This document shows, piece by piece, positions 1 to 64,000 of a stretch of 64,000 bases of DNA. A model generated the notes under the pieces. That model was not told the origin of the DNA, did no database searches, and saw only the letters and a list, made by a program, of their open reading frames with translations. Positions within the stretch are counted from its first letter, which is position 1, and each line of letters starts with the position of its first letter. The DNA is from a virus. The stretch lies in the IMG/VR virus record IMGVR_UViG_3300025133_000052, positions 29,285 to 93,284 of that record; one strand, written 5' to 3'. The position numbers were made by a program, and so were the translations under genes.

Positions 1-194
1 TGTTTTACTTTAAACCCGTTTTTTTGTTCCCATTTATACCCTTGATCATCAAACCAGGTATCACCTACCTCTTTATGTTCCGTTACCTTATCGTATCCAA
101 CACTAGATTTGGTTTGAAATTTATGTGTACCATCTAACATCTGTTTGACGGCCTTAACATTTTGTAATTTGCTATTTGCTTTACTTTTAGCCAT
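1..194 (-). CDS. Partial hypothetical phage protein (MAKSKANSKLQNVKAVKQMLDG...), runs off the window edge
   Basis: ATG at 192-194, open to position 1; TATTTATA motif just upstream (214-221); not in the ORF track. Confidence 0.7.
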   Translation of the reverse strand, partial: MAKSKANSKLQNVKAVKQMLDGTHKFQTKSSVGYDKVTEHKEVGDTWFDDQGYKWEQKNGFKVK

Positions 195-256
195 TTTTAA
201 TAGTTTTATTATATATAAATATTAAATTTTTTTTGTAAAAACTACTGTATAAATAA

Positions 257-3034
257 CTACCAAAGGGCATTAATTATTTGATTGACTGGTCCGAATATAC
301 CTGTTATCTTATATGTTTTACCGTTATATATTATAACAATACCCTCAGTTGGTACTATATTTTTGAATCCTCCGGCCTGTTGAACCTTTTGTAAGTTATC
401 TTTAACTTTCTTTAATTTACTTAAATCCCCACCTTTTCTGACAGCTGATATTGATGACGCTATTTTTTTTCTAATGTTTTGTACAGACTTTGCTGGATTG
501 GCTGCTAGTAGGTTTTCTGCATTTTTTAAAATATCTGCTCCTAATTCAAACATAAGTGTTTCGAATGGTAACATATTCTTTTTAACTTGAGCGGTTACTT
601 TTATTTTATCTTCTTTTTTGATCTTATCTAACAGGTCTTTGTCTGAAATATTTGTACCATTTAATCTAAAAGATTTATCCCCAAAAGCCCATCGCTTAAC
701 CAATCCCATTTTGATTGTGTTATCGATACCTTTAAATTTATTATCAATATAGTTTTCCCACCACGCTTGATGATATTCGGCTAATGTTGATGTATCTTTT
801 AGATTAAATTGTTTTTGTAATTTGTTTAGTTTTGATAGATATATCGATTTCCTCGCTGCAAAATCAAGATGTGGTTTCATCTTTATAATTTGTGGTGGAA
901 TTATTTTGAATGTTTTTTGTATGTTTTGATTTACTTGAGTTATCATACCAGTCAACATTCTCCCACTATCAGGAACTGCCCCGATTGGAGTAGCCGTCTT
1001 TAAATCATATTCTATAGCTCCATGAAATTGTAATCGGGCTACATCATAACTAATTATATTTTCTGATGCTGGGTAGATTATTTCTAAATTCATAAATGCA
1101 CTACCTCCTTTAAAGATCTTTTCTTTTTGAGCATCTGATAATGATGATACTGCTTTTTCGAGATCTTGCATAGAATACACGAAGGCTTTTTCGATATCAC
1201 CTCTACCAGCAAATTTAGATTTCATTTGTTTGATATCCATGGGCTTCTTAATGGTGGATTTATTACGTGCTGCTTTTAACTTACCATCCTTCCACGTAAC
1301 CATTAAATTTTGACCATCCGTTTTTTCGCTTGCAGCTTCATCTACATCCAATCTTCCCTGTAATCCTAAATCAATTAGATTTTTAAAATCTCCGAAAGTC
1401 ATGCCCTTATCATCAAATGGATGGCTCATATGCCCGTATGCTCCTCCCTCAGTAATTAATCCTTCCTTAATACCTTCTTGTTTTGCAAAAGGGTTATTAC
1501 CTTGACCGTAAGAAACAAAAAATAATCTTTGCTTGCCTACTTTTTTAGAAACAACCTTCCCCTCTCTTCCCGATTTCTCAAGTTCTTTAGTTGCATTATC
1601 ATGTTTTAAATAAAAATTTCTTTTTTGCTTCATAAGTGAAGCTTTTTTACTTTTCTTAGGTTTTTTCTTTTTTTTAGCTTCGTCGAATATATTTGATTTA
1701 GGTAGTACTCTCATTCTCATAGCAGATTTGCCATTGATTAATAGATCTCCTTTTTCATTCCAACCTATTGTCTTTACAACCACTTTTTTATTTTTAAACT
1801 TTCCCATTAAAACAGTGTCACCAATATTAACTGGGATTGTTATATCTTCCATTATTCCAGACCACCATTCTTTAGTTAAGACCTGTTCGTTTACTTTTGT
1901 GTCTGGTAGTTCAACTTCAGTATCTTTTTTACGTTGCTTATCAACAAGTTTCGTAACTTTTTTTAATTCTCTATCTAGCTTATTAGGTTCTTTTTTACTT
2001 GTTACGGCAGATGATTCTGCTCCCATGAAACTAACAAATTCGTATCCTAACCTTAGAGCTACTTGAGATATACGCTTAACATATTTTTTCCAGGCTCGAG
2101 TACCTTTAATATCGTCACGATTGATCGGGGTAGTAACTCCTGCTTGACCTGCAGGAAAATATGTTACTGAGTGTACTTCTCTATCTGATATAGAGTCGAA
2201 TTCGACAGCACCATCTAGTATATAGTCAACAACATCCCATCCCATTTGTTTTGCGTAAAAATCACCAGTTTTCGAGTACCCCTTGAATGTAGTAAATTGC
2301 AGGGCGGGCCCGTCATCAACTAATTGTTTTGCTGGGGATCCAGTGTTACTACTTTCATTTAAAATATTAGGTATGTCTATGGTAGATATAAAGGATTGCA
2401 TTATCTCATTGATAGCTAATAACTTATCAGTTATCAACTTATAATTCTTAGTGTGACCGAATATACCACTAAAGAGCTTCTTTCGTGTCTTATCGTCAAT
2501 CCCTTGATCTCCTAGTGCCTTCCTGATTTTAGTACCACTCATTTCACCGTAACCTGGTACTTTGAGAGACTTGTGCTTTGCAGTATATACGTACGCTCCT
2601 TCCCTGTACCCAACTTCTACTGGATCTCCTTTCTTCCATTTTTTAAAATGCTTACCACCTGATAATCTATCTGCGTCTTTTTTACCTAACATAAATACAG
2701 CTGCAGTTGTTTCAGGATCAAATTTAGAGAGTAACTCCTGTGCCTTGTAAGGACTGTTTACTTTAATAACATTTTTAATCCCGTGAGATTTAATTATTTT
2801 TGCTTTTTCTTGATATGAAAACGGAGATTTAGGCATTTCAACTTTATCTGATGTTGCTACCCATACTTCATCAAATCCTAATTTTTTTAATTCATCGTAA
2901 GTTTGTGCGTGGTGCTTACCCATAGGTTGGAACCTACCCGGGTAAATACCAATTACCTTTTTGATACCGTTTTCTTTCTTAACAGTACCTTCTGTAACTA
3001 TTTGCTTTACTATCCAATCTCCTATAGTGTTCAT
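257..3034 (-). CDS. Multidomain protein: N-terminal cytidylyltransferase-like (HIGH-class) nucleotidyltransferase, small modules, C-terminal ATP-dependent ligase-like domain
   Basis: GRFQPMGKHH and MSGTKIR motifs; ligase motifs EKTDGQN (I), EGIV (IV), YKIT (V); (I/V/L)xE linkers between domains. Confidence 0.65.
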   Translation of the reverse strand: MNTIGDWIVKQIVTEGTVKKENGIKKVIGIYPGRFQPMGKHHAQTYDELKKLGFDEVWVATSDKVEMPKSPFSYQEKAKIIKSHGIKNVIKVNSPYKAQELLSKFDPETTAAVFMLGKKDADRLSGGKHFKKWKKGDPVEVGYREGAYVYTAKHKSLKVPGYGEMSGTKIRKALGDQGIDDKTRKKLFSGIFGHTKNYKLITDKLLAINEIMQSFISTIDIPNILNESSNTGSPAKQLVDDGPALQFTTFKGYSKTGDFYAKQMGWDVVDYILDGAVEFDSISDREVHSVTYFPAGQAGVTTPINRDDIKGTRAWKKYVKRISQVALRLGYEFVSFMGAESSAVTSKKEPNKLDRELKKVTKLVDKQRKKDTEVELPDTKVNEQVLTKEWWSGIMEDITIPVNIGDTVLMGKFKNKKVVVKTIGWNEKGDLLINGKSAMRMRVLPKSNIFDEAKKKKKPKKSKKASLMKQKRNFYLKHDNATKELEKSGREGKVVSKKVGKQRLFFVSYGQGNNPFAKQEGIKEGLITEGGAYGHMSHPFDDKGMTFGDFKNLIDLGLQGRLDVDEAASEKTDGQNLMVTWKDGKLKAARNKSTIKKPMDIKQMKSKFAGRGDIEKAFVYSMQDLEKAVSSLSDAQKEKIFKGGSAFMNLEIIYPASENIISYDVARLQFHGAIEYDLKTATPIGAVPDSGRMLTGMITQVNQNIQKTFKIIPPQIIKMKPHLDFAARKSIYLSKLNKLQKQFNLKDTSTLAEYHQAWWENYIDNKFKGIDNTIKMGLVKRWAFGDKSFRLNGTNISDKDLLDKIKKEDKIKVTAQVKKNMLPFETLMFELGADILKNAENLLAANPAKSVQNIRKKIASSISAVRKGGDLSKLKKVKDNLQKVQQAGGFKNIVPTEGIVIIYNGKTYKITGIFGPVNQIINALW

Positions 3035-3060
3035 ATTATATATAAATATTTATATTAATA

Positions 3061-3126
3061 AGATGACCCCGGAAAAAGTTGAGTATATTATCGTTTTAAA
3101 AGGATAAAAATTTCCCAGGGCCATCT
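3061..3126 (-). other. Intergenic RNA stem-loop
   Basis: 16-bp stem AGAUGGCCCUGGGAAA/UUUUCCGGGGUCAUCU whose three non-Watson-Crick pairs are all G-U on the minus strand. Confidence 0.55.
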
Positions 3127-3128
3127 GA

Positions 3129-3503
3129 TTATGTTATTTCAAAATCCTCTCCTATTGTCATCTCTCCGATTTCATCAATTGGATTGGATGTAGTTAGCTG
3201 TATCTCTGCTATGTTAGCTGTGTTATTTGTTACATCATCAATTATAAGTTTTTTGTCATTTGTAATTCTTAATCTATATTTAGTGTAATCTTCTGATTGT
3301 AACACAACACCTTTTTGAGAATTTAATATAGATATATCGTTATTATGCACAGAACCGGTGATCTGCATTAAATTAGTTTGTAATTGAAGATCTATTATTT
3401 GTTGTTGGAGAGTAGTTATTTTATCTTCATTTCCCTTTATTTGGTTAAAGAGACTAAGATGTTTTTGACCTATAAATTTACCTAATTCCGATAATATACT
3501 CAT
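3129..3503 (-). CDS. Small coiled-coil, putative fibre-associated protein
   Basis: Heptad segment followed by a short beta region and an ITGS motif shared with the fibre genes. Confidence 0.5.
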   Translation of the reverse strand: MSILSELGKFIGQKHLSLFNQIKGNEDKITTLQQQIIDLQLQTNLMQITGSVHNNDISILNSQKGVVLQSEDYTKYRLRITNDKKLIIDDVTNNTANIAEIQLTTSNPIDEIGEMTIGEDFEIT

Positions 3504-3584
3504 TGACGTAACGCCCGGTTTGGGTTATTTTTTCTTTTAGATATACATAACCGTTATAATTGTATATAAATATTTAGAATTAAT

Positions 3585-3615
3585 AAAAAAAGGGGGAAAT
3601 TGCTTTCCCCCTTTT
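3585..3615 (-). terminator. Rho-independent terminator (possibly bidirectional)
   Basis: AAAAGGGGGAAA-TTGC-TTTCCCCCTTTT hairpin with A/T tracts on both sides, downstream of the Ala-rich gene trio. Confidence 0.85.
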
Positions 3616-3718
3616 AATTTGAATGGTTGTTAGAATTAAACCACTACCCGATTACAATATTATATATTGTTAAATCTTAGTCGTCATTTGCTTCTTCATC
3701 CCCATCATCACTTGCTAT

Positions 3719-4180
3719 TTATGCAGCTCCGCCTGAAAAAACAAGATCAAATGCAACTTGCATTTCAGTTTCTGAACCTTGATCAGCAATAATGTCATTA
3801 GCCATGGTTTCAATGTTTGCTACTTCTGTAGAAATAACCCCGTTATATTCACTAGCTTCTTGACCTATAGTAATCGCGGCTTTTGCAAGGTTTGACTGGA
3901 TTACCATACCAGTCTGAAGAGCAGATCCTTCCCTTATACCTGCTGCGAGATTCGCGAATTCATCCTCTCTGGCTGCTTGTTCAACGCGCCACACGCCACT
4001 ATGCTTGGCTTTCATAGCTTCTGTTTGGCCAGTAACTGAGTCATCCATCTCCTGTTTTTTAGTATTTCTGAAGGTGCCTGCAACATCAGTGATACTTGTA
4101 ATTGCATCATTGTTAGCTGTTACTTGCTCTCTTAGTTTTACAACCAGATTACCCGCGATTGCACTCATATTTGTCATCAT
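3719..4180 (-). CDS. Ala-rich helical protein (paralog 3)
   Basis: MMTN start; upstream region nearly identical to that of 4244..5023. Confidence 0.7.
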   Translation of the reverse strand: MMTNMSAIAGNLVVKLREQVTANNDAITSITDVAGTFRNTKKQEMDDSVTGQTEAMKAKHSGVWRVEQAAREDEFANLAAGIREGSALQTGMVIQSNLAKAAITIGQEASEYNGVISTEVANIETMANDIIADQGSETEMQVAFDLVFSGGAA

Positions 4181-4243
4181 AATTATTTTCTCTATTTATG
4201 TTTTGTTAAAATATTATTTTTAAGTTATATATACTATTTTTAG

Positions 4244-5023
4244 CTAGCTAGCTGCATAAGCTTCTAACTCGGACTTAGCTATAGCTAAGCTATCCTGTGC
4301 ATATGTCTTAGCAGCTAATGCTTTAGCTAAATCAGCTGATGCATCAGCTTTGTTCGTCGCTGATTTCGTGAGTTGTGCTTGAGCGGCTTCAATAGCAGCT
4401 GTATCTTCACTTGCTGTAGCTACGGCAAGAGCTTTTGTTGATTCTTTTAATTCAGCTTCAGCAGCTACAAGGTTTGCTTCTGCATCAGCAAACTCGGTCA
4501 ATGACTTATCAGCTTCAGCTTGTGCTGACATTACTGCGGCTTCAAGTTCTGCAAAAGATGCTGCTGCAGGTGGTGATCCGAAAGCTGCTGTAAATCCCAT
4601 AACGATAGAATCGATACCATCAACAGATCCTGTGTGATCACTTACACGGCCTACGTCGATTATTCCATCACTGAAAAAAGAACTGTATCTTGTTATGGCT
4701 GCACCGTTGGAAGCGTCTATTGCAGATTTACAGTCTTCAAGTGACTCGAAGGTTGCTTCTGCAACTTCATCATCGACTCTAATACTATCGCTTGTAGCAG
4801 CTGCTATAGCGTTATACCTCTCTATAGCTGTTAGTCTTTCCGCTCTATAAGCTGTTATTTTTCTTTGCAAAGGGAACATTGCGTTTTCAAGCTCCAGCGC
4901 GAACACTTCCGCGTTCTGTACTTCTATTTCACCTTGTGCAGATAATGCAGCATAGCAATTTTCTTTAGAAGCTAAAAGGGCCTTAGCGGCACTTTCCCCT
5001 AATTTTTTTGAGTTTGACATCAT
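4244..5023 (-). CDS. Ala-rich coiled-coil protein (paralog 2)
   Basis: MMSN start; Ala/Glu-rich heptads. Confidence 0.75.
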   Translation of the reverse strand: MMSNSKKLGESAAKALLASKENCYAALSAQGEIEVQNAEVFALELENAMFPLQRKITAYRAERLTAIERYNAIAAATSDSIRVDDEVAEATFESLEDCKSAIDASNGAAITRYSSFFSDGIIDVGRVSDHTGSVDGIDSIVMGFTAAFGSPPAAASFAELEAAVMSAQAEADKSLTEFADAEANLVAAEAELKESTKALAVATASEDTAAIEAAQAQLTKSATNKADASADLAKALAAKTYAQDSLAIAKSELEAYAAS

Positions 5024-5076
5024 AATTATTTTCTCTATTTTTTATTTTTATGTTAATTTTAAACTATAAGTTATTT

Positions 5077-6357
5077 TTAAGCTTCATTACCACCGAAGTT
5101 AGCATCTTTCCACGCCAATACAGTAGATAGAGCTGCGTTAACAAGCGCTAGTTCTACCTCAGCACGCTCTTTTATACCAATATATCTGTATTTGTCCAAC
5201 ATAAGTGGAAAATTAGCATCGCTAGCGTCGTTCACCTCTTGTTGTTTTGCAGTCACTGCGTCTACAAGTGCTAGGTGAGCTGCATCTGTTTCATCTGAAT
5301 TTGGATCAGCTGCGAACTTTTCATCATAGCTTGTTTGTGCTGCAGAAACGACAGCTGCCAGTTTTTCTAATGAGGATGCTGCAGAAGCTTCATTGGCTGC
5401 AATGTCGTTTGTCCTTTCATTGATTAAATCATCATAGCTAGCTATAACAGATTTTAGCGAAGACTTTTTCTCATTAGTTGTATCAATTGCAGAGTCAACA
5501 GGACCTAATTCTGTAGCCATTACTTTTTGCTCTGATGATTTTACCCCTTCATACATATTGATCCTTGCATCGGCCAGGTTTTGCTGTGCGGTATAGTGAG
5601 ATACATCCTCAGCTCTATTGCTTATTAAAGCTGCCTTGTCAGCTGTCAATTCAGACACTTTTTCTATCGAATCTGGACCAACTGCTAACCATTCTTGATT
5701 AGTCATTGTACCTGCAGCGTGAGATGCTTTGTGCCCATTTAACTGCGCAGTACTCTCTGCTAGTTGTTTTTCTTTTTCAGCTAAATCGCTTGCATAAAGG
5801 GCAGCAGCTGAAACGTCTTCACTTGCTCGTTTTGCTTTTTCAGAATTCTCTTGAGCGATCATTGCCTCTGCATTTGTAATGTTGGCTGTATGCCTTTCCA
5901 TTCTTTGGTTTGCAGACCCATTCTCACCGTAGGCCGCAGTATAAAGTTCAGTAAATGACCCTAAATCAACCCTTACTTGAGTGAATTCAGATGCTATTTT
6001 CTCAGCCTTTGCAGCTGCAGCTGCATTTGCATCGCCTTCATTTTTAGTCAATAATGACATAAGACCGGTAAATTCACTACTTTCTACCAGCTGGCTTGCA
6101 CCTTGACCGAAAAATGCTTGCTGTAGTGCTGTCGTTGCAGCTTTATGGGCTTCAACTGCTGCTGTTTCATCAGCTGAATATTCTGCGGCATCATTCGCTA
6201 CTGCACTATTGTAGTTTGCTACTGATGTATTATTCTTTGCTGTATGGTTAGCTGAAATTTCGGCCCATTTGGCCTCTAAGTCAGCTATTCTACCTGTTTC
6301 GATCTCTGCTAGTTTGTTTGTTACTAGGTTCACGAAGAGTTTATTGTTACTCATCAT
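5077..6357 (-). CDS. Ala-rich coiled-coil protein (paralog 1)
   Basis: MMSN start; long acidic Ala-rich helices; strong GCT/GCA codon use. Confidence 0.75.
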   Translation of the reverse strand: MMSNNKLFVNLVTNKLAEIETGRIADLEAKWAEISANHTAKNNTSVANYNSAVANDAAEYSADETAAVEAHKAATTALQQAFFGQGASQLVESSEFTGLMSLLTKNEGDANAAAAAKAEKIASEFTQVRVDLGSFTELYTAAYGENGSANQRMERHTANITNAEAMIAQENSEKAKRASEDVSAAALYASDLAEKEKQLAESTAQLNGHKASHAAGTMTNQEWLAVGPDSIEKVSELTADKAALISNRAEDVSHYTAQQNLADARINMYEGVKSSEQKVMATELGPVDSAIDTTNEKKSSLKSVIASYDDLINERTNDIAANEASAASSLEKLAAVVSAAQTSYDEKFAADPNSDETDAAHLALVDAVTAKQQEVNDASDANFPLMLDKYRYIGIKERAEVELALVNAALSTVLAWKDANFGGNEA

Positions 6358-6636
6358 AATTTGTTCTCTTGTTTATGATTGTTAAAAAAAATAAAAATAC
6401 TACCTGTGCGCAATCAGTAGTAATGTCGTATGTATTGTGTATTATGTGTTTCCTCTGTATGGTGTTATATACTTGATATTATTATTATATTAAGATATTA
6501 TTTTTAAAAATAATTAACCTCTATTTGTAATAACCCTTAAATTTATTTGGAAACTTTATTAGGAAAGTTTATGTGTGTCATTTTCAAATATAAATATCAT
6601 TTTACATTGAAAACAACTGCTGTATAAAAAAATAAT

Positions 6637-7467
6637 TTACAGAGATATACCGGGATTTGTGAAATCTAGAGAGTCAAGACCTTCTTCAAATGACGTAACA
6701 TCTTCTGCACTGATGCCGCCCTCTTGTTCCCATTTTTCACGCTCAAATTCAGTAGTGGATGTATGAGCTTCAATACAGTTGTAAAGCACTAAATTGTATA
6801 TGATATCATCTCCTATATTGTAATATGTGCTAGAACTCCAGTCTGTGACTCCTGTGGAAGATCCTAGGGCTACTTCTCGGATAGCTTGTATAGATACTCT
6901 GATTTCATCAGTGCTATCTACTTTTGTGTACTTAAAGGTAAGGAAGTTTATAAATCCGACTTGAAATACACCGTCATTTTGTAGTACGACGAATTTTGAT
7001 TTACCCGTCTTGTACTGGGAATTTATTTCTTCAATACCGTATCCGTTGATCTTAACAGGGGCCCCGTTACAGTACAATCTAATAGTAATTGTTACTCCGG
7101 ATTCACCAAAGTCAGATGAATCAAAGTCAAAGTCTAAAGCTCCTTCCTGGTATATTATATACTCTTTATCTTTATTAAAGAGAATCTTATTTGTACCTGT
7201 ATTACTTGTTACTTCAATGTCACGGTCTACGACAATCTTCTTTTCAGTTTCTTGTAAATTGTCATATCCACCTCTATCGGTCATTAATGACTGCATAGCT
7301 GCTTCAACAACTTGTTTACTTAACCCGACTTTACGTGCCATTCGATTTAAATTAGCTATAGATGTTATATCGTAGTAATCACCATCACTTAGATTAGAAA
7401 CGTACGTAAATTTAGATTTACCTTCACGCTTCCACTTTGTTCTATCTTTTATTATACCGAATTTCAT
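6637..7467 (-). CDS. Putative virion protein with a C-terminal CBM5/12-like carbohydrate-binding module
   Basis: DWSSSTYYNIGDDIIYNLVLYNCIEAHTS...KW matches the chitin-binding type 3 pattern. Confidence 0.6.
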   Translation of the reverse strand: MKFGIIKDRTKWKREGKSKFTYVSNLSDGDYYDITSIANLNRMARKVGLSKQVVEAAMQSLMTDRGGYDNLQETEKKIVVDRDIEVTSNTGTNKILFNKDKEYIIYQEGALDFDFDSSDFGESGVTITIRLYCNGAPVKINGYGIEEINSQYKTGKSKFVVLQNDGVFQVGFINFLTFKYTKVDSTDEIRVSIQAIREVALGSSTGVTDWSSSTYYNIGDDIIYNLVLYNCIEAHTSTTEFEREKWEQEGGISAEDVTSFEEGLDSLDFTNPGISL

Positions 7468-7479
7468 AATATATACATT

Positions 7480-8097
7480 CTACAGACCTAATGCTTCGTT
7501 TTGAAACATTGTTGAAAATATTCTAATGTTATCAATAGCTATTGGAGGATTATTAGCAGCTAATTCGCTTCCGGTGTTTACCCATGTAAACAATATACGT
7601 TTAGAGTCACCTCTGTAATCAGATATATCAAGTTCGATAAACTCTCTCATCCAAACACTTTGCAGTGCGTACGCTTTACCAGTTGTTGTAGTATATCCTA
7701 AATTTGGATCCCAACCAAGGGGCTCTCCGTCATATGGGTCGTATTGAGTACCTGCTGAAACACCAGCTATAGTCTCTATTTGAAATACATTTAAGTATGA
7801 TGAGTCTGCAGATCCTATACCTTTATAGTAAAATTCAAGATATGATTTTGCTGATACTTCAGGAATATCTACATCTATGTAAAAATGACTAACTTGTAGT
7901 GATGTGTGATCGTAGGTATTAGTGGTACCGGTATCAGAGCTAATGTAAAGAGCAGTGTCTCCGGTATGTGTCTCAGCTGATCCAAGTGTCCATGTATTAG
8001 TAGTGTCATTGACTAGTGTAATGTCACTTGGTAACCCAGATTCAAAATCAGTTTTAAATAAATCTACTCTAACAGTTTGTAATGGATTGTAAGTCAT
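7480..8097 (-). CDS. Beta-sandwich (MAM/adhesin-like) protein, putative receptor-binding accessory
   Basis: DFESG...W...ALYIS...NNPPIAIDNI pattern resembles jelly-roll domains of Bacteroidota surface proteins. Confidence 0.45.
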   Translation of the reverse strand: MTYNPLQTVRVDLFKTDFESGLPSDITLVNDTTNTWTLGSAETHTGDTALYISSDTGTTNTYDHTSLQVSHFYIDVDIPEVSAKSYLEFYYKGIGSADSSYLNVFQIETIAGVSAGTQYDPYDGEPLGWDPNLGYTTTTGKAYALQSVWMREFIELDISDYRGDSKRILFTWVNTGSELAANNPPIAIDNIRIFSTMFQNEALGL

Positions 8098-8129
8098 TTT
8101 TTATTTCACCTTTTTTTCTTGTACATCGT

Positions 8130-11060
8130 TTAATATGGTACCCATGATTTTCCTGTATTTACCACGGATAATGTAGTACCACCACTGGTTAGTGTGAATG
8201 CATCCATGTGTTCTTGCCCACCACCACCGTAACACTGCCCTGCAATTGAGGAACTTAGGTAAAGTGTTTCATATCGTAAATTATTTATTACGTCGTAAAC
8301 TCTACCAACATCTGTTGCTGTAGCATCCGGTAGTACGGTAAATATACCAGCGCTTTGAATTACACTATCTGATCCAGAAGCTATATAAAAGCGAGTATCG
8401 ACGGGGATATTAAATGATTGACCGTCAGCTGTGTATTCTTGCTCTGTTAATTTAAATGTCGTGGATCCTTGAATATTTATTGATCCTGTTACATTTAATG
8501 AGCCTGTTACGTCAGCGCTTCTTTTTGTTCTAACTTTTCCAGTTGGTTCTATAAACATACTTTCTACTGCATTGGTGAATCCATTAGAATTTCCTGTTAA
8601 AAAACTAATACCTCCTTCATAGACAAATGAGTTTGCAATACAAAGATTATTTGGTGTTGCATGTCCCGCTCCGTGGTAAATTGCTGATCCTGTTATTCCT
8701 CCATCTTGTACTAATTCTATTCTTGGATTATCATTTTCATCTGTATCTGAATCATCAGCTTGTAATTTTAATACTACATCTCCACTCCCTGATGATATTA
8801 TATGTAATACAGCATCTGATCCGCTAGGAGAAATCATTTCTGTTAAGCTTCCTGCAACTTTAAGTGAGCCTGTTATTTGATTCTCTGCAGTTGATTTAAC
8901 GTATCCTCTCCCGTCGACCAGTAATAAATCATTTTCATTGGTGTATCCGTAAGATGGACTAGTTACCCTAAATACCGGGCCATTGTCTGAACCAGTTATA
9001 TGTAATCCTCCACTCGGTAGCGATGCCATGGAATCTCCATTAATTATAGGTCCTATGCATACATCACCGTACGCTCCGATGAATATACGCTGTGTGTTAA
9101 ATGTAGAGAGTGTTAATCGATTTCCTAAAGACCCATGTAGTGTATTATTATACGCTCCTATGTCTATACCACTCCAGCTATGCTGGACTGAAAATCTGTT
9201 ACTCCAATCGCTATCTTGTGAAACTATTGCAGTTGAATTACCCCCTGTAGGGGATATAACTAAGTGTGGGTATGTGGATAATCCACTAGTGTAGTGATTT
9301 GTACCTGTTATCGCGATATAACTCGCGGTTAACGGACCAGTTATATTGATTGCTGTAGAAGATTCAATATCACCGGTTATGCTTAATGATCCTGTTATAT
9401 AGGTATCACCTTCAATGTCTAATGTTGTTGCTGGTACAGTTTTCCCAATCCCTACATATCCGTAATTGTTAGAATCTACAGTAATTCCATTATTTATTTG
9501 TTTTGTATAAAACCCTGCATCGGTTTCACCACCTAGTGTAGCTCCTACTATAGATGAAGAAAATTGAAAGTCTGTATTACCTATAGATGTTATGAAAGGA
9601 CTGGTGTATTCTTCATCAATATAGATATAAAAGTTAATTGACCCGGAATGCATATTACCATCCCGTAACACAGCAATTGAACTTGAAGGTAAAGCCTCTC
9701 TTCCGTAACTATTAATAATTGAATAGAAACTCGCTGTACTCGGGAGCCCACCGCTTCCACTTTGATGTTTAAAGCTCCAATCTAGTTCAGCCATTTTAGC
9801 TTGAGCTGCTGAACCTCCGTATAGTTGAACTAAAAATCTTCCTGATTTTGAAGTATAATCTGAGTAGGCGAAGCTTCCGATGGTTTGCCATTTATTATCA
9901 TTCGCTGTGTCAGAATTTATACCATGCCAACTATAGTACCCATTTCGAAGCATTCCGGTTTGACCACTTTGAAAATCGAACCCCATATCACTGCTTCCAG
10001 ATGATATAAATTTAATTGAACTTATATTTCCTGATGATGTTATATTATTTATTACAGTTGCATCTAAAGCACCTGATATATGTGTTTGGTAAGCTTGGTT
10101 TGAACCTGATCCATAGAATATTTGATTTTCTAGGAGGTTAGGGATGTCATTTGTTCTATCTATTGACGATACTTTTAATCCTTGTATTATTGTACCATTT
10201 GTTTTTAAAATGATACCCATATTTTGTATGAGATTAGTACCTATTGGTTTTGTTGTGGTTAAGGTGCTACCGCTGGCGACATAAACTGTATCACCATCAG
10301 ATAAGCCGGTAAATCCAGTTATATTTTCATTTAAAACGCCAGTGACGACAGCATAACCATCTTTGTTACCTGTAGTGTCTAGGTCTTGAGCCAATATACC
10401 AATGGATGGCATTTTTGATGTATCAGATGCATCTGCCTTCCCCACTAATATTCTATTACTACCACCAATCTCCCCTTTAGAATAGACAGGAGTACCAGCA
10501 TCTAAATTAACGCCCTCATCATTTCTTACTTGTAAATCTAATCTTTCACCATTTCCTAGGGTTAAATTACCTGCACCATCTGTTACTATAACTTGGCCCT
10601 CATCTCCATCTGTTGATGGATATGTTAAGTCGTTTAATATAATTGATGAGCCAGAGGCTTTAAATGAGCCTGTAATTTGTACTTCAGCTGAAGCTGTTGC
10701 GTACGTCCCGCCATCATACCATACATCACTACCTCCAACTGTAGGTAGGTTTACTAGACCTGCTCCGTCACCTATAAAATAATCTGATGTTGTTGATCCG
10801 GTAATATTTACTGATCCTGTAAATTCGTGGATATCTGATAACTCATCTCCGAATATAGTTGAACCACTCGTAAAAATTATTGAATGTGATACACGCATCC
10901 TTTCTGCGAATAACGTATCTGTAATCGTAAGGGACCCTGATATTTTTAATGTCTCAAATGATCCCGAACCGTTTATTATAGTTACACCATCATCTGGATC
11001 TACTTGTAATAACCGTTGAAAGGAACTCGATATATATAAATTACTTAAATCTTTTGCCAT
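8130..11060 (-). CDS. Tail fibre-like protein
   Basis: 976 aa, G/S/T-rich, many ITGS repeats, YPSTDGDEGQVIVTDGAGNL fibre motif. Confidence 0.7.
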   Translation of the reverse strand: MAKDLSNLYISSSFQRLLQVDPDDGVTIINGSGSFETLKISGSLTITDTLFAERMRVSHSIIFTSGSTIFGDELSDIHEFTGSVNITGSTTSDYFIGDGAGLVNLPTVGGSDVWYDGGTYATASAEVQITGSFKASGSSIILNDLTYPSTDGDEGQVIVTDGAGNLTLGNGERLDLQVRNDEGVNLDAGTPVYSKGEIGGSNRILVGKADASDTSKMPSIGILAQDLDTTGNKDGYAVVTGVLNENITGFTGLSDGDTVYVASGSTLTTTKPIGTNLIQNMGIILKTNGTIIQGLKVSSIDRTNDIPNLLENQIFYGSGSNQAYQTHISGALDATVINNITSSGNISSIKFISSGSSDMGFDFQSGQTGMLRNGYYSWHGINSDTANDNKWQTIGSFAYSDYTSKSGRFLVQLYGGSAAQAKMAELDWSFKHQSGSGGLPSTASFYSIINSYGREALPSSSIAVLRDGNMHSGSINFYIYIDEEYTSPFITSIGNTDFQFSSSIVGATLGGETDAGFYTKQINNGITVDSNNYGYVGIGKTVPATTLDIEGDTYITGSLSITGDIESSTAINITGPLTASYIAITGTNHYTSGLSTYPHLVISPTGGNSTAIVSQDSDWSNRFSVQHSWSGIDIGAYNNTLHGSLGNRLTLSTFNTQRIFIGAYGDVCIGPIINGDSMASLPSGGLHITGSDNGPVFRVTSPSYGYTNENDLLLVDGRGYVKSTAENQITGSLKVAGSLTEMISPSGSDAVLHIISSGSGDVVLKLQADDSDTDENDNPRIELVQDGGITGSAIYHGAGHATPNNLCIANSFVYEGGISFLTGNSNGFTNAVESMFIEPTGKVRTKRSADVTGSLNVTGSINIQGSTTFKLTEQEYTADGQSFNIPVDTRFYIASGSDSVIQSAGIFTVLPDATATDVGRVYDVINNLRYETLYLSSSIAGQCYGGGGQEHMDAFTLTSGGTTLSVVNTGKSWVPY

Positions 11061-11152
11061 TTAGGAATTCCTGCTTGTATTTTTCTAAAACTATAGTTTT
11101 TCGTATATAAATATCAAGTAATTTCAATAATGTTTAAAATACTGTACCAACT

Positions 11153-14100
11153 CTATAATTTATGTTCTAACCGTTCAATTCTTGTTTGTAAATCTTCAAT
11201 TATTTCTTGCTGCTCTTTGATTGCTTCTATAAGTAAAGCAGGTATTTTCCTGTAATGTACTCCTAAATACCCATTTTGTTCATTTTCAAATACTAATTCA
11301 GGTATATGCTGTTGTACATTTTGAGCTATTAACCCTATATCTCTCATTTCTTGATTTGGTGTTTCATTCCATTTAAAGAATACACCGTTTAAATTTTTAA
11401 CAATTTCTAAACTATTTGGGATTGGATTTATATTATTTTTTAATCTTTTATCTGATGAAACATATCCAAACTCACCAGTTACGTCTATTTGTAAATCCCT
11501 AACTGTTGATGTAATAATATTAGAGTAGGTAGGTAGATTTAGTATTTCTCCACCACTGCCAGGTATTTGGTTGTGATAAAATGAGTATCTAGTCGTTCCA
11601 CTTAATGATCCTACCTTTACACCATATACAGTTGTACCTGCACTGGCTTGTACGATATCTATTGCAGCTGCGGTACCAGTTCCTTTTGTTTGATGTATGT
11701 TTATACCTACAGCGTTAGTGCCTTCTGAAAGTATATCGTAGGCAATACTTGCTTTAGATCCAGATATATATGTTGAGTGTGCTATAGCGGTATCATCTGC
11801 ACGATATACTTTCATTTGATCGAATGCGATCGAGCCAGCTGAGCCAGAATTAATAAACCATGTTTTACTGGTGGGAGTGTGTATTACTTCTCCTACATTA
11901 ACATCTTCTATACCACCTCCTCCTGAACCTGTTCGTTCTGTTCTTATTACTACACCAGCTACACTATTACCTTGTACACCTGGATGACCTTCATATTCTG
12001 AAGGTTGAACTATATTGATACCTGATTGTGTAAACTCTTGATTGGGTAAATAATATGGTGTAACAAATGGACTACCTACTTCAACGATAGGTTGTGTTAG
12101 CAGACTACCTGTTTCGTAAAATCTAAATGTATTGGTTTGATCTGATAATATAAATCGTTTAGGTAGGTTTTGTGGTGGGTTCATAGTCCTACCGTCATCG
12201 AACCTGGTTCGAATCTCTCCCTTAATGAATAGTTGTCTATTATCTGTTCTAAATTGTAGTACCCCGGGACTCGCTCCAATATTACCGAGCGTGGCTTGTC
12301 CTCCATGAAGATCTAATCCTACACCACCATATTCCCCCGGAGCGATATCCTTTATTGCAGAACCAGACCACATCATCCATCCGGCAGGTCCAGTTCCTTT
12401 TGATGCAGATGTAAACCCTAAGTATCCAGTTGATCTAATCATACCTGAGGATCTTCCAGATTGTTCTAGGCCTTTTCCGAATTCTCTTCCAATGTACATA
12501 GAACCTGTTAATAGATTGTTAGCTCCATCTATATATGTGTTACCTCCTACAAAGGATTGATCTTTTAAATATGTTACGTGACTTGCTTGGTTGTTTTCGT
12601 AATCAAAATATTCAAATTTAAAATCAAGTTTGTCTCCCAGCATTTGTGTTTCGATAGGGATAGTTATTGTTGTACTGTTTGGATTAAATCCCGTCTCTTC
12701 TCCCGACTTCACTGATACTTCACTTAAATACCACGTACCTTTTTCTATTTCAAATATTACTGTACCTTTTCCGTCAGCGTCTGCTTCAAACTCAATTTGG
12801 TGATCATCGTATCGAGTAGTGCTAGTTCCCGGGTTAAGGAACCCTATTTTCTTTCCTTTAATTTTTTCTGTACCGTCGTAATCAAATCCAGAACCTGACA
12901 AGAATATATTAATCTTACTTGCACTACCTGTTTGTTCTGCGTACGCATCAAACTGTAACACATAATCTCCTTTTTGATAGAAATCAAATGATTGGGTAGT
13001 GAATAATCTTACCGCCTCTCTATCTGGTATTTCAGTGGTATTTACCTTAAGGGAGTCGTTTAGTGGATCAATGTGATATGACATTGAGGGCGGTGGTGAT
13101 ATACTATTGTCTGAATTATCTATATTCCAGTACTGATTAACTACAGATGCATCAAGAAATAATCCTGTTCTTTTATTAATATTTAATGCTGTAGTATCTA
13201 CTAGCATCTCTGAAGATTCTAAAATATTATCATCAACCAGTTGCCACGTGGATATTACACCAGGAGATTGTCGAAATGTTTTTACTCTATATACGTCCCC
13301 TGTTATAGGTTCAATATCACTTAACGTAATACTAGCGTAGGACATTGAATTTTGCGTTGCTGTATATGTAGGAGTATCTTTATATGTTATTGAATAATTT
13401 GATAAATCAAATTGATTGTATGTATGTTTCTTTACTGCACTTTCATTTAGATCAACAGTATATGCTTTACTCAATAATAAGTTGTTAGTATTTAATACTT
13501 TTTTTATCTTAGTAGTGTACGTTGCATTGCTTACTGTTCCGTTTTCCGGTGTTGGTTGTGGGTTGGTTGGTGTAGTAACAGTTAATGTACCACCCACCAT
13601 TGATGCAGAGAACTGAGCTCCTTCTAAGTATAGTGTAGGGGCCTCTTGAAGTAGTTGATATTTAACTTGACCCAACCCGAATGTAACAATTTCAGTACCG
13701 GTTGGAAATGTTCTATTTAGATACGGGGATACTACTTCCTGTATACTAGCGGACGGAAATTTTTCTGGATCAAATAATATTTCTGTACTGTTTCTTTTAT
13801 CTGATGCAACTAACACTGATCTCTTCCACAGTACATTATATACGTTACTGTAATCAGATGATACTCTCCTACCATCTGGGAAGTACTTTGCTACACCAGT
13901 CATGTACATTGTTGCTAGACCAGGTGGTGTGTCGTTGTATATGTAGATTGATATTACGTGACTTTCTCCGTCCTTAGCTACATATTTTGTAAACTCACTA
14001 TGTATGGGATCACCGTTAAAATCTAATATTTCAAATTTAATATCAGATCCTAATTCTAAGAAATTATTATTTAACCTAACTTTAATTAGATTTTTCCCTC

Positions 14101-14218
14101 CTGTGAGTAATATAGGTACATCTTTTAATCTAAAATAGTTTGGAGAATCTATAGAAGAGTCTTCTATTAGCGGTTTAATTTTATCTAAACCTTGGTATAA
14201 GCTTTTTTTCTTTATCAT
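11153..14218 (-). CDS. Tail fibre/spike protein with a C-terminal intramolecular chaperone (peptidase S74)
   Basis: SDKRLKNNI...GLIAQNV...LIEAIKEQQ C-terminus. Confidence 0.85.
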   Translation of the reverse strand: MIKKKSLYQGLDKIKPLIEDSSIDSPNYFRLKDVPILLTGGKNLIKVRLNNNFLELGSDIKFEILDFNGDPIHSEFTKYVAKDGESHVISIYIYNDTPPGLATMYMTGVAKYFPDGRRVSSDYSNVYNVLWKRSVLVASDKRNSTEILFDPEKFPSASIQEVVSPYLNRTFPTGTEIVTFGLGQVKYQLLQEAPTLYLEGAQFSASMVGGTLTVTTPTNPQPTPENGTVSNATYTTKIKKVLNTNNLLLSKAYTVDLNESAVKKHTYNQFDLSNYSITYKDTPTYTATQNSMSYASITLSDIEPITGDVYRVKTFRQSPGVISTWQLVDDNILESSEMLVDTTALNINKRTGLFLDASVVNQYWNIDNSDNSISPPPSMSYHIDPLNDSLKVNTTEIPDREAVRLFTTQSFDFYQKGDYVLQFDAYAEQTGSASKINIFLSGSGFDYDGTEKIKGKKIGFLNPGTSTTRYDDHQIEFEADADGKGTVIFEIEKGTWYLSEVSVKSGEETGFNPNSTTITIPIETQMLGDKLDFKFEYFDYENNQASHVTYLKDQSFVGGNTYIDGANNLLTGSMYIGREFGKGLEQSGRSSGMIRSTGYLGFTSASKGTGPAGWMMWSGSAIKDIAPGEYGGVGLDLHGGQATLGNIGASPGVLQFRTDNRQLFIKGEIRTRFDDGRTMNPPQNLPKRFILSDQTNTFRFYETGSLLTQPIVEVGSPFVTPYYLPNQEFTQSGINIVQPSEYEGHPGVQGNSVAGVVIRTERTGSGGGGIEDVNVGEVIHTPTSKTWFINSGSAGSIAFDQMKVYRADDTAIAHSTYISGSKASIAYDILSEGTNAVGINIHQTKGTGTAAAIDIVQASAGTTVYGVKVGSLSGTTRYSFYHNQIPGSGGEILNLPTYSNIITSTVRDLQIDVTGEFGYVSSDKRLKNNINPIPNSLEIVKNLNGVFFKWNETPNQEMRDIGLIAQNVQQHIPELVFENEQNGYLGVHYRKIPALLIEAIKEQQEIIEDLQTRIERLEHKL

Positions 14219-14247
14219 ACACTATAACTGCATTATTATATATATAA

Positions 14248-17200
14248 TTATGTGTTATACTGTATTTTACTGTAGGAATTCTCTTTCTTAATCTCTATAA
14301 GATGATCCATTAGATCTCTCATAGTGTCAAGGTGGGATATTGTAATAAAGAAATCGAATCTAGATTTAAGATAATCAAATAGCATAAATATGGAATTTAG
14401 GTTATTTGAATCTAATGTTCCAAATCCTTCATCAATTGCAATGAAGTTTGGTCGCGGTAAAGACGTTATCGATATTAATGAAGTTCTAATGGCTAGTGAT
14501 GATATAAATTTTTCCATACCAGATGTTAGTTCAAGTGGCCAGAATGTATCTTCATCGTAAGCTATTAATGCGTTTATATTTTTACCGTCAGTGTTTAGTA
14601 TAATATTAAAATCAACTAATCCAGTTAAGATTGAATTAACTTCATTTTCAATTTTAGGTAAAGCGCGAGTTATTAATTCATAAGGTACACCATCACGTTT
14701 AACGGCATCCATATAGTACTCATACGCTATATATTCATTTTCTAATTTTTTTAATTTATTAATTGAAGTGTTAATATTATTTTTATCATTTTTAATAACT
14801 GTAATATCAGAATTAATGGCCCTGTGCTCAGTATCTATAACACTTAATCGTGAATCGGCTTCATCTATTATCTCATTAAAGTCTGATATTACACTATTAA
14901 TAGCTACATTTGATTTAATTATATCTTCCTGTTTATAGTATACAGCTATATTATTATCTGTAACGGTTAATTTATTTTGTAAAGACTCTAATTCATATTT
15001 TAAGGTTGATGATTGTGCCTTAAATTGATACATTAATGTTTCGTATTTTTTTAAATCAGTCTGAAGATCATCTAACTCATCTTTTTCCTTTCGAATGTAC
15101 ATCGAAGCCTCTATAGTTGTATCGATTTCTCGTTGTTTTATTTTTAAATCACCTACAATTAATTTATCTCCATCCAATTCCTGCTTCGTTTGAATTGCAT
15201 CTTTTACAAATATATTATTCATACAGTACTGACATTCAGGATCGTATTCGTGCTCCTCTAACCTATGTAACTTTTCTAGTTTATGATCTACTTTAATTTT
15301 CATCATTTCAAGTTCGTTAGTAATTCCTACACTATTAGATTCTAATTGCGTTAAATTTCGAAACATATCATTAATGTACTCTTCATCATATTCATCTAAC
15401 CCTTGCTGTGTTAGTTCTAATAATTCTTTTGCATTACTAAACTCCTCTAGTATTAAATTAAGTTTTTTGTTCTTGACAGCTATCTTTTCTGATGCATCCT
15501 CCCTTTCCTCTCTCAAGGTCTGGATACCACTTATATTCTTATCAATGGTTACTAATTTCGTTGATTCTTGTAAGACTTTATCTCTGTATTCATCTCTCAA
15601 CGTAATTAACTTATTTCGCTGATTTTCTATTTTAAGTAATTTATTAGTGTATGTTTTAAGATCCTCATCTATACCTACTAGTTGTGTTGAAAAATCTTCA
15701 TTTTGATAATTTTTAATTAGTACCTGTACATCCCTTATCTCTGATGATGACAGGTCGTATAGGTCGTCAAATATATTAATATCTAAAAACTGTGCTAGTA
15801 ACTCCTTTCTCTCTCTTTGGGGCATCTCTATAAATGATGCATTATTGTTTTGTAAGGATAGTGTAGTTAATATAAAATCTTCGTATTCCCCTAAATATGT
15901 TTTTATTACCGTGTTAGTGTCTTTCCGTTGTTCTCCATTGAGTGATACGCGCTCACCAGTTTCATTGATTACCCAGAAATTAACCTCAATACGCACGTGT
16001 CCTTTTTTACGTAAGGCTTTTCGTTCAATATAATAATCTAATCCGTTTATTTCAAAATTAAATTTACACCAAAATGTATTTTTTTTAGTGTTCATTATGT
16101 GACCGCCTTTTGTAGCTCTGCTACTTCTATCAAAACAACAAAATGTAAGTGCATCCAATAATGATGATTTACCTGATGTGTTAGGAGCAAATAATCCAAA
16201 TGATCCTTTCATTTTACCAAAATCAATTACATTATCCTCTCCGTACGAAAACATATTACTGAATTCAAACTTTTTTGGGGACCAAATAACATTGCGGGAT
16301 ATATCTACAGGTGGGAGTTGTTGATTTAGTCTATTATTAATATCATATATTTTATTCATAACACCTTCTTCAACACCAAACTGTCTATCTAGATAATCTT
16401 TAATTAATTTATTTTGAATATTTACATCTCGAATATTTCCAAAATTAATTTCTGATTCACGGTCACCGCTTTTTTGATTTGATAGAGTGTCAACTCTATT
16501 CAATACTACATCCTGTACTTCATATTTCTTTTTTATTTTTGTAACAATTTTTTTTATGTCTGCAGCATCTGTTTCTGAAAACTTTATCCTTAATCTTGGT
16601 TTTTTAGGTATTCTAGACATTTCCACCACCTCACCACAATCAACTTCTAGAGTTACGTATCCATAATCATTTTCAGCTGCTTTAAATGTATGGCTATAGT
16701 CATCTAAATCCCATATTACGTACCCGTGATTATCTATCTTTTCCCCGTGATTTTGTTGTATTAAACTACTTGAATAACCGATACGTTCTTTTTTATCTAG
16801 GAACTGATGTAAGTGTATATCACCTAACAATCCTAAATCACACCCATCAAACATATCTGTAGTTACTTTAGTATTTTCTAATTCAAACCCGTAATCAGTT
16901 TGAGAGTTATTTACACATCCATGGAATAATACTATTTTATGTTCCCCTTTAACAGTGTTAGGATCAATGAAATTTTCCTCCTTATCAAATATAGACCATA
17001 CAATAAAATTGCACCCACCTATTTCATACACACCGCTATCTCTTAGGTAGTGAAAGTTGTCGTGATCAAGAGCCTTTACGATTGGTGTTAGTGCGTCTAG
17101 TCTAGATTCGTTATTTAAGTTACAATCGTGGTTACCGGCTATTAGAATGGTCGGGGCTATATCAGCTAGATTTTTAAAAAAATCCTGTACCATATCGATT

Positions 17201-17409
17201 AGCTCTGGGCTCATATCTGTTTTAGCGTGTACTATATCACCACCGAGGTAAATTAAACTATTATCAGTAACGTCATTTTTTAGTTCATTATATAACTTTT
17301 CAAACACCTGACGATATTCTTTATGTCGTTTTAAATTTCTAATATGAATATCAGCAAAGTGATAAATCTTATTCACACTTCTCCCTATATCAATCTTAAC
17401 CTTTTCCAT
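14248..17409 (-). CDS. Fused Mre11/SbcD nuclease - Rad50/SbcC ATPase (T4 gp47+gp46-like)
   Basis: DIH, GD, GNHD and GDIH phosphoesterase motifs; Walker A PNTSGKSS; coiled coil with CQYC zinc hook; SGMEK signature; IDEGFG Walker B; ISH. Confidence 0.93.
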   Translation of the reverse strand: MEKVKIDIGRSVNKIYHFADIHIRNLKRHKEYRQVFEKLYNELKNDVTDNSLIYLGGDIVHAKTDMSPELIDMVQDFFKNLADIAPTILIAGNHDCNLNNESRLDALTPIVKALDHDNFHYLRDSGVYEIGGCNFIVWSIFDKEENFIDPNTVKGEHKIVLFHGCVNNSQTDYGFELENTKVTTDMFDGCDLGLLGDIHLHQFLDKKERIGYSSSLIQQNHGEKIDNHGYVIWDLDDYSHTFKAAENDYGYVTLEVDCGEVVEMSRIPKKPRLRIKFSETDAADIKKIVTKIKKKYEVQDVVLNRVDTLSNQKSGDRESEINFGNIRDVNIQNKLIKDYLDRQFGVEEGVMNKIYDINNRLNQQLPPVDISRNVIWSPKKFEFSNMFSYGEDNVIDFGKMKGSFGLFAPNTSGKSSLLDALTFCCFDRSSRATKGGHIMNTKKNTFWCKFNFEINGLDYYIERKALRKKGHVRIEVNFWVINETGERVSLNGEQRKDTNTVIKTYLGEYEDFILTTLSLQNNNASFIEMPQRERKELLAQFLDINIFDDLYDLSSSEIRDVQVLIKNYQNEDFSTQLVGIDEDLKTYTNKLLKIENQRNKLITLRDEYRDKVLQESTKLVTIDKNISGIQTLREEREDASEKIAVKNKKLNLILEEFSNAKELLELTQQGLDEYDEEYINDMFRNLTQLESNSVGITNELEMMKIKVDHKLEKLHRLEEHEYDPECQYCMNNIFVKDAIQTKQELDGDKLIVGDLKIKQREIDTTIEASMYIRKEKDELDDLQTDLKKYETLMYQFKAQSSTLKYELESLQNKLTVTDNNIAVYYKQEDIIKSNVAINSVISDFNEIIDEADSRLSVIDTEHRAINSDITVIKNDKNNINTSINKLKKLENEYIAYEYYMDAVKRDGVPYELITRALPKIENEVNSILTGLVDFNIILNTDGKNINALIAYDEDTFWPLELTSGMEKFISSLAIRTSLISITSLPRPNFIAIDEGFGTLDSNNLNSIFMLFDYLKSRFDFFITISHLDTMRDLMDHLIEIKKENSYSKIQYNT

Positions 17410-18341
17410 TATGTAAATAATTTATATTCCACCAACTTACGTAACGTGAGTGGTGTTGTACTTATAATTCTTTTTGTTATTTTTTCAAATCCTAATTCTG
17501 ATGGATCCTTTATACCTAATTCAACAAAATATACATTTAAACCAGCGTTTAGAAACTGCTCTGCAAATTTGACTGCATTTTTAATAGCATCTTTATCTAA
17601 ACAAATATATATTTCTTTTACTTTCTTATTTATAATTTTCCTCTTTAACCCTTCTGGTATTGTTTTACCGTAAAGTGGTATAGCGTTTCGTTTAATAGCT
17701 ATAGCATCAAAACTCCCTTCAACTAATATTATAGGCATCGCCCAATTAATAAACATTTCAAATCCTATAATATCTTTACTTATTTTAGGGTTTTTATGTT
17801 TAAAGTTACACGCTGAATAATATGACCTACCAACAAAGTAATTTAATTCCCCTGATGCATCGTATGACGGTACGATCACCATCTTACTGTACTCTCCTGA
17901 TTCACAGTATCCTATTCTGTATTTTAATATATCGTATGGAGTGACACCTCTCTTATTAAGATAATATATAGCATTTTTATATTCAACTCCCTTATTAGGT
18001 ACCCACAGTGGTTTATATTCTACTGGTAACGTTACGCTATCTATTACCTTTTTCTTTTTTGTAAGGTAATTTAAATTATTAGATCTATCCCCTACTTTTA
18101 CTAGAGTCGTAAGTTCATTAAACCTAGTACTATCAACTTTAAGCTTCTTAAATAATGTCAGTAATGATCTACCCTTGGTATTACATACCCAGCACTGGTA
18201 GTATTGTGTAGATAAATTTACTTCTAATTTACGTTTATGGTGTCTGCAGAAAGGACAATAGTATGCTCTATTGTTACCACTAGTGGTGTATCCTTTACCT
18301 ATTACTGAATCTAAGAGATTAGCTAACTTTATATCTGACAT
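17409..18341 (-). CDS. DNA primase (DnaG-like)
   Basis: CPFC...CWVC zinc finger; Toprim VEGSFD and DKD. Confidence 0.9.
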   Translation of the reverse strand: MSDIKLANLLDSVIGKGYTTSGNNRAYYCPFCRHHKRKLEVNLSTQYYQCWVCNTKGRSLLTLFKKLKVDSTRFNELTTLVKVGDRSNNLNYLTKKKKVIDSVTLPVEYKPLWVPNKGVEYKNAIYYLNKRGVTPYDILKYRIGYCESGEYSKMVIVPSYDASGELNYFVGRSYYSACNFKHKNPKISKDIIGFEMFINWAMPIILVEGSFDAIAIKRNAIPLYGKTIPEGLKRKIINKKVKEIYICLDKDAIKNAVKFAEQFLNAGLNVYFVELGIKDPSELGFEKITKRIISTTPLTLRKLVEYKLFT

Positions 18342-18359
18342 ACATTATTTGTATATAAT

Positions 18360-18392
18360 TAAATATACGAACTATTTCTGAATAAAACAACT
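18360..18392 (-). promoter_or_regulatory. Host-type (Bacteroidota sigma-A-like) promoter for the primase and Mre11-Rad50 genes
   Basis: AGTTG-N20-TATATTTA; a second copy at 18531-18563. Confidence 0.6.
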
Positions 18393-18578
18393 ATTAACAA
18401 TGTTATTCTTCAGCTGCGTACAGTTCGTATATGTTATATTATATAATTAATATATTAATTGTTAATTATTATTAATAATATTGTTTTTAATGTTTAATTA
18501 ATTAAAGTTACTTTTTAATAATTAAATTATTTAAAATAATAAAAAATTTGCAGACTTCCAACTTTTCTGTAAATAAAG

Positions 18579-19001
18579 TTATTTACATTCTTTTAACCAC
18601 TTTTCAGGTAACGGTGCTTTATCCCACAGTACACCTAACTTACCTGCAAAATCACCGTACGTAGTCTTAGATCCCTTACGTATCTTTACATTAGGATTTT
18701 GAAATAATATACGTAGATCTATACCAGGGTTCTGCTCTATGATTAACTTTAATTTTTTTCTGTCCTCTGCAACCCACCTACCCTTTGTCTCAATAATCAT
18801 ATCACCGCCCTTTTTCTTCTGTAGGACAAAATCAGGAGTATATACGTGGTCCGTTGCTGGTTTAATGTACGAAATCTTTAAAGTTTCGTAACCGTATTTA
18901 ATTTTATTTTCATCTAATTGTGATGCTGTTCGATCTTCCAGGCCGGATCTAAACCCATGTTTCCGAGCGAGAGCTCGTATTGACAATTTCTTTCTTGGCA
19001 T
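18579..19001 (-). CDS. Endonuclease I (T7 gp3-like Holliday junction resolvase)
   Basis: RSGLE, YTPDF and IETKG motifs. Confidence 0.9.
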   Translation of the reverse strand: MPRKKLSIRALARKHGFRSGLEDRTASQLDENKIKYGYETLKISYIKPATDHVYTPDFVLQKKKGGDMIIETKGRWVAEDRKKLKLIIEQNPGIDLRILFQNPNVKIRKGSKTTYGDFAGKLGVLWDKAPLPEKWLKECK

Positions 19002-19018
19002 ATAGTATATTATTTAAA

Positions 19019-20770
19019 TTAAACATCCCATCTAACGATAATATTTAAATCAACGTTATCAGGATTCTTAATTGGTTGAGCTAGCTTTCCTATAGCTAAC
19101 ATTTGACCATTATCATCATACAATCCTATAGTAGTTATGTACGGGTTAAATGCAGACGAGCTCACAAACCCATCCACAGCGTAACTGTCAGGATCGTTAT
19201 CTGGTCTTAAAGTAGGGTTTATAGATAAATTAAAATCTGATGCATCAATCTTACATATAGCTTGATTTTCATATATAGTGTGACTACCTTTATAGCTTAA
19301 ACTAAACCCATATTCATCAACGGTACCATAATCCAGGTTCCCAGTCTGGCCAGTTAATATATATTTATACTTCGGTAATGTGGGAGTTATGCATACATGA
19401 CCTGTACTGTAAAATACATTACCCGCGACATTAGTTTGATACGCTGATGATGTTATGTAATGATTATTAGCTAGTGATAATATAGCTTCCGTTGGTAGCG
19501 CTTCATTATATATCCTTAATTCATCGATACTACCAGAGTACCAATAATCACCAATACCACTTCCTCCTATCCATAAATCACTCGCATTATGTGTATCTCC
19601 CACCGTAGTGTCCGGTACCTGGTTACTTAAAACTCCATCCACCCATATCTGTAAATAACTTGATGATCTCTGACATAGTATGTGATGCTGTGTACCTCCA
19701 TAATTAGGAAATAATGCAGCTGAAGAAGTTACTGTCGGGATATTATTTGTATCACTCCTACTAAATTGGATCTTACCTCTATCACCACTAGTTATTGCCC
19801 TGTGATTATTTAATTGAATTTTAAAAGGATAACATCCAGTCGACTCGACATCCTTTTTGAATGACAGTCCCTGTGTAAGTGAATAGGCAGGATATTCACC
19901 TCGACCATCTTTACATATAATAGTATTTTCCCTGTATATGTTTCCGAAACGATCTGTTGAATCCTGCTGATATCCAGCTTCAGCCCAAAACGATATCGCA
20001 AAATCCTTATTAGACCTAAAGTTAAAATCTTTATGATTATAGATCCTCATGCTCCCGGTTGTCGGGAAATTAGCTCTTACACCACTCCTCTCATTAACAG
20101 CACCTGTAGTAGTAATACCCTCACTAAATTTTACTTTATTCAGATACGCTGGATGTTTGTTTATTAAACCATCCTTAGCGTAATTAGTAAACCCTAAATA
20201 CTCAGTACCTTGATCTTTATAAAATTCATTAAATCCCCAATATCCTACTAATGCACTTGAAGATGCAAATGAACCGGTTACTATGACCGCATCTAAAAGA
20301 TTTTCTTTCCTATCATCAGATAAACTTATAGTAGTTATATCACCATAGCTACCACTCCTACTACTATCTACTATAGTAACTGATCCCGGTTTTATATTCT
20401 CACCGTACATTTTTTGCGGTACAGATATAACGTTAACTCTTCCAGGTAAATTTCTTTTACTTAAAAATATATCATCTGTACCGTAACTCTCAAAAGGTTT
20501 ATCAGATCGAGCATAAAACATATTATCGATTGAATTATGTATTACTTGCTGGTATTTCCCTAATGAAGTAGTTGGATAGGTTAAGGCATCATTTGCCCCT
20601 ATTGGAATCTTAACACTCGAAGTACTGTGGCCGACAAATATATTCGCACCATAACTAGCACTGTAATTACCTTGATTGAAGTAATAATTTTTATGCGCCT
20701 TGAATGGTGTTACTGAATAATCGCTCGCGTCAATTGGTTTAAATACTGTAACTCTAGATTTACTTGTCAT
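19019..20770 (-). CDS. Baseplate/fibre-attachment protein with a LamG/ConA-like domain
   Basis: FAISFW...YSGSIDELRIYN LamG pattern; C-terminal YITTIGLYDDNGQMLAIGKL. Confidence 0.7.
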   Translation of the reverse strand: MTSKSRVTVFKPIDASDYSVTPFKAHKNYYFNQGNYSASYGANIFVGHSTSSVKIPIGANDALTYPTTSLGKYQQVIHNSIDNMFYARSDKPFESYGTDDIFLSKRNLPGRVNVISVPQKMYGENIKPGSVTIVDSSRSGSYGDITTISLSDDRKENLLDAVIVTGSFASSSALVGYWGFNEFYKDQGTEYLGFTNYAKDGLINKHPAYLNKVKFSEGITTTGAVNERSGVRANFPTTGSMRIYNHKDFNFRSNKDFAISFWAEAGYQQDSTDRFGNIYRENTIICKDGRGEYPAYSLTQGLSFKKDVESTGCYPFKIQLNNHRAITSGDRGKIQFSRSDTNNIPTVTSSAALFPNYGGTQHHILCQRSSSYLQIWVDGVLSNQVPDTTVGDTHNASDLWIGGSGIGDYWYSGSIDELRIYNEALPTEAILSLANNHYITSSAYQTNVAGNVFYSTGHVCITPTLPKYKYILTGQTGNLDYGTVDEYGFSLSYKGSHTIYENQAICKIDASDFNLSINPTLRPDNDPDSYAVDGFVSSSAFNPYITTIGLYDDNGQMLAIGKLAQPIKNPDNVDLNIIVRWDV

Positions 20771-20819
20771 AATAAACGGAACCCTTTATATAATATAAAT
20801 ATGAAGGAGTTTTAATTTA

Positions 20820-22106
20820 CTAGAAATCCAACTTAACTCGTACTAACGCTTCCCTGTCAAATGATTTAATTGTAGCTTTACTTAATTTACCTACTGCCAG
20901 TAATTCCTGTCTATCGTTATAAAGTCCGACAGTTGTAAGATATACTTTAGGATCCTTATAGAATGTAGGTTGTGTAAACTCTCCCGTAGACCCTGTAGCG
21001 AAAGTAGGGTTATTAGAAAAATTATAATCTCCATTCTTAACCCTTACAAAATAATTAGCTGAAGTTATAATTTCTGAATTCCTAGCTTGAAATCCCTTTG
21101 TTGCATCAACAACAGCTGATCCTGAAATTGAGTTAAATAGCTTAAATGCATTATACCCTTCAACAGCTGATGCTGTAACAGTATTAAATGAACATGATTG
21201 ATTTAAAGGTAAATCATCTAGTACTGCATATCCTGTATTAGGATATACTAATCCATAATAATGTATGGCTCCTGAACCGTCTTTATAGACTCCATTATTA
21301 ATAGACCCACTAACTACATTATATACTGCAGCTGTTTGTCCACCTGCAGTCGAAACTGTCTGTGCACTATCTCCTGAATCATCTATTAAAGATATAACAG
21401 TATTACATAAAGTAGCATTAACAAACGACCCAGTTCCTATTGAACCACTATTAGGAGAAGCTTCATTAGAACCTGTAATTTGTGCTAAGTTTAATTCCCA
21501 GTTACCTGGATCAATCTTGTCTCTTAATCTCGCGCGCTGAATATTTACAATGTAAATACTATCAGAATTTCTCGTTGAGTCAACTCCCGTTTTAAAGGTA
21601 AATTGTGTATCGTTAGGATCTAATAATAGATTTCTATATTGAGAGTAAATAGCTTTTGTAGTGGAGTCATTTAACTGACCATCCGAATAAGACCCACTCC
21701 CTAATCTGTTACCGTACGCTACAGCAAATTGTGTCGCTCCTCCATTACCAAGGGATGCACTATTCTGTACATCTACGTAGTATTTAAATTGTGTTGAAGT
21801 TTCAGTAGATGAAGTATAAAAAGTAACCAACTCACCAACATTACCTGTCCACAATCCCCTCGTTACTGTTTTTTTCTGATTTAAAACCACATCATTTCCT
21901 ACATCAAATATAGAGAATACCTTACCACTGTTAGTTGTTTGTACTGCACGAGCGTTAGCTGTTTGAATTTTCTGAGCAATTATATTCGCCCTCTCCTCAA
22001 CTGCAATATTAAATGCAGCTCGATCAGCCACATCACCTTTTGAAGCTTCACTAACCGATTGGACATCCCTACGTTGTTGTCTTAAATTTAATGATAATCT
22101 TGCCAT
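20820..22106 (-). CDS. Baseplate structural protein; C-terminus paralogous to 19019..20770
   Basis: YLTTVGLYNDRQELLAVGKLSK (tail-collar/DUF3751-like). Confidence 0.65.
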   Translation of the reverse strand: MARLSLNLRQQRRDVQSVSEASKGDVADRAAFNIAVEERANIIAQKIQTANARAVQTTNSGKVFSIFDVGNDVVLNQKKTVTRGLWTGNVGELVTFYTSSTETSTQFKYYVDVQNSASLGNGGATQFAVAYGNRLGSGSYSDGQLNDSTTKAIYSQYRNLLLDPNDTQFTFKTGVDSTRNSDSIYIVNIQRARLRDKIDPGNWELNLAQITGSNEASPNSGSIGTGSFVNATLCNTVISLIDDSGDSAQTVSTAGGQTAAVYNVVSGSINNGVYKDGSGAIHYYGLVYPNTGYAVLDDLPLNQSCSFNTVTASAVEGYNAFKLFNSISGSAVVDATKGFQARNSEIITSANYFVRVKNGDYNFSNNPTFATGSTGEFTQPTFYKDPKVYLTTVGLYNDRQELLAVGKLSKATIKSFDREALVRVKLDF

Positions 22107-22127
22107 AACTGTTTATCTGTTTTTATA

Positions 22128-22796
22128 TTATGTTGTACCTGACGTAAATACAGTCGCTTGTTTAACTGTTAGAGTAGCTGTCACTCTACCACCTGTTTCG
22201 TTTCCAATAATCGTTATAGTAGCCGTAGCATCTGACGTCATTTGTGTTTTAGCTATTATATCAAATGAAAATCCACTTACTGCTACCGATTGAGCTGATT
22301 CCGTATCACCAATAAATCTCGGTACTGATGGAGAAGCTCCTGCAGTTGTTAACGCTCCTCCGGAACTTACTACTAATTGTGCTGCATCTGAATTACTTAA
22401 AATACAAGTATATCCCAATGTTGCATTACCGTTCGCGAAGTTAGAAGTATTAGGTGCAATTGTAGCCACATCCCCACCCGATGTTAATACGATAGAAGAA
22501 TTAGCGATATTAATAACAGGAATTCTAGTCGTGTCTTTTGGTAGCGTCACTAATTTATATTTCATCATTTGTGATTCATCAGGTAACGCCTCTACTAGTG
22601 GCATATTTTCAATAATAATACCGTAATAATTAGACCCTAGTGGATGTGCTGGGTTCCATAGATTATAATCTACTTCGTCATCTGCTAAAGCAAACTGAGT
22701 TATATTAAACTCATCTCTTCCCTTAGATAATAACTCTCTTCCTTTATTAGTTAAAATAGCGTCAACTGTAACGCTTGAATTATTTAAATACCCCAT
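22128..22796 (-). CDS. Baseplate structural protein
   Basis: DAILTNKGRELL...ITQFALADDEVDY N-terminus typical of baseplate-fibre junction proteins. Confidence 0.6.
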   Translation of the reverse strand: MGYLNNSSVTVDAILTNKGRELLSKGRDEFNITQFALADDEVDYNLWNPAHPLGSNYYGIIIENMPLVEALPDESQMMKYKLVTLPKDTTRIPVINIANSSIVLTSGGDVATIAPNTSNFANGNATLGYTCILSNSDAAQLVVSSGGALTTAGASPSVPRFIGDTESAQSVAVSGFSFDIIAKTQMTSDATATITIIGNETGGRVTATLTVKQATVFTSGTT

Positions 22797-22851
22797 AACT
22801 TCCCTTGAATTAATTTATTTTGTTCATATATAAATATATTGAAATTAAAAA

Positions 22852-25800
22852 TTATAACACCTTGATACTTCCTGACGCTCCAGTCGGTGAAACTATAAAT
22901 TTATTTGGATTTGCTTTTGTTATCTCTACCACTGGTCCACCGTCAATTGTATCAGGTGAATCCACATTAAAATCAGCAGACGTTACCTTACTTCCCTCAT
23001 ACCTGTGATTAGCTGTTCCTTGAGGTAAAAATTCTACCGTATCTGTAGCTTCGACATAGTACGGTGTTTTATAGTACAGTTTAAGTCCTATAGTATCCAG
23101 CGATGCCGTTGTATTAATACTCGATGGTGGGAGAGCAAAGACCTTCGCGAAACTTACAGCTACGCCAAAGCTTGAAGATGTATATATACCTATATCCTGT
23201 TCCGGATTACCATAATAACTACTCGTTAATCGATAGTTGGGAGATCCAGTATATACATCATACTCTCCAACAGGATACACATCACTCGTAGCGAACGCAT
23301 TATTACTTTGACTTAAGTAATTCATCCCGTTTGATTCGTAATTCTTAACAAGTATAGTATTACTAATCGCCACTTTAGGTGGATTAGTGATAGTTACACC
23401 ACTGACACTAAAAGGAAGGTGTATACGACATCCCATTAATATAGATTCAGACGGAAATGTAAACCCGTAATTACGGCCTACTATAAAGTTACCAACTAGT
23501 CCAGATATTGGATTATCCGCATAAACATCATCCGGGGATCCTGTTACATTATTAATATTAAACCATGGCACGTCCCCCAATAACCCTATCGACTGAGTAA
23601 CCTCCTTACAGTATTCCCAACCAGTCTCATGAGTTGTGTACCTAGTTATAGGATTATTCAATGAGCTAGATATACTGTGTGTTACAGTATTGTAAACTCC
23701 GGGATAAATTCTATTATCCATTATTGTAGGAGTTAATCCCTCAGCTTCATAGTAAGGTATTTCTGCTTTTTTTAATTGATAATATACGGTAGTCTTAACA
23801 CTATCAACATATACATAGTGTGTACCCGCGCCACTATTTTGAGCCTTAAATGTAGCATATAAGCCACCTTCAACATTATATATAATTTCTCTCAGCACCT
23901 CCGCGGTAGTACCCCACCTCTCTGTTGGTCCACCGTATGATCGAGTAACACCACCGTTTATGGATTGAGATGTAGCTAAATCACTAGGAAAAAATCCATC
24001 ATCATTAGCTAGCCGTACACTATAATCATACATCCTATCATTCTTAGAAGCAGACAAATGATATGTACACTCTATACCCATTATATCGATGCTCTCACTA
24101 GGTGGTAGCGAAGCTTTATTAATACCATCAAATGTATAACTCAATAATTTCTTAGAATAAGCACCAGCAGATAAATATGCACTGGTGTACTTGTTATCAA
24201 AACTTCCTGTTGCGTTACTAAGTATTGTCCAGTCTGTACCTGAACCATTATTTACTGGCAGCACTAGCGGATAACCACTAACAATGTTACTGTAAAATGA
24301 ATCCACAGAATAAACAGCAGGGTTAACGGACAGGCTTAAGCTTATATGCGCGGTAGGTAAATTATCGTAACTACCTGATATATTATCTGCAGGGTAAAGA
24401 GACATAGACGCTTCATTTAATATAAAACTTCCAGTCGGTGTTGGGTTGATCTGAGATTGATCCAGTGACATACTGTAGAAGGGCTCCTCCCAAGTCATTT
24501 GATCTATTACTCTATCCTTACTCCTTTCCAGTATGTTAGGCTCAATCAGTACCCCGTCTAGCTTTTTAGTACGTGCAGGTAGTAGTTGTTCGATTTGTTT
24601 AAATAACGACATATCGTACTGATATATCATCCTTAAGTATTCGTTATAATTATTTCTGTCAGAATATTTTTTCCAGTAATCCCATGACAGTGATTTTAAT
24701 TCAGGATAGTCATCTTCATATACTGAATCAGGAGCTCCAATGTAATCATCTATTTCAAAAAACCCTAATTGATTAAAAATATCTTCGTTAATGGAATTTT
24801 GAGGTGAGAAGTATATTCCTAATCTCGGTGAATCAACCGGAGCTGTATCGTATGTTGATTTCTCTTTCCTTGTATCAGTATTTAAAAATCCTGTTAAAGT
24901 ACTACTCTCAGCTCTTACCTTTTCACTCCATAAGTTATTACCACCCATTGATGGGTTTTCTATATAATATGTTTCATCGACACCGTAAAAACTACTTTGA
25001 CTAACAAATCCTGCAAAGCTAGCTGATGTAACATATCCTCCCTCAAACTCTAATATATTTTGATTCGGGTGCTGAGACATTAAGCTCGATGAGATTGAAA
25101 GATCGAATTTCTGTCTTAAAGGTATTCTAAATCTTAATTGCTGATACGATGATGTTATTGAATTACCGTCATACGCAGATGGGGATGTAACGTGGTTAGC
25201 AAAATCCTCCTCATCAAGTGGCTTTGCCCAATATCTTATTTCTTGATACGAACCTGAAAAATGACTTATACCTGAAGGATTATCTCCCCACCCGATGTGT
25301 ACCTTTGGCACTGATACGGTCCCTGCACTATCCGGTCGTTTCCATGCATGATTATATGAATACTCCGTTGCCCCGTTAATAGCAATACTCGCAGATGCAT
25401 CAGTGGTTAATTTACTATATTTATGTTTTTTAAGAAATACAGTATAAGAGTTATTCGAACCTGTAATATCAGTACTCGTATCCCTCCTAACCATTAAACC
25501 TGCCCAGTTACCATCAAATAAGTATTCATCAGTAATTGAGCCCGTTTTATATCCACTAGAACCTGATAGATAGAAATTTAAATTTCCCTTTTGTTTATTA
25601 CTACCGGATGGAACAGCTGTGACGTACCATTCAGGTCTCGGTCCAAACCCTCCCTGTAATACAGTTACACCACTAATAGATTCCTTTAGACCATCCTTCG
25701 TCCTAAACCTCAACTCTAAAGTGTCTGGTGTTTTATATGAGCCAGTCTTTACTGGTAACCAAGCCGACGAAATATACTGACCACCATTCACCCTAAGTGC

Positions 25801-27654
25801 GTACGAATAATCATCTTTTACGTAAACTGGTTTTTTTGTTGAAATCGGTAACTTAGGTCCACCGTACTCCCTTATAGATAATAAAGTTTGAGGAATCCCG
25901 TAACAAGCTAAAAGTGCCTTAACAGAACGAGCTGTACCTTTCGTTTTTAATAGAAACGGTAAGTTGTTAACAATCCTTCTCCATATTTCCTTCGTAACCT
26001 GTCCCCTAGGTTTACTCTCTACTGATCCCGTTTGTTGTGTCGCACCAGCTTGATTCGTCCCTAAAGTATATTCCCAAAGATCCGTTGTATTGTTTCCTAG
26101 AGATAAATTCCATCCCATCGATTTAGCTACGTTAAATAATAGCTCGTTAGCCATCCCTTCAGTAGGATGCTCCTCCCTAGTAATTGTTTTATTTAAGTGA
26201 GATATATAGGTCCACAGTATATCAAAATGATGGCCCATCATATTAACAAATACATCATACTGTTCATTACCAGAATCGACTCTAATATGCTCCGGTATTG
26301 TTTTTACTAAACTACTATCGTTGTATTTATCGTAAAGAGACGCTGATGATATTGCAGCATTGTACCAGTTAGTAGATATCGATGATGTTACATCGTATAG
26401 CGTATAGGGCTTAATAGCTGGATACGTATCAACTACACCTCCTTGCTGGAATGAAAAATTAGCATTACTCCATTGCTGCTGAGCCTGTTGCCAAGTAAGC
26501 GGGGTAGTAACCCTCGAGTCCGGTTTCTTAGGCCACGGGTGTATAGAACAACTTCCAAAAGTAAATGTACCGCTACCGCTTTGAAAATATAAATAATTTT
26601 CAAAATCATCAAATCCAGATATTATCTCATTACGTTTCTTTGTAGTAACCGTGGTGTTATCACCTACAGATCCCGTATATGTATTAATCGACGTTAACGT
26701 AGCATCATACTGCTCTATTAATTCAAGCTTATATTTAAAATTCTTAATCCTCTCTTCAGCTGAACTAAAATGCACGAAGTTTTCGAATTCACAGTAATCG
26801 ATATTTAATTTAATACCACTTAAACTACCGCTAAAGTACGTATCTATTAATTGTTGGGATGTTGACACTCCGGAACCTAATAGCTGATTCCATGTTTTAA
26901 AATCCGTCTCTGTCTTTAATCTATAGTCAGTAACAATATCGAAATTTGGACCTTTGACATTATTTTGTAGTACTGGTACGGGAGCTCCTATCACTTTAAT
27001 ATTATCAATATAGGGTGAAGACACCTCATCTGCAATCCAAGACTCATCCCCAATCTCAATATCATCTGAAAGTGGTTCGTACAATCGTATGACTATCGTT
27101 GTTTCTGTATCCGTTGTTCCGTCGACCAACCAATTAACTGCCGTAGCGGTTAAGTCGTTACCAAAGTTAACTATAAAATCAACATCGTTAATTGCATCTA
27201 AGGTACTAAGCCCACCAGTGTAATTTGAAAAATCATCTACTGGCTTTAATCGTATCTCCTTTCTTGATGGGGATATCTCTGTTAACGCTAACTTAATACC
27301 GTCAAATGATCCTATAATATTTTTGTAAAAATTAAGTGAAAATTTATATTCACCTGATAGTAATCCTAAATCTCTTACCGCTTCATGTATATCAAAATAA
27401 TAATTTCTAACGATGCTGTCTGTAACATCTGATTTAGGTTTCTTTTTCTTGTACTCCGCGTTATGATTAGAAGTAATATAATTACCGTCAATATCATATA
27501 CATGAAATTCAATTAATTCATTTTCGTTGGCATCAAATGAAGGTGTAGTATTTTCATATTTAAGAACTAATAAGTCCTTTTCCGTAAGTCTATCCCCTCG
27601 AGTAGGTTGTGTACTAACTAGTATTGAATCTATATTTTTATAATCCTTTAACAT
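22852..27654 (-). CDS. Large baseplate wedge protein (gp7/P2 gpI-like core)
   Basis: 1600 aa; KTKGTARSVKALL motif; located among baseplate genes. Confidence 0.6.
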   Translation of the reverse strand: MLKDYKNIDSILVSTQPTRGDRLTEKDLLVLKYENTTPSFDANENELIEFHVYDIDGNYITSNHNAEYKKKKPKSDVTDSIVRNYYFDIHEAVRDLGLLSGEYKFSLNFYKNIIGSFDGIKLALTEISPSRKEIRLKPVDDFSNYTGGLSTLDAINDVDFIVNFGNDLTATAVNWLVDGTTDTETTIVIRLYEPLSDDIEIGDESWIADEVSSPYIDNIKVIGAPVPVLQNNVKGPNFDIVTDYRLKTETDFKTWNQLLGSGVSTSQQLIDTYFSGSLSGIKLNIDYCEFENFVHFSSAEERIKNFKYKLELIEQYDATLTSINTYTGSVGDNTTVTTKKRNEIISGFDDFENYLYFQSGSGTFTFGSCSIHPWPKKPDSRVTTPLTWQQAQQQWSNANFSFQQGGVVDTYPAIKPYTLYDVTSSISTNWYNAAISSASLYDKYNDSSLVKTIPEHIRVDSGNEQYDVFVNMMGHHFDILWTYISHLNKTITREEHPTEGMANELLFNVAKSMGWNLSLGNNTTDLWEYTLGTNQAGATQQTGSVESKPRGQVTKEIWRRIVNNLPFLLKTKGTARSVKALLACYGIPQTLLSIREYGGPKLPISTKKPVYVKDDYSYALRVNGGQYISSAWLPVKTGSYKTPDTLELRFRTKDGLKESISGVTVLQGGFGPRPEWYVTAVPSGSNKQKGNLNFYLSGSSGYKTGSITDEYLFDGNWAGLMVRRDTSTDITGSNNSYTVFLKKHKYSKLTTDASASIAINGATEYSYNHAWKRPDSAGTVSVPKVHIGWGDNPSGISHFSGSYQEIRYWAKPLDEEDFANHVTSPSAYDGNSITSSYQQLRFRIPLRQKFDLSISSSLMSQHPNQNILEFEGGYVTSASFAGFVSQSSFYGVDETYYIENPSMGGNNLWSEKVRAESSTLTGFLNTDTRKEKSTYDTAPVDSPRLGIYFSPQNSINEDIFNQLGFFEIDDYIGAPDSVYEDDYPELKSLSWDYWKKYSDRNNYNEYLRMIYQYDMSLFKQIEQLLPARTKKLDGVLIEPNILERSKDRVIDQMTWEEPFYSMSLDQSQINPTPTGSFILNEASMSLYPADNISGSYDNLPTAHISLSLSVNPAVYSVDSFYSNIVSGYPLVLPVNNGSGTDWTILSNATGSFDNKYTSAYLSAGAYSKKLLSYTFDGINKASLPPSESIDIMGIECTYHLSASKNDRMYDYSVRLANDDGFFPSDLATSQSINGGVTRSYGGPTERWGTTAEVLREIIYNVEGGLYATFKAQNSGAGTHYVYVDSVKTTVYYQLKKAEIPYYEAEGLTPTIMDNRIYPGVYNTVTHSISSSLNNPITRYTTHETGWEYCKEVTQSIGLLGDVPWFNINNVTGSPDDVYADNPISGLVGNFIVGRNYGFTFPSESILMGCRIHLPFSVSGVTITNPPKVAISNTILVKNYESNGMNYLSQSNNAFATSDVYPVGEYDVYTGSPNYRLTSSYYGNPEQDIGIYTSSSFGVAVSFAKVFALPPSSINTTASLDTIGLKLYYKTPYYVEATDTVEFLPQGTANHRYEGSKVTSADFNVDSPDTIDGGPVVEITKANPNKFIVSPTGASGSIKVL

Positions 27655-29096
27655 TATTGTAATCCCGCCAACTCACTCTGTTTATTAGCTAAATCAGTCT
27701 TGAGTACTATACTTATATTACTTACCTCTTGAAGTGAGTCCTCACTATCAGGTCCATACCCTGCTTGGCGATAATTTTTCGATATCCGTCGAACCGCAGA
27801 TCCTGACTGTAAATCTCCATTACCGTCAACAAAATTACTGTACTCACCGTTATTTACACGAGCTTTCCATATACCTGTATTAGTGTCGTTAAACCCTGTA
27901 TCATCTATAGCTTGAATCATACGTGCATTCAACTCACCCATCCTAGTCTCAATCTCGACTATCTCTGCCTGTAATGTAGCTATTGCATCAGCATTATTTA
28001 TAGCTGCTGTTTCAGCCGCGGCGGCCGCTCCGGACTGCGTCCCTATATTAACTGTTTGACTAGGTGGAGTGCTACCAATCTTAACCGGATCCGCAGGACC
28101 CATCTCAACCTTAGTACGCTCTATCGGATACCCGTCTTCATCTAATTCTACGTTCCCGTTTTCATCGTACGATAATCCTAGATTGACTGTGTACGGTTGT
28201 GGTTGGTCTGGTATTTTAATTGTAACAGTATCACGGGTTGGATTAACTATATATTCTGTAACGTATCCCTCATCCATTAACCTTAAATCATCTAAAGTAA
28301 CTGTCTTAATAGAACCCTGGTATGCATTCAATATAGTCTCTAACAATGACTTACCAGTGACGGGCTGCGTTACAGTGATAGGATACCCGGACTGTTGAGC
28401 TGAATACGTGTTGTCCTGCACGAAAATATCTGGTATAAATCTTAACTTACCTTTATGTACGATATAAGACCAAGTCTTTTCAGGTATTGTTAATATTGTA
28501 CCGTCAGGGTATACCTGATCATCCTGTCCCGTTAAACCCTCGAGTTGATCGTTAAGTCGTCCCAATTCATCATCCTTATCATCCAATTGTCCTTGTAATG
28601 CAGCTAACTGTTCCTCGAGTGTCATTAACTCCGTTTCGACTCTATCACTTAACCTTGAAACATCCACGGGTACTAATTCACGTATTAATACATCGATCTT
28701 CTTATCAAATATCTCTACGTCAAATTTTTGATTTTTTAATTCTATCCGTAACGGTACCTGTTCAGTTTTATCCTGATTACTTAGTATATAACCTGATGGA
28801 GTCCTATCTACACTCCTTACAGGTGGTTGGTTGCCTTGATCTTGTGTAGTGGAAGTAGCTGGATTATCCTCTGGATTAGATGTTATTGCATCATACCCAT
28901 CCTGCCCGGCATATTTTTTAATAAGCTTCCTTGTTATTTCCTCAAGGTCAATACTCTCACCCCAAATATCATATACATTTTCCTTAGACTCAACAGCACT
29001 TATCTTCTCCTCAACCTCCTGTTTTTCTTTATCAATCGATTGAAGGTCCCATAACGCTCTATTGACCTTGTCTTGTATTTTTGGATCCTTGAACAC
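27654..29096 (-). CDS. Hypothetical virion protein with coiled-coil segments
   Basis: 480 aa ORF tightly packed in the baseplate operon. Confidence 0.55.
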   Translation of the reverse strand: MFKDPKIQDKVNRALWDLQSIDKEKQEVEEKISAVESKENVYDIWGESIDLEEITRKLIKKYAGQDGYDAITSNPEDNPATSTTQDQGNQPPVRSVDRTPSGYILSNQDKTEQVPLRIELKNQKFDVEIFDKKIDVLIRELVPVDVSRLSDRVETELMTLEEQLAALQGQLDDKDDELGRLNDQLEGLTGQDDQVYPDGTILTIPEKTWSYIVHKGKLRFIPDIFVQDNTYSAQQSGYPITVTQPVTGKSLLETILNAYQGSIKTVTLDDLRLMDEGYVTEYIVNPTRDTVTIKIPDQPQPYTVNLGLSYDENGNVELDEDGYPIERTKVEMGPADPVKIGSTPPSQTVNIGTQSGAAAAAETAAINNADAIATLQAEIVEIETRMGELNARMIQAIDDTGFNDTNTGIWKARVNNGEYSNFVDGNGDLQSGSAVRRISKNYRQAGYGPDSEDSLQEVSNISIVLKTDLANKQSELAGLQ

Positions 29097-29098
29097 TT

Positions 29099-30187
29099 TT
29101 ATCTAACCAATTTAAATATATAATCATTGTCAAAATATTCTATATCTGTATCACTTCGTTTTATCTTTATTATAAATCTATAAAATCTTTCAGGGTGTAA
29201 CCCATCCATCCATAAATTAAAGTAATTCCCATTTGAGTCGCAACTCAATTTAGTGTGGTTATCGTCAAATGGAACAATAATTTCCTCTGTATATGCATCT
29301 CTCAAGGAGTAGTACGACGAAGTTGGTAGGTATTTAACATCTAGATAAGCTGAAGAAGTTGCAAATGTTTTAGTCGGAAATTTAGCTCTTCCATAGACTC
29401 TGAGCTTAGCCTTAGCTCCTGATTTATATTCTGTTTTTAGATTTCGAAAATATAAAGTCACATCTTCATCAGTTAACGGTGTTAATGAACCTGTACTAAA
29501 GGTACTGTCATCCCACCTAACCTCCAATTTAGGTTGATATACTGTATGTGTCTGTGTTGAGAAGAATTGTATGTTCCCTAAACTTGTTAAACTCTGCTCG
29601 TCGCTCGTCAACCTCTTCACTATAAACCCATTGTTAGTTATAGAGCTTGATAACCAAGCTTGAACTATCGTAGTAGTGTTCATATCGATATCTACGGCTG
29701 AGTAAGAGTAACTCTGTGTTGCAAAGCTCGTAGTGTACCAATTAGCTCCTCCAACAACAGCTGCATACGAACCAGTTACACCCGCTGTAAACGAACTAGT
29801 AGCCCACTGTGTACCTGCATCTACACCATCCCTATATTTCCAACTCGCTCCCTCAGTAACAGACGGTTTATTATATCTTCTACCTATCCCTCTATCCCAG
29901 CTCTCAGACACAGGGTAAGCCCTTAATGTATATATAGCAGGTATTTCCTGTTGATCGTCTGTAGCAAACATTCTTAAATGAAAGGATGGTGAAGTAATTA
30001 GCCCGTCTACAATTGACTGAGATATACTCGCTAGATCAAATTTTACTAGTGCTCTCGAATTATAAGATTGTGAAGTTGCAGGCTTAACAGCCTTGTCGAG
30101 CTCAAGTATCTGGTCTAAGCCTGTATTTAGACTTGACGAAGCTTCGTAAAGTGTTGTATCGAAATCTGCGAATATAGAATAAATCAT
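29099..30187 (-). CDS. DNRLRE/CBM96-like domain structural protein
   Basis: DTTLYE..N.G...SRALVKFDL...PKLEV pattern. Confidence 0.55.
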   Translation of the reverse strand: MIYSIFADFDTTLYEASSSLNTGLDQILELDKAVKPATSQSYNSRALVKFDLASISQSIVDGLITSPSFHLRMFATDDQQEIPAIYTLRAYPVSESWDRGIGRRYNKPSVTEGASWKYRDGVDAGTQWATSSFTAGVTGSYAAVVGGANWYTTSFATQSYSYSAVDIDMNTTTIVQAWLSSSITNNGFIVKRLTSDEQSLTSLGNIQFFSTQTHTVYQPKLEVRWDDSTFSTGSLTPLTDEDVTLYFRNLKTEYKSGAKAKLRVYGRAKFPTKTFATSSAYLDVKYLPTSSYYSLRDAYTEEIIVPFDDNHTKLSCDSNGNYFNLWMDGLHPERFYRFIIKIKRSDTDIEYFDNDYIFKLVR

Positions 30188-32061
30188 AAGCTTACTGTTC
30201 TACCTTTAATGTTAGAATCTAAATATTTTATTTCAAATATTGACGGATCCAGTGACGGGTAAATAATACCATTTTTAGTAGCAGTTTCAATATTATAAAT
30301 ATTACCACTGTACCCCTGTGTTGAATCCCATAAATTAATTATTTCACAATTAGTAACTGTTTGTACTCCATCAACCTTATCTAATTCAGTATAAATATCT
30401 GCCTTTATTATTGGTTGGTTAATTTGCCATTTCTTAACTGCGAACATATCCCTCAATGTTGCAATACATCTTAATATAACTTCATTATCGTTATAGTTAG
30501 GCCTTGAAATAATTTCAAAATTGATACCTATATTAATTATAAATGCATCCTTAATATTAACAGCATCGGTTAGCATTCTAAATTGATCTAAATATGTTTT
30601 TAAATTCTCCTTAACAGCTAAATTAAGTCTGGTTAAATTTGTGTTACTATCGTATCCTAATGTGTACAGATTTAGAGCTAAAGGATTTGGTATTCTAGTA
30701 CCTGCAGGAGTGGAGCTGTCTAATTGATCGTCAGGTACAATATACGCTTTAGCGATTGCTCCAAACTTTGAAGGCATTGAATACGCCCTGACAATATAAT
30801 CCTCTCTTGTAATAATCCTATTCTGCGCAGCAAAATGAGCCAATGCATTGTTTCTTACCTCGTCAATATCCTGTGATGTTCTACCACCGCTAGCAGCAAC
30901 TGGATTTGTACACGCGACAGATCCCTTTACTTGATTGAGTAAACTATTATTTAATCCTGTACTATTTGTTGTGTACGTTACTGAAGTAATATCCGTTAAT
31001 GTATTTGATGCAACATTGTCAGTAACACCATTACCCACGGTATATCTAACTGTTAATGTAGTGTCGGATGGTGCTAGACCATATGCTCGAGTAAATGTAA
31101 AGTTAGATGGATCGATTGATGTCTCACCATTCACACCGTACGGTAAAGCTAAACCTACATTATCAGGGTTCGGTATAATTGTTTCGTCGTCCCCAGCACT
31201 AATACCTGCACCAAACTGAATCATCATTTTATCGTCCTTATCGAAACGAGATATAAATCTTCTTGGTGTTTTTTTAATTTTTAATAAATAAGGAGCAGTG
31301 TCATTATATTGATTTAGATCTGGATCATTAGCAGCTATATTTCTTAAGCTATCAAATACACCCTCTTGCGCTAGATACTGTACCTCTGTCCATCTATTAT
31401 CGTCACTGTCGTATATATCAACAACCTCAATAACTTGATCGTCAGATAGATTAATTTTATCGTATTGCTTTGGACTTCCGAATGTATATGTAGATGTTTT
31501 AACTGTACCAGAAACAACCTTAGTCGATTTCTTCAGTAAATAAAATGTAGGTTCACTGGTATTGGAATCGACCTGATATACTGTAACCTCGGTAGGATCG
31601 AGGGAGGATGAATATTGAAAATCAATATCATGTATTGTCCTAAAACTTACAGTCGTGTTCTCAGTTGATGAGACCTGCATCCCAGCTGGGATAGTAAGCG
31701 CGTAATTATAGTCAGGTGATGTACTCCCACCACTTCCGACTGAAGGTACTATTTGAAATATATCTAAGCTAGTAGCTGCAGCGACATAATTTTTTGGTTT
31801 ATACCCTAACCCGTATGCTATGGAATATACATTAGCTTTTTCTTCTGCAAATTCAGTTAACGTTTCCTTTAACTGTGAGTCCATATAAAAGGATAGCACA
31901 TCTCCAACGTACGCCGCCATTTCAATAAACATCATTCCTGGTGATGATTCATTAAAATCATTATATGTATCCGGAAAATACGTTTTAGCGAAATCAATTA
32001 GATTAGATCTAAATTGACTAAAATCCTTTTCTAAATATTTTATGTTTTTCTTTTCTGCCAT
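30184..32061 (-). CDS. Baseplate wedge subunit (T4 gp6/baseplate J-like)
   Basis: DFNESSPGMMFIEMAAYVGDVLSFY and QNRIITREDY motifs. Confidence 0.9.
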   Translation of the reverse strand: MAEKKNIKYLEKDFSQFRSNLIDFAKTYFPDTYNDFNESSPGMMFIEMAAYVGDVLSFYMDSQLKETLTEFAEEKANVYSIAYGLGYKPKNYVAAATSLDIFQIVPSVGSGGSTSPDYNYALTIPAGMQVSSTENTTVSFRTIHDIDFQYSSSLDPTEVTVYQVDSNTSEPTFYLLKKSTKVVSGTVKTSTYTFGSPKQYDKINLSDDQVIEVVDIYDSDDNRWTEVQYLAQEGVFDSLRNIAANDPDLNQYNDTAPYLLKIKKTPRRFISRFDKDDKMMIQFGAGISAGDDETIIPNPDNVGLALPYGVNGETSIDPSNFTFTRAYGLAPSDTTLTVRYTVGNGVTDNVASNTLTDITSVTYTTNSTGLNNSLLNQVKGSVACTNPVAASGGRTSQDIDEVRNNALAHFAAQNRIITREDYIVRAYSMPSKFGAIAKAYIVPDDQLDSSTPAGTRIPNPLALNLYTLGYDSNTNLTRLNLAVKENLKTYLDQFRMLTDAVNIKDAFIINIGINFEIISRPNYNDNEVILRCIATLRDMFAVKKWQINQPIIKADIYTELDKVDGVQTVTNCEIINLWDSTQGYSGNIYNIETATKNGIIYPSLDPSIFEIKYLDSNIKGRTVSL

Positions 32062-32069
32062 ATCTTACT

Positions 32070-32531
32070 CTATAATATTGCTGCTTTACCTGACTCTAGC
32101 ACTATAAATGTAATAGATTGATTAGCACCTTGCTCTGTTACTTTAAATTTAATATCGATCTGGATACCATGTCCAAATTGTCCCAATTCTCCTTCAAGCT
32201 TAGGAACGACGTTGATATTATCTATTATAATATACGGTAACCAGTACTTTATATCATATGCTAGTCCATCAGATATCCTACCGGTTATATCTTCAGTATT
32301 TTGTTCAAATAATACATCGTATATAGATGATCCAAAATTAGGCTGCATCACCCTTTCTCCTTTCCTAGTAAGTAATAGATTCTTTAAATTAGATATAGCT
32401 TGTTCTTCAGTAGTGTACGATAGTGTAAAAACACCACCGCTGTTATTATTTAAAGGTAGTTTAATTCCTATAGCCTTATTAGGCCTTAAATCTAATACGT
32501 TATAAAATTTTTCCTCCCTAGATCGAGCCAT
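32070..32531 (-). CDS. Baseplate wedge/sheath initiator (gp25-like)
   Basis: NLLLTRKGERVMQPNFGS motif. Confidence 0.9.
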   Translation of the reverse strand: MARSREEKFYNVLDLRPNKAIGIKLPLNNNSGGVFTLSYTTEEQAISNLKNLLLTRKGERVMQPNFGSSIYDVLFEQNTEDITGRISDGLAYDIKYWLPYIIIDNINVVPKLEGELGQFGHGIQIDIKFKVTEQGANQSITFIVLESGKAAIL

Positions 32532-32533
32532 TA

Positions 32534-33052
32534 CTATTTAATACCTTTTTTCTTATCTATAGCCTTCATTAATTGAGAATAATCTCTTGTTAAGGCATTC
32601 GCAACATCATCAGTTACCCCTGCAGGATTCATTCCCTTAGGTACCATATCCTGTACTGTCGGTTGAGGTGGTTGCATATCACCGTATCCTAACATACTAG
32701 CTAAATCCCCAGTATTAAGCGCGCTACCACCCATCGTTGGATACTCTTCCTGTTGAGCTGGCTTTGGTTGACTATACTCCCTTGCAGTTTCATTCAATAT
32801 TCCGTTAATCATAGGATTAGATGAATATTCAACTTCAGGTTCACTGGCTTGTACTACACTAGAACCATTTCCTAGCGATGCACGTACCTCTTCAGTTAAA
32901 CTCAATTCCCTGGTTTTAGGTCGTTTTTTAGGTAGCTTATTCACAGGCTTAACATTACCGTTAATCACATTTTGAATTTCAATCCTTACTGCTCGCTGGA
33001 CCTCTTCTCTAATAACTTTTCTTAATGAAGTAAAAAAACTTTTCGCTTTCAT
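32534..33052 (-). CDS. Hypothetical protein with an N-terminal IREE helix
   Basis: LRKVIREEVQRAVR; 172 aa ORF. Confidence 0.65.
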   Translation of the reverse strand: MKAKSFFTSLRKVIREEVQRAVRIEIQNVINGNVKPVNKLPKKRPKTRELSLTEEVRASLGNGSSVVQASEPEVEYSSNPMINGILNETAREYSQPKPAQQEEYPTMGGSALNTGDLASMLGYGDMQPPQPTVQDMVPKGMNPAGVTDDVANALTRDYSQLMKAIDKKKGIK

Positions 33053-33113
33053 AATACCCTTGTTTACTTTGTTTATAAATAAATATTTGCTTATTGATTT
33101 TTATGGTATATTA

Positions 33114-34292
33114 TTATCTTACGCTAACGATACCAGACAGTGCGTTAGCTATTTTTCGTTTAACACTAATAATAGCTCCTGAATTAACAGGTGGACCTGA
33201 TGGACCAGTACCTGTTGGTACTGATATCTTAACTATTTCATCAATTAATGTATTTAATGCATCCTGTAGCTTATTACCTAGTACAGCTGGTTCCTCTGCA
33301 TCTAACCCTATTATAATTTTAGGAGAATTTATATGTACATTAGATTTAGTATCCATGGTGATAGATTTATTGGCTGTTAATCCAATACCTCCTTCTCCAA
33401 ATATAATTGTTTCGTTATCGGATGAAAATACCACTCTACCTGATTTTATTATTATTTGGTTTCCGTTAAATCCATCCTTGTATGTATCTATCTCTTCAGC
33501 TGTCTGAGCTTTATTAAATTTAGCTGCAACAAGTTTAGGACTGAAAGTTGTTAGTTTTTGATTTTTAGTCAACCAAATAGATGATGCATCATTATTTTGA
33601 TTTTCAACCTCATACTTATTAAATGTTTTCTCAAAACCCGTAGTACCATGTCCATTAGAAATTATCAAGATAGGATCACCATCTTCACTTGAACTGTTAT
33701 CATCATCTTTCAACCAATTTGGATTCCTACTAAATAAATTAAAATTCTTACTCAACGTACTACCGAACCTAATTGAGCTACCAAATCTACTCTCTATTAA
33801 CATATCACCTTCAAACGGCTGCATAGGCTTTATATTAGTCTTTTCTACGAAATTAATCCCGAGTTTAGCCTGTTGCTCACTATCCATAGTAGCAGTTTCA
33901 CTCTCACCAGTACGCACGTTACCAGCCGATACTTGATTATAGTTACCTGCGCTAGCTTCTTTATTAGTAACAGGCTTGGTTAGCGATAGGTTAGGAGCTG
34001 CATTTTGATGTACAGAGTTTTGTACATTCAGGGATGCTGGTAGGTAATACCAGGAGCCTTTTGGATTAAATGCCATTGAATCTTGATCAGCTGCTTTAAA
34101 TACTAGAATAGTTTCACCCAGCAGTGGTACTCTCTTAATATTAAGGTCAGCCGGTCTTGCTACTAGTGAATCGGTGTAACTACTGTCCTTGTGTTTAACT
34201 AATTTAAATCTAACTGAATAAAGGTTTAAGGGATTCTTATCCGTAAGATTAACACCTACTACTTCAGCTTGTTCGTAATTAATACTACTCAT
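33114..34292 (-). CDS. Baseplate hub/central spike (gp5/gpV-like)
   Basis: N-terminal OB-like region (VPLLGETILV), SRFGSSIRFGS, C-terminal VPTGTGPSGPPVN tip. Confidence 0.7.
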   Translation of the reverse strand: MSSINYEQAEVVGVNLTDKNPLNLYSVRFKLVKHKDSSYTDSLVARPADLNIKRVPLLGETILVFKAADQDSMAFNPKGSWYYLPASLNVQNSVHQNAAPNLSLTKPVTNKEASAGNYNQVSAGNVRTGESETATMDSEQQAKLGINFVEKTNIKPMQPFEGDMLIESRFGSSIRFGSTLSKNFNLFSRNPNWLKDDDNSSSEDGDPILIISNGHGTTGFEKTFNKYEVENQNNDASSIWLTKNQKLTTFSPKLVAAKFNKAQTAEEIDTYKDGFNGNQIIIKSGRVVFSSDNETIIFGEGGIGLTANKSITMDTKSNVHINSPKIIIGLDAEEPAVLGNKLQDALNTLIDEIVKISVPTGTGPSGPPVNSGAIISVKRKIANALSGIVSVR

Positions 34293-34707
34293 TATCTAGC
34301 TCCTTTAATCTCACTCTTGCGTCCTCTACATCCCTATTAACATCGATATCATTATTAACATCTATATCATCCTGTATATTTTCCAGTTCCCGGAGCAATT
34401 GTTCTTTTTCTTCATCAGTGATTAAAGTATTCTCACCACCCGCAATCGCTGCCTTGGTGTTAGTGGACATCCATCTTTGAGTAACAGCCAGTAACTTGAC
34501 TAAGTGATCGTCATTCTTTACACTTACCTCTAGATATTCTTTTATTAGCGGTACTATAATCGTAGCGTCACTTATAGATTGAATAAGTGGTTTTAATTCA
34601 GCTATAAGTAAATTAATTTGCCTATCCTTCTTACGTTGATTGGAATGTATCTCTTGCATAAGATCCGCAAAAGATGTTTTTTTAAATAACGGTGAGTCCT
34701 TGTCCAT
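34285..34707 (-). CDS. Hypothetical helical protein
   Basis: 140 aa ORF with a TATTTATA motif upstream. Confidence 0.65.
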   Translation of the reverse strand: MDKDSPLFKKTSFADLMQEIHSNQRKKDRQINLLIAELKPLIQSISDATIIVPLIKEYLEVSVKNDDHLVKLLAVTQRWMSTNTKAAIAGGENTLITDEEKEQLLRELENIQDDIDVNNDIDVNRDVEDARVRLKELDNE

Positions 34708-34735
34708 AACATTCTTTAAATATAAATATTAAAGA

Positions 34736-35437
34736 TTAATGTTTTGGTAATACTCCGTGTTTGTTATAGTATTTAAACATTTCAATATATTTCTTTTTCA
34801 TTATACCGATAATCTTAGTTATATATTGAGTTTTAACCCCTGTTCTTTCCCGGATTAAAATATACAGAGCTTTTTTGTTGTAATTCTCTATATTATGTCT
34901 ATGTCTAAATAGATCAACAATTGCATCTGCGATAGCCATATCCCGGTGTTTAGTAAATTGTCTAGTTAGGTTTCTATCCCAGTACTGTACGTAGAGGTCT
35001 ATGAACTCCGACTTAATCTCACGATGCTCCTGTTTCTGTATCTCATTCACAACATTACGATCCTTATCTATCGCTATTACATCATCGTGAGATTTAAATT
35101 TATGATAGTTTTTATTATTTTGTACTATAAGGTAATTCTTAGCAACTATACTAAAGTATGAAAACGCTTTCCCTTTTCCAGGGGTAAACTTATGTATTTT
35201 TTCATTTAAAAAGGCTACCACCTCGTGTTTAACATCCACGTACGGCATATCAAAATAATAAAATTTAAATGTATGAATAAGGTTCTCTGCTAACTTATCA
35301 AAAGCTTTATATATTTGCTGTTCGTATAAGTAGTTCCTTCTATCCTGATCATCTGTAGTATTAAACTCAATAATTGCATCTTCAGTATCTTGAGTAAAGT
35401 AATATCTAGATGATCCTTTTTTAGCTTTTCTTGGCAT
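34736..35437 (-). CDS. Phage sigma-like factor (T4 gp55-like, late transcription)
   Basis: KFTPGKGKAFSYFSIVAKN region-2-like motif; likely start MPRKAKK at 35437. Confidence 0.7.
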   Translation of the reverse strand: MPRKAKKGSSRYYFTQDTEDAIIEFNTTDDQDRRNYLYEQQIYKAFDKLAENLIHTFKFYYFDMPYVDVKHEVVAFLNEKIHKFTPGKGKAFSYFSIVAKNYLIVQNNKNYHKFKSHDDVIAIDKDRNVVNEIQKQEHREIKSEFIDLYVQYWDRNLTRQFTKHRDMAIADAIVDLFRHRHNIENYNKKALYILIRERTGVKTQYITKIIGIMKKKYIEMFKYYNKHGVLPKH

Positions 35438-35717
35438 CGTTATCTGTATCTGTGAATAATATTTCAAGGAAGTTAATAACCTCCTTTATGTCTTTAAATA
35501 TACTACCAACTTCATCATCCGCTTCGAATGAGCCCTTATAGTCGGCTTTTTTTATTGTACTGTAGGCGCTAGTTATCTTGTCCTTTATAAAGAGAATATA
35601 CTCCTCTAGACCTCTATTATAGTCCTCCATATCCTCAACCTGCTTAACTAAATTATAGCAAGCGTATCCAAGAATTATATTTAACACAGCCAATATTATT
35701 ATTATTGTAATTTCCAT
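35421..35717 (-). CDS. Small membrane-anchored coiled-coil protein
   Basis: N-terminal hydrophobic helix. Confidence 0.65.
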   Translation of the reverse strand: MEITIIIILAVLNIILGYACYNLVKQVEDMEDYNRGLEEYILFIKDKITSAYSTIKKADYKGSFEADDEVGSIFKDIKEVINFLEILFTDTDNDAKKS

Positions 35718-36505
35718 TATACGTCTTTAAATAATTCATTAAAAAGATCAGAATGTTTTTGTGTAGTAGTGTTCGTTTCCGCTATTTTGGTAAACGACTT
35801 CATCCTATTTTTATTAGTTACTCCGTTCGACGAAGCCTTAATATCCTTTAAAGGTTGCTCCTGAGCTAGCTGACTTTCCCTCTCAATAGTAGAAGCCATA
35901 TGATCTGCATGATGTAGTAAAATCGGGAGATGATTCTTTAAACCACCACTATTGTACCCTGAAAAATAATATGCTTTGTTATCATCAACATATAACCCAT
36001 CGTGTAACTTAATTGCTAAAAATTCGTTTGTAGTTATACTAATATCGGCCTGTTGTAACAAAAATAACGACCTGTCCGCCACCCTCATGTACGTTAGATT
36101 TTTATTATGTTCATATATTTTACCTTGGTTCTTTCTGTGCCACTCACTCGGATTAGGTATATAGTATTCGTTATCTAAATCACCCACCTTTCCTAAATCG
36201 TGATTGAGTGCGCTGAACATCAACTCCTCATACGTATAGGAGTCTGTATTAGCATTCATAGCTGACCACATCTCGTACTGAGCGCGCGCGCAATCGATTA
36301 CATTTAATACATGATCGCAGTACCCACCTATAAAGCAATTGTGAAATCCCTCATTCCCGGATGCTGGTGCCATCATTATCCGCTCACCTAGCCCATTATA
36401 TAGGTCCAGTAACTTTTCCTTTCTATTTCCTGAAAATTCAGTTGAAATAAATTCAATAAGTCTCTCGAAATTATTTCTTAACTCTTCAGCTGTTAACTTT
36501 TTCAT
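35717..36505 (-). CDS. HD-domain phosphohydrolase (YhaM-like)
   Basis: PAS...H...GG..DH, HDLGK, HDG, HHAD motifs. Confidence 0.85.
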   Translation of the reverse strand: MKKLTAEELRNNFERLIEFISTEFSGNRKEKLLDLYNGLGERIMMAPASGNEGFHNCFIGGYCDHVLNVIDCARAQYEMWSAMNANTDSYTYEELMFSALNHDLGKVGDLDNEYYIPNPSEWHRKNQGKIYEHNKNLTYMRVADRSLFLLQQADISITTNEFLAIKLHDGLYVDDNKAYYFSGYNSGGLKNHLPILLHHADHMASTIERESQLAQEQPLKDIKASSNGVTNKNRMKSFTKIAETNTTTQKHSDLFNELFKDV

Positions 36506-36950
36506 ATTTTGCTTTTTTTAATTTTTTTAAAACCTTCTTCCAGTACCGTCTTGTGTTTTTCTTTACAGGTCCTTTCGGTCCCCCGTTCCAAAGCCTTGCA
36601 ATATCCTGATCACATGCTCCAGGGAGATAGTACTTAATTACTATATCAAATATATCTTTACTCTTCTCACAATCCCACCTATCCTTATATTTATAACGAG
36701 TTTTATTATCCTGTTTCTTTAAAATTCTATTTACATCCTTTATCATTATCTTCCTAATCTGTAAGCAACCAACCGCGTCTTCACCCTTAGCGTGAGTATT
36801 AGGATCACCTCCACTCTCTACTTGTATTATAGCGTCTAATAATTCTGTATGTGTTGGTACAGGTGGCATGTACACGATATTTGTATCGCATGTATTGATA
36901 TTAGGTGATTCTATAAATAAAATTATTGATACTAAAAGTAGTCTACTCAT
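36486..36950 (-). CDS. Lysozyme-fold peptidoglycan hydrolase (transglycosylase/destabilase-like) with an N-terminal hydrophobic segment
   Basis: IIQVESGG, AVGCLQI and WNGGP motifs. Confidence 0.75.
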   Translation of the reverse strand: MSRLLLVSIILFIESPNINTCDTNIVYMPPVPTHTELLDAIIQVESGGDPNTHAKGEDAVGCLQIRKIMIKDVNRILKKQDNKTRYKYKDRWDCEKSKDIFDIVIKYYLPGACDQDIARLWNGGPKGPVKKNTRRYWKKVLKKLKKAKYEKVNS

Positions 36951-37002
36951 AAAAATATATTTAAATATAAGAACTTTTTTTTAAAAAAGCAAATAATAAC
37001 GA

Positions 37003-38142
37003 CTATTTTTTCTTGGGTCGAGGAGATCTACCGTCACCGTAAGTATTGGGATTAGTAAACCTGTACTCACCCTTTACGTTAACTATACCACCTTGTTGCT
37101 TATTCTTTAAGTCAGCTATCTTCTTAGCTCGGGACTGACCCTTCATATCATTAGATGTGGGTTCATTGATAATATCCGCTAGTGGATAGGGGGTGTTAAA
37201 CTCTTTTTCATCTGGTACAGTAGCTTCGAATTTTAAATCATCAATTATTAAATTGTGTTCACCTAGTACATCAGTGTGCGTATCTTCAACCTTTGTAGCT
37301 GTACCAGTCTTAGATAAGGTTGTTGCGACTGGATTTTTTGTTTTTTTAAATGCCTTAAGGGAAATTGTATTGGCTGCTATTAGCAGACAAACTGCGAGTG
37401 GATCAAAAACAAATATAAGTAATAATATAAAATAATTTACTACCTGATCCATCGACTTCCCGGTTATCTTCGATAGGTAAATTAAAGGTCCTAAATCAGC
37501 CGTAGATTCACTATTACTAAACCCCAATATTTGCATGTCAAATTTATTAATAGAATCATTTGATGATGAAATATTATTATTTAATTCTGTTATATCGTTT
37601 GAATTCTTTTTTATTTCAGCATCAGCCTGCTTAATCAATGCCTCTGTTCTTCTAATAGAGTTCCACCACTGTTTTTTATAGAGTGTATCTAACCGAGCTT
37701 CTTGCTGGGCCCTCAGCTCAGTTAAGGTATTGATTCGATTTTCTTTAGTTGTAACCTGGTCTCCTATTCTATCAATATTCTTTTGAAAATAATTTTTCTT
37801 ATTTTCTAGGATGTTAATTTGAGATGAATTAATAGCGTATTGATTTGCAGTAATCTGATATGCATTTGAAAGAAATCCATATATCCCAGCTGATGTTATA
37901 CCTATCAACGTTATTGTCCCTATAAGTAGGTACAACCGAATTCCTTTATTAATATCCTCCCAGTATCTATGTAATATAGTAGCAGTAACCAATTTACCGA
38001 ACTCCAAGCTACCAGCCATTATTATTATAGCTAATTTAGCTCCTGCAAATAAATGGGATAGTCCGAACACGGAATAATATGCGGCACTGCTAGCAATTAA
38101 GACGGATGTAATAAACGCTAGTACAGCAAAAAATTTCTTCAT
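37003..38142 (-). CDS. Multi-TM coiled-coil membrane protein
   Basis: Three N-terminal TM segments, long coiled coil, further TM segment with FDPLAV. Confidence 0.75.
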   Translation of the reverse strand: MKKFFAVLAFITSVLIASSAAYYSVFGLSHLFAGAKLAIIIMAGSLEFGKLVTATILHRYWEDINKGIRLYLLIGTITLIGITSAGIYGFLSNAYQITANQYAINSSQINILENKKNYFQKNIDRIGDQVTTKENRINTLTELRAQQEARLDTLYKKQWWNSIRRTEALIKQADAEIKKNSNDITELNNNISSSNDSINKFDMQILGFSNSESTADLGPLIYLSKITGKSMDQVVNYFILLLIFVFDPLAVCLLIAANTISLKAFKKTKNPVATTLSKTGTATKVEDTHTDVLGEHNLIIDDLKFEATVPDEKEFNTPYPLADIINEPTSNDMKGQSRAKKIADLKNKQQGGIVNVKGEYRFTNPNTYGDGRSPRPKKK

Positions 38143-38144
38143 AG

Positions 38145-38318
38145 TTAATCCTCTAAATCAACCAATTCTTCAGTGTGCTTAGCTTGACCTAATATACTCT
38201 TTAAATTAATCAGTAACTGATCAGCTGATAGTTGTCTTCCCTCTAGGGCTCTTACATTTAATTCAAGTCTATTAATAATAGCTTCTAATTTTGTTTGTAC
38301 TTGTTGTTTACGTCTCAT
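38145..38318 (-). CDS. Small hypothetical protein (57 aa, MRRKQQVQTKLEAII...)
   Basis: Translated by hand; fills an operon gap; below the ORF-track cutoff. Confidence 0.6.
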   Translation of the reverse strand: MRRKQQVQTKLEAIINRLELNVRALEGRQLSADQLLINLKSILGQAKHTEELVDLED

Positions 38319-38341
38319 TGTATTAATTTATTTATATATAA

Positions 38342-38536
38342 TTATTCAGTTTCTGGTATTTCCTGTAAATTTATAATTTCTTCACAAAAATAAAATAACT
38401 CTCCCTTCTTTAATATTATATCAGAACTTAGATGCTCTTTCCACACTGCAAGGATAGGATTATGGGATACGTGCATTGTGCGTTGAATAATATATGCCTT
38501 ATCACCATGATGTATCAGTTTGTAATTAAATTTCAT
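38342..38536 (-). CDS. Hypothetical protein
   Basis: ORF track; operon packing. Confidence 0.6.
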   Translation of the reverse strand: MKFNYKLIHHGDKAYIIQRTMHVSHNPILAVWKEHLSSDIILKKGELFYFCEEIINLQEIPETE

Positions 38537-38539
38537 ATA

Positions 38540-39058
38540 TTAATTCGTTGATATAGATGTAACAGAAGATACTAATTCATATAAATGCATATACTTATAA
38601 CCTCCTGTATGTGATATACCATCTTCAATTTTTTTAATAATAAATCCATCATTAAAAAATTTATCCCTTGATTTATTTATAATCTTAATACTATCACTAT
38701 TAATTATAATATAGTTATTAACAAACACAATATTCAATCTATAATAGTTTGTCATATTCTTGACTACCTCAGTGTATAGTTCTCCTATATCATTATATAA
38801 CGGTATAAGATCATCTTGATCAGATATAGTTTCTCCGATTATGTTAAATATATCACTAGTATCAGGCTGTTGTGGGATTTCATTATCATCCTGCAAATCG
38901 TTATCTATGAAATTCACCATCTCTTCAGGGGTCAATAGTGCACTATATATAAAGATGAGTTTTTCATCCGTAGGCATCATAGAAAACCACTCGTAATCAA
39001 TCTCTGAAAATTGTATATCCTTAAATCTCATCCCTATCATGACAGTTATATTTGTCAT
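38540..39058 (-). CDS. Hypothetical protein (true start may lie downstream)
   Basis: ORF track. Confidence 0.6.
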   Translation of the reverse strand: MTNITVMIGMRFKDIQFSEIDYEWFSMMPTDEKLIFIYSALLTPEEMVNFIDNDLQDDNEIPQQPDTSDIFNIIGETISDQDDLIPLYNDIGELYTEVVKNMTNYYRLNIVFVNNYIIINSDSIKIINKSRDKFFNDGFIIKKIEDGISHTGGYKYMHLYELVSSVTSISTN

Positions 39059-39073
39059 ATATAAATACCTAAC

Positions 39074-39286
39074 TTATATACTACTATATTTAATTAAGTC
39101 CTTAATCCTTGTCTCTAGAACCTCTATATTTTTTTCACTCTTTCGCGGGAGATCAATTAAACAATTGATATCGTCTTCAGCTGTTACACAATCCTTATTT
39201 AATTGTTTAAGAACGAGTGCAACTCCTCCAGTTTTATATAAGTTAATTACACGATCCTTACTAAGAAATACTTTTGATATGCTCAT
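39074..39286 (-). CDS. Hypothetical protein
   Basis: ORF track. Confidence 0.55.
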   Translation of the reverse strand: MSISKVFLSKDRVINLYKTGGVALVLKQLNKDCVTAEDDINCLIDLPRKSEKNIEVLETRIKDLIKYSSI

Positions 39287-39287
39287 A

Positions 39288-39689
39288 TTAATAATGTTTA
39301 TTTACTGTGTTCATAAAGTCTACAAATGTACTGTTAATATTACGTTGTTCTTCCAATACTATATACATAAGACTCTTAACCGTCTGTATATCCTTTTCCT
39401 TAGACTCGGTTTCTTTTAAAGAGTTGTTAATCTTTTTGATAAGATATAACATTTTATTAACAATCCTACGTATAGTATCAATATCTTTAATTTTTTCATC
39501 ACTAAAATACTCATCTGTTAGTACGGATGTTTCTACTGATTGAAAAAATGAATCAATATTATCCCCGATACCGAAATTAGCTTTACCTCTAAGGGCTATT
39601 TCTCTGAGGTGATCAGCCTGGTTGTGTTGAGATAGTATTGAACGTATAAATTGTTCAAATGGATCTTTAGGATTTATTACCTGTACCAC
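39288..39689 (-). CDS. Hypothetical protein
   Basis: ORF track. Confidence 0.55.
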   Translation of the reverse strand: MVQVINPKDPFEQFIRSILSQHNQADHLREIALRGKANFGIGDNIDSFFQSVETSVLTDEYFSDEKIKDIDTIRRIVNKMLYLIKKINNSLKETESKEKDIQTVKSLMYIVLEEQRNINSTFVDFMNTVNKHY

Positions 39690-39843
39690 TAATAAATTGT
39701 TTGAGTGCGGATATTACCGTTTCCTTATCGTTAAGTTTGTCTTTTAATTTCTTAATTTTGCTATCAAAAAACACTCTTAAGATAAACGCACTAGTAAAGG
39801 ACCCGACAAAGCAGGCAATTGATATTAATACAAATGATTTCAT
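39667..39843 (-). CDS. Small membrane-anchored protein (58 aa, MKSFVLISIACF...)
   Basis: Translated by hand; N-terminal TM segment plus basic coil. Confidence 0.55.
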   Translation of the reverse strand: MKSFVLISIACFVGSFTSAFILRVFFDSKIKKLKDKLNDKETVISALKQFISGTGNKS

Positions 39844-39851
39844 AATTTTAA

Positions 39852-40136
39852 TTATTTACGACGTTGCTTTTTCATCATCCCGAATTTATATTTTTTTTCA
39901 TATGCGTTTAATGCATCGTATAACGTTTCTATTATACGTGTACATTCGCTATATGTAAGCTCAGGCTTTAGTGAGCCTATTTCAAGATGACCAATAGTTG
40001 GTTGTTGTGAGGAAAATACTTGCTCTTCTGATATATTATCATCGATATAGAAATCTATAGAAGAATAATATTTACCTAATCGTTTTTGTTTTTCCTTGGC
40101 TCCTTCTGGAGTACCGTATGCGTGATTGACGCTCAT
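39852..40136 (-). CDS. Hypothetical protein
   Basis: ORF track. Confidence 0.6.
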   Translation of the reverse strand: MSVNHAYGTPEGAKEKQKRLGKYYSSIDFYIDDNISEEQVFSSQQPTIGHLEIGSLKPELTYSECTRIIETLYDALNAYEKKYKFGMMKKQRRK

Positions 40137-40177
40137 GTGATGTAAATTTATATGTGAATAATTTTATATATTAATAA

Positions 40178-40387
40178 TTATCCATTTAAAATATTTTTAC
40201 CCTTATTTATTGCATCCTTTTCCTTAAGTCGCTCTATACTATCAGCTATTACATTTAATGCATCAACTATACGCTCCATAACCTCTGTTTGCTTTTCCAT
40301 GGCATTAATTATACGTTCATTGTAATCTAACATATTTGTATTTTTTATATTAATATTATTTATATATGAAAATAGTAAAATCATCAC
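40178..40387 (-). CDS. Small coiled-coil protein (likely start MLDYNE)
   Basis: ORF track. Confidence 0.5.
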   Translation of the reverse strand: MMILLFSYINNINIKNTNMLDYNERIINAMEKQTEVMERIVDALNVIADSIERLKEKDAINKGKNILNG

Positions 40388-41111
40388 TCAGATAGTCATG
40401 CTTCAATATTACTTTATTATATTTCTTTAAACAATAATCAAACACTGTAGTGGGTGTATAGTAAAATAACCCATCTATTCTTTCTGTTGTATTATCACTT
40501 AACATATTAAAGGCTGTTCCAATATTACTTAACTCGTACATCTTATCGATACTCTTGTATAAGTAATCATACATAGGGTCTACGAGCTTTAAATTAAATA
40601 GACCGGAAGATATAACAAAATCAAACCTACCATCCATATCCGCTAAGTCCTTTTTAATACATTTAATATTTGGATATTTTTGATATGCAGTATTGACCAT
40701 ATTTGGGTTTATATCGATACCTAAGTATTCAATAGGAGTGCCCAGTCTACCTTCGAGGTACCCGTAAAAGTCTCCTACACCACTACCTACATCTAAGACA
40801 GACTCTAATGTTGGGTCTATACCGATCTGTGCTAACATCTCGAATAACAGCGTTTGCTCCTCCTTGGAGCTATATCCTACAACTCGTGTATCAGTTAACA
40901 TATATTCTGGAGAAGTAGTCGTAGCTACCTGATCGCGGAGATCATCATACGCTTCATTAACCCTATCATTAAGACTAACTCCATCAACCTTTACATCTAA
41001 ATCAGTTTCTATAGAATTAATTACATCCATCTCTTCGTTAGTTAACTCGCTATTCGGATCATCCATTACTATTGAATCCCTGATTCTCTTTAATATATTT
41101 TTCATATTCAC
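40356..41111 (-). CDS. Class I SAM-dependent methyltransferase
   Basis: VLDVGSGVG motif I, GIDIN, FDFVISSG. Confidence 0.85.
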   Translation of the reverse strand: MNMKNILKRIRDSIVMDDPNSELTNEEMDVINSIETDLDVKVDGVSLNDRVNEAYDDLRDQVATTTSPEYMLTDTRVVGYSSKEEQTLLFEMLAQIGIDPTLESVLDVGSGVGDFYGYLEGRLGTPIEYLGIDINPNMVNTAYQKYPNIKCIKKDLADMDGRFDFVISSGLFNLKLVDPMYDYLYKSIDKMYELSNIGTAFNMLSDNTTERIDGLFYYTPTTVFDYCLKKYNKVILKHDYLSDDFTIFIYK

Positions 41112-41376
41112 CTATTTTTAAATCTTGTTCTACGTAAATTAAGTTACCGTCTAAATCCTCTATATCTACTGTTGTAAGATCATAGCCTAGTATCAGCGCA
41201 CAATAATATAGAAATAACTCCACTTGAGACTTACTATTAGCCTTAAAACTGAGTTCATGACCACTCCAGCATAGGCCGTTCATATACTGTTCTGTATAGG
41301 CAGTTATTGGTACCCTACCTTTAAATGGAGCTAGTTGGGGATTGTTAAACTCAATCCACCTTAATTTATAATCCAT
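41059..41376 (-). CDS. Hypothetical protein
   Basis: ORF track. Confidence 0.55.
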   Translation of the reverse strand: MDYKLRWIEFNNPQLAPFKGRVPITAYTEQYMNGLCWSGHELSFKANSKSQVELFLYYCALILGYDLTTVDIEDLDGNLIYVEQDLKIGEYEKYIKENQGFNSNG

Positions 41377-41686
41377 ACAATTCTCTATCCATCTGTTTCT
41401 TAGATTTCCTCCCCAGGATTCGTTCTAATTTTTCTTCATCAGCATTTAATTCTAATTTCAAAGGATGTGTCCTGTTAAAATTCTGAATCAACCTTACCGT
41501 CTTGAGTGCGTACTCCCAAGCCTGTGGGATGCTACCCGCAGGTGGTAGGAAAAACTCTTCAAAAATATTCTCATCTTTATTATAGATATAATAACCATCC
41601 TTCATATTTACACACTTAGCGTGAGGGAACCTTTTCTTTACTTTTAATTTAATCTTTTCAATCTGTTTATTTATCTTACTATCCAT
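41366..41686 (-). CDS. Hypothetical protein
   Basis: ORF track. Confidence 0.6.
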   Translation of the reverse strand: MDSKINKQIEKIKLKVKKRFPHAKCVNMKDGYYIYNKDENIFEEFFLPPAGSIPQAWEYALKTVRLIQNFNRTHPLKLELNADEEKLERILGRKSKKQMDRELYGL

Positions 41687-41694
41687 TTTATTTG

Positions 41695-42033
41695 TTAATT
41701 AATATTAAAAAAACTTCTTTCTATTTTATCTTTATACTTTGTTGCAACATCTATATTATACTTCATGTATCTATCACATATATGTCCTATTAAATCCGTC
41801 GGATACATATATGGATTTTCTCCCTGATAAATAAACATATAACTAAACTCCTTATCATCTATAAATGTATCGAATTCTTTCTTAAAACTATCTTGTAGGT
41901 CATTTGACCAGTCATTTGCAGAAGATGTATCGATAATTCTCTTCGTACTGTGTAACCATTGATTTATCGATAATTTAAAATGTACACTCCAATCAATATT
42001 ATTTATATCTAAATGTAATGTTCTTTGCTTCAT
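41695..42033 (-). CDS. Hypothetical protein
   Basis: ORF track. Confidence 0.55.
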   Translation of the reverse strand: MKQRTLHLDINNIDWSVHFKLSINQWLHSTKRIIDTSSANDWSNDLQDSFKKEFDTFIDDKEFSYMFIYQGENPYMYPTDLIGHICDRYMKYNIDVATKYKDKIERSFFNIN

Positions 42034-42066
42034 TATTAATATAGTAAAAATAACTCAATGTACCAA

Positions 42067-42477
42067 CTATTTTTGTAGATTTTCCTTCACTAGACCTGAC
42101 ACTATCTTCATATCAGCCTGACCGTTAAATTTAAAATTAAAATCAGACATCACCTTTCCCATGTCCTTAATTGTGGAATAATTATTAGTTGTTATAATAA
42201 CCTGAATAGCATCACGTATTTCGGTTTCGGTCATTTGCTCAGGTAGATATTCACGTAAAATAGCTATTTCCTGCTTAGACCTTTCGTCACTTACTGTCTC
42301 TAGATTCTTAATAAACTTATGTAACATCTTGACGACTTGTCCGTCTGTCAGTACATTTATATTATCCTCTACTCGTGCAAATTCTCCCTTAAGGACTCTG
42401 AATAAATTTAGTCGGGTTTTATCACCTGACTTCATTGCAGTTTTAATTTCTCCAGTGATCTTATTTCTTAAATCCAT
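42067..42477 (-). CDS. yqeY: YqeY/GatB-domain protein
   Basis: IKTAMKSGD..RL, EIAILREYLPEQM, DMGKVM, ADMK motifs. Confidence 0.88.
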   Translation of the reverse strand: MDLRNKITGEIKTAMKSGDKTRLNLFRVLKGEFARVEDNINVLTDGQVVKMLHKFIKNLETVSDERSKQEIAILREYLPEQMTETEIRDAIQVIITTNNYSTIKDMGKVMSDFNFKFNGQADMKIVSGLVKENLQK

Positions 42478-42479
42478 TC

Positions 42480-42683
42480 CTATAAATCTTCCTTACTATA
42501 TATAAAATATAGATTAAGTAGATTAATACCTAATACAATACCCCAAGTTATTATTTCAGTAATATTGTAAAATAATGTATAGTATACTAATGCAGCTGCG
42601 CACATTAAAATAATAGGCAGTATTAAATACCTGTTGTATATATCATTAAATTTATCCAGATATTGTTTAATCGCTTTTTTCAT
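42480..42683 (-). CDS. Small two-TM membrane protein
   Basis: Two hydrophobic segments. Confidence 0.55.
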   Translation of the reverse strand: MKKAIKQYLDKFNDIYNRYLILPIILMCAAALVYYTLFYNITEIITWGIVLGINLLNLYFIYSKEDL

Positions 42684-42703
42684 TAATTTTTATTTTAAGT
42701 TAG

Positions 42704-43032
42704 TGGAGGTGCCGGGTATCGATCCCGGGTCCGTGACAATTTCCTTAAGAAACATTTTTACAAGCATAGGATAAGTTTTTCTAAACTTCCAAAAATTGAT
42801 ATGTTTTTTAAACTGTAAGGTTGTTTATAGAATCAATATCATTACCTCTTCACCATCTACTTCGTTTAACATCTAATTAACCTGCAAGTATACTCAGTTA
42901 AATGATGTGCAAGTGCTAAACCTCTTAGGCCGCCATTGCAAGGGTAGTTTCGCCAGTTAGCGATACTTGATGTAGGTCATCACCCAGCCTGTGCTTCAGA
43001 CATCCGTTACACGTCAAGTCCAAGTCACCCCC
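42704..43032 (-). ncRNA. ssrA: tmRNA, tag (A)GETTLAMAA*
   Basis: 5' GGGGGTG pairs with 3' CACCTCC-A including the G3-U alanine determinant; T-arm CCGGG-ATCGATA-CCCGG; TAACT followed by GGC GAA ACT ACC CTT GCA ATG GCG GCC TAA. Confidence 0.93.
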
Positions 43033-43037
43033 GTTTA

Positions 43038-43072
43038 TATAAATATACGAAATTATATTCAGGTATCCAACT
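43038..43072 (-). promoter_or_regulatory. tmRNA promoter (host-type TTG-N20-TAnnTTT overlapping TATTTATA)
   Basis: AGTTGG...TTCGTATATTTATA immediately 5' of the tmRNA. Confidence 0.7.
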
Positions 43073-43836
43073 TATTCGGTTAGAATTTCACAACCATTAT
43101 CAGTTATCACAACTGTATGCTCCCATGCTGTACCTGGACTATTATCATCTGTCACTATACTCCACTTATCCGGTAGTATTAGTAGATTATCGTTTGTTAC
43201 CAAACCTGGTTCAATCGCAAGTACATTACCTGGCTTGAGTTGGTAGTCATTATATGGGTTTCCAGGTACCTTCCAGTACGGTATTACAGGTGGTTCGTGA
43301 AGATTTTTACCTACCCCATGGCCTTGGAATTGTTTCATTACCTTAAATCCGTGTTTGTTAGCATATGACTGTTGTATATCTCCTAATTCACCTATCGTTA
43401 CACTCGGACCGGTATTATTTAATGTATGTATGAGACAGTCATATGAGACCTTGTTAAGTAATTTTTTACTTTCTCCTACATCTCCTACTTCGACATTGAC
43501 GGCTGAGTCAGCATGCATGCCCTTATATTTTACCGGGCAATCTATACCCACTAACATACCCTCCTTGATAATAGTATCGTCAGGTATACCGTGCACTATA
43601 ACATGATCGATTGATATACAGGAATGTTTAGGGTATCCTCTATAACCGAGTGAAGCTGATTTTGATTTATGTTGTTTAAGAAAATTTGCTGCAAGGCTGT
43701 CTAGTTCATTAGTTGTTATTCCACTAGTACAATTCTCTACCATTAACTGTAATACATCCTTTACGATTTTTCCAGCTGATCTGATCCGTTTAAGTTGATT
43801 TGGATTATATATTTTAGGTTGCTTAAATATTACCAT
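43072..43836 (-). CDS. map: Methionine aminopeptidase type I
   Basis: HGIP, D...DSA, GHGVG..LHE.P, AIEP and EHTV metal-ligand motifs. Confidence 0.93.
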   Translation of the reverse strand: MVIFKQPKIYNPNQLKRIRSAGKIVKDVLQLMVENCTSGITTNELDSLAANFLKQHKSKSASLGYRGYPKHSCISIDHVIVHGIPDDTIIKEGMLVGIDCPVKYKGMHADSAVNVEVGDVGESKKLLNKVSYDCLIHTLNNTGPSVTIGELGDIQQSYANKHGFKVMKQFQGHGVGKNLHEPPVIPYWKVPGNPYNDYQLKPGNVLAIEPGLVTNDNLLILPDKWSIVTDDNSPGTAWEHTVVITDNGCEILTE

Positions 43837-43866
43837 TTTTCCTCTTATTATAAATATTTATTAAAG

Positions 43867-44583
43867 ATGAAGAAACTCAGTCCTACATGGTTGACAGACG
43901 AGCCAATAGACTATGAATATAATAAATATATTTTATTAGATTATATTCAATATATTGAAGAGCAGATAAATAAAAAAAGGATTTATCCCTTTCTGATTGA
44001 TTTACAAAACCACTATGATCAGTTATTACAGTTGAAGCATCGAAAGATGATAATGGATAATGCATTTAAAAAAGATTTAATAGGATTTGATTTCACTGAA
44101 TATAATTTACTGTACAAGGAGATATTAAGTGATGATAAGTATTTAATACATTTACAGAAATCAATTAATTTCGCGCTATCAAAATTTACTAAATCGATTC
44201 ATCGTTTAACGGAATTAGTTGATAATATTCAAGCACAATTAGAGGTGGATACAATAGGACTTAGAGCTTCGTATACGAACGAAGGATTTTTATTTCTCGT
44301 TAAGAATAAAATATATGTCTACGAATATAGAATTAATATTATTACAGGAGCTCAGTATGATGCGTTTGATGCATCCAAGTACAAGGATCTTACATTAACG
44401 TTTGTAGATAAGTTTGACAAAAAAATAGGTTATGACGATATAAAATTGGATGTAACTAGACATTACGATACATTTATACACGCAGCTGCGTATGTTGTAA
44501 CATCACCTATGAGAATTCCTTTAAAGGAAACATACCTACCTCTAGCGAAAAAGGCCTTAATCAATAAGTTGGCGTACGATTAG
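43867..44583 (+). CDS. Hypothetical protein; the only convincing plus-strand CDS
   Basis: Likely start MKKLSPTW at 43867; no overlap with long minus-strand ORFs; divergent from map. Confidence 0.75.
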   Translation: MKKLSPTWLTDEPIDYEYNKYILLDYIQYIEEQINKKRIYPFLIDLQNHYDQLLQLKHRKMIMDNAFKKDLIGFDFTEYNLLYKEILSDDKYLIHLQKSINFALSKFTKSIHRLTELVDNIQAQLEVDTIGLRASYTNEGFLFLVKNKIYVYEYRINIITGAQYDAFDASKYKDLTLTFVDKFDKKIGYDDIKLDVTRHYDTFIHAAAYVVTSPMRIPLKETYLPLAKKALINKLAYD

Positions 44584-44753
44584 TGATCAGGATTTTTAAA
44601 AACCTCCCAACCGTAATTAAATCTACTGTAAGGTATTTCTTTTTCTTTGCTACCAGACTTAATAGTAATAACTCCTGCAGAGATAGAAACTATTATCCAT
44701 ATTTTTTTTGCACGTTTACTTATAACGTGAGCTCCGGGAGAGAGGGTTATCAT
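44580..44753 (-). CDS. Small SH3-like hypothetical protein (57 aa, MITLSPGAHV...)
   Basis: Translated by hand; fills a gap. Confidence 0.45.
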   Translation of the reverse strand: MITLSPGAHVISKRAKKIWIIVSISAGVITIKSGSKEKEIPYSRFNYGWEVFKNPDH

Positions 44754-44762
44754 AACGAGTCC

Positions 44763-45047
44763 TTATTGGTCGGTTCCAGCTGAGACCGGTGTATCTTTCC
44801 TAGGAGCCTTATCGATATCTTTAGCTACCTTCTCAATTATCTTCAAGGCAGCGTCGAGATACTTTATTGTTTTTATAGAAGTATCTGGATCTGGGAACGA
44901 TCTTTCGAAATAACTGTCACCTATCCACCCTGTCATATCTAGTAATTGCTCTATCCTATTATATATCTGAGATGTATTATCAGGTTTGAGTTCGATTTCA
45001 TTTACTATCTCAGCTCGTATTATAGATCTTAAAGTTTTCTTTTTCAT
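44763..45047 (-). CDS. Putative head-cargo protein (leader ...IIRAEIVNE)
   Basis: Leader motif. Confidence 0.6.
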   Translation of the reverse strand: MKKKTLRSIIRAEIVNEIELKPDNTSQIYNRIEQLLDMTGWIGDSYFERSFPDPDTSIKTIKYLDAALKIIEKVAKDIDKAPRKDTPVSAGTDQ

Positions 45048-45048
45048 G

Positions 45049-45300
45049 TTACCATCTCCTGTGACTTTGATAATGATTATATCCTTTATGATTGTAGTGA
45101 AATTTATTGTATTTACTATAGTAGTAGCTACGTATACTGTAATTAGTGAGTGGGGTTATATAAGTAGTTGTATGATATCCGTAACCAGTCGTGTACACCC
45201 TTGGCATAGTATGATAAGGTACTGTATTATTAAAATGGATACTACCACAGCTGCAACAACAAATCCAAATACATATAATAATTTCTTTAATATATCCCAT
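45049..45300 (-). CDS. Small putative lipoprotein with a Tyr/His-rich tail
   Basis: Hydrophobic N-terminus ending CSC; low-complexity tail. Confidence 0.45.
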   Translation of the reverse strand: MGYIKEIIICIWICCCSCGSIHFNNTVPYHTMPRVYTTGYGYHTTTYITPLTNYSIRSYYYSKYNKFHYNHKGYNHYQSHRRW

Positions 45301-45308
45301 ATTCCCAA

Positions 45309-45629
45309 CTACGTCTCTTCTTGATCTTTTAATCGATTATATATTTGTTTAGCTTTTCTGTAAACATCAGATCCCTTCTTCGCCTTTAATGCTGTTCTTA
45401 ACTTAATAGCATTACCGGTCTTAGGATTATCTATTCGCTGGTCGCCGTATTTTTTTCTAATATCTGTTTCTTCAACCTCTCCTACATCTTCATCATCATC
45501 CTCGAACCTGGGTATAACTCCTGACGCGTAAGTATTACGGTAGGGTGCACCCACCATAGCTCGTTGCGCTTCAGTTATTACACTATGAATTTCCTCTCTA
45601 ACTATTTGTATTAGTTTAGACTTTTTCAT
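45309..45629 (-). CDS. Putative head-cargo protein (leader ...IVREEIHSVITE)
   Basis: Leader motif; basic C-terminal module. Confidence 0.65.
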   Translation of the reverse strand: MKKSKLIQIVREEIHSVITEAQRAMVGAPYRNTYASGVIPRFEDDDEDVGEVEETDIRKKYGDQRIDNPKTGNAIKLRTALKAKKGSDVYRKAKQIYNRLKDQEET

Positions 45630-45943
45630 TTGTTATTTAACATATCACTAATAACGTTTCTGATAACAGATCTTAATTCAGTTATTTTAGGTTCTTCTTT
45701 AACCTCGTGTTTATGATGTGACTCCTCTATTACCTTTAACTTACTTGTCGGTATATTTTCGTATACCTTACCGTTACCGAAATCAACATCAACATAGTTA
45801 ACATCTCCGGCTTCATTAAGTGTGTGACTAATCACCGTACCTTTAATACCGTGCTCCTCTATCTCTACGTGTTTAGGACAATCATGGATAACATCTCCAG
45901 TACCGTAAGTAGGTATAAATGGATCTTTTTCTTCTTTCTTCAT
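45626..45943 (-). CDS. Hypothetical SH3-like protein with a C-terminal IR-helix
   Basis: ORF; KITE-LRSVIRNVI tail. Confidence 0.6.
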   Translation of the reverse strand: MKKEEKDPFIPTYGTGDVIHDCPKHVEIEEHGIKGTVISHTLNEAGDVNYVDVDFGNGKVYENIPTSKLKVIEESHHKHEVKEEPKITELRSVIRNVISDMLNNK

Positions 45944-45956
45944 AATAACGTTTAAC

Positions 45957-46250
45957 TTATTTTTTAACAGGAAACTTTACTAACTTTTTATCGTAGTCAG
46001 ATGATCCCAATTTCTTTAATTGATAATTATAAAAATAATATATAGCCTTTTTATGTCTTACATCAACCTTGGGGCTACGCATTAATTGTTTATAAGTTTT
46101 TTTTAGTTTACCCCTATCTTTAATATCCTTAAATATAGGATCATATATTTTAGTAGTAAATAGAGCCCATGTCTTAACTTCAGGATCATTATCTAAATAT
46201 TCCTGTACTATCTCCCGTATACACTCTTTAAGTATTTGATCTTTATTCAT
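45957..46250 (-). CDS. Putative head-cargo protein (leader ...CIREIVQE)
   Basis: Leader motif. Confidence 0.6.
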   Translation of the reverse strand: MNKDQILKECIREIVQEYLDNDPEVKTWALFTTKIYDPIFKDIKDRGKLKKTYKQLMRSPKVDVRHKKAIYYFYNYQLKKLGSSDYDKKLVKFPVKK

Positions 46251-46379
46251 TTACCTACCTTGACCTCTATATCGTTTTTTATAGTTCTTTGAATGTTTAT
46301 TACGTGATGTTTTTGTTTTTGCGTGAATACCTTTTCTTTTTTTTCTAAGCTTGACCTCCTTAGTTAATATACGCTTCAT
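46251..46379 (-). CDS. 42-aa highly basic peptide ending YRGQGR
   Basis: MKRILTKEVKLRKKRKGIHAKTKTSRNKHSKNYKKRYRGQGR; translated by hand; TATTTATA at 46426-46433. Confidence 0.7.
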   Translation of the reverse strand: MKRILTKEVKLRKKRKGIHAKTKTSRNKHSKNYKKRYRGQGR

Positions 46380-46490
46380 TTAACACCTCTTCATATTTTA
46401 ATTCCATGAACAATAAATTTACAATTATAAATAGTGTAAAATAAAAGAAAAGTTAGTTTGAGCTCATTAAGATAGTTGAGTAACTATATA

Positions 46491-48263
46491 CTATTTCTTA
46501 GGTAATGTTTTCTCTACAGCGTCTTCGTGATCCTCTAGTTCACCCTCTCCACCGACAGCGTCCATGTCAATTAATTCATCGTCATCTGTACCCATGGTTG
46601 AGGGCTTAACTGCGTACGCTGGTGATACTGAACCGGCTCCTTGATATAAGCCATGATTTTTTGCAAATTCAATGTCTACGCCCTGGTTATTGATATCAAT
46701 GTCACTGTACAGGTCTTTAAATTTTGTAGGTAATGAACCCTCTTCAACGTCGTTGAGTGTCGGTCTCGAGGCCTTAGCTTCTATAGTTTTAATCTTAATG
46801 GTGTTTGATACTCTCCCTGCGGCAATCTCCTTAGCTATAGCTCTGTACACACCATCCTCTCCTGTACCTTCCTTTAACTTAACATCAATCTCACTCCCGT
46901 CAGTTAATGTTACCTTAAAGCGTTCATTACTTACATCCCAAGTAGCTTCGTTAACTGATTCTTTAAGCTTTTTTAATTGACCACGTAAAAGATTCATATC
47001 CATTCTTTTATATTTGCGGTAAAATGGTGAACTATCTGTTTGAGGTTTACCATCAACAGTAAGTAAAAATCCAGGTTTCCCTCCTCCAATTTCTATAGTA
47101 TTATTTCCCTTTTTAAAAAGTGTATCTGATACTTTAGTAAATCCAAAATGTTTTAGTTTATTTGCAGTTGGGTTACCTTCATTAACTGATTCTAACATTT
47201 GGTCATTATCGAATTTTACAGTTGGTGATGGAGAGAACATATGAGTGTCTACTTTAGATTGTATTCCGTATACCTTCTTTAATAACGCTACTACCTTTTT
47301 TCCAGCACTTGCACTCTTCAAATGTAGGTATGTTACTTTATCATTAGGCTGTTTGATAATACCTTTAACGTACTGCTTTAATTCATCTTTTAATGATTCA
47401 GCTGAATCTCCCGCGATCTGTCCTCCGAGTGATGATTCATTCATTTCCATCCCCATACTAATCCACACTCTAATAATATCAGCGTAGTCTTTTGAAGTAA
47501 GACCGTTTCTCTCTCCCCAAGTAGTTTCGCTATTAAGATCATGCATTTGTTTTGCTACCTTATTAATATTACCTTCTTTAAAGCGAATAGTTGCTCTTTG
47601 TTTACCGGCATCCAGTAACCTAAATGTCTCTCCTTTAATGTCATGTGGATCTGTAGACCAACCAGCTGAATTGTTAACTCTAATATCAAAATGGGCTTGT
47701 CCGCTGCTCATGTAAACCGTCCAATCCTTTCCCTTTTGATATGTTTTACCTTTTTTGTATTTAATAGCTTCAGTAATTGATTCTAATTTATATTTCTTTT
47801 TGTTCATTGCAATGTCTATCGCGTTCAACTCCTCTCCATTATCAAGTAACACCTTATCACCTTTAATAGCTACCACCTTAGCTGTCTCCTTACCCTCTTT
47901 ACCGAAAGCGAATTGCTTTATGTAAGTGATCTTCGTACCTCTTTTAATTTTACCCTCACTGATCGATTCACTTATTGTGTGTCTCATCCCCCCGCCAGTC
48001 TTAACACCAGGGGCAGTACGTTTAAGTTTAGTACTAAGAGATTTATTAACGTGTTTAAGTAATGCATCCACTCCAGTATCGTTCATGTAGCTGGACATAT
48101 GAAGCTCATACCCTTTACCTTTCTTTTTGACCTTTTTAAGCGCCTTGGAATTAATACCTAGCCCGTCCTGTAATGACAGTTCAATCTGATATTTAACGTC
48201 TGTAGCATTTACCGCTTCAAGCACTACAGCTCTAATTGCCTTTTTTATTTCTGATATCTTCAT
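46491..48263 (-). CDS. Putative cargo polyprotein B (modules joined by ES(V/I)(N/T/S)E linkers)
   Basis: VVLEA, ESISEG, ESITEA, EMNES, ESVNEG, ESVNEA. Confidence 0.7.
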   Translation of the reverse strand: MKISEIKKAIRAVVLEAVNATDVKYQIELSLQDGLGINSKALKKVKKKGKGYELHMSSYMNDTGVDALLKHVNKSLSTKLKRTAPGVKTGGGMRHTISESISEGKIKRGTKITYIKQFAFGKEGKETAKVVAIKGDKVLLDNGEELNAIDIAMNKKKYKLESITEAIKYKKGKTYQKGKDWTVYMSSGQAHFDIRVNNSAGWSTDPHDIKGETFRLLDAGKQRATIRFKEGNINKVAKQMHDLNSETTWGERNGLTSKDYADIIRVWISMGMEMNESSLGGQIAGDSAESLKDELKQYVKGIIKQPNDKVTYLHLKSASAGKKVVALLKKVYGIQSKVDTHMFSPSPTVKFDNDQMLESVNEGNPTANKLKHFGFTKVSDTLFKKGNNTIEIGGGKPGFLLTVDGKPQTDSSPFYRKYKRMDMNLLRGQLKKLKESVNEATWDVSNERFKVTLTDGSEIDVKLKEGTGEDGVYRAIAKEIAAGRVSNTIKIKTIEAKASRPTLNDVEEGSLPTKFKDLYSDIDINNQGVDIEFAKNHGLYQGAGSVSPAYAVKPSTMGTDDDELIDMDAVGGEGELEDHEDAVEKTLPKK

Positions 48264-48280
48264 ATTCGTTTCTTAATTAT

Positions 48281-48607
48281 TTATTTTACTACCATATTTC
48301 GAAATAGCTTAGCTAACTCTAACTGGCTTTTAGGCTGTACCATGACCTGGGTAAAGTCTATCTTCCTGTACTTATCTACTATACCTTTAACTGTTCTTTT
48401 CGGTAACTTATATTTGTTAGCAAACCCTGTTAAGAATAGCTTTAAAATATCTAACCCTATATCGTGTCTATCACTCTTACTCAGCTCCTTACTCCACCTT
48501 ACTACCGGTATTCCTTTATGTTTACTTGTGTTTAAGTCTTGAACCTTTTCAATAGCCCTTCTTAAATTAAATAAAATCCAACCTAATTCTTGATTCTTTG
48601 CTGGCAT
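48281..48607 (-). CDS. Hypothetical basic protein
   Basis: ORF track. Confidence 0.6.
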   Translation of the reverse strand: MPAKNQELGWILFNLRRAIEKVQDLNTSKHKGIPVVRWSKELSKSDRHDIGLDILKLFLTGFANKYKLPKRTVKGIVDKYRKIDFTQVMVQPKSQLELAKLFRNMVVK

Positions 48608-48611
48608 ATTA

Positions 48612-48914
48612 TTACTTTTTCTTTATCGTAGTCCAAGCCTTTTGAAACATTGCTCCCATACCATCGTCTAACTTATCCATTGTTTTTAAAATGGCTCGCA
48701 TTGACTTTACTTGTCCTGGACTTGGTGTTATGCTGTGTAATATTTTACCTTGGGGCTTATCTTTATATGATGCTAGTTTACTTTCTAATTTATCTATATT
48801 ACGAATAGCTCCAGTTAATGACTTCTTAGCTAACACTAATGCTTTAGCAGTATCGATAAGATCTTTACCCGTCCATTGATCTCCTGCTTCGTTAATTAAT
48901 TTTCTTAATTTCAT
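48612..48914 (-). CDS. Putative head-cargo protein (leader MKLRKLINE)
   Basis: Leader motif. Confidence 0.65.
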   Translation of the reverse strand: MKLRKLINEAGDQWTGKDLIDTAKALVLAKKSLTGAIRNIDKLESKLASYKDKPQGKILHSITPSPGQVKSMRAILKTMDKLDDGMGAMFQKAWTTIKKK

Positions 48915-49537
48915 TACTTTACTTTTGTATATATTTCACTACCACGTACTTTAATAATCTCTAATCTAGTGTTTCTCGGAAAGATAAACTCAGCTTCACC
49001 ATCCCTGTACATATAAGGTAATGGAGCTTGTGTTGCTTTATTAAGAGCTCCGGTTAATATGAGTATACCACCCTTACCCTTGTTTGCAAAACTATCTGCT
49101 GTCGATCGATCCTTGGTTACTGACATAAAGGCTTTTTCAATAATTTTTTTAGATTGCAACGAGGTTATATACTGAAATAGATCCTTTCCTATACCCCTAA
49201 ATAACTTTGAACCTTTAAATTTTGGAGCTATCTCTATATATTGATCGATTAGGGATGCATTCGATGGTAGCTTACCGGTCCGTAAAGATTTATTCATCCT
49301 ACCATATCCAGTTGCTGTATATTTACGTACAGCTTTATTTATTTCTCGTGCCTTTTTTATTCCAAACTTTTTAACTATCGGTAGTAGTCTGCTGAGTTCA
49401 CGCTTATAACCAGTCTCTTTTCTCAATTCATCACTCGGTTCTTTTGGATTAAAAATTATCTTCTCTGTTTGATAAACTAGTTCATCTTCACCTGTTAAAT
49501 CATCAAGACCTTCTGGGATCAAATCTCTTAGTTTCAC
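48914..49537 (-). CDS. ADP-ribosyltransferase (VIP2/T4 Alt-like R-S-E type) with leader MKLRDLIPE
   Basis: YT..GY..MN..LR helix, LFRG, FMSVT, EAEFIFPR. Confidence 0.85.
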   Translation of the reverse strand: MKLRDLIPEGLDDLTGEDELVYQTEKIIFNPKEPSDELRKETGYKRELSRLLPIVKKFGIKKAREINKAVRKYTATGYGRMNKSLRTGKLPSNASLIDQYIEIAPKFKGSKLFRGIGKDLFQYITSLQSKKIIEKAFMSVTKDRSTADSFANKGKGGILILTGALNKATQAPLPYMYRDGEAEFIFPRNTRLEIIKVRGSEIYTKVK

Positions 49538-49773
49538 TATTTTTTATTCATCTTAGCAAGCTTAGCAAGTATTTCTTTCATTTGCCTACCACCAGCATAT
49601 CCTAGATTAATTTGACCAGATCTACCACCTATTTCTAAATGAATGTGTCCGTTACCATCTTTAACTATAAAAAGATTACCTACGTTGTCTTTAGTAGCCT
49701 CTTCATTAATAGTCTCTTTCTTATTGTAAAGGTTACGAAACCTCCAATCATATATACTAAATTTCTTACTCAT
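49537..49773 (-). CDS. Putative head-cargo protein (leader MSKKFSIYDW...INE)
   Basis: Leader motif. Confidence 0.6.
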   Translation of the reverse strand: MSKKFSIYDWRFRNLYNKKETINEEATKDNVGNLFIVKDGNGHIHLEIGGRSGQINLGYAGGRQMKEILAKLAKMNKK

Positions 49774-49786
49774 TGTTTTCCTTTTT

Positions 49787-52786
49787 TTATCTACCTACTT
49801 GGATAGATGACCTTAAACTTTGTAACACTTTTATAGCCTTAACTAATTCTTTTTTAACGTTAGAGCCACTAGCTCTCCGTCCTATTGCTCCTAACATGCT
49901 AATCATATCACCAACAGATGATGCATCTTTATCCACTTTCATCTTTGGAGAAGCCTCGTCAACAGGTTTAGCATCGTGAAATGCTTGATCTAATTGTGAG
50001 TCATCTTCGTTGATATCATGGGCATCCTTGAATGATATGATAGAAGGTTTAATATCTTTAGCCGTATCAATACGAATGTCTTCGTTAACAATAATGTTAG
50101 CTAATTCTTCTCTAATGATCTTAGCAATTTCTTCTTTAAGGTTATTCGTTGATTCACTTAAATCAATTGATTCCTTAAGTTTATATTTCTTTGGATCGTC
50201 TTTAATAGCTTTAGTAAAGTTAGCAATCATTTTAGGGATGTTATCATCAAAACCTATCATCTCTCCGTTAAGAGTTATCTTAGTTCCCATACCCCTAACT
50301 TTCTTAGCACCTATTTTTACTTCTGATTGTTTAAGATTATATCCATTAGCCTTTAATGCTGTTTGGACCGCATGCTTAAATTGAGAAGCAGCTTCATTAA
50401 TTGATTCATCAACCCCGTACTGTACCCAGAATGTGGCTTGACCTTTAACTGAATCTAATTTAGAGACAGGTAGCTTTAAGGATTTGATAGCCTTTTGCAT
50501 TAGTTTATGTTTCTTTGCTTGTTCAGGTGAACCTTTTTCAGACCCACTCGGTAAAGCAATAGTAGCTATTGTACCAATTGATTTAGGATACTTCCTAACA
50601 TCTAGAGGAGCTTTAGTTCCAAACATCTTTTGAAACTTCTTAATACCGGTCAGAACCTTTTTAGCATCTAATTGTTCTTCATTCATATTGTTTATTTTCT
50701 CTTTAATAATAGTACCCTCACTAAAAATGTAAATGTGTTCCTCTTTAGTTTCAGGATCAATTTTAATAACCTTACCGTTACTGTGAAGTTGTTCCATTTC
50801 ATCTTTAGAGAACGTTACTGTATCTTCTGTAACATTCATTAAACTATCTAATTCTTCGTTAATGATTTGGACAAGGAGAGCTCTCGAAAGTGTATTGCTG
50901 CGCGGCGATGATTCATTAACTGATTCATTACCAGTTGCTTTGGCATATGCTTCGACTTCCTTTGGCCAGCTGGTGCCTTCGTTAACTTCATTCTTTTTTG
51001 AACTAGCGTAAGCTCTTTGTAAAGCCTTCTTTCTAAGATCGTTATCAGTTATTCCTCTATCATCTAAATTAAAAGATGTCTCGCCATTGACGTATACTAT
51101 CTGCCCATGGGCCTTCTTCTTAATTGTAATATCAGCATCTTTCTTACGCAATAACTTATGCAAGTACTTTATTGTTTGAGAAGAACTTTCTGCTTCATTA
51201 ACTGATTCATTACCAGTTGCTTTGGCATATGCTTTGGCGTATTGTTTTGGAAAATCACCATTAATTGATTTTTTATATTCAGGTAAGTCTTTAATTGGAA
51301 CAGGAATCCACATAGCTTTATTATTGCTATTATCGTGCATGTTCATTAATGCATTACTACCTTTTATCTTTGCAACATATCCCGATCGTCCTGCCAAACT
51401 CTTGTTCTTGTGATTGGAAGGCCAGCGTATCTCAGTTCCAGGTTTAATTTTATTCTTAGCTTCATTAACTGATTCTTTAGTTAATTTGCCTTCCTTAATT
51501 TGAACTTTATTCTGCGTACGCAACTTTTTATCAAGGTCGTTAGAAGATATTATGTTTGGATTTTTATTAGGAAAATTGGGGTTTTTTATGTCAGTCCGAA
51601 TCCACTTTCCCCCAGCTACATTTTTAGCCCATGTTTGACCTGAGAAGTGTATTAGTGCTGCAAAGTCTGCTTTGTTTGCCATTCCACTTGTTGGTTTTTG
51701 TATTGGGTATTTTTTAAGATCTTTCCATATAGTTTGTGCGCGCGTCATAATAGTAGCTTCACTAACTGATTCTAATACTGGGTATTTCTTTTTAACTGAT
51801 TGTTGAAACTTCTTCCAGTTACTACCACTTATAAGATCAGAAGCATGTTGCATGAAGCTATCTAATGATGTCCATTTTTGATCTGCAAGTTCATGTTGTT
51901 TTGAAGTATAAGGTGCCATCATATCTAATAGATCAATTACAACATCGTGGGACATTTTCTTGATGGGCTTAGTTTTTAATATGCCTGCTTTCTTAGCTTG
52001 GTGCCAATCCATCTTCTTAGGAATACTATATTTCCAAATATCATTATCTTGATCGTGCTTGCTTCTCGCTGAATCACTAGCATTGAAGTTATTCTTTAAT
52101 TTACTAACATCTAAGTTAGGATCTGCTTTCTTTAATATGCTTTTAAGCTTACTAGTGTTATCAACCTTTCCATATTGTGTAACGTAAATATGATTGGCTG
52201 ATGAGTTAACTGGTGTCTTACCGTACCCTGCAGTCGTTTTAGCATATGCATCTATACCTTTAAGTTTGCTAACTACTTTACCAATTGCCTTTTCATACTC
52301 AATTTCTTTGCCTAGACCTAAGTTGTAATTTTCATTAACTGATTCATTTTTCTTTTTGCATTTTTGACATTTCTTATCTTTATGATTTGTCATTTGCATA
52401 CACTTACCACAATAATCTAATTTAAGACCTGCTTCGGTAATTGATTTATTCTTACGCATTGTTTTAACTAATTTCTCGATTTGTTTGTGTAAGGAATTAA
52501 CTAGTGTAGTTTGGCCTTTTCTTACAGCTACTGCTCTTTGCTTTAAAAGAGCTTTATATAGTTTCTCATCCTTTGAACCTTCAGTTATCTCTTCGGTAGT
52601 TAATTCAGTTTCCTTGAACTCTACATCCTTGCCCCTGAGCCTTACCATGTAACCGTAAGAACCGTCGCTATATCTCATCCCATCGGACGAGATAACTCCC
52701 TTCTTACCGTTGTACTTTTTAGCAGTGTGATCAGATATATCCTTAACCTTTACTTTGTCGAATTTTTTGAATTTAGCACTTGCCAT
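49787..52786 (-). CDS. Putative cargo polyprotein A (~1000 aa, more than 10 modules joined by ESVNE-type linkers)
   Basis: Likely start MASAK at 52786; EITEG, SITEA, ESVNEN, ESVSEA, ESVNEA x2, EVNEG, ESVNES, ESINEA, IVNED. Confidence 0.75.
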   Translation of the reverse strand: MASAKFKKFDKVKVKDISDHTAKKYNGKKGVISSDGMRYSDGSYGYMVRLRGKDVEFKETELTTEEITEGSKDEKLYKALLKQRAVAVRKGQTTLVNSLHKQIEKLVKTMRKNKSITEAGLKLDYCGKCMQMTNHKDKKCQKCKKKNESVNENYNLGLGKEIEYEKAIGKVVSKLKGIDAYAKTTAGYGKTPVNSSANHIYVTQYGKVDNTSKLKSILKKADPNLDVSKLKNNFNASDSARSKHDQDNDIWKYSIPKKMDWHQAKKAGILKTKPIKKMSHDVVIDLLDMMAPYTSKQHELADQKWTSLDSFMQHASDLISGSNWKKFQQSVKKKYPVLESVSEATIMTRAQTIWKDLKKYPIQKPTSGMANKADFAALIHFSGQTWAKNVAGGKWIRTDIKNPNFPNKNPNIISSNDLDKKLRTQNKVQIKEGKLTKESVNEAKNKIKPGTEIRWPSNHKNKSLAGRSGYVAKIKGSNALMNMHDNSNNKAMWIPVPIKDLPEYKKSINGDFPKQYAKAYAKATGNESVNEAESSSQTIKYLHKLLRKKDADITIKKKAHGQIVYVNGETSFNLDDRGITDNDLRKKALQRAYASSKKNEVNEGTSWPKEVEAYAKATGNESVNESSPRSNTLSRALLVQIINEELDSLMNVTEDTVTFSKDEMEQLHSNGKVIKIDPETKEEHIYIFSEGTIIKEKINNMNEEQLDAKKVLTGIKKFQKMFGTKAPLDVRKYPKSIGTIATIALPSGSEKGSPEQAKKHKLMQKAIKSLKLPVSKLDSVKGQATFWVQYGVDESINEAASQFKHAVQTALKANGYNLKQSEVKIGAKKVRGMGTKITLNGEMIGFDDNIPKMIANFTKAIKDDPKKYKLKESIDLSESTNNLKEEIAKIIREELANIIVNEDIRIDTAKDIKPSIISFKDAHDINEDDSQLDQAFHDAKPVDEASPKMKVDKDASSVGDMISMLGAIGRRASGSNVKKELVKAIKVLQSLRSSIQVGR

Positions 52787-52808
52787 ATTAATTATCTTTT
52801 TTATATAT

Positions 52809-53135
52809 CTAAAATGACTTTCGAGCGAATGCGATAAAGAAGTCTGTAATGTCTTCACTATCCCAACCTTCCTCTTCCAGATCAGCTGCCATACCTTGAC
52901 TACCGTTAATAAAGGCTTTCATGTTCTTCATGTTCACCAGACCCTGTCCTCTACGGAGGAGCTTGTGATCGTAATTAACTTCAGTTATAGGATCGTCTGT
53001 CACTTCGAGGTCATCTGCTTGTTCCTTTTGAATTGGCTCTTTTTGTGTAGTAAGTGGATTCCACTTCATCTTCTGAAGCTTCTCTGAAGGAAGCTGGCCT
53101 AGGAAGTGTTCGTTAATTAATTTTTTTAGTTTCAT
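52809..53135 (-). CDS. Putative head-cargo protein (leader MKLKKLINE)
   Basis: Leader; shares the LG.LPS.KL.KMKWNPL module with 54511..54777. Confidence 0.65.
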   Translation of the reverse strand: MKLKKLINEHFLGQLPSEKLQKMKWNPLTTQKEPIQKEQADDLEVTDDPITEVNYDHKLLRRGQGLVNMKNMKAFINGSQGMAADLEEEGWDSEDITDFFIAFARKSF

Positions 53136-53136
53136 A

Positions 53137-54312
53137 TTATTGTTTCTTTTGCCTTACTGTAGCTTTAAGTAATTTGTTTTCGAAGGGATTCGTGAATGAT
53201 TCTTCAATACTGTCAACATCAATTCTATATACATCGTCATCTCTACCAGAAGCTTCATCTGATACTGTTCCGTATACTGTTTGACCATCTACATTTTTAA
53301 ATTGTACTGTATCTCCTGGCTCTACTGTGACCTGTGAATCATCTTCATCGTATGAGTCAATAAAATAAGCTTCTTGATCATCATCATATGCGATATAATC
53401 CTCTGCGGAATCTCCTAGCCTAGTTGTAGATGCATAATCGTCTGGATTAATATCGAATTGATCGTCATCTCCGTACCAATCTTCATCGCTATCGGAATCG
53501 CTGTCAAGTTCTGACGCCACCCGTTGTATAGTGTCAATGACTTGCTCTTGTTCGTCCTGTGGCCACTCGCTCGTGTTGAACCATTTTTTAAAGTCATTTT
53601 CCAATTCTTGAGGGTCGATACCTTGATTGTTTATTAGGTCTTCGATATAGGGATCTACCTCCATACCGTGTGAGAATAAATCCCCTACGTGTTCGATGTG
53701 TTCGTAATGTTCTGGATCTCCGTTGTCACCATCATCTCCACTACTTACATCTCCGCTACTTGCAGTTGGTGGTACCCAATTCTTATCACCTGATTTAGTC
53801 CTTGCAAAAAGTTTTCCAAATTGCTTAGCATCATTCTCAGACCATCCACTGTTTTTCATATAATCGAATACATCATCAGCTGTATGAAGGTTCATCATTT
53901 CGTCAGCAAAGTCTTGAGCTGATGCATCGTCAGCATATACCGAATTGTTGTGTAGTAGCTCCAAATCTATTATAGCTTTTTGTGCACTGGTCGCGTACTC
54001 AAGATTATCTAGTTTAAAACCTTGAACATCTGTCTTGGATTCACCACCTGTTTCTTTTTCTGCTGAAGAAGTAAAATCTAAATCTTGACCTTTCTCCTTG
54101 TCAGTCGACCGGTCCTGTTGACCGCCTACATCCCCAGCTTTCATCTTCTCACCATCTACAGTAACTTCCGTATCAGGTGATACGTCATGCTTATCGGTAT
54201 AGGCATTGTAAGCTTCTTCGTCTTTAAACTCTAGTTCGTTAATTGTACCTGTGTTGCGAAAGCTCTCTACAATTGTGTGCCAGTTCTTTCTGATGTCATT
54301 AATGTTGTTCAT
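53137..54312 (-). CDS. Highly acidic protein, possible core/scaffold-type cargo
   Basis: Asp-rich; IVES, INEL and IEES linkers. Confidence 0.6.
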   Translation of the reverse strand: MNNINDIRKNWHTIVESFRNTGTINELEFKDEEAYNAYTDKHDVSPDTEVTVDGEKMKAGDVGGQQDRSTDKEKGQDLDFTSSAEKETGGESKTDVQGFKLDNLEYATSAQKAIIDLELLHNNSVYADDASAQDFADEMMNLHTADDVFDYMKNSGWSENDAKQFGKLFARTKSGDKNWVPPTASSGDVSSGDDGDNGDPEHYEHIEHVGDLFSHGMEVDPYIEDLINNQGIDPQELENDFKKWFNTSEWPQDEQEQVIDTIQRVASELDSDSDSDEDWYGDDDQFDINPDDYASTTRLGDSAEDYIAYDDDQEAYFIDSYDEDDSQVTVEPGDTVQFKNVDGQTVYGTVSDEASGRDDDVYRIDVDSIEESFTNPFENKLLKATVRQKKQ

Positions 54313-54488
54313 GTTGTTATGCTTTTTTTATTTTTGTCAATGTAAGACCACACAACACCAACGAGTGCCATAACTGATCCGTAAACCTCTTCAATGCCGT
54401 CACTGTCAATGTATCCTTTAGCTATCAACGCACCCCCAACAATTGTTAAAGCGTGTCTGATTAATCCAAATATTTGTTCTTGTTTCAT
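54309..54488 (-). CDS. Small two-TM holin-like protein (59 aa)
   Basis: MKQEQIFGLIRHALTIVGGALIAKG...GSVMALVGVVWSYIDK; translated by hand; ATGA overlap with the next gene. Confidence 0.65.
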   Translation of the reverse strand: MKQEQIFGLIRHALTIVGGALIAKGYIDSDGIEEVYGSVMALVGVVWSYIDKNKKSITT

Positions 54489-54510
54489 ATAGTAATCTTT
54501 TTCTCTTCTT

Positions 54511-54777
54511 TTAACCTTTTAACTTAGCGTCAATGGCCAGTGCTATTTTTTCCCTGAATGTAAATACCTCATCATCAGTCATCCTACGCAGTGCTTTTCT
54601 AAAGTTTGATATTACTCTATCGGCTAGATCGCCACCCTTATCTTCAGTAACAGGATCTGATTCCTTCAATGGATTCCATTTCATCTTCATAAGCTTATCA
54701 CTTGGAAGTTCTCCTAATGCATGTTCTTTAAGTAGATGTTTCTGTTGCCATTCTTTAATGTTAAATTTTTTAGTCAT
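54511..54777 (-). CDS. Putative head-cargo protein (leader MTKKFNIKEWQ...LKE)
   Basis: Leader motif. Confidence 0.65.
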   Translation of the reverse strand: MTKKFNIKEWQQKHLLKEHALGELPSDKLMKMKWNPLKESDPVTEDKGGDLADRVISNFRKALRRMTDDEVFTFREKIALAIDAKLKG

Positions 54778-55088
54778 ATTGTATCTTTTTACTCTATAGT
54801 GCTTTTCCTAATTTACTTGAATGGAACAATCTTTCTATTTTTTGGAATAATTTAATTTCTTTCTGAAATCCACCTTTACCTAGCTTCTGCTCTTCCCACT
54901 TCATACCTGCAGGAGTGTTTCTAACGGATTCGATATGAGCTGACATATCGGCAAGTTCATCTGATATACCATAGTATGCATCCTTAACATCCTCTAGACC
55001 TTCTAGGCCTAGTACCGTTCTTTCTTTTAATGCTTTATCTTGCCATTCTTTAATGTTAAATTTTTTAGTCATATTGTATCTTTTTACT
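54745..55088. repeat. 49-nt exact direct repeat (54745-54793 = 55040-55088) covering the translation-initiation region and first 11 codons
   Basis: ttgccattctttaatgttaaattttttagtcatattgtatctttttact occurs twice. Confidence 0.92.
54794..55072 (-). CDS. Putative head-cargo protein (leader MTKKFNIKEWQ...LKE)
   Basis: Leader motif. Confidence 0.65.
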   Translation of the reverse strand: MTKKFNIKEWQDKALKERTVLGLEGLEDVKDAYYGISDELADMSAHIESVRNTPAGMKWEEQKLGKGGFQKEIKLFQKIERLFHSSKLGKAL

Positions 55089-55089
55089 G

Positions 55090-56150
55090 TAATATAAAGA
55101 TAAGAACTTTACCGCAATTATCCAACTTTTTTACACTGTAAAATGTGTGCGAATATAAATATGTAAGGAGCTGCAAAAATAACAGATCTGAACAATATAA
55201 TAGTAATAAGCTAAACAGTGGTTGTTAGTTGGCCCGGTTTTTGTTTTTTGAGAATCCTTGCAGGTTTGGATTTCGGGGGAAATGTTTTGAAAAGGAAAAG
55301 GTGGATGTGTGTGTGTGGTGATGGGCGCAGCGTGTGTGGGTGTAAAGGTGGTGTGGAGGTGTTACACTTAGTGTATTATTTACAACCAGTAGCCTATAGG
55401 TAAAAAAACTAACATGGACATACACACCACACAGATTCACTTCTCACCCCCCGTTATTTTTCTGATGTAGCGTTTATTATAGTACTGTATTATATATAAA
55501 TTTTATATATCTGTTTTTATAATATATTATTTACAGTTTATATAATTTTTAATTAAAAATATTCAGTTTAACGTTAAAAAAATTATTTTATTATTTAATT
55601 GAATTCAAATACAGTTATATTATATATTATATTTAATTATTTATTTAAAATTATATACAGATTATATAATATCGATTATATTATTTATATTATAATATTC
55701 GAATCGATTTAATTATTATATTATTATCGAGTCGTTATATTATATGTGTGCACAGGGAGTGATTGATGTGTTATATATACGTTGCTGTACCGTATTATTA
55801 TTAATTGTTATTGTTGTTATTGTATTGTTTGTGATGCCCGCCATATTATTTTAAATTATATCTGTCGATTAGTTGTTTATCTGAATTATTCTTCGTATCT
55901 TTATATTATAAGGGGCGAGGTCTGGCCTGTCATATTACATTTTATTATATATGTTATTATTATATTAATTATATTGTGTTCGATATATACAGATATAGCA
56001 CAAGCTAGCTTATCAATATTGATATGATGCTAGCTTGCGCGGTGGGAAAAACAACAACTATATTCTGTTATATTATGTTTACTGAACGACCCCCTATGGA
56101 CGTGTGTTCTGTCCAATCTGCCGGGGGCTCACGATTCAGTTACATTATTA
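55090..56150. other. ~1 kb non-coding island (GT-rich tract, very AT-rich core, divergent promoters, hairpins)
   Basis: No credible CDS; leftward promoter 55095-55127; rightward promoter 55871-55903. Confidence 0.6.
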
Positions 56151-56951
56151 TTATACTGTTTGAGCTACTAAGTCCCATACTTTCTGATTGAGTGCGAGTG
56201 AGCTCTCGTCTGATCTGACCTTACCCATTGTTCTGATTGTACCGTTCTTACCTCTTACTCTGATACCACCTCTTATAATGGCTTCTTGTAATCTGTTTAA
56301 TACTAACCAAGCACTGTTCCCCTCATCTTCGGGCCTTCTGACTTTTAATAGATCGCCTATGATTGGGGTACCCCCTGACAACTGTCTTCCACTTGTCCTT
56401 AACGTGAGTGCCTTTTTAGCTAGATCTCTTTGCTCCTTAGTTGTTAGCATTATATGTTTAAATGTTTCGATTTGTTTAACACTATCAGTAACTGCTTGAA
56501 CAGCTGCTCCTACGATGGTTTTAACATCTAGATCGCCCCTGTGGATTACTCGAGTCTTTGTATTCGCTTTACTGTCATCCATAACTACCATTCCGTTCTC
56601 ACATACTAGTCTGAAATGGCCCGCAAGTAATTTAAATGAACTCATTCCTGTGTACGAATTGATTAACAGTATCTCAGGAATTGTTTCGTTCACTTCAGTA
56701 GGTGACTGAAAGAAATTAATGTGTCTTAGTTTAACACAGTGGGTGCTGTAATCTTGTTTAGCTTCCGGATTGAACTTTCGTAGCGGAAACGCCTCGTAAG
56801 GTAACCAACCTTGATTCTGTAATTCCTTAAGTGCATCGACAGTGTTTAATACTGTGTACTTGTTAGTACGTGATACAGCTGGCGTTGGTTGAAACGCTCT
56901 AGGAATTTGTTCTTTGACTTCTAATATGTTTAATGCTTTTATCTCTGACAT
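56151..56951 (-). CDS. DUF932/DUF945-family protein
   Basis: EILLINSY.G.SSF...FRLVCENGM, RRPED...W...N..QE motifs. Confidence 0.85.
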   Translation of the reverse strand: MSEIKALNILEVKEQIPRAFQPTPAVSRTNKYTVLNTVDALKELQNQGWLPYEAFPLRKFNPEAKQDYSTHCVKLRHINFFQSPTEVNETIPEILLINSYTGMSSFKLLAGHFRLVCENGMVVMDDSKANTKTRVIHRGDLDVKTIVGAAVQAVTDSVKQIETFKHIMLTTKEQRDLAKKALTLRTSGRQLSGGTPIIGDLLKVRRPEDEGNSAWLVLNRLQEAIIRGGIRVRGKNGTIRTMGKVRSDESSLALNQKVWDLVAQTV

Positions 56952-57170
56952 AATTTTTATTTTTTAATTGTTGTTGTTTTATTATTTATTTCTTATATAA
57001 TAAAGATACGAACTTTTTATCAGACTTCCAACTTATTCTCTACCTTTTTTAAAATTTTTTGAGTCTTTTTGTTCTCGATCTCTGTTGCAATGAGACCCAC
57101 AATAATACTTACTAACAATGTTACTGTACATGACAGTAATAAAACATTAACTTCATTTAAATATTCCATA

Positions 57171-57326
57171 TTATTGTATTTCTGCTTTAGTTACAGTTTT
57201 GAGATTTCCTGATACTACAATAGTAAGACCATTATAATAATCTGATATTAATGAATCTGGTGCTTCTGTAAATACAGTAGTAAAGTAATTGGATCCATCT
57301 TCGAATGTGCATTTAATTTCTTTCAT
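57171..57326 (-). CDS. Small hypothetical early protein (51 aa, MKEIKCTFEDG...)
   Basis: Translated by hand; directly downstream of an early promoter. Confidence 0.55.
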   Translation of the reverse strand: MKEIKCTFEDGSNYFTTVFTEAPDSLISDYYNGLTIVVSGNLKTVTKAEIQ

Positions 57327-57398
57327 AATTGCTGTTTTTATTATCTCTTTCCTTATATAATAAAGATACGAACTATTCCTCGGACTTCCAACTATTCC

Positions 57399-57602
57399 TT
57401 AAAGTATTTCATTAATTATTTTTAAAGCTTTCTTTAAGCCCTTTACCTTACCTTTAGTTGTATAACTTTCAACTGGACAGCGAAGATACGAGAAGACTGA
57501 ATCACCTTTCTGTTCCTCGTACCTGTCAATTACAGCTTGTAACTGTTTGACTATTAATTCTTTCTTAGCTTCCGCCTCTAACTCATATACGCTAACTCTC
57601 AT
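57399..57602 (-). CDS. Hypothetical early protein
   Basis: ORF track. Confidence 0.55.
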   Translation of the reverse strand: MRVSVYELEAEAKKELIVKQLQAVIDRYEEQKGDSVFSYLRCPVESYTTKGKVKGLKKALKIINEIL

Positions 57603-57606
57603 AGTA

Positions 57607-58359
57607 CTACCCTATTACTTGTTCAGTGATCATCTTCCTCCAGTTACTGAAGTTCATTTGTCTTATCCTTATAGCTTTAATTAAGCTTCTGAAGTTTAAG
57701 TTAACACCGTCAAACTTTTTGTGAGCTGATGCTAGTGCATTTAGTGCGTCCTTTTTAATTTTTATATCTTCAATTTGTGGCTCAATCTGAGGAAGCAATG
57801 TTTTCATTCTCTTAAGCATCTGTGACGCGTTAAGCATGATGTCGATAATGAAGCTTCTACTTTTAATAGCGCTGTCAATATCACCCGCGGCGATGTTAGT
57901 AATAAAAATTACACGACCTGTAAAATTAAAGAAGCGTGGTAAGGCTAGCCCGTCTTGATCTTTTAACGGTTTAGCAGCCAACCATCCAATTGTCCTTTTG
58001 TCGTAGCTGTCAAGAGCTCCTTTAAGTAAATTGATAGCATCTTTATCTTTGAATACGGAATCGCAATCATCGAATATAATTAATTTATCAGAGTTCTCAA
58101 ATAGAGTGATGAACATTCCTGCTGCCGTGCTCCGACCTTTAACGTGAATGAAATCAACTCCTTCCTTGTACCCAGCTCTTCTGAGCTTTTGAAGTGTTAG
58201 GAATGTTTTACCTAAGCCCGGCATTCCTGAGATTATCAATGAAGGAGAAACTCCGGAACGAACCATATCTACTAGGTTAGTCATGTCATTGAATAATTGA
58301 TTGGGATTGCGCGCTTCCTGAAACGTCTTAAAATTGAGTTTGTTGTTTTTCTTTGTCAT
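57607..58359 (-). CDS. AAA+ family ATPase
   Basis: Walker A GMPGLGKT, Walker B IIFDDCD, FITN, AIKSR; start MTKK lies downstream of the promoter. Confidence 0.85.
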   Translation of the reverse strand: MTKKNNKLNFKTFQEARNPNQLFNDMTNLVDMVRSGVSPSLIISGMPGLGKTFLTLQKLRRAGYKEGVDFIHVKGRSTAAGMFITLFENSDKLIIFDDCDSVFKDKDAINLLKGALDSYDKRTIGWLAAKPLKDQDGLALPRFFNFTGRVIFITNIAAGDIDSAIKSRSFIIDIMLNASQMLKRMKTLLPQIEPQIEDIKIKKDALNALASAHKKFDGVNLNFRSLIKAIRIRQMNFSNWRKMITEQVIG

Positions 58360-58429
58360 TGCTTTAATTGTTATCTTTCTTCTTATATAATAAAGATACG
58401 AACTATTCCTCAAAGGACCAACTATTCCG

Positions 58430-58662
58430 CAATAAAAAGGGCAATTATAAAAACAATATAAGGCTGGAGCTATCCTCCGAGCATTTAACCCTTACCGGGC
58501 ACCTTACATTGTTATAATATGTGTTGGTCAATTTGTGGGGTGCTACCAACTCACCCCAAACGATGCATCCGCTGATAATCTCCAACAACGACCAATTGTT
58601 GGTGGTATTAAATAAGGTTCCCGGCTCCAACAGTACATCATCCAACTTAGGAACAACCTTAT
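58430..58662 (-). ncRNA. Candidate structured RNA
   Basis: GC-richer intergenic stretch with four helical units, including a three-way junction. Confidence 0.4.
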
Positions 58663-58669
58663 ATATGTT

Positions 58670-58795
58670 TTATCTTTTCATATCTCTGTAAGCTTCAATC
58701 GCTTCGTCAAGATAATGATGATCAGGATTGTACGGTTCGTTTGCCCAGTTGTGTCCTAATCTTTTCAGTAAGTCGTAAGCTTCTTTATTTGTCAT
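58670..58795 (-). CDS. Small hypothetical protein (41 aa, MTNKEAYDLL...)
   Basis: Translated by hand. Confidence 0.5.
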   Translation of the reverse strand: MTNKEAYDLLKRLGHNWANEPYNPDHHYLDEAIEAYRDMKR

Positions 58796-58799
58796 TACT

Positions 58800-59021
58800 C
58801 TACGATGCTTTGTTAATCAATACAGCTTTATCAGAAGCCCCACACATCCAAACCTCCTTGCCCCTTTTAGTTGATCCCCAATCTGGATGCACTGCATTTA
58901 AAATCTTGAGATAAGCTGCTTGAGCTCCTTCCCAATAAGTCTTACCAGATAGGTCACCTGGGTAAGTTGTTGATTCATATTTAGCTTCGGCAAATAATTG
59001 GATTAAATTTTCAATATTCAT
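58800..59021 (-). CDS. Hypothetical early protein
   Basis: ORF directly downstream of a promoter. Confidence 0.6.
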   Translation of the reverse strand: MNIENLIQLFAEAKYESTTYPGDLSGKTYWEGAQAAYLKILNAVHPDWGSTKRGKEVWMCGASDKAVLINKAS

Positions 59022-59301
59022 AATTTTTGTTGTTTGTTGTTTTATTATCTCTTTCCTTATATAATAAAGATACGAAGAATAATGCAGACTTCCAACTGTT
59101 CCTTAATAAAAAGTAAATTAATTTGAAATAAGTTTGGAGAAACAGTGTTTACCAATTTTATTTTTATAATTATATAGTATATAATATATTATTGATATAT
59201 GTTTTAAAAATATAGTTAATAAGTATTTTAAACAATTAAACTCTTCGAACGTTAGTGAGAAGATAAGTTACGCTAAAAACACACAATAAGTTACATTCAA
59301 T

Positions 59302-59346
59302 AAGAGCTCATGATATTCTGTAAAAACAATATTATGGGCTCTTTTT
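59302..59346 (+). terminator. Plus-strand hairpin with U tract
   Basis: AAGAGCTCATGATATT/AATATTATGGGCTCTT, 16 bp with two G-U pairs on the plus strand, followed by TTT. Confidence 0.5.
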
Positions 59347-60007
59347 ACATTCCAGCCTTTTAAAGTAGTTCTATTGTAAGGAGTTAGCTAAGACTATTCT
59401 TTTTTATACACATTCACCTAAGCATTTTAAAACCTTGTCACTGTAACCATGGGCCTATATAAAACCATTGATCATTAACGCTATTCGGTGTTGAGGTAAT
59501 TCGAGGAACATGGAATATCACGGGCATTCTTCAGATTATATATAGGAGAGTGTTAAATATAATAACTTCTATATATGTAACCCATCATCGTTAAAAGAGT
59601 AACGAATACATTGAATAGCTAAAGATACGAACATTAATTCACAATTCCAACTAATCCCTGATGTATTTAGCTTTAAAAAGACCCTCTCTCCCTAATTCCT
59701 TTTACTAGTCCTTATAAGGTATTCTATTGTAAGGGGATACGTACGGAGAGCGTATGATAACATGGTTTGCTTAAAGGTATTAGTGTGGTCTATAGAAGAA
59801 AAAGTTGGTATATTGCGCGGGCCTGTATGATCTCCCGTCCATCCCCATCACACACTCCCCCTCTTTTCACTGAACTGACTATATAAATAAATGGTTTTTC
59901 TGTACATCTCGTTAAACTTGGGGTATTTCCGTACAAACACTCCCTCCCTCCCTCTTACCACTCTATTCTGTAAAAAAGAACTTGAATCGAAAGGTATTCA
60001 CTTACTT

Positions 60008-60277
60008 TTACATCTCGTACCACCTGTTAACGTACTCTTTAACGTCATTCTGTAATCCAGGTAAAGCTTTATACTTACCTACTCGTAACACTTTCTTTAC
60101 TGCCCGAAAGATAAATTCTTCTAGTTCACTCTTACTGCGGAATCTAACAATTGCATTCTCCTGCTTTGCCTTTACGTACGACACTGGATGTGTGTAATAT
60201 TCTTTAGTTTGTCTTAGTTCGCCCATTGTGCGGTTCTTGATTTCTTTTTCCATCTTTTCTTCTTTTTTAATTTTCAT
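60008..60277 (-). CDS. Hypothetical protein
   Basis: ORF track. Confidence 0.55.
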   Translation of the reverse strand: MKIKKEEKMEKEIKNRTMGELRQTKEYYTHPVSYVKAKQENAIVRFRSKSELEEFIFRAVKKVLRVGKYKALPGLQNDVKEYVNRWYEM

Positions 60278-60872
60278 TTCTCTTTATAAGTTCTGCCGCG
60301 CGTCTTCTAAATCTCTGTACCCTGTAATCAAATGTACTTCTCTTTACGCCCAGTTCCTTTGCGACTGTGATTGCTGGTCGTTCCTTTACAAATACTTCTT
60401 CGTAAATAATTTTATCTTCTTCAGTCAATTTACTTACCATATCGTTAATTGACTTTCTTTGTCTTTTCCTTTTCAAGTACACTTCCGTACTGTCAGATTG
60501 TGCACCGTGATATATATTAGGAATCGCATCCAGTGACGATATCCCTTTCTTTTTTTCCCGCATTTTCTCCTTGTAACAGTCAATGAAAAAGTTATCCATG
60601 GAGCGTGTTATCCAAGTCCCTAACTGAGCCCTTTCAGGATCGTACTGATGAAGCTTACCTGACATTTTCCCCAAGAACCTCAACGACATATCCTCTATTT
60701 CATCCACGCTGTAAAAACTGTCGTACTTCTTTTTTAAGTTACTAAAGAATATAGGTTTGTACTTGTAAAATAAAGGTGTGAACGCTTCCTTGTCTCCGTC
60801 AAGTACTTTCTTTACCAGTGCGTTTTCTTCATCGGTAGTCATGTGGTAATATTTCCTGTTAACCCCTCTCAC
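60267..60872 (-). CDS. ECF/sigma70-like RNA polymerase sigma factor
   Basis: LVKKVLDGDKEAF, YDPER..LGTWI (region 2), VAKELGVKRST HTH (region 4). Confidence 0.82.
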   Translation of the reverse strand: MRGVNRKYYHMTTDEENALVKKVLDGDKEAFTPLFYKYKPIFFSNLKKKYDSFYSVDEIEDMSLRFLGKMSGKLHQYDPERAQLGTWITRSMDNFFIDCYKEKMREKKKGISSLDAIPNIYHGAQSDSTEVYLKRKRQRKSINDMVSKLTEEDKIIYEEVFVKERPAITVAKELGVKRSTFDYRVQRFRRRAAELIKRNEN

Positions 60873-61099
60873 TCATCCCAATCTATTCTATCTCCCAGTG
60901 CTTGTGACGAAGCAAGTACGTACGTGTGTTTTATTAACGCTTTTGTTTTGTCATCTAATTCCCGTTCCTCCTCATTCTCTTGCCACCAAATATGTAAGTC
61001 GGCTCTTTCAAGAATATCCTCTCTAGTTGATTTAGGTAACCACGCTAGTATCACGTCATATTGCTCTTCATTTTCTTTATTACTGTCTGCCGTCCACAT
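60869..61099 (-). CDS. Hypothetical protein
   Basis: ORF track. Confidence 0.5.
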   Translation of the reverse strand: MWTADSNKENEEQYDVILAWLPKSTREDILERADLHIWWQENEEERELDDKTKALIKHTYVLASSQALGDRIDWDE

Positions 61100-61100
61100 A

Positions 61101-61349
61101 TTATTTATATTGTTTCCATAAGGTATTTGCCCGTTTCATATCCGACTGTGTAAGTGGATGTGGATATTCATTTTGTACTGTTCTCACCAACCACTCTTCT
61201 ATCTGATCTTCATCCCCTTGAAAGCAGGCTGCTGAAGGATTGTTTACCACCCAACTCCTAAACCTAGTTTGCAGTTCGTACATTTTTGTCGCGTGCGTCA
61301 TTTGTGTTGCAAGGTGTTTGAGTTGTGGGAGACTGCCTATTTTTTTCAT
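61101..61349 (-). CDS. Hypothetical protein
   Basis: ORF track; C-terminus (..ANTLWKQYK) resembles that of the next ORF (..ADNIWLYFK). Confidence 0.5.
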   Translation of the reverse strand: MKKIGSLPQLKHLATQMTHATKMYELQTRFRSWVVNNPSAACFQGDEDQIEEWLVRTVQNEYPHPLTQSDMKRANTLWKQYK

Positions 61350-61408
61350 CCGTTTGCTGTTGTGTGTGACAAGACATATGTTGGGTGATCCGACTGCGGT
61401 TGGTCACA

Positions 61409-61741
61409 CTATGTTTGTTTTGTCTGCTGTTTAATCTTTTTAAAATATAACCATATATTATCTGCTTCTAATATATTTTCTTTTGTCATCAATATACTTT
61501 TACTTAGCATCACGTACCATTTATTGATTCTGATGCGCGCGTCGCTGTAAATAAGTCTTTCATGAATATCCCGTACCTTAACAAAACCGCTACCTTGATG
61601 TACAGTCGTTTTATTAAACCATTTTTCTGGTATTGTCATATTATTTAATTTGATATAATTCATCTTTAGTTGTAACATGGTTAGTGAAGTGTTCATCAAA
61701 GAATGAGCATTTAATCGAATTAGTGTCTTCAATAAAACCAT
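61409..61741 (-). CDS. Hypothetical protein (likely start MTIPEK)
   Basis: ORF track. Confidence 0.5.
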   Translation of the reverse strand: MVLLKTLIRLNAHSLMNTSLTMLQLKMNYIKLNNMTIPEKWFNKTTVHQGSGFVKVRDIHERLIYSDARIRINKWYVMLSKSILMTKENILEADNIWLYFKKIKQQTKQT

Positions 61742-61868
61742 CTATCCTTACTTTAACCAACTCATTATCTTTGTCAATAGGATACCCATCATGTAGCATT
61801 ATATCTCCAATGTTTATTTTAAGGATGTTTTGATTCTTATACAAATCCCGCTCTTGTGGACTATTCAC
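61641..61868 (-). CDS. Hypothetical protein
   Basis: ORF track. Confidence 0.5.
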   Translation of the reverse strand: MNSPQERDLYKNQNILKINIGDIMLHDGYPIDKDNELVKVRIDGFIEDTNSIKCSFFDEHFTNHVTTKDELYQIK

Positions 61869-62163
61869 TAATCACCTTATTAATAGGTCTCAATACAACA
61901 CTGTATCCAACACCACCATCACCAAATGCATTCCACATACTGAATCCTTCTATTACCTCAACGGTAAGCCCGTACGGCGCTACTGTTTTAATGTGCTCGG
62001 CCATTTTGAGGGCTCTGCAGAGCTCTGAAGTCGCCATATATACTTTAGTCCTGTAACCTGTTTTTTTTCTAGGTTCACTAAATACTCGTATATAGGAAAG
62101 CCCTTTTCGGCGGACTGTTTTCATGACCTCTCTGATTAATTTAAAATATTCTTTTTTTTCCAT
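61861..62163 (-). CDS. Hypothetical protein
   Basis: ORF track. Confidence 0.55.
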   Translation of the reverse strand: MEKKEYFKLIREVMKTVRRKGLSYIRVFSEPRKKTGYRTKVYMATSELCRALKMAEHIKTVAPYGLTVEVIEGFSMWNAFGDGGVGYSVVLRPINKVISE

Positions 62164-62409
62164 TTTATTATTATTTTTTAATTGTTAATTTTTATTTATC
62201 TTGTTGACCTTTCCATGAATTAACTAATCCTGCTACTTGGGGTAATACATCAATATCATGTCGATCTATTAACTCACATACATTAATACCGGTTGCACTA
62301 TCTGATCCCAACCTATCCATTTCCTGTACTATTGCTTCTAAAACTGTCATATCTTTATCTTTCTTCTTATATAATAAAGATACGAATTAATTACCAGACT
62401 TCCAACTAA

Positions 62410-62631
62410 TTAACTAGTTGAATTTTTATTTTCTTCGAGCTCGATTAATTTATTTAGATAGGTCTTCGCTTTTTGCAAATCTTGTAACCCGTTTTTATCT
62501 CTCCATCTTGTAACGTACTTTACTATATTTCCTTCGAAGAAATTTAAATCGTGTTCGTAAGCGTAATCCCACATTTCAATTTTGCCCCTGTTGTAGTGAT
62601 TGGGGTGCTCAACTTGTTCCTTATTACTCAA
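62410..62631 (-). CDS. DUF3310-family protein (T7 gp1.7-like)
   Basis: VEHPNHY..G.IE, GNIVKYVTR, KNGLQDLQKA. Confidence 0.85.
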   Translation of the reverse strand: MSNKEQVEHPNHYNRGKIEMWDYAYEHDLNFFEGNIVKYVTRWRDKNGLQDLQKAKTYLNKLIELEENKNSTS

Positions 62632-62635
62632 CTTT

Positions 62636-63004
62636 TTATTTTTTAAATACTTCTATTTCCTTTGTCTCTTTAACCATATCTCCAAACGTACCAATATATT
62701 GAGTTGCTTTAACAGGGCGATTATCTACCCAATGATATGTTTGACCATTTTTGATGCGCGGTTTATTAAATAATATTCCATGGTACTTAAATCCGTTATC
62801 TTTCATCCACTTTTCAGTAGCTTTTCTGTGCTCTTCTAAGCGCGCTGTAAAAAAGTAAACCGTGTCCCCGTTGTCGTACCATTTATTAACTTGAATTAGT
62901 GCATCTGGATAAACCCCAGCTGTTTCAAATAATTCAGGTGTTTCATTAGGTATGTCCTCGCAAACAGTACCGTCAATATCTATTAACCAAATCTTTTTAC
63001 TCAT
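62636..63004 (-). CDS. HAD-superfamily phosphatase-like protein
   Basis: DIDGT, FTAR, KP, VDN motifs. Confidence 0.8.
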   Translation of the reverse strand: MSKKIWLIDIDGTVCEDIPNETPELFETAGVYPDALIQVNKWYDNGDTVYFFTARLEEHRKATEKWMKDNGFKYHGILFNKPRIKNGQTYHWVDNRPVKATQYIGTFGDMVKETKEIEVFKK

Positions 63005-63329
63005 TTTTATTTTTATTTAACCACTTAACTATATTTGAACATTTATCATAATGTTCTTCTCTTTCAAAATAGGATAACATTGTATTTGTAATATAGTTCC
63101 CATTTAATATTTCATCTGTTTTAATGTTATATCTTTTTAGCACTTTGCCTCTAGAGGTAAAATCATATAACTTAACTTTTTCTTTATTATTTTCAACAGC
63201 ATATTTAACCCTGTCATAAACATTACACAGGAATTTATGTCTGTGGTTTGATAACCAATTAACGGTGCTGCTATAATCCTCTTGTCTTAATATAAAATGT
63301 CCTAGATCTTTATTTATACCTTCTTTCAT
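62997..63329 (-). CDS. Hypothetical protein
   Basis: ORF track; YFEREEHYDKC C-terminal motif. Confidence 0.55.
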   Translation of the reverse strand: MKEGINKDLGHFILRQEDYSSTVNWLSNHRHKFLCNVYDRVKYAVENNKEKVKLYDFTSRGKVLKRYNIKTDEILNGNYITNTMLSYFEREEHYDKCSNIVKWLNKNKNE

Positions 63330-63727
63330 TTTCTGATTCTTGAAGTAGCCACATCATCCGTTCATGTAGATAATCATACATCTCTTCCCTGCTGATTACT
63401 CCATGGATGTACAATTGATAGGCCTCATTTCTACCAACCTTTGCTATGTCAATAATTGTTGTAATATCTCTCTTTGTCATTTTTTCATAATTTAACTACC
63501 TCCATACGTTTTATATAATTCAATTTCTTCTTCAAATTCAACAATACATTCTTGTATGGCTATATCTAGGTGGAATTCAATAGGTTCATTCATATTAATC
63601 TCATTTGTTTTAAAGACTCGAGAGCAGCTTCTTTTAATTTAATCATTTCTTAATTTTCTTTATGGATTGAGATGTGAGTGGATATGTCTTTTAACTTAAT
63701 CATTTAAGTTTCTTTAATAGTGACAGT

Positions 63728-64000
63728 CTACCTCCTTCCCTTTTGAATTCCAACTTTTGGACTGAGACTCCTATTTGACGTAGGCTTGGAAAATGTTCTC
63801 GTGCCTCTGTTGTGTGTTTGTTTTGTTGACCTAACCGATGGTTTAGTTGTTGTTGTTTTTGCAGGACCCCCTCTACTTACGTTATACTTGTGATAATTTC
63901 TTTTTGGCTCAACACGTTTGGTAGTTACCTTATTATTTGTAACAGTCTTCTGTGCCACACCGCTCCTTGTCTTTGACACCATAACCTTATTTGGTTTGCT
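63728..64000 (-). CDS. C-terminal part of a basic low-complexity protein entering from beyond the window
   Basis: Frame is open to position 64000. Confidence 0.5.
   Translation of the reverse strand, partial: SKPNKVMVSKTRSGVAQKTVTNNKVTTKRVEPKRNYHKYNVSRGGPAKTTTTKPSVRSTKQTHNRGTRTFSKPTSNRSLSPKVGIQKGRR

Follow-up and report, generated by a model that had tools for sequence, protein, structure and literature searches.

Ten minus-strand genes within positions 44763-55072 of the window (the 64,000-nucleotide stretch of viral DNA that was analysed) open with one of three types of leader (Table 1). The leaders are common to several genes, modular and conserved at the protein level. Taking the analysis as a whole, they are interpreted, with a probability of roughly 0.7, as capsid-targeting propeptides like those of T4, which the prohead protease would cleave off. 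Capsid targeting had been proposed in an initial annotation of the DNA, and all the N-termini quoted there were found again at the genes to which they had been assigned. A capsid targeting sequence (CTS) on the internal proteins of T4 was reportedly described by Mullaney and Black in 1996. The T4 proteins IPI, IPII, IPIII and Alt carry a CTS which is processed by gp21 (PMC9026906, PMC3012670), and the leaders retrieved from the T4 genome were MKTYQEFIAE, MELITELFDE, MLKEQLIAE and MAKINELLRE (NC_000866). A fourth class 1 copy, MKLSKLINE, was located outside the window at the start of a 174-aa gene (genome positions 18963-19487) situated next to the protease gene on its downstream side, so that about 11 leader genes, ten in the cluster and one beside the protease, were counted in half a genome.

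Table 1. Positions of the leaders and related features in the window.
Feature	Position	Strand	Gene	Repeat or remark
Class 1, MKLRKLINE	48888..48914	-	100 aa, 48612-48914	repeat D5
Class 1, MKLRDLIPE	49511..49537	-	207-aa ADP-ribosyltransferase (predicted), 48914-49537	
Class 1, MKLKKLINE	53109..53135	-	108 aa, 52809-53135	
Class 2, MTKKFNIKEWQ...LLKE, 18 aa	54724..54777	-	88 aa, 54511-54777	repeat D3
Class 2, MTKKFNIKEWQ...LKE, 17 aa	55022..55072	-	92 aa, 54794-55072	
Class 2, MSKKFSIYDW...INE, 24 aa	49702..49773	-	78 aa, 49537-49773	
Class 3, MKKKTLRSIIRAEIVNE	44997..45047	-	94 aa, 44763-45047	
Class 3, MKKSKLIQIVREEIHSVITE	45570..45629	-	106 aa, 45309-45629	
Class 3, MNKDQILKECIREIVQE	46200..46250	-	97 aa, 45957-46250	
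Class 3, MKISEIKKAIRAVVLE	48216..48263	-	590 aa, 46491-48263	repeats D1/D4
Long ORF	49787..52858	-	1023 aa from GTG	probable true start ATG at 52786
Class-3-like N-terminus (..RKVIREEVQ..)	32534..33052	-	172 aa	baseplate region

The 93-kb contig is about 49% complete and originates from a distant T4-like myovirus, the nearest cultured relatives of which are Microcystis phage Mel-JY01 and the Flavobacterium immuto phages (capsid-protein identity 55-61%). The phage protease (genome positions 19502-20167) scored 97 bits in the profile search for Peptidase_S77 (PF03420), where the cut-off is 27 bits. Sharing 34% identity with T4 gp21, it has retained LGELDHP and GISSRGLGS (the LGELxHP and SSRGLGS motifs), and the gp21-family prohead protease that a T4-type system requires is present. 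The capsid protein belongs to the Gp23 family (260 bits), with the model match beginning at residue 74; LIDE63/A is its candidate propeptide site, which is kept as [IV]SE/A in immuto and Mel-JY01. The numbers of [LIV]xE[AGS] sites were 7 in the scaffold, 5 in the capsid protein and 3 in the protease itself, with 0.8, 1.4 and 0.6 expected, respectively. These sequences indicate a T4-type head module with [LI]-x-E-bearing substrates, which would be cleaved by the protease. The gp21-family protease, the gp23-family capsid protein and the [LIV]xE-rich scaffold support the leaders as capsid-targeting sequences. The nucleotide search of the cluster region against phages gave no match, the Rfam scan matched a tmRNA only, and the scans for late promoters (TATAAATA-like), sigma-70 promoters and terminators detected nothing tying the cluster to late expression, a result which was counted against the capsid-targeting reading.

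The resemblance among the N-termini is greater than chance would give: in five ORF pairs, six or more of the ten residues 2-11 were identical, compared with 0.1-0.3 such pairs on average and never more than 3 in 500 shuffles. The class 3 core [IVL]R[EA][EIV][IV] occurred 7 times in the proteome and 6 of the 7 were within the first 14 residues (P=8e-6, a value to be read with the post hoc choice of the pattern in mind). The terminal Glu, pointed out in the initial annotation as a potential cleavage site, is present in the leaders. A bare [LIV]xE at positions 7-24 was detected in 11/16 cluster genes and in 29/99 other genes (P=0.003), and due to its frequency genome-wide (29% of the other genes) the Glu ending alone is weak evidence; this frequency was counted against the capsid-targeting reading. 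Signal peptides were considered and rejected, the leaders being charged and amphipathic, not hydrophobic.

The genes had also been called unrelated. In the all-vs-all BLASTP comparison this held for all the bodies except those of 52809-53135 and 54511-54777, which are 52% identical (E=2e-12). These two proteins carry a class 1 and a class 2 leader, respectively, and the homologous body begins directly after the Glu. The DNA identity was restricted to the leaders, extending from the ATG to the Glu codon in class 1 and from -16 to +33 in the class 2 pair; 54794-55072 and 54511-54777 have only residues 1-22 and 16 nt upstream in common. As in a T4-type system, a short N-terminal leader ending in [LI]-x-E is common to otherwise unrelated proteins, and leader and cargo are exchanged as separate modules, exactly at the predicted protease site. 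The 16 nt before the ATG in the class 2 pair, together with the AAA-rich codon usage of the leaders, which is typical of efficient starts in AT-rich genomes, would also suit N-termini conserved as a translation-initiation or mRNA element, or as a generic oligomerisation or regulatory helix, with no capsid targeting. That explanation is considered quite improbable, as it is the protein sequence that is conserved, while codons change synonymously and the upstream DNA differs, and the leaders end in the protease motif, are virus-specific according to the prokaryote genome search and are tightly linked to head-module genes in relatives.

The linkage was seen in several related loci, and genes with leaders of all three classes flank the protease gene in relatives. 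In L026, L028, L029 and L032 the protease gene is immediately preceded by class 2 genes, and class 3 genes are placed between the protease and scaffold genes, downstream of the protease, in 11 of the 14 protease-holding loci. In phage immuto, a class 3 and a class 2 gene occupy opposite sides of the protease gene; the proteins encoded on its two sides are 73 and 75 aa long. In L007 and L015, class 1 and class 3 genes are found between portal and scaffold, as is an ESVNE-linked polyprotein in L015. Furthermore, orthologous cargo, the ADP-ribosyltransferase included, bears different leader classes in different phages. The post-protease protein has a class 1 leader here and a class-3-type leader in Mel-JY01, and the leaders of the closest ADP-ribosyltransferase homologues are class-1-like, class 3 or other [LIV]xE-ended. 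Both the head-module linkage and the leader-class swaps on orthologues argue for capsid targeting. It is highly improbable that a modifying enzyme recognises the leaders as it would RiPP leaders, since the genes consistently found alongside them code for the prohead protease and head proteins and not for a maturase. The radical-SAM variant of this idea was rejected, as no such gene (PF04055) was found in the contig at its completeness of about 49%.

Public viral contigs were searched, and all three types were found again on differing cargo. With class 1, about 12 of the 16 pattern matches were true ORF starts and the cargo differed; in L017, seven adjacent genes open with a class 1 leader. With class 2, the pattern of which also fits the leader of 49537-49773, all 16 of the 16 matches were ORF starts; their cargo was diverse and their codons varied synonymously. 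The class 2 search of 596 Gb of prokaryote genomes resulted in one chance match, in a methylmalonyl-CoA-mutase-like gene. Class 3 was detected in at least 120 contigs and in 141 ORFs of at least 50 aa, and [LIVM]xE followed within 13 residues in 125/141 ORFs. The leader is kept while the cargo varies among related phages, as is characteristic of the T4-type system. A homologue of 52809-53135 with a class 1 leader is present in L022; the homologue search with 52809-53135 returned the query itself as the sole match.

The Peptidase_S77 and Gp23 searches in the leader-bearing contigs gave mostly no match. These contigs are 7-64% complete fragments, and a 147-kb contig with one class 1 match, 64% complete, yielded neither protease nor gp23. 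That most leader-bearing contigs are fragments with no detected protease or gp23 was counted against the capsid-targeting reading; the mostly negative results are explained by the fragmentary state of the contigs and have no bearing on absence.

Apart from weak matches below threshold, the PHROG and Pfam scans of the cluster recovered only a holin-family protein and the ADP-ribosyltransferase. The protein encoded by 48914-49537 matched Pfam PF03496 above the cut-off. Its AF2 model had a pLDDT of 90.7; residues 1-15, in which the leader falls, were of low confidence and lay outside the fold, and in Foldseek the model was matched with C3-like, SpvB and Vis ADP-ribosyltransferases (probability 1.0). 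Across 18 homologues, R114 and E183 do not vary and E181 hardly does (E181-x-E183). The fold carries the Arg, Ser-x-Ser/Thr and Glu-x-Glu of the R-S-E signature. Based on the sequence and the model, the protein is predicted to be a C3-like ADP-ribosyltransferase and the functional counterpart of T4 Alt. In Mel-JY01 an ADP-ribosyltransferase gene is located inside the head module. The protein search with the ADP-ribosyltransferase against phages gave no match, and the related-locus search seeded from its family found nothing.

The longer proteins of the cluster have internal sites as well. The long ORF 49787..52858 starts with none of the three leader classes and holds 14 [LIV]xE[AGS] sites where 2.7 were expected; ESVNE linkers recur in it, and a class-3-like helix (..KIIREELANIIVNE) lies in its interior. 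The 590-aa protein (46491-48263) also bears internal ES[VI][NST]E linkers, and one of its modules is homologous to a head-module protein of L015. The cargo of 45309-45629 resembles a part of a 630-aa polyprotein which is encoded upstream of the protease gene in L015. The class-3-like N-terminus of 32534-33052, situated among baseplate genes, was counted against the capsid-targeting reading; the protein had no family match, and it is either a further leader member or a counter-example.

In the proposed mechanism, the short amphipathic N-terminal helix would dock the protein onto the scaffolding core during prohead assembly. The gp21-family protease would then cut at the end of the terminal [LIV]-x-E, behind its Glu, and free the mature protein inside the head, from which it would probably exit together with the DNA at infection. 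The cargo matured in this way would be mostly small and basic (the predicted mature protein of 48612-48914 has a pI of 9.9), with one ADP-ribosyltransferase. Core binding, cleavage at the Glu, presence in the virion and ejection are all steps that we infer, and the literature contained no virion proteome of Mel-JY01 or the immuto phages that we could find. Since such a tag would be a self-contained module, recombination at the tag would exchange the cargo, and the cluster would be an arsenal of changing content, as the ip and alt loci of T4 are.

In T4, gp67, gp68 and gp22 are degraded or expelled during maturation. The leader proteins could likewise be prohead-core (scaffold-accessory) parts which are targeted and cleaved and then degraded or expelled, not injected effectors. 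In relatives, the same leaders do occur next to the protease gene, on conserved genes in the gp67/gp68 positions; within the cluster, several proteins are acidic, as scaffold proteins are, and the long proteins hold many internal sites. Nevertheless, such a fate is unlikely. An enzyme cargo with an intact R-S-ExE site makes sense only if delivered, most of the mature cargo is basic, as are the T4 internal proteins, and the cargo is hypervariable among relatives, unlike structural scaffolds.

If capsid targeting is accepted, the three classes may be non-redundant, although this extension is doubtful. Each class would dock on a different prohead-core partner or site, for instance the scaffold N-terminal helix for class 3, and would determine how many copies of its cargo are present, where they are located or whether they are expelled, retained or ejected. 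It fits that relatives hold more than one class per genome and that every class is found on a conserved head-module gene of its own. It also fits that leaders of the IREE class by themselves occur on considerably more than a hundred unrelated proteins of environmental T4-like phages. The phage would then have multiple independent cargo addresses.

In comparison with T4, the protease family and the gp23/gp22-type head module are the same, and the leaders are N-terminal, 9-24 aa long and end in [LI]-x-E. One leader occurs on unrelated, mostly small basic proteins and an ADP-ribosyltransferase, and the cargo genes are grouped apart from the head genes and vary between relatives. Class 1 equals the T4 leaders in length, hydrophobic spacing and the [I]-x-E end; the likeness to MKTYQEFIAE is one of pattern only (hydrophobic i, i+3, i+4, then x-E), nine residues being too few to demonstrate homology. 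In contrast, the leaders of classes 2 and 3 are longer, at 16-24 aa, and resemble none of the tested T4 leaders in sequence; this lack of likeness was counted against the capsid-targeting reading. At least three leader families coexist here and substitute for each other on orthologous cargo, and the approximately 11 leader genes in half a genome exceed the 4-5 of T4. The phage belongs to a lineage remote from the T-even phages.

Leader classes 2 (FNIxxWQ) and 3 (IREE), plus their interchangeability, are new; no mention of the IREE motif was found in the literature. The mechanism and the engineering use were already supplied by T4. The use of the leaders as address tags for engineering, suggested in the initial annotation, is not novel, and it adds little since T4 tags are established to carry foreign proteins into heads (PMC9026906). 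Provided that the tags function as they do in T4, a few short profiles would identify the head-carried, probably injected proteins of uncultured T4-like phages. The tagged proteins, most of them with no recognisable family, would be candidates for host take-over and counter-defence.

Ejection or inner-body proteins with propeptides are also found in the giant phages phiKZ, 201phi2-1 and SPN3US (PMC5694885, PMC10052503). They have in common with the present system a gp21-related prohead protease cutting after Glu, many processed head-internal proteins and identical N-termini among paralogues. The motif of the giant phages is A/S/G-x-E and their propeptides often exceed 100 residues, whereas the motif here is [LIV]-x-E and the leaders are T4-sized.

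Three types of short N-terminal leaders opened 10 minus-strand genes in the leader-gene cluster, and all the N-termini quoted in the initial annotation were present at the genes named there. A fourth class 1 copy, MKLSKLINE, was detected at the start of a 174-aa gene immediately downstream of the prohead protease gene. At least 6 of 10 residues were identical at positions 2-11 in five ORF pairs (null mean 0.1-0.3, maximum 3); the similarity of the leaders exceeds chance. The class-3 core, a pattern picked post hoc, occurred 7 times in the proteome and 6 of these were inside the first 14 residues. Class 1 and class 2 leaders were also returned as DNA repeats by the repeat finder. The class 1 DNA identity covered the leader only, starting at the ATG and stopping at the Glu codon, and that of the class-2 pair spanned -16 to +33. 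A bare [LIV]xE ending was found in 11/16 cluster genes and in 29/99 other genes (P=0.003). As this ending is not rare in the genome, the argument rests on the shared leaders and not on Glu alone.

Coordinates of the features and sequences of the leaders (a slash marks the cut in T4 leaders)
Feature	Position	Strand	Details
Prohead protease	genome 19502-20167		Peptidase_S77, 97 bits
Large terminase, split	genome 23999-26721 (L002:8999-11721)	-	two ORFs, 276 aa and 393 aa, 243-aa ORF between
Major capsid protein	outside window		Gp23 family, 260 bits
Portal protein	outside window		T4-type module
Scaffold-like protein	outside window		T4-type module
Tail sheath	outside window		T4-type module
bS21 homologue	genome 18681-18947	-	PF01165
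925-aa protein	window 257-3034	-	cytidylyltransferase-like domain, PF01467
Baseplate-region gene	32534-33052		class-3-like N-terminus
tmRNA	window 42701-43032	-	Rfam RF00023, 64.5 bits
M24 metallopeptidase	window 43072-43836	-	PF00557, 134 bits
Leader-gene cluster	window 44763-55072	-
105-aa protein	45626-45943	-
42-aa peptide	46251-46379	-	pI 11.9, 19 Lys+Arg
Linker repeats D1 and D4	six places across 46491-48263 and 49787-52858	-	30-32 nt
ADP-ribosyltransferase	48914-49537		PF03496
44-nt repeat	50909-50952 and 51191-51234		in long ORF 49787-52858
Swap pair, class 1 member	52809-53135
Phage_holin_10 protein	54309-54488	-	59 aa, PF23987, 65 bits
Swap pair, class 2 member	54511-54777
Upstream region	window 55073-56150
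Class 1 leader			M-K-L-x-[KD]-L-I-[NP]-E, 9 aa
Class 2 leader			M-[TS]-K-K-F-[NS]-I-x-[ED]-W, end LKE or INE, 17-24 aa
Class 3 leader			M-K/N-x(3-4)-[IL]-x(3)-I-R-x-x-[IV], end [IV]-x-E, 16-20 aa
T4 ipII, ipIII			MKTYQEFIAE/A
T4 ipI			19-aa leader, end ITE/A
T4 alt			MELITELFDE/D
T4 gp22			MLKEQLIAE/A
T4 gp24			MAKINELLRE/S

The cargo proteins behind the leaders had been described as unrelated, and all-versus-all BLASTP bore this out for every pair except one. The bodies of that pair (class 1 and class 2) were 52% identical from the first residue past the leader Glu and represent a leader swap on one cargo. Only the ADP-ribosyltransferase had a family match; none was obtained for the other cargo. 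Its model (pLDDT 90.7, 18-sequence alignment) resembled the C3, SpvB and Vis ADP-ribosyltransferases, with Arg114 and Glu181-x-Glu183 conserved, and residues 1-15, including the leader, were predicted with low confidence outside the domain. The closest relatives among 1.8 billion representatives carried class-1-like, class-3 or other short [LIV]xE-ended leaders. In Microcystis phage Mel-JY01, the ADP-ribosyltransferase gene is within the head module and has a 10-aa leader ending ILE.

The T4 leaders were taken from NC_000866. Class 1 was similar to them in size, in the i, i+3, i+4 hydrophobic spacing and in the I-x-E end. T4 internal proteins are diverse, the capsid-targeting sequence being their sole common part, and the first ten residues of IPIII are enough for packaging and are cut off by gp21 (PMC9026906, PMC3012670). 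The ADP-ribosyltransferase cargo parallels T4 Alt. As with the internal proteins of T4, the mature cargo is for the most part predicted to be small and basic; a few proteins are acidic. The leaders are likely (probability about 0.7) T4-type capsid-targeting propeptides, which would bind the core and be cleaved by the prohead protease, with the cargo entering the virion. The cluster would then be a set of head-internal proteins shuffled by recombination and probably ejected. What the sequences themselves show is the modularity of the leaders, the family of the protease, the link to the head module and the swapping of leaders. That the leaders serve as a maturase recognition tag is very improbable, as the contig, ~49% complete (CheckV), has no radical-SAM gene. 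Both the mechanism and the packaging of foreign proteins by means of it are textbook knowledge from T4. New are two leader families, FNIxxWQ (class 2) and IREE (class 3), that do not resemble any capsid-targeting sequence of T4; these coexist with the T4-like class and interchange with it on the same cargo, and the IREE type is abundant among environmental T4-like phages.

In the source contig (93,284 bases, the window being bases 29285-93284; GC ~34%), nearly all genes are on the minus strand, and the part outside the window has a T4-type module of head and tail genes. The split large terminase, intact as a single 525-aa gene in the close relative L005, fits the split intein and endonuclease noted in the initial annotation. 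By capsid protein identity, the closest cultured relatives were Mel-JY01 (61%) and the Flavobacterium immuto phages (55%). The protease was 34% identical to T4 gp21 and retained the LGELxHP and SSRGLGS motifs. A candidate site, LIDE63/A, was found in the capsid protein, with [IV]SE/A as its counterpart in immuto and Mel-JY01, and the scaffold had 7 [LIV]xE[AGS] sites compared with 0.8 expected. From these sites, both are presumed protease substrates, which fits the T4 picture. The head module also encodes a bS21 ribosomal protein homologue, flanked by the post-protease and scaffold genes, and one is found at the same place in Mel-JY01 and the related contig L015.

Leader genes were linked to head genes in the relatives. 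A class-2 gene was directly upstream of the gp21 homologue in four marine contigs (L026, L028, L029, L032), where T4 has genes 67 and 68. That the leader proteins are core components discarded later, and not delivered cargo, is unlikely. Of the 120 class-3 loci listed, T4-like core genes of this phage were present in 38 and the protease in 14; in 11 of these 14, the leader gene was downstream of the protease gene and ahead of the scaffold gene, mostly 12-250 nt past the protease match. In L007 (protease 78% identical), class-1-like and class-3 genes followed the protease gene. The portal-to-scaffold stretch of L015 has the gene of a 630-aa protein that carries a class-3 leader and linkers of the ESVNE type, next the protease gene and then three class-1-type genes; modules of two L015 proteins recur in cargo of the present cluster. 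In immuto, the protease gene was followed immediately by a 75-aa gene with a class-2 leader, and the 73-aa gene located one gene upstream of the protease gene had a class-3 leader. The 174-aa post-protease protein has a class 1 leader here and a class-3-type leader in its Mel-JY01 homologue.

IMG/VR was scanned with a degenerate DNA pattern for each class. The class 1 pattern gave 16 matches, of which about 12 were genuine starts of ORFs whose cargo was unrelated, including a homologue of the class 1 member of the swap pair; in one contig, 7 adjacent genes opened with M-[KR]-[LF]-x-[KN]-[FY]-[LI]-[NK]-E. All 16 class 2 matches were ORF starts (M[ST]KKF[NS]IH[DE]W[QR]..., L-x-E end) followed by diverse sequence; their codons differ synonymously and the DNA upstream varies, which shows conservation at the protein level. 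The only class 2 match in 596 Gb of prokaryote genomes, in a methylmalonyl-CoA-mutase-like gene, is due to chance. The class 3 pattern was detected in at least 120 contigs, often in 2-4 ORFs per contig; of at least 141 ORFs of 50 aa or longer, 125 of the 141 listed had [LIVM]xE within 13 residues. The literature searched held no mention of the class-3 motif. Three results weigh against capsid targeting: the Glu motif is common in this genome, the protease was not seen in many leader-bearing contigs, these being fragments, and a class-3-like N-terminus occurred also among the baseplate genes. Conservation of the N-termini for unrelated reasons is improbable, slightly more so than the discarded-core explanation.

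Several other features were observed in and around the cluster. The 105-aa protein lacks an N-terminal leader, and its C-terminus is a helix of class-3-like type (..ITELRSVIRNVISDM..), immediately ahead of the class-3 leader of the next gene; this helix may have been left behind by recombination or may act in targeting from the C-terminus. The extremely basic 42-aa peptide shared 62% identity with an immuto ORF (L050:11019-11156) over 37 residues; it could be a head peptide that condenses DNA, or a product similar to a ribosomal protein. The DNA of the ESVNE linkers in genes 46491-48263 and 49787-52858 is a dispersed repeat, and the near-exact 44-nt repeat flanks one module of the long ORF 49787-52858. 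The Phage_holin_10 protein, mid-cluster, has no leader. Just downstream of the cluster is a phage tmRNA with the tag peptide GETTLAMAA (ARAGORN), and between them an M24 metallopeptidase, a family that includes methionine aminopeptidases. The ~1.1 kb upstream of the cluster had no convincing gene and no Rfam match, contained locally G-rich stretches and may hold the promoter of the cluster. The 925-aa protein begins with MNTIGDWIVKQIVTE followed by G, and a TATAAATA-like element precedes its ATG by 12 nt; it may be another enzyme that bears a leader and is packaged in the head.

What the first reader, a model, noticed from the sequence alone, without database searches (positions are those of the whole stretch)
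46491..52786. Putative virion-cargo polyproteins: strings of unrelated small modules joined by ESVNE protease-site linkers
Seen: the 590-aa and ~1000-aa ORFs break into mutually unrelated, mostly Lys-rich modules (about 20-190 aa) separated by ES(V/I)(N/T/S)E followed by A/G/S/N. Known: the T4 prohead protease gp21 cuts after Glu in (I/L)xE contexts to mature head-internal proteins, which are injected and can counter host defences (IPI). Inference: each gene is a polyprotein packaged once and cut in the prohead into many small injected effectors, a multi-payload delivery system. I cannot confirm whether this is already described. The protease gene is not in this window.
Basis: partly seen in the sequence, partly recalled or inferred. 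Interest (0 to 1): 0.9.

Follow-up and report, generated by a model that had tools for sequence, protein, structure and literature searches.

The report
Phage head-cargo polyproteins with protease linkers
An uncultured marine T4-like phage strings about 17 small, unrelated, basic protein modules into two long genes. The joints match the cutting motif of its own head-maturation protease, so the chains are probably loaded into the capsid and cut into many T4-style internal proteins, although no cut has been measured.

Summary
ES[VI][NTS]E occurs 10 times in the six-frame translation of the window, and all 10 lie in the two ORFs (0.011 expected). Six weaker sites of the same kind complete the joints.

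The contig encodes a T4 gp21-family prohead protease 9 kb before the window. Its own ends, the scaffold, the capsid protein and the short leaders of neighbouring small genes carry the same (V/I/L)-x-E|(A/G/S) sites.

Each module has relatives in marine metagenomes at other positions, with other neighbours. Some stand alone behind T4-type capsid-targeting leaders (for example MKHIKLFEQFVAE|A, against T4 MKTYQEFIAE|A). A 98%-identical relative differs by one module inserted exactly between two linkers. Relatives carry similar arrays beside the portal gene and inside a head-module gene. AlphaFold2 gives confident modules with low confidence at three of the joints checked.

Best reading (about 0.72): these are head-packaged polyproteins cut by the prohead protease into internal proteins. 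Injection and counter-defence remain inference.

I found no paper describing this. Cultured phages gave no homolog. The same scan has noted the pattern on at least eight other genomes. Verdict: a new variant of the T4 internal-protein system.

The parts
46491..48263 (-). Polyprotein A, 590 aa: a 16-aa helical leader (MKISEIKKAIRAVVLE|A), five basic modules, a sixth small module (residues 440-508) and an acidic C-terminal tail
49787..52786 (-). Polyprotein B, 999 aa from ATG 52786 (1023 aa if GTG 52858 is used): ten pieces. They include a 34-aa zinc-ribbon-like piece, the widespread 191-aa module B4 and a conserved C-terminal end module
47955..47969 (-). Linker ESISE|G (A residues 99-103)
   Evidence: pLDDT below 50 at residues 100-104
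47769..47783 (-). Linker ESITE|A (A residues 161-165)
   Evidence: metagenome contigs diverge at 47749 and 47783
47436..47447 (-). Degenerate linker EMNE|S (A residues 273-276)
   Evidence: Homologs show a module boundary here (ESVVTE|S in L002, HESVNE in P0005); pLDDT below 50 at residues 273-289
47178..47192 (-). Linker ESVNE|G (A residues 358-362)
46947..46961 (-). Linker ESVNE|A (A residues 435-439). The 98%-identical relative P0003 has one extra 82-aa module here
   Evidence: contig breakpoint at 46946
52580..52594 (-). Degenerate linker EEITE|G (B residues 65-69)
52433..52447 (-). Degenerate linker KSITE|A (B residues 114-118)
52331..52345 (-). Linker ESVNE|N (B residues 148-152)
   Evidence: contig breakpoint at 52328
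51758..51772 (-). Linker ESVSE|A (B residues 339-343)
51461..51475 (-). Linker ESVNE|A (B residues 438-442)
   Evidence: breakpoints at 51456-51461 and joints ending at 51458-51460
51194..51208 (-). Linker ESVNE|A (B residues 527-531), inside the upper copy of a 44-nt direct repeat
50978..50992 (-). Degenerate linker NEVNE|G (B residues 599-603)
50912..50926 (-). Linker ESVNE|S (B residues 621-625), inside the lower copy of the 44-nt direct repeat
50393..50407 (-). Linker ESINE|A (B residues 794-798)
   Evidence: breakpoint at 50390
49955..49969 (-). Joint KPVDE|A in front of the conserved C-terminal end module of B (residues 945-999, ...RSSIQVGR)
   Evidence: In 8 of 9 relatives this module ends within 3 residues of the C-terminus (7 residues before it in P0145), behind E(S)LDE|A or ESVNE|A
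50909..51234 (-). 44-nt direct repeat, 98% identical (50909-50952 and 51191-51234), 282 nt apart and in frame. It brackets module B7 plus stub B8 (AYAKATGNESVNE twice)
48914..49537 (-). ADP-ribosyltransferase, 207 aa, between A and B, with the leader MKLRDLIPE|G. It is Alt-like candidate head cargo
   Evidence: PF03496 E 8e-7, above the cut-off; PHROG Alt-like hits
48612..48914 (-). 100-aa gene with the leader MKLRKLINE|A
52809..53135 (-). 108-aa gene with the leader MKLKKLINE|H, directly upstream of B
48281..48607 (-). 108-aa gene directly upstream of A. In relatives (P0171, P0172, P0174) its homolog is fused to a homolog of A's last 106 residues
44763..46250 (-). Small genes at 44763-45047, 45309-45629 and 45957-46250 with A-type helical leaders ending in (V/I)xE. 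They are part of the same leader-bearing locus
53137..55072 (-). Further leader-bearing genes: a 391-aa very acidic protein (53137-54312) and two MTKKFNIKEWQ genes (54511-54777 and 54794-55072)

Best explanation
A and B are head-cargo polyproteins, concatenations of T4-style internal-protein modules. Shown here: each module is a separate unit, bounded by a linker whose last three residues, (V/I)-(N/T/S)-E followed by A/G/S/N, form the cutting motif used in this phage's own gp21-family protease substrates. Relatives have the same modules alone behind capsid-targeting leaders, or in other orders. Relatives also place similar arrays beside the portal gene and inside a head-module gene.

Inferred: the chain is built into the prohead core, through its N-terminal leader (A) or through a conserved end module or a GTG-started leader (B). 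When the protease is activated inside the prohead it cuts after each linker Glu. That would release about 7 pieces from A and about 10 from B, of roughly 2-22 kDa and mostly basic. These stay with the packaged DNA like T4 IPI-III.

More weakly inferred: the pieces enter the host with the DNA and act early, some against host defences. The linker DNA (GAATCAGTTAATGAAGCT) also serves as microhomology at which cassettes are gained, lost and swapped.
For: (1) The motif occurs 10 times against 0.011 expected, only in these ORFs.
(2) A Peptidase_S77 (gp21) protease lies on the same contig, E 5e-29 and PHROG 5.6e-55. The predicted sites in the protease itself are QINE|S and PVNE|G. The scaffold has TVNE|G, VITE|G and NLNE|S, the capsid protein LIDE|A, and a protease-adjacent protein MKLSKLINE|S and NINE|A. 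T4 gp21 cuts after L/I-x-E (PMC9026906).
(3) Stand-alone homologs of modules B1, B4 and B10 carry leaders such as MKHIKLFEQFVAE|A, MKKYIKLYEEFINE|N and MKNLYTFDEHLNE|A. T4 ipII and ipIII begin MKTYQEFIAE|A. Module A3 follows a leader directly at the head of short multi-module proteins.
(4) Mosaicism: the homologs found with A (other than near-identical copies) each cover 7-33% of it. Most of the 131 homologs found with B match one or two modules, at varying positions. For most full-length module matches the projected ends land on linkers or on the protein's own ends. 215 module families were found, and the commonest three have 9-17 different left and 12-15 different right neighbours.
(5) Cassette events: P0003 is A plus one module between two ESVNE. 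A 44-nt repeat brackets B7-B8. Breakpoints of likeness in metagenome contigs lie at linkers, 18 of 19 within 33 nt against 3.4 expected.
(6) Head context in relatives: a polyprotein of at least 1315 aa follows the portal gene in L002. In L019 and L004, cassettes lie inside the homolog of this phage's p165, whose gene sits between portal and protease.
(7) The modules are basic like T4 internal proteins. An Alt-like ADP-ribosyltransferase with a leader lies between A and B.
(8) AlphaFold2: pTM 0.29 for whole A, pLDDT 72-91 within modules A2-A4 and below 57 at the three joints between them. The isolated B4 module reaches pLDDT 89.
Against: There is no proteomic or biochemical evidence. Cleavage, packaging and ejection are all unmeasured, and no cultured relative carries these genes. 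B read from its ATG has no leader. The GTG-started alternative (MKTLQTSLSHSLE|S) lacks a hydrophobic residue at P3. The linkers carry an invariant E-S at P5-P4 that the structural substrates lack. Part of the conservation could therefore come from DNA-level recombination rather than protease recognition. A and B lie about 27-33 kb from the head genes in this phage. No module has a recognisable function. In T4, multiply cut core proteins mostly leave the head (PMC9026906).
Confidence: 0.72

Rival explanations
1. Sacrificial prohead-core (scaffold-like) proteins. A and B are built into the core and cut at the linkers, but the fragments are expelled before or during DNA packaging, like most of T4 gp22, gp67 and gp68. 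They would then be assembly aids or space-fillers, not delivered cargo.
For: T4 core proteins are cut into multiple fragments that mostly leave the head (PMC9026906). In L019 and L004 the cassettes sit inside the homolog of p165, a gene in the position of T4's core-protein genes.
Against: The real scaffold of this phage is extremely acidic, whereas 15 of the 17 pieces are basic, pI 8.6-10.4, like the DNA-bound internal proteins that stay in T4 heads. Several pieces are predicted to be folded domains (modules A2-A4 at pLDDT 72-91, B4 at 89), which makes escape through capsid pores harder. Extreme mosaicism and cassette turnover fit an arms-race cargo better than an assembly part. Stand-alone versions look like T4 internal-protein genes.
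Confidence: 0.12
2. Uncut multidomain 'beads-on-a-string' proteins. The ESVNE joint is only a flexible linker and a DNA microhomology for recombination. The chains would work whole, packaged or not, like the polyvalent proteins of Iyer et al. 2017.
For: The linker DNA is nearly identical at all sites, GAATCAGTTAATGAAGCT. A 44-nt repeat brackets one module and contig breakpoints lie at linkers. E-S at P5-P4 is not seen in the structural substrates. Polyvalent proteins with 2-15 domains are known in phages (PMC5512222).
Against: Linkers in distant relatives differ in DNA and in length (ESVVTE, ESLVTE, ESLDE, KLNE, KLTE) yet always keep hydrophobic-x-Glu followed by a small residue. That conservation is at the protein level. 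The same three residues end the N-terminal leaders of the stand-alone versions, where T4 precedent is cleavage. No embedded peptidase and no typical polyvalent-protein domain was detected.
Confidence: 0.1
3. Annotation artefact or decaying genes. On this reading the long ORFs are chance read-throughs of an array of small internal-protein genes whose stops and starts were lost, and they have no function as chains.
For: A appears inserted between the two halves of a gene that is single in relatives. Neighbouring small genes carry similar leaders.
Against: Long chains of this kind recur in dozens of distinct metagenomic phages with intact frames of up to at least 1315 aa. A is kept at 98-100% identity in three records. 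Linkers are in frame and lack start codons, so the arrays are not simple gene run-ons.
Confidence: 0.03

Closest known systems
Phage T4 internal proteins IPI, IPII, IPIII and Alt: capsid targeting sequence plus gp21 processing (Mullaney and Black; reviewed in PMC9026906 and PMC3012670)
   Same: A gp21-family protease is present in the genome. Leaders of 9-22 residues end in hydrophobic-x-Glu and sit on small, basic, otherwise unrelated proteins. Stand-alone homologs carry leaders close to T4's MKTYQEFIAE|A. The locus is hypervariable. An Alt-like ADP-ribosyltransferase carries a leader. The linker keeps the CTS positions needed for processing (the equivalents of residues 8 and 10).
   Different: T4 has one leader and one cargo per gene. 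Here up to about 10 cargo modules share one chain, and at least 12 in a relative, with internal cut sites that lack the CTS targeting residues. Cassettes are gained and lost at the linker. There is no sequence homology to IPI-III. Nothing has been shown experimentally.
Ejection and inner-body proteins of giant phages phiKZ, 201phi2-1 and SPN3US, cut by gp21-like proteases (Thomas et al.; PMC9026906, PMC5694885, PMC10052503)
   Same: Many head-internal proteins are cut after Glu at a short motif by a diverged gp21 homolog, some at several sites. The products stay in the head and some are ejected.
   Different: As far as I recall (not checked here), those are paralogous families of fixed architecture with propeptide removal. 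They are not strings of unrelated, freely shuffled modules with one repeated linker. No homolog of A or B was found in any cultured phage.
Polyvalent proteins of phages and conjugative elements (Iyer, Burroughs, Anand, de Souza, Aravind 2017; PMC5512222)
   Same: Many unrelated domains lie in one polypeptide of an invading element. They are predicted to be delivered with the DNA and to act early in the conflict with the host. Their mosaicism is extensive, and the authors draw an analogy to viral polyproteins.
   Different: In that class, release is proposed to come from embedded peptidase domains (such as the Zincin-like MPTase), and the domains are mostly recognisable enzymes. Here no peptidase domain was detected in either chain, the joints fit the separate prohead protease, and the modules are small, basic and of unknown fold.
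T4 prohead core proteins gp22, gp67 and gp68
   Same: They are built into the prohead core and cut at several L/I-x-E sites. In relatives L019 and L004 the cassette array is inserted in the homolog of a gene in the corresponding position.
   Different: The core proteins are acidic and conserved, and their fragments mostly leave the head. A and B are basic, hypervariable and lie outside the head module in this phage.

Membership tests
T4-type internal proteins (CTS-targeted, gp21-processed head cargo) | The genome encodes a gp21-family (Peptidase_S77) prohead protease | tested here: met
   PF03420 E 5.2e-29, 96.8 bits, above the cut-off, at contig 19592-20062; PHROG head maturation protease 5.6e-55
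T4-type internal proteins (CTS-targeted, gp21-processed head cargo) | A short N-terminal leader ends in hydrophobic-x-Glu followed by a small residue | tested here: met
   A begins MKISEIKKAIRAVVLE|A. Neighbouring genes begin MKLRKLINE|A, MKLKKLINE|H and MKLRDLIPE|G. Stand-alone module homologs begin MKHIKLFEQFVAE|A and similar, against T4 MKTYQEFIAE|A. B from its ATG has none; from the GTG start only a non-canonical one.
T4-type internal proteins (CTS-targeted, gp21-processed head cargo) | Cut sites match those of the phage's own structural substrates | tested here: met
   The protease has QINE|S and PVNE|G, the scaffold TVNE|G and VITE|G, the capsid protein LIDE|A, against the linkers SVNE|A/G/S/N and SI(T/S/N)E|A/G. 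These are sequence matches only.
T4-type internal proteins (CTS-targeted, gp21-processed head cargo) | Small basic proteins, unrelated to each other, in a variable locus | tested here: met
   pI 8.6-10.4 for 15 of 17 pieces. The pieces find different homolog sets. The locus shows module gain and loss between 98%-identical relatives.
T4-type internal proteins (CTS-targeted, gp21-processed head cargo) | Present in the mature head in cleaved form and ejected into the host | not testable with these tools
   This needs virion proteomics or N-terminomics and infection assays. The phage is uncultured. No RNA run was listed as a holder.
T4-type internal proteins (CTS-targeted, gp21-processed head cargo) | Sequence homology to IPI, IPII, IPIII or Alt | tested here: not met
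   A and B have no PHROG or Pfam hit and no tblastn hit in 50,697 phage records. Only the neighbouring 207-aa gene is Alt-like.
Polyvalent proteins (Iyer et al. 2017) | 2-15 unrelated domains in one polypeptide of a phage or conjugative element | tested here: met
   7 and 10 pieces with separate homolog sets
Polyvalent proteins (Iyer et al. 2017) | An embedded peptidase (MPTase or other) and the characteristic conflict enzyme domains | tested here: not met
   No Pfam or PHROG family in A or B at E 0.01. Relatives show only DUF5824.
Prohead scaffold or core proteins (gp22, gp67, gp68 type) | An acidic, conserved protein encoded in the head module between portal and capsid genes | tested here: not met
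   A and B are basic, lie about 27-33 kb from the head module, and are mosaic. The true scaffold is the acidic 321-aa protein at contig 17544-18509. Relatives do carry cassette arrays inside a head-module gene.

The most novel reading that the evidence does not exclude
Uncultured marine T4-like phages have turned the one-leader, one-cargo internal-protein system into a combinatorial polyprotein delivery platform. A single targeting element loads a chain of up to a dozen or more interchangeable effector cassettes. The prohead protease cuts them apart inside the capsid, and the cut-site codons double as the recombination joints that reshuffle the arsenal between phages. If so, hundreds of unknown small folds (215 module families in this small sample) are candidate injected first-minute host-takeover or anti-defence proteins.
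Probability: 0.4. Interest if true: 0.85.

Novelty: new variant of a known kind. Interest (0 to 1): 0.74.

Why it matters
T4's internal proteins are the textbook case of proteins injected with phage DNA. One of them, IPI, disarms a restriction enzyme, but only a handful are known. If these chains are what they appear to be, ocean T4-like phages carry large, rapidly reshuffled libraries of such proteins in a format, a prohead-protease-cut polyprotein, that I did not find described for tailed phages.

That would give three things. First, a simple sequence rule (leader plus repeated hydrophobic-x-Glu linkers, next to a gp21 protease) for finding injected phage proteins in metagenomes. Second, a large set of candidate anti-defence or takeover proteins with new folds. 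Third, a natural design for loading several cargos into T4-type capsids, which are already used as delivery vehicles.

It also shows a protease site acting at once as a processing signal and as a recombination joint.

Tried and rejected
Searches for function:
- Pfam and PHROGs on A, B and relatives gave nothing except DUF5824 in some relatives.
- Module B4 (pLDDT 89) had no Foldseek match at E 0.001 or better in PDB or BFVD. The best VIA-align score was Z 5.6, to a bromodomain-like helical bundle and a ferredoxin-like half, which is within the noise range.
- The ESM Atlas search on module A4 scored 0.79 at best, with no family.

Searches for relatives:
- Megablast and tblastn of A and B against 50,697 cultured-phage records found no match.
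- The search for related loci with B and with P0038 in IMG/VR found no confirmed locus.
The genome context of the 98%-identical relative P0003 therefore could not be read.

Sequencing runs:
- No RNA holder was listed.
- All runs laid were contigs, so they give neither depth nor strand information. The joint 50413 to 51460 has only 24 letters on its shorter side and may come from another phage.

Other checks:
- The T4 late-promoter word TATAAATA occurs 32 times against 18 expected. On the gene strand it does not sit in front of A or B, so it gives no evidence on timing.
- An idea that B is joined to the upstream 108-aa gene by frameshifting was considered and dropped. A stop and 22 nt separate them, and nothing suggests a slippery site.
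- Literature searches found no description of prohead-protease or CTS polyproteins.
Full report
**1. What is there**

The window is bases 29285-93284 of a 93,284-bp IMG/VR viral record, estimated about 49% complete. GC content is about 34%. Nearly all genes lie on the minus strand.

ORF A is 46491-48263 (-), 590 aa. ORF B is 49787-52786 (-), 999 aa from an ATG that lies 22 nt behind the stop of the preceding gene. The longest frame starts at GTG 52858 and gives 1023 aa.

The strict motif ES[VI][NTS]E occurs ten times in the six-frame translation of the window, four times in A and six in B. It occurs nowhere else in the window or in the rest of the contig. Shuffled versions of the two proteins give 0.011 on average. 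The looser [VIL][NTSD]E[AGS] is seen 16 times against 1.07 expected.

Counting degenerate joints, A falls into 7 pieces and B into 10, of 16-201 aa. The degenerate joints are VVLE|A, EMNE|S and DVEE|G in A, and EITE|G, SITE|A, EVNE|G and PVDE|A in B. 15 of the 17 pieces are basic, pI 8.6-10.4.

**2. The protease and its sites**

It is on the same contig, 9 kb before the window, in a T4-type head module. The gene order is portal, a 284-aa protein, a 106-aa protein, a 165-aa protein (p165), protease, a 174-aa protein, an 88-aa protein, scaffold and major capsid protein. The protease is a Peptidase_S77 (gp21) family member, E 5e-29.

T4 gp21 cuts after Glu in L/I-x-E (PMC9026906). In this phage the expected substrates carry the following sites:
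- Protease: QINE|S near its N-terminus and PVNE|G near its C-terminus.
- Scaffold (acidic): TVNE|G, VITE|G and NLNE|S.
- Capsid protein: LIDE|A at the end of its N-terminal region.
- The 174-aa neighbour of the protease: begins MKLSKLINE|S and also has NINE|A.

The last three residues of the A and B linkers, with the small residue that follows, therefore match the motif at the predicted sites of this phage's own protease substrates. This is a sequence match, not a measured cut.

**3. The surrounding locus**

From about 44.7 to 55.1 kb, roughly ten genes begin with short leaders that end in hydrophobic-x-Glu. There are two kinds.

The first is short:
- MKLRKLINE|A (48612-48914)
- MKLKKLINE|H (52809-53135)
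- MKLRDLIPE|G (48914-49537)

The second is a longer helical leader:
- MKISEIKKAIRAVVLE|A (ORF A)
- MKKKTLRSIIRAEIVNE|I
- MKKSKLIQIVREEIHSVITE|A
- MNKDQILKECIREIVQE|Y

The gene between A and B is an ADP-ribosyltransferase (PF03496, above the cut-off, with PHROG hits to Alt-like enzymes). It is the same kind of enzyme as T4 Alt, which is packaged, cut by gp21 and injected (PMC9026906). The locus looks like a T4 internal-protein locus.

**4. Relatives**

A has no match in 50,697 cultured-phage records, and neither has B. Both have many relatives in marine metagenomes.

Apart from near-identical copies of A, the homologs found with A each cover only 7-33% of it. An exhaustive phmmer search with B against 1.8 billion representatives gave 131 hits. 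Most match one or two modules, at positions that vary from protein to protein.

I cut A and B at the linkers and searched each piece against the hits. For most full-length matches the projected ends land on a linker of the same kind (ESVNE, ESVVTE, ESLNE, KLNE and others) or on the target's own ends. The flanking modules differ from protein to protein.

A rough clustering of 187 proteins gave 477 segments in 215 families. The three commonest families have 9-17 different left and 12-15 different right neighbours, and they also occur alone.

Stand-alone versions exist for B1 (P0133, 82 aa), B4 (P0040, P0073, P0079 and P0085, 192-202 aa) and B10 (P0052, 211 aa). Module A3 follows a leader directly at the head of two short multi-module proteins (P0178, P0179). 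These proteins begin with leaders such as MKHIKLFEQFVAE|A, MKKYIKLYEEFINE|N, MMNHVQSFEQYINE|A, MKNLYTFDEHLNE|A and MIKLKNLITE|K. T4 ipII and ipIII, read from NC_000866, begin MKTYQEFIAE|A.

So several modules are, in other phages, ordinary T4-type internal-protein genes.

**5. Cassette turnover at the linker**

- P0003 is 98% identical to A but has one extra 82-aa module exactly between two ESVNE linkers. That module family also occurs in B-like chains.
- A 44-nt direct repeat, 98% identical, lies at 50909-50952 and 51191-51234. It brackets module B7 plus the stub B8, so that AYAKATGNESVNE occurs twice.
- The linker DNA is almost the same at all sites, GAATCAGTTAATGAAGCT.
- I laid contigs of four marine metagenome runs on the region. 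Of the 19 distinct listed places where they stop resembling the window, 18 lie within 33 nt of a predicted cut point, against 3.4 expected. Only the best-supported loose ends were listed, and they are contigs, not reads.
- Relatives P0171, P0172 and P0174 (212-216 aa) are a single gene made of a homolog of the 108-aa ORF just upstream of A plus a homolog of A's last 106 residues. A's array therefore sits inside what is one gene elsewhere.

**6. Link to the head**

In L002 a polyprotein of at least 1315 aa, with 11 or more ESVVTE-type linkers and the leader MKHISLFEQFTAIAVELVNE|K, directly follows the portal gene.

In L019 and L004 a 515- or 690-aa chain lies between the portal-side genes and the protease. 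Its two ends align with the two ends of this phage's p165, the gene in the same position. The cassettes have thus been inserted into a head-module protein. L019 has a second chain between the homolog of the 174-aa protein and the scaffold.

This places arrays of this kind among head-assembly genes, although in the present phage A and B lie about 27-33 kb away from them.

**7. Structure**

AlphaFold2 on whole A, with 30 aligned sequences, gives pTM 0.29. pLDDT is 72-91 in modules A2-A4 and about 60-70 in A5 and the first part of A7. A6, which has no homologs in the alignment apart from the near-identical P0003, and the acidic tail (483-590) score below 50. pLDDT is also below 57 at residues 100-104, around 165 and at 273-289, which are three of the joints. 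So the chain models as separate domains with no confident arrangement between them.

Module B4 alone reaches pLDDT 89. It has no convincing match in PDB or BFVD. No module could be given a function.

**8. Mechanism**

Shown here: the units, the joints, the match to the cognate protease motif, the leaders on stand-alone versions, the shuffling and the head-gene context in relatives.

Inferred: the chains enter the prohead core and are cut after each linker Glu once the protease is activated. The basic pieces then stay with the DNA as T4 IPI-III do.

In T4's leader, residues 4 and 7 are needed for targeting and residues 8 and 10 for processing (PMC9026906). The linkers keep the equivalents of residues 8 and 10 (V/I and E) and the Glu at P5, but have Ser where T4 has the targeting Phe. 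This fits cut sites that no longer need to target, since one address per chain would be enough. That is my inference.

B from its ATG has no leader. Two things might supply the address. One is the GTG start, which gives MKTLQTSLSHSLE|S, sharing MKTLQT with the leader of P0134. The other is B's C-terminal end module (...RSSIQVGR). In 8 of 9 relatives that module ends within 3 residues of the C-terminus (7 residues before it in P0145), behind E(S)LDE|A or ESVNE|A. Neither idea is tested. Injection and counter-defence rest only on the T4 analogy.

**9. Rivals**

- The fragments are expelled like T4 core-protein peptides (0.12). Basic charge, predicted folded domains and arms-race-like turnover argue against this.
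- The chains stay whole and the linker is only a recombination joint (0.10). Linkers in distant relatives differ in DNA and in length yet keep hydrophobic-x-Glu followed by a small residue, which argues against it.
- The ORFs are decaying run-ons (0.03). Recurrence of long intact chains in many phages argues against it.

**10. Known or new**

The parts are known: T4 CTS and gp21 processing, multiply cut head proteins of giant phages, and Aravind's 'polyvalent proteins', which are proposed to be released by embedded peptidases (PMC5512222). I found no paper that describes chains of internal-protein cassettes joined by prohead-protease sites.

This scan has noted the same pattern on at least eight other genomes. 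Two first-reader notes on this genome led me to verify the 44-nt repeat and the linker DNA repeat. Those are unchecked AI notes, not independent support.

I class this as a new variant of a known kind.

Noticed in passing
window 48914-49537 (-): A 207-aa ADP-ribosyltransferase (PF03496, Alt-like PHROG hits) with a GTG start and the leader MKLRDLIPE|G. It is probably a packaged, injected enzyme like T4 Alt.
   Followed up: partly
window 52786-52858 (-): The longest frame of B starts at GTG 52858 and overlaps the upstream gene by 50 nt. It adds MKTLQTSLSHSLESHF..., whose first six residues equal the leader of homolog P0134 (MKTLQTFEQFIE|G), but it lacks a hydrophobic residue at P3. It may be a decayed or alternative leader.
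   Followed up: partly
window 49787-49954 (-), B residues 945-999: A conserved end module (ASPKM...VKKELVKAIKVLQSLRSSIQVGR). In 8 of 9 relatives found (P0052, P0089, P0094, P0095, P0104, P0106, P0118, P0139) it ends within 3 residues of the C-terminus, and 7 residues before it in P0145. It is always preceded by a cut-site-like joint. It could be a C-terminal address or anchor.
   Followed up: partly
window 48281-48607 (-) and 46491-46808 (-): The 108-aa ORF upstream of A and the last 106 residues of A are the two halves of one 212-216-aa gene in relatives (P0171, P0172, P0174). The cassette array with its own start appears inserted between them.
   Followed up: yes
window 52809-53135 (-) and 54511-54777 (-): Two small genes share the motif LG(Q/E)LPS(E/D)KL(Q/M)KMKWNPL right behind different leaders. 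The same motif occurs in metagenomic relatives P0118 and P0094, in front of the RSSIQVGR end module. Its function is unknown.
   Followed up: no
window 53137-54312 (-): A 391-aa extremely acidic (Asp/Glu-rich) protein in the leader-bearing locus, with TIVE|S and TINE|L near its N-terminus and no family hit. It could be a DNA mimic or a scaffold-like protein.
   Followed up: no
window 43072-43836 (-): A phage-encoded M24 metallopeptidase (methionine-aminopeptidase-like, PF00557, E 1e-38) just outside the leader-bearing locus.
   Followed up: no
contig 20296-20793 (before the window; L001:2205-2702) and L019:4201-5748: The 165-aa head-module protein p165 aligns with the N- and C-terminal ends of a 515-aa chain in a 276-kb relative. 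Cassettes with ESVNE-type linkers were inserted in its middle.
   Followed up: yes
proteins P0013-P0015 and P0028-P0033 (relatives of A): These chains begin with a module containing VVIGRYQPFTIGHLGMAKE, which by eye looks like the HxGH motif of nucleotidyltransferases (for example NMN adenylyltransferase). Pfam gave no hit for P0015 at E 0.01, so this is only a lead.
   Followed up: no
window, intergenic sites such as 3041, 3565, 6589, 11106, 20794, 22829, 33074, 34721, 46426, 55154 (+): TATAAATA on the + strand (TATTTATA on the gene strand) recurs in short gaps, some of them just upstream of minus-strand start codons. It is seen 32 times against 18 expected. It may be part of the translation-initiation or promoter context of this Bacteroidota-type phage.
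   Followed up: no

Follow-up and report, generated by a model that had tools for sequence, protein, structure and literature searches.

Unrelated modules joined by a 15-nucleotide in-frame repeat in putative capsid-cargo polyproteins of an uncultured T4-like phage

Two genes of an uncultured, T4-like phage each encode a chain of mutually unrelated protein segments, and the same five residues, often in the same five codons, recur at the joints. Are these codons alike by chance or codon bias, because the peptide they encode is needed, or because the DNA itself is a joint at which segments are exchanged? The initial annotation had proposed the last of these. We examined the locus, which was found in marine metagenomes, in a window of 64,000 nucleotides (the whole stretch of DNA analyzed here) from a virus record in IMG/VR that comprises 93,284 bases and is estimated to be 49% complete. 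A T4-type head module lies upstream of the window and comprises a portal protein (PF07230), a prohead protease (PF03420), a scaffold-like acidic protein, and a Gp23-type capsid protein (PF07068). By capsid protein, the closest isolates are Microcystis phage Mel-JY01 (61%) and Flavobacterium phage immuto (55%).

The two genes, here called array genes, and three genes beside them are arranged as follows. In this text, a slash within a peptide marks the boundary between its two parts.

46491–48263, minus strand: array gene 2, 590 aa; leader MKISEIKKAIRAVVLE/A, then five unrelated modules
48612–48914, minus strand: small gene with the N-terminal leader MKLRKLINE/A
48914–49537, minus strand: ADP-ribosyltransferase gene (PF03496, 29 bits against a cut-off of 23.4; Alt-like PHROG matches); leader (M)KLRDLIPE/G
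49787–52786, minus strand: array gene 1, 999 aa when counted from the ATG at 52786; the frame is open as far as a GTG at 52858
52809–53135, minus strand: small gene with the N-terminal leader MKLKKLINE/H

The ATG of array gene 1 is preceded by AAAAAGATAATTAAT, as in neighboring genes, and a database protein (P0003) begins with MASAKF, matching the start of array gene 1 at this ATG. Beginning in this way, array gene 1 has no N-terminal leader. Its product consists of about nine unrelated modules of 22–201 aa joined by KSITE, ESVNE, ESVSE, NEVNE, and ESINE; the joints in array gene 2 are ESISE, ESITE, ESVNE, and ESVNE. No module family occurs twice in either gene, and the linker alone repeats. 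Because the modules between linker copies are not homologous to each other, a tandem-repeat protein was ruled out. At least one junction in array gene 1 lies away from a linker: in a 22-aa stub, GTSWPKEVEAY/AKATGNESVNE, the beginning of one module is followed by the tail of a different one.

The array proteins are rich in lysine (13–15%, with 15% in gene 1, versus 7.7% in the remaining proteome), and their glutamate content is 4.7–5.6% versus 6.0%. Searches of Pfam and PHROGs at E ≤ 0.01 returned no family in either array protein or in eight relatives, and a search of the ESM Atlas with a 190-aa module gave no usable match. AlphaFold2 models computed without an alignment had mean pLDDT values of 34 and 37 for the two array proteins and were uninformative on domain limits. 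Many small genes between 44.7 and 55 kb open with one of a few leaders, namely MKL[RK]KLINE, MKLRDLIPE (the transferase), MTKKFNIKEWQ..., and MKKSKLIQIVREEIHSVITE. The leader DNA of the small genes at 48612–48914 and 52809–53135 is 93% identical (repeat family D7). The ADP-ribosyltransferase gene, placed between the two array genes, may by its context be regarded as comparable to T4 Alt.

The 15-mer GAATCAGTTAATGAA occurs exactly at 47178, 50912, 51194, 51461, and 52331, all on the minus strand, so that the five copies claimed in the initial annotation are confirmed at every position, as is their distribution over two genes: all lie in frame in 49787–52786 and 46491–48263. Dinucleotide shuffles are expected to contain 0.01 copies, and none of 100 shuffles held five or more. 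Four further copies with up to three mismatches lie within the same 6 kb, at 46947 (one mismatch), 47769 (two), 50393 (one), and 51758 (one). A fifth site, at 52433, had also been counted among variants of one to three mismatches and has four. Two degenerate linkers that the earlier list lacked, ESISE at 47955–47969 and NEVNE at 50978–50992, are included below. At the peptide level, ES[VIL]xE occurs 10 times in the two array proteins and in none of the other ORFs of at least 40 aa in any frame of the 93-kb contig, and a [VI]-[NST]-E motif is present at every module boundary. The linkers are given here with the adjacent ends of DNA matches, which are considered further on.

46947–46961, minus strand: linker ESVNE, one mismatch (AAC); loose end of a marine contig at 46946
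47178–47192, minus strand: linker ESVNE, exact 15-mer, in array gene 2; DNA homology to locus L005 stops at 47189, and there is a loose end at 47193
47769–47783, minus strand: linker ESITE, two mismatches; loose ends at 47783 in three runs
47955–47969, minus strand: degenerate linker ESISE, five mismatches
50393–50407, minus strand: linker ESINE, one mismatch; loose end at 50390
50912–50952, minus strand: second copy of a 41-nt exact repeat, containing the linker ESVNE at 50912–50926
50978–50992, minus strand: degenerate linker NEVNE
51194–51234, minus strand: first copy of the 41-nt exact repeat, containing the linker ESVNE at 51194–51208; loose ends at 51208–51212
51461–51475, minus strand: linker ESVNE, exact 15-mer; loose ends of marine contigs at 51456–51461 and 51478
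51758–51772, minus strand: linker ESVSE, one mismatch
52331–52345, minus strand: linker ESVNE, exact 15-mer; DNA homology to L005 begins at 52348
52433–52447, minus strand: linker KSITE, four mismatches

The 41-nt repeat, identical at 50912–50952 and 51194–51234, encodes AYAKATGNESVNE, and its two copies bracket one module and the 22-aa stub. The linker copies at 50912 and 51194 are not independent because both lie within it. DNA identity between linkers otherwise ends at the five codons, with this pair as the sole exception. The claim that the flanking modules share nothing is thus true of the modules themselves, which are mutually unrelated, and has to be qualified for the 41-nt repeat that this one pair shares.

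We compared the codons of the linkers with codon usage in the whole genome. The codons in question are among the commoner ones (GAA 0.73, AAT 0.72, TCA 0.34, and GTT 0.34), and the probability that a given ESVNE site carries the exact 15-mer is 0.043 by codon usage and 0.029 by a codon-pair model. The exact 15-mer is found at 5 of 6 ESVNE sites (P = 9e-7 by codon usage and 1e-7 by codon pair), which bears out the earlier remark that the same synonymous codons recur from copy to copy. As the copies at 50912 and 51194 represent one recent duplication, the fair count is 4 of 5, for which the codon-usage figure gives P of about 2e-5. Valine is encoded by GTT in all seven ESV linkers, though GTA is commoner genome-wide, and serine is encoded by TCA in 9 of 10 linkers.

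The same excess is seen in other phages. An exact search of IMG/VR with a 17-mer (the ESVNE codons plus GC) returned 58 contigs, 18 of which have ORFs bearing at least two linkers. With one ascertaining copy set aside for each of these 18, the identical 15-mer is present at 11 of 22 ESVNE sites versus 7% expected (P = 7e-8), a figure to be read with the caveat that these contigs were picked via an exact DNA copy, which favors lineages with the canonical sequence. Serine is encoded by TCN at all 22 sites and by AGY at none. This excess identity in other contigs indicates that the linker is conserved as DNA across phages. Codon bias, named beforehand as a possible refutation of the recombination reading, therefore fails to account for the identity in the window (P of about 1e-6 to 1e-7). 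That chance, codon bias, or recent tandem duplication produced the 15-mer is very improbable in our judgment, even granting that its codons are common and that two of the five exact copies stem from one 41-nt duplication: the shuffles and the probabilities above, including that obtained with the duplicated pair merged, speak against chance and bias, and the modules between copies are too dissimilar for tandem duplication. Each of these sources, together with codon-pair context, was tested and rejected.

We searched 5.8 billion proteins and obtained about 32–33 relatives, all from marine or other metagenomes. Array gene 1 had no tblastn matches among 50,697 phage records; scans of viral contigs by protein, using array gene 1 and its 190-aa module as queries, likewise gave zero matches, and a scan with the array gene 2 protein gave a single distant locus (L004). 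One scan of metagenomes for arrays found two loci only.

The relatives are mosaics in which module order varies. Splitting 34 proteins at their linkers yielded 174 segments, which form 36 shared module families and 48 singletons (∼84 module types). The 190-aa module has six different left neighbors and eight different right neighbors, and another family has seven and eight. One relative (P0004) corresponds to another (P0005) with additional modules at two positions, one at the first and four at the second, and the junctions fall inside ESV[SN]EA in this protein-level comparison. Ends of ungapped protein blocks lie within three residues of a [VIL][NSTD]E site in 42% of cases versus 10% at random. 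Among 16 array genes, 36 of 91 DNA block ends are no more than 8 nt away from a linker edge, versus 6% at random (P of about 1e-20). The DNA match to L005 runs from 3 nt before the linker at 52331–52345 to a point within the linker at 47178–47192.

Marine contigs from four runs holding 28–55% of the locus add further loose ends. Among those listed, 15 of 24 lie within 5 nt of a linker edge versus about 4% of positions, a count qualified by the shortness of the contigs, some of which may have the linker alone in common with the locus. The joints listed in these contigs have short sides (20–24 nt) or unknown inserts, and they may represent alternative placements of one linker. Homology blocks of relatives, in protein as in DNA, begin and end at the linker. 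The second refuting observation named beforehand, an absence of breakpoints at the repeat, was therefore not obtained either. The proposal that recombination at the repeat adds, drops, or swaps modules gains from these block ends and from the mosaic relatives; that DNA homology, and not only selection, places the junctions is a further step that we infer.

Several observations suggest what the linker peptide is for. The prohead protease of T4, gp21, cuts after Glu within L/I-x-E (PMC9026906), and a 10-residue leader, MKTYQEFIAE, directs T4 internal proteins to the prohead and is removed by gp21 (PMC9026906, PMC8442874). These internal proteins are highly basic (PMC8442874). The present phage encodes a protease of the same family (Peptidase_S77, PF03420; G000:C1:19502-20167), with E values of 5e-29 and 1.2e-27, above the cut-off, and the portal and capsid-protein genes adjoin it. 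The N-terminal extension of the capsid protein terminates in LIDE63/A64, directly ahead of the Pfam domain. The protease itself carries QINE35/S near its N-terminus and PVNE/G near its C-terminus, the scaffold carries KINE, VNE/G, and VITE/G, and an ORF adjoining the protease begins with MKLSKLINE/S. Across the proteome, 22 of 29 [VI]NE sites fall in head proteins or in the island at 44.7–53.1 kb, which together make up ∼11% of residues; this is a ∼24-fold enrichment.

Leaders of ∼10 residues ending in [LI]-x-E are found in array gene 2, its neighbors, and most relatives, and are absent from array gene 1. The neighboring genes and the ADP-ribosyltransferase begin with MKL[RK]xLI[NP]E, and relatives start with MKHFKTYDQFINE/A, MKNLYTFDEHLNE/A, MKHIQTFEAINE/G, or MKLRNLINE/F, of which MKHFKTYDQFINE is close to the T4 leader. 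Leader and linker also precede the same modules. The module AASQFKHAV... follows ESINE in array gene 1 and the leader MKNLLTLDECVNE in seven relatives, and a KOW-like module follows ESVNE in one relative (P0007) and MKHIQTFEAINE in another (P0012). Modules additionally occur as stand-alone genes with leaders, in P0016 and in three small genes of locus L006. On L004, another T4-like contig, an array of more than 1315 aa stands directly after the portal gene and has the linker ESVVTE; the rule [VIL]-x-E is kept across lineages, and the exact linker varies. An S77 protease is encoded in three of the five array-bearing viral records, and the two records without one are 19–25% complete.

On these sequence patterns, the linker probably serves primarily as a site at which the T4 gp21-type head protease cuts. 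This role is what the initial reading of the linker as a recombination joint omits, a reading otherwise supported by the codon and breakpoint results. Glutamate avoidance inside modules was also considered and is not significant: [VIL]xE outside linkers occurs 13 times in array gene 1 versus 8.5 expected and 4 times in gene 2 versus 6.4. As the motif is not depleted inside modules, the short motif alone cannot define cutting.

We consider it likely that the two genes encode capsid-cargo polyproteins, cleaved by the gp21-type protease at ES[V/I]NE, whose modules are re-dealt by recombination at the linkers. Each array would string together small, lysine-rich proteins that are unrelated to one another and resemble in kind the internal proteins of T4. 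The chains would enter the prohead, array gene 2 and most relatives by way of the N-terminal leader; for array gene 1, the conserved 55 residues at its C-terminus, or else its linkers, may serve this purpose. Following the [V/I/L]-x-Glu rule, the prohead protease would cut after Glu at each [VI]-x-Glu, and the head would in this way receive several separate small proteins from one gene. The freed modules would remain with the DNA and be ejected into the host, where they would probably act as host-takeover or anti-defense factors. Crossovers between linkers, within or between phage genomes, would add, remove, or reorder modules in frame because every module boundary bears the same five codons, and frequent exchange at the linker would keep its DNA alike beyond what amino acids and codon bias need. 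Cleavage, packaging, ejection, and module function are all features that we infer from sequence.

How the junctions come about may be answered in two ways. Linker junctions could be the survivors of selection for intact modules after random illegitimate recombination. We lean towards homology-guided crossover over such random joining and selection, given that DNA identity is in excess and that the five-residue linker is regenerated perfectly. A length of 15 nt is short for homologous recombination, which counts against linker-guided exchange.

Two other explanations differ from cleaved and re-dealt polyproteins in what they make of the linker. One holds that the DNA repeat itself is selected as a dedicated in-frame recombination site, similar to an integron attachment site and perhaps recognized by a recombinase or nuclease, with the peptide being secondary. 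That identity exceeds what codon and codon-pair bias predict, both in the window and in the 18 other contigs, would follow from this, as would the exact halt of identity at the five codons (the 41-nt pair excepted) and the ending of homology blocks at linker edges. Across lineages, however, it is the peptide that is kept and not the DNA (ESVNE, ESINE, ESITE, ESVSE, ESVTE, and ESVVTE all conform to [VIL]-x-E), and the exact 15-mer is present at only about half of ESVNE sites. Moreover, the motif also marks protease substrates that are not shuffled as well as N-terminal leaders, and no recombinase is linked to the arrays. We therefore regard a selected DNA site as unlikely. The same degree of doubt attaches to a more far-reaching version, in which the arrays would be an in-frame counterpart of integrons: selection would maintain the fixed 15-nt linker as a recombination site, perhaps served by an enzyme of its own, and marine phages would re-deal a pool of hundreds of injected anti-defense proteins, with the head protease processing each chain.

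The other explanation treats the linkers as uncut spacers of one large multidomain protein with its domains as beads on a string; recombination would shuffle domains, and the chain would act as one. The lack of depletion of internal [VIL]xE sites and the missing leader of array gene 1 would fit such a protein. It is harder to reconcile with modules that are also separate genes behind leaders with the same [VIL]NE end, with the interchange of leader and linker ahead of the same module, and with the 24-fold concentration of the motif in head-protease substrates and the island. The modules are also without a common fold or family signal. Uncut spacers accordingly seem to us somewhat more improbable than a selected DNA site, and cleaved capsid-cargo polyproteins with exchange at the linkers remain the reading that we prefer.

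The internal proteins of T4 are injected into the host, where they inhibit restriction systems, each being specific for one enzyme (PMC12373910). If a dozen such payloads are fused, this would explain how few targeting signals suffice to load large, fast-changing cargo kits in fixed proportion. The cargo would, if our reading is true, diversify by exchange at a common cut-site linker without breaking reading frames. The ∼84 module types, which belong to no known family, are candidate host-takeover or anti-defense proteins of abundant marine phages, and the linker peptide and its DNA provide a simple search key for more arrays. In the literature that we searched, we found no description of arrays of small proteins fused by such linkers.

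Among known systems, the closest likeness is to T4 IPI, IPII, IPIII, and Alt. A T4-type head module with an S77 protease is present here together with small, basic, cargo-like proteins (modules of 22–201 aa with 13–15% lysine), and leaders of ∼10 residues ending in [LIV]-x-E resemble MKTYQEFIAE (PMC3012670, PMC12373910, PMC8442874, PMC9026906). An ADP-ribosyltransferase with such a leader belongs to the same island, and as with the T4 internal proteins, unrelated payloads have the leader as their sole common part. In T4, each payload has a separate gene and one cut, whereas the arrays run together as many as about a dozen unrelated payloads in a single frame, the putative cut-site motif recurring between them as the sole spacer, and array gene 1 is leaderless.

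Shuffling has its own precedents. Repoila et al. (cited in PMC12373910) reportedly proposed in 1994 that T-even internal-protein genes shuffle through conserved flanking DNA. In PeSL cassettes, short conserved sequences flanking unrelated accessory genes or ORFans have been proposed as sites of homologous exchange (PMC2839356). The present arrays share with both the variable number, order, and identity of cassettes, and leaders and upstream regions are also repeated as DNA in the window (family D7). The difference lies in the repeated unit, which in those systems is an intergenic regulatory block of ∼50–100 bp (promoter, ribosome site, and leader) and here is 15 nt in frame, so that the frame must hold. 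There is no conserved intergenic block of ∼50–100 bp between modules, and intergenic repeats do occur elsewhere in the window.

Polyvalent proteins (Iyer et al. 2017, PMC5512222) likewise combine many unrelated domains in one delivered polypeptide, for which processing to individual units for host conflict has been proposed. They have recognizable enzyme domains, usually a zincin-like peptidase of their own, and no repeated linker, whereas the array modules gave no family match in Pfam or PHROGs, and it would be the head protease that processes the chain, at each copy of a recurrent motif. Neither conflict domains nor an in-chain MPTase was found in the array proteins or the eight relatives. 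In the giant phages phiKZ, 201phi2-1, and SPN3US, a protease related to gp21 processes many head proteins, cutting behind Glu within a short motif (PMC9026906, PMC5694885). In contrast to the arrays with their strings of unrelated, exchangeable modules, the inner-body and ejection proteins of these phages are individual proteins from which propeptides are removed. The S77 protease, the L/I-x-E rule, the leader, payloads united by the leader alone, Alt, and the proposal of shuffling through flanking DNA are thus known from T4. What differs here is the fusion of many payloads in one frame, with the putative cut-site motif serving both as their sole spacer and as a 15-nt in-frame repeat.

Arrays of 600-1300 aa are also found in eight other IMG/VR contigs (L053, L024, L045, L009, L016, L036, L049, and L061), in which the modules are mostly different. 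Some of these contigs combine ESVNE with ESVTE or SVVTE linkers within a single chain, and the module sets differ between L009 and L016, which are closely related.

Within gene 1, the 999-aa array gene, two features stand out:
50927-50992, 22-residue stub GTSWPKEVEAY|AKATGNESVNE
49787-49954, C-terminal tail, last 55 residues, ASPKMKVD...AIKVLQSLRSSIQVGR
The stub fuses the first 11 residues of one module with the tail of the module before it. This truncated module is complete in the related metagenomic array proteins P0004-P0006. The junction does not lie at a linker, and a 41-nt exact repeat is present on both sides.

The C-terminal tail of gene 1 directly follows the site VDE|A. It is also the final module in three related array proteins (P0020, P0023, and P0032), where it is preceded by ESVNE, EALDE, or KE. 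The tail might be a second targeting or anchoring element, located at the C-terminus, and such a role could explain why gene 1 has no N-terminal leader. Beyond the shared peptide rule, leader and linker are partly alike in nucleotides, because both align in the DNA repeat family D4: leader DNA at 48886-48922 (...TTAATTAACGAAGC, encoding LINEA) aligns with linker DNA at 46945, 51459, and 52329 (TCAGTTAA[TC]GAAGC, encoding SVNEA).

Further genes in the window, with the cargo island taken as the array genes and their neighbors, include:
42703-43032, phage-encoded tmRNA, tag GETTLAMAA
43072-43836, M24 metallopeptidase (PF00557, E = 1e-38)
56151-56951, DUF932 protein, upstream of the island
57607-58413, AAA ATPase, clamp-loader-like PHROG, upstream of the island
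The tmRNA adjoins the metallopeptidase gene, whose product is probably a methionine aminopeptidase. The DUF932 and AAA ATPase genes are conserved in the related viral contig L005, with their order unchanged.

An intergenic element of ~55-95 nt is present in at least four copies:
56955-57031, intergenic element
58363-58436, intergenic element
59017-59110, intergenic element
62351-62405, intergenic element
The element also occurs in L005 (2538-2619, 75-86% identity). Its probable role is that of a promoter and initiation cassette comparable to the PeSL elements of T4-type phages.
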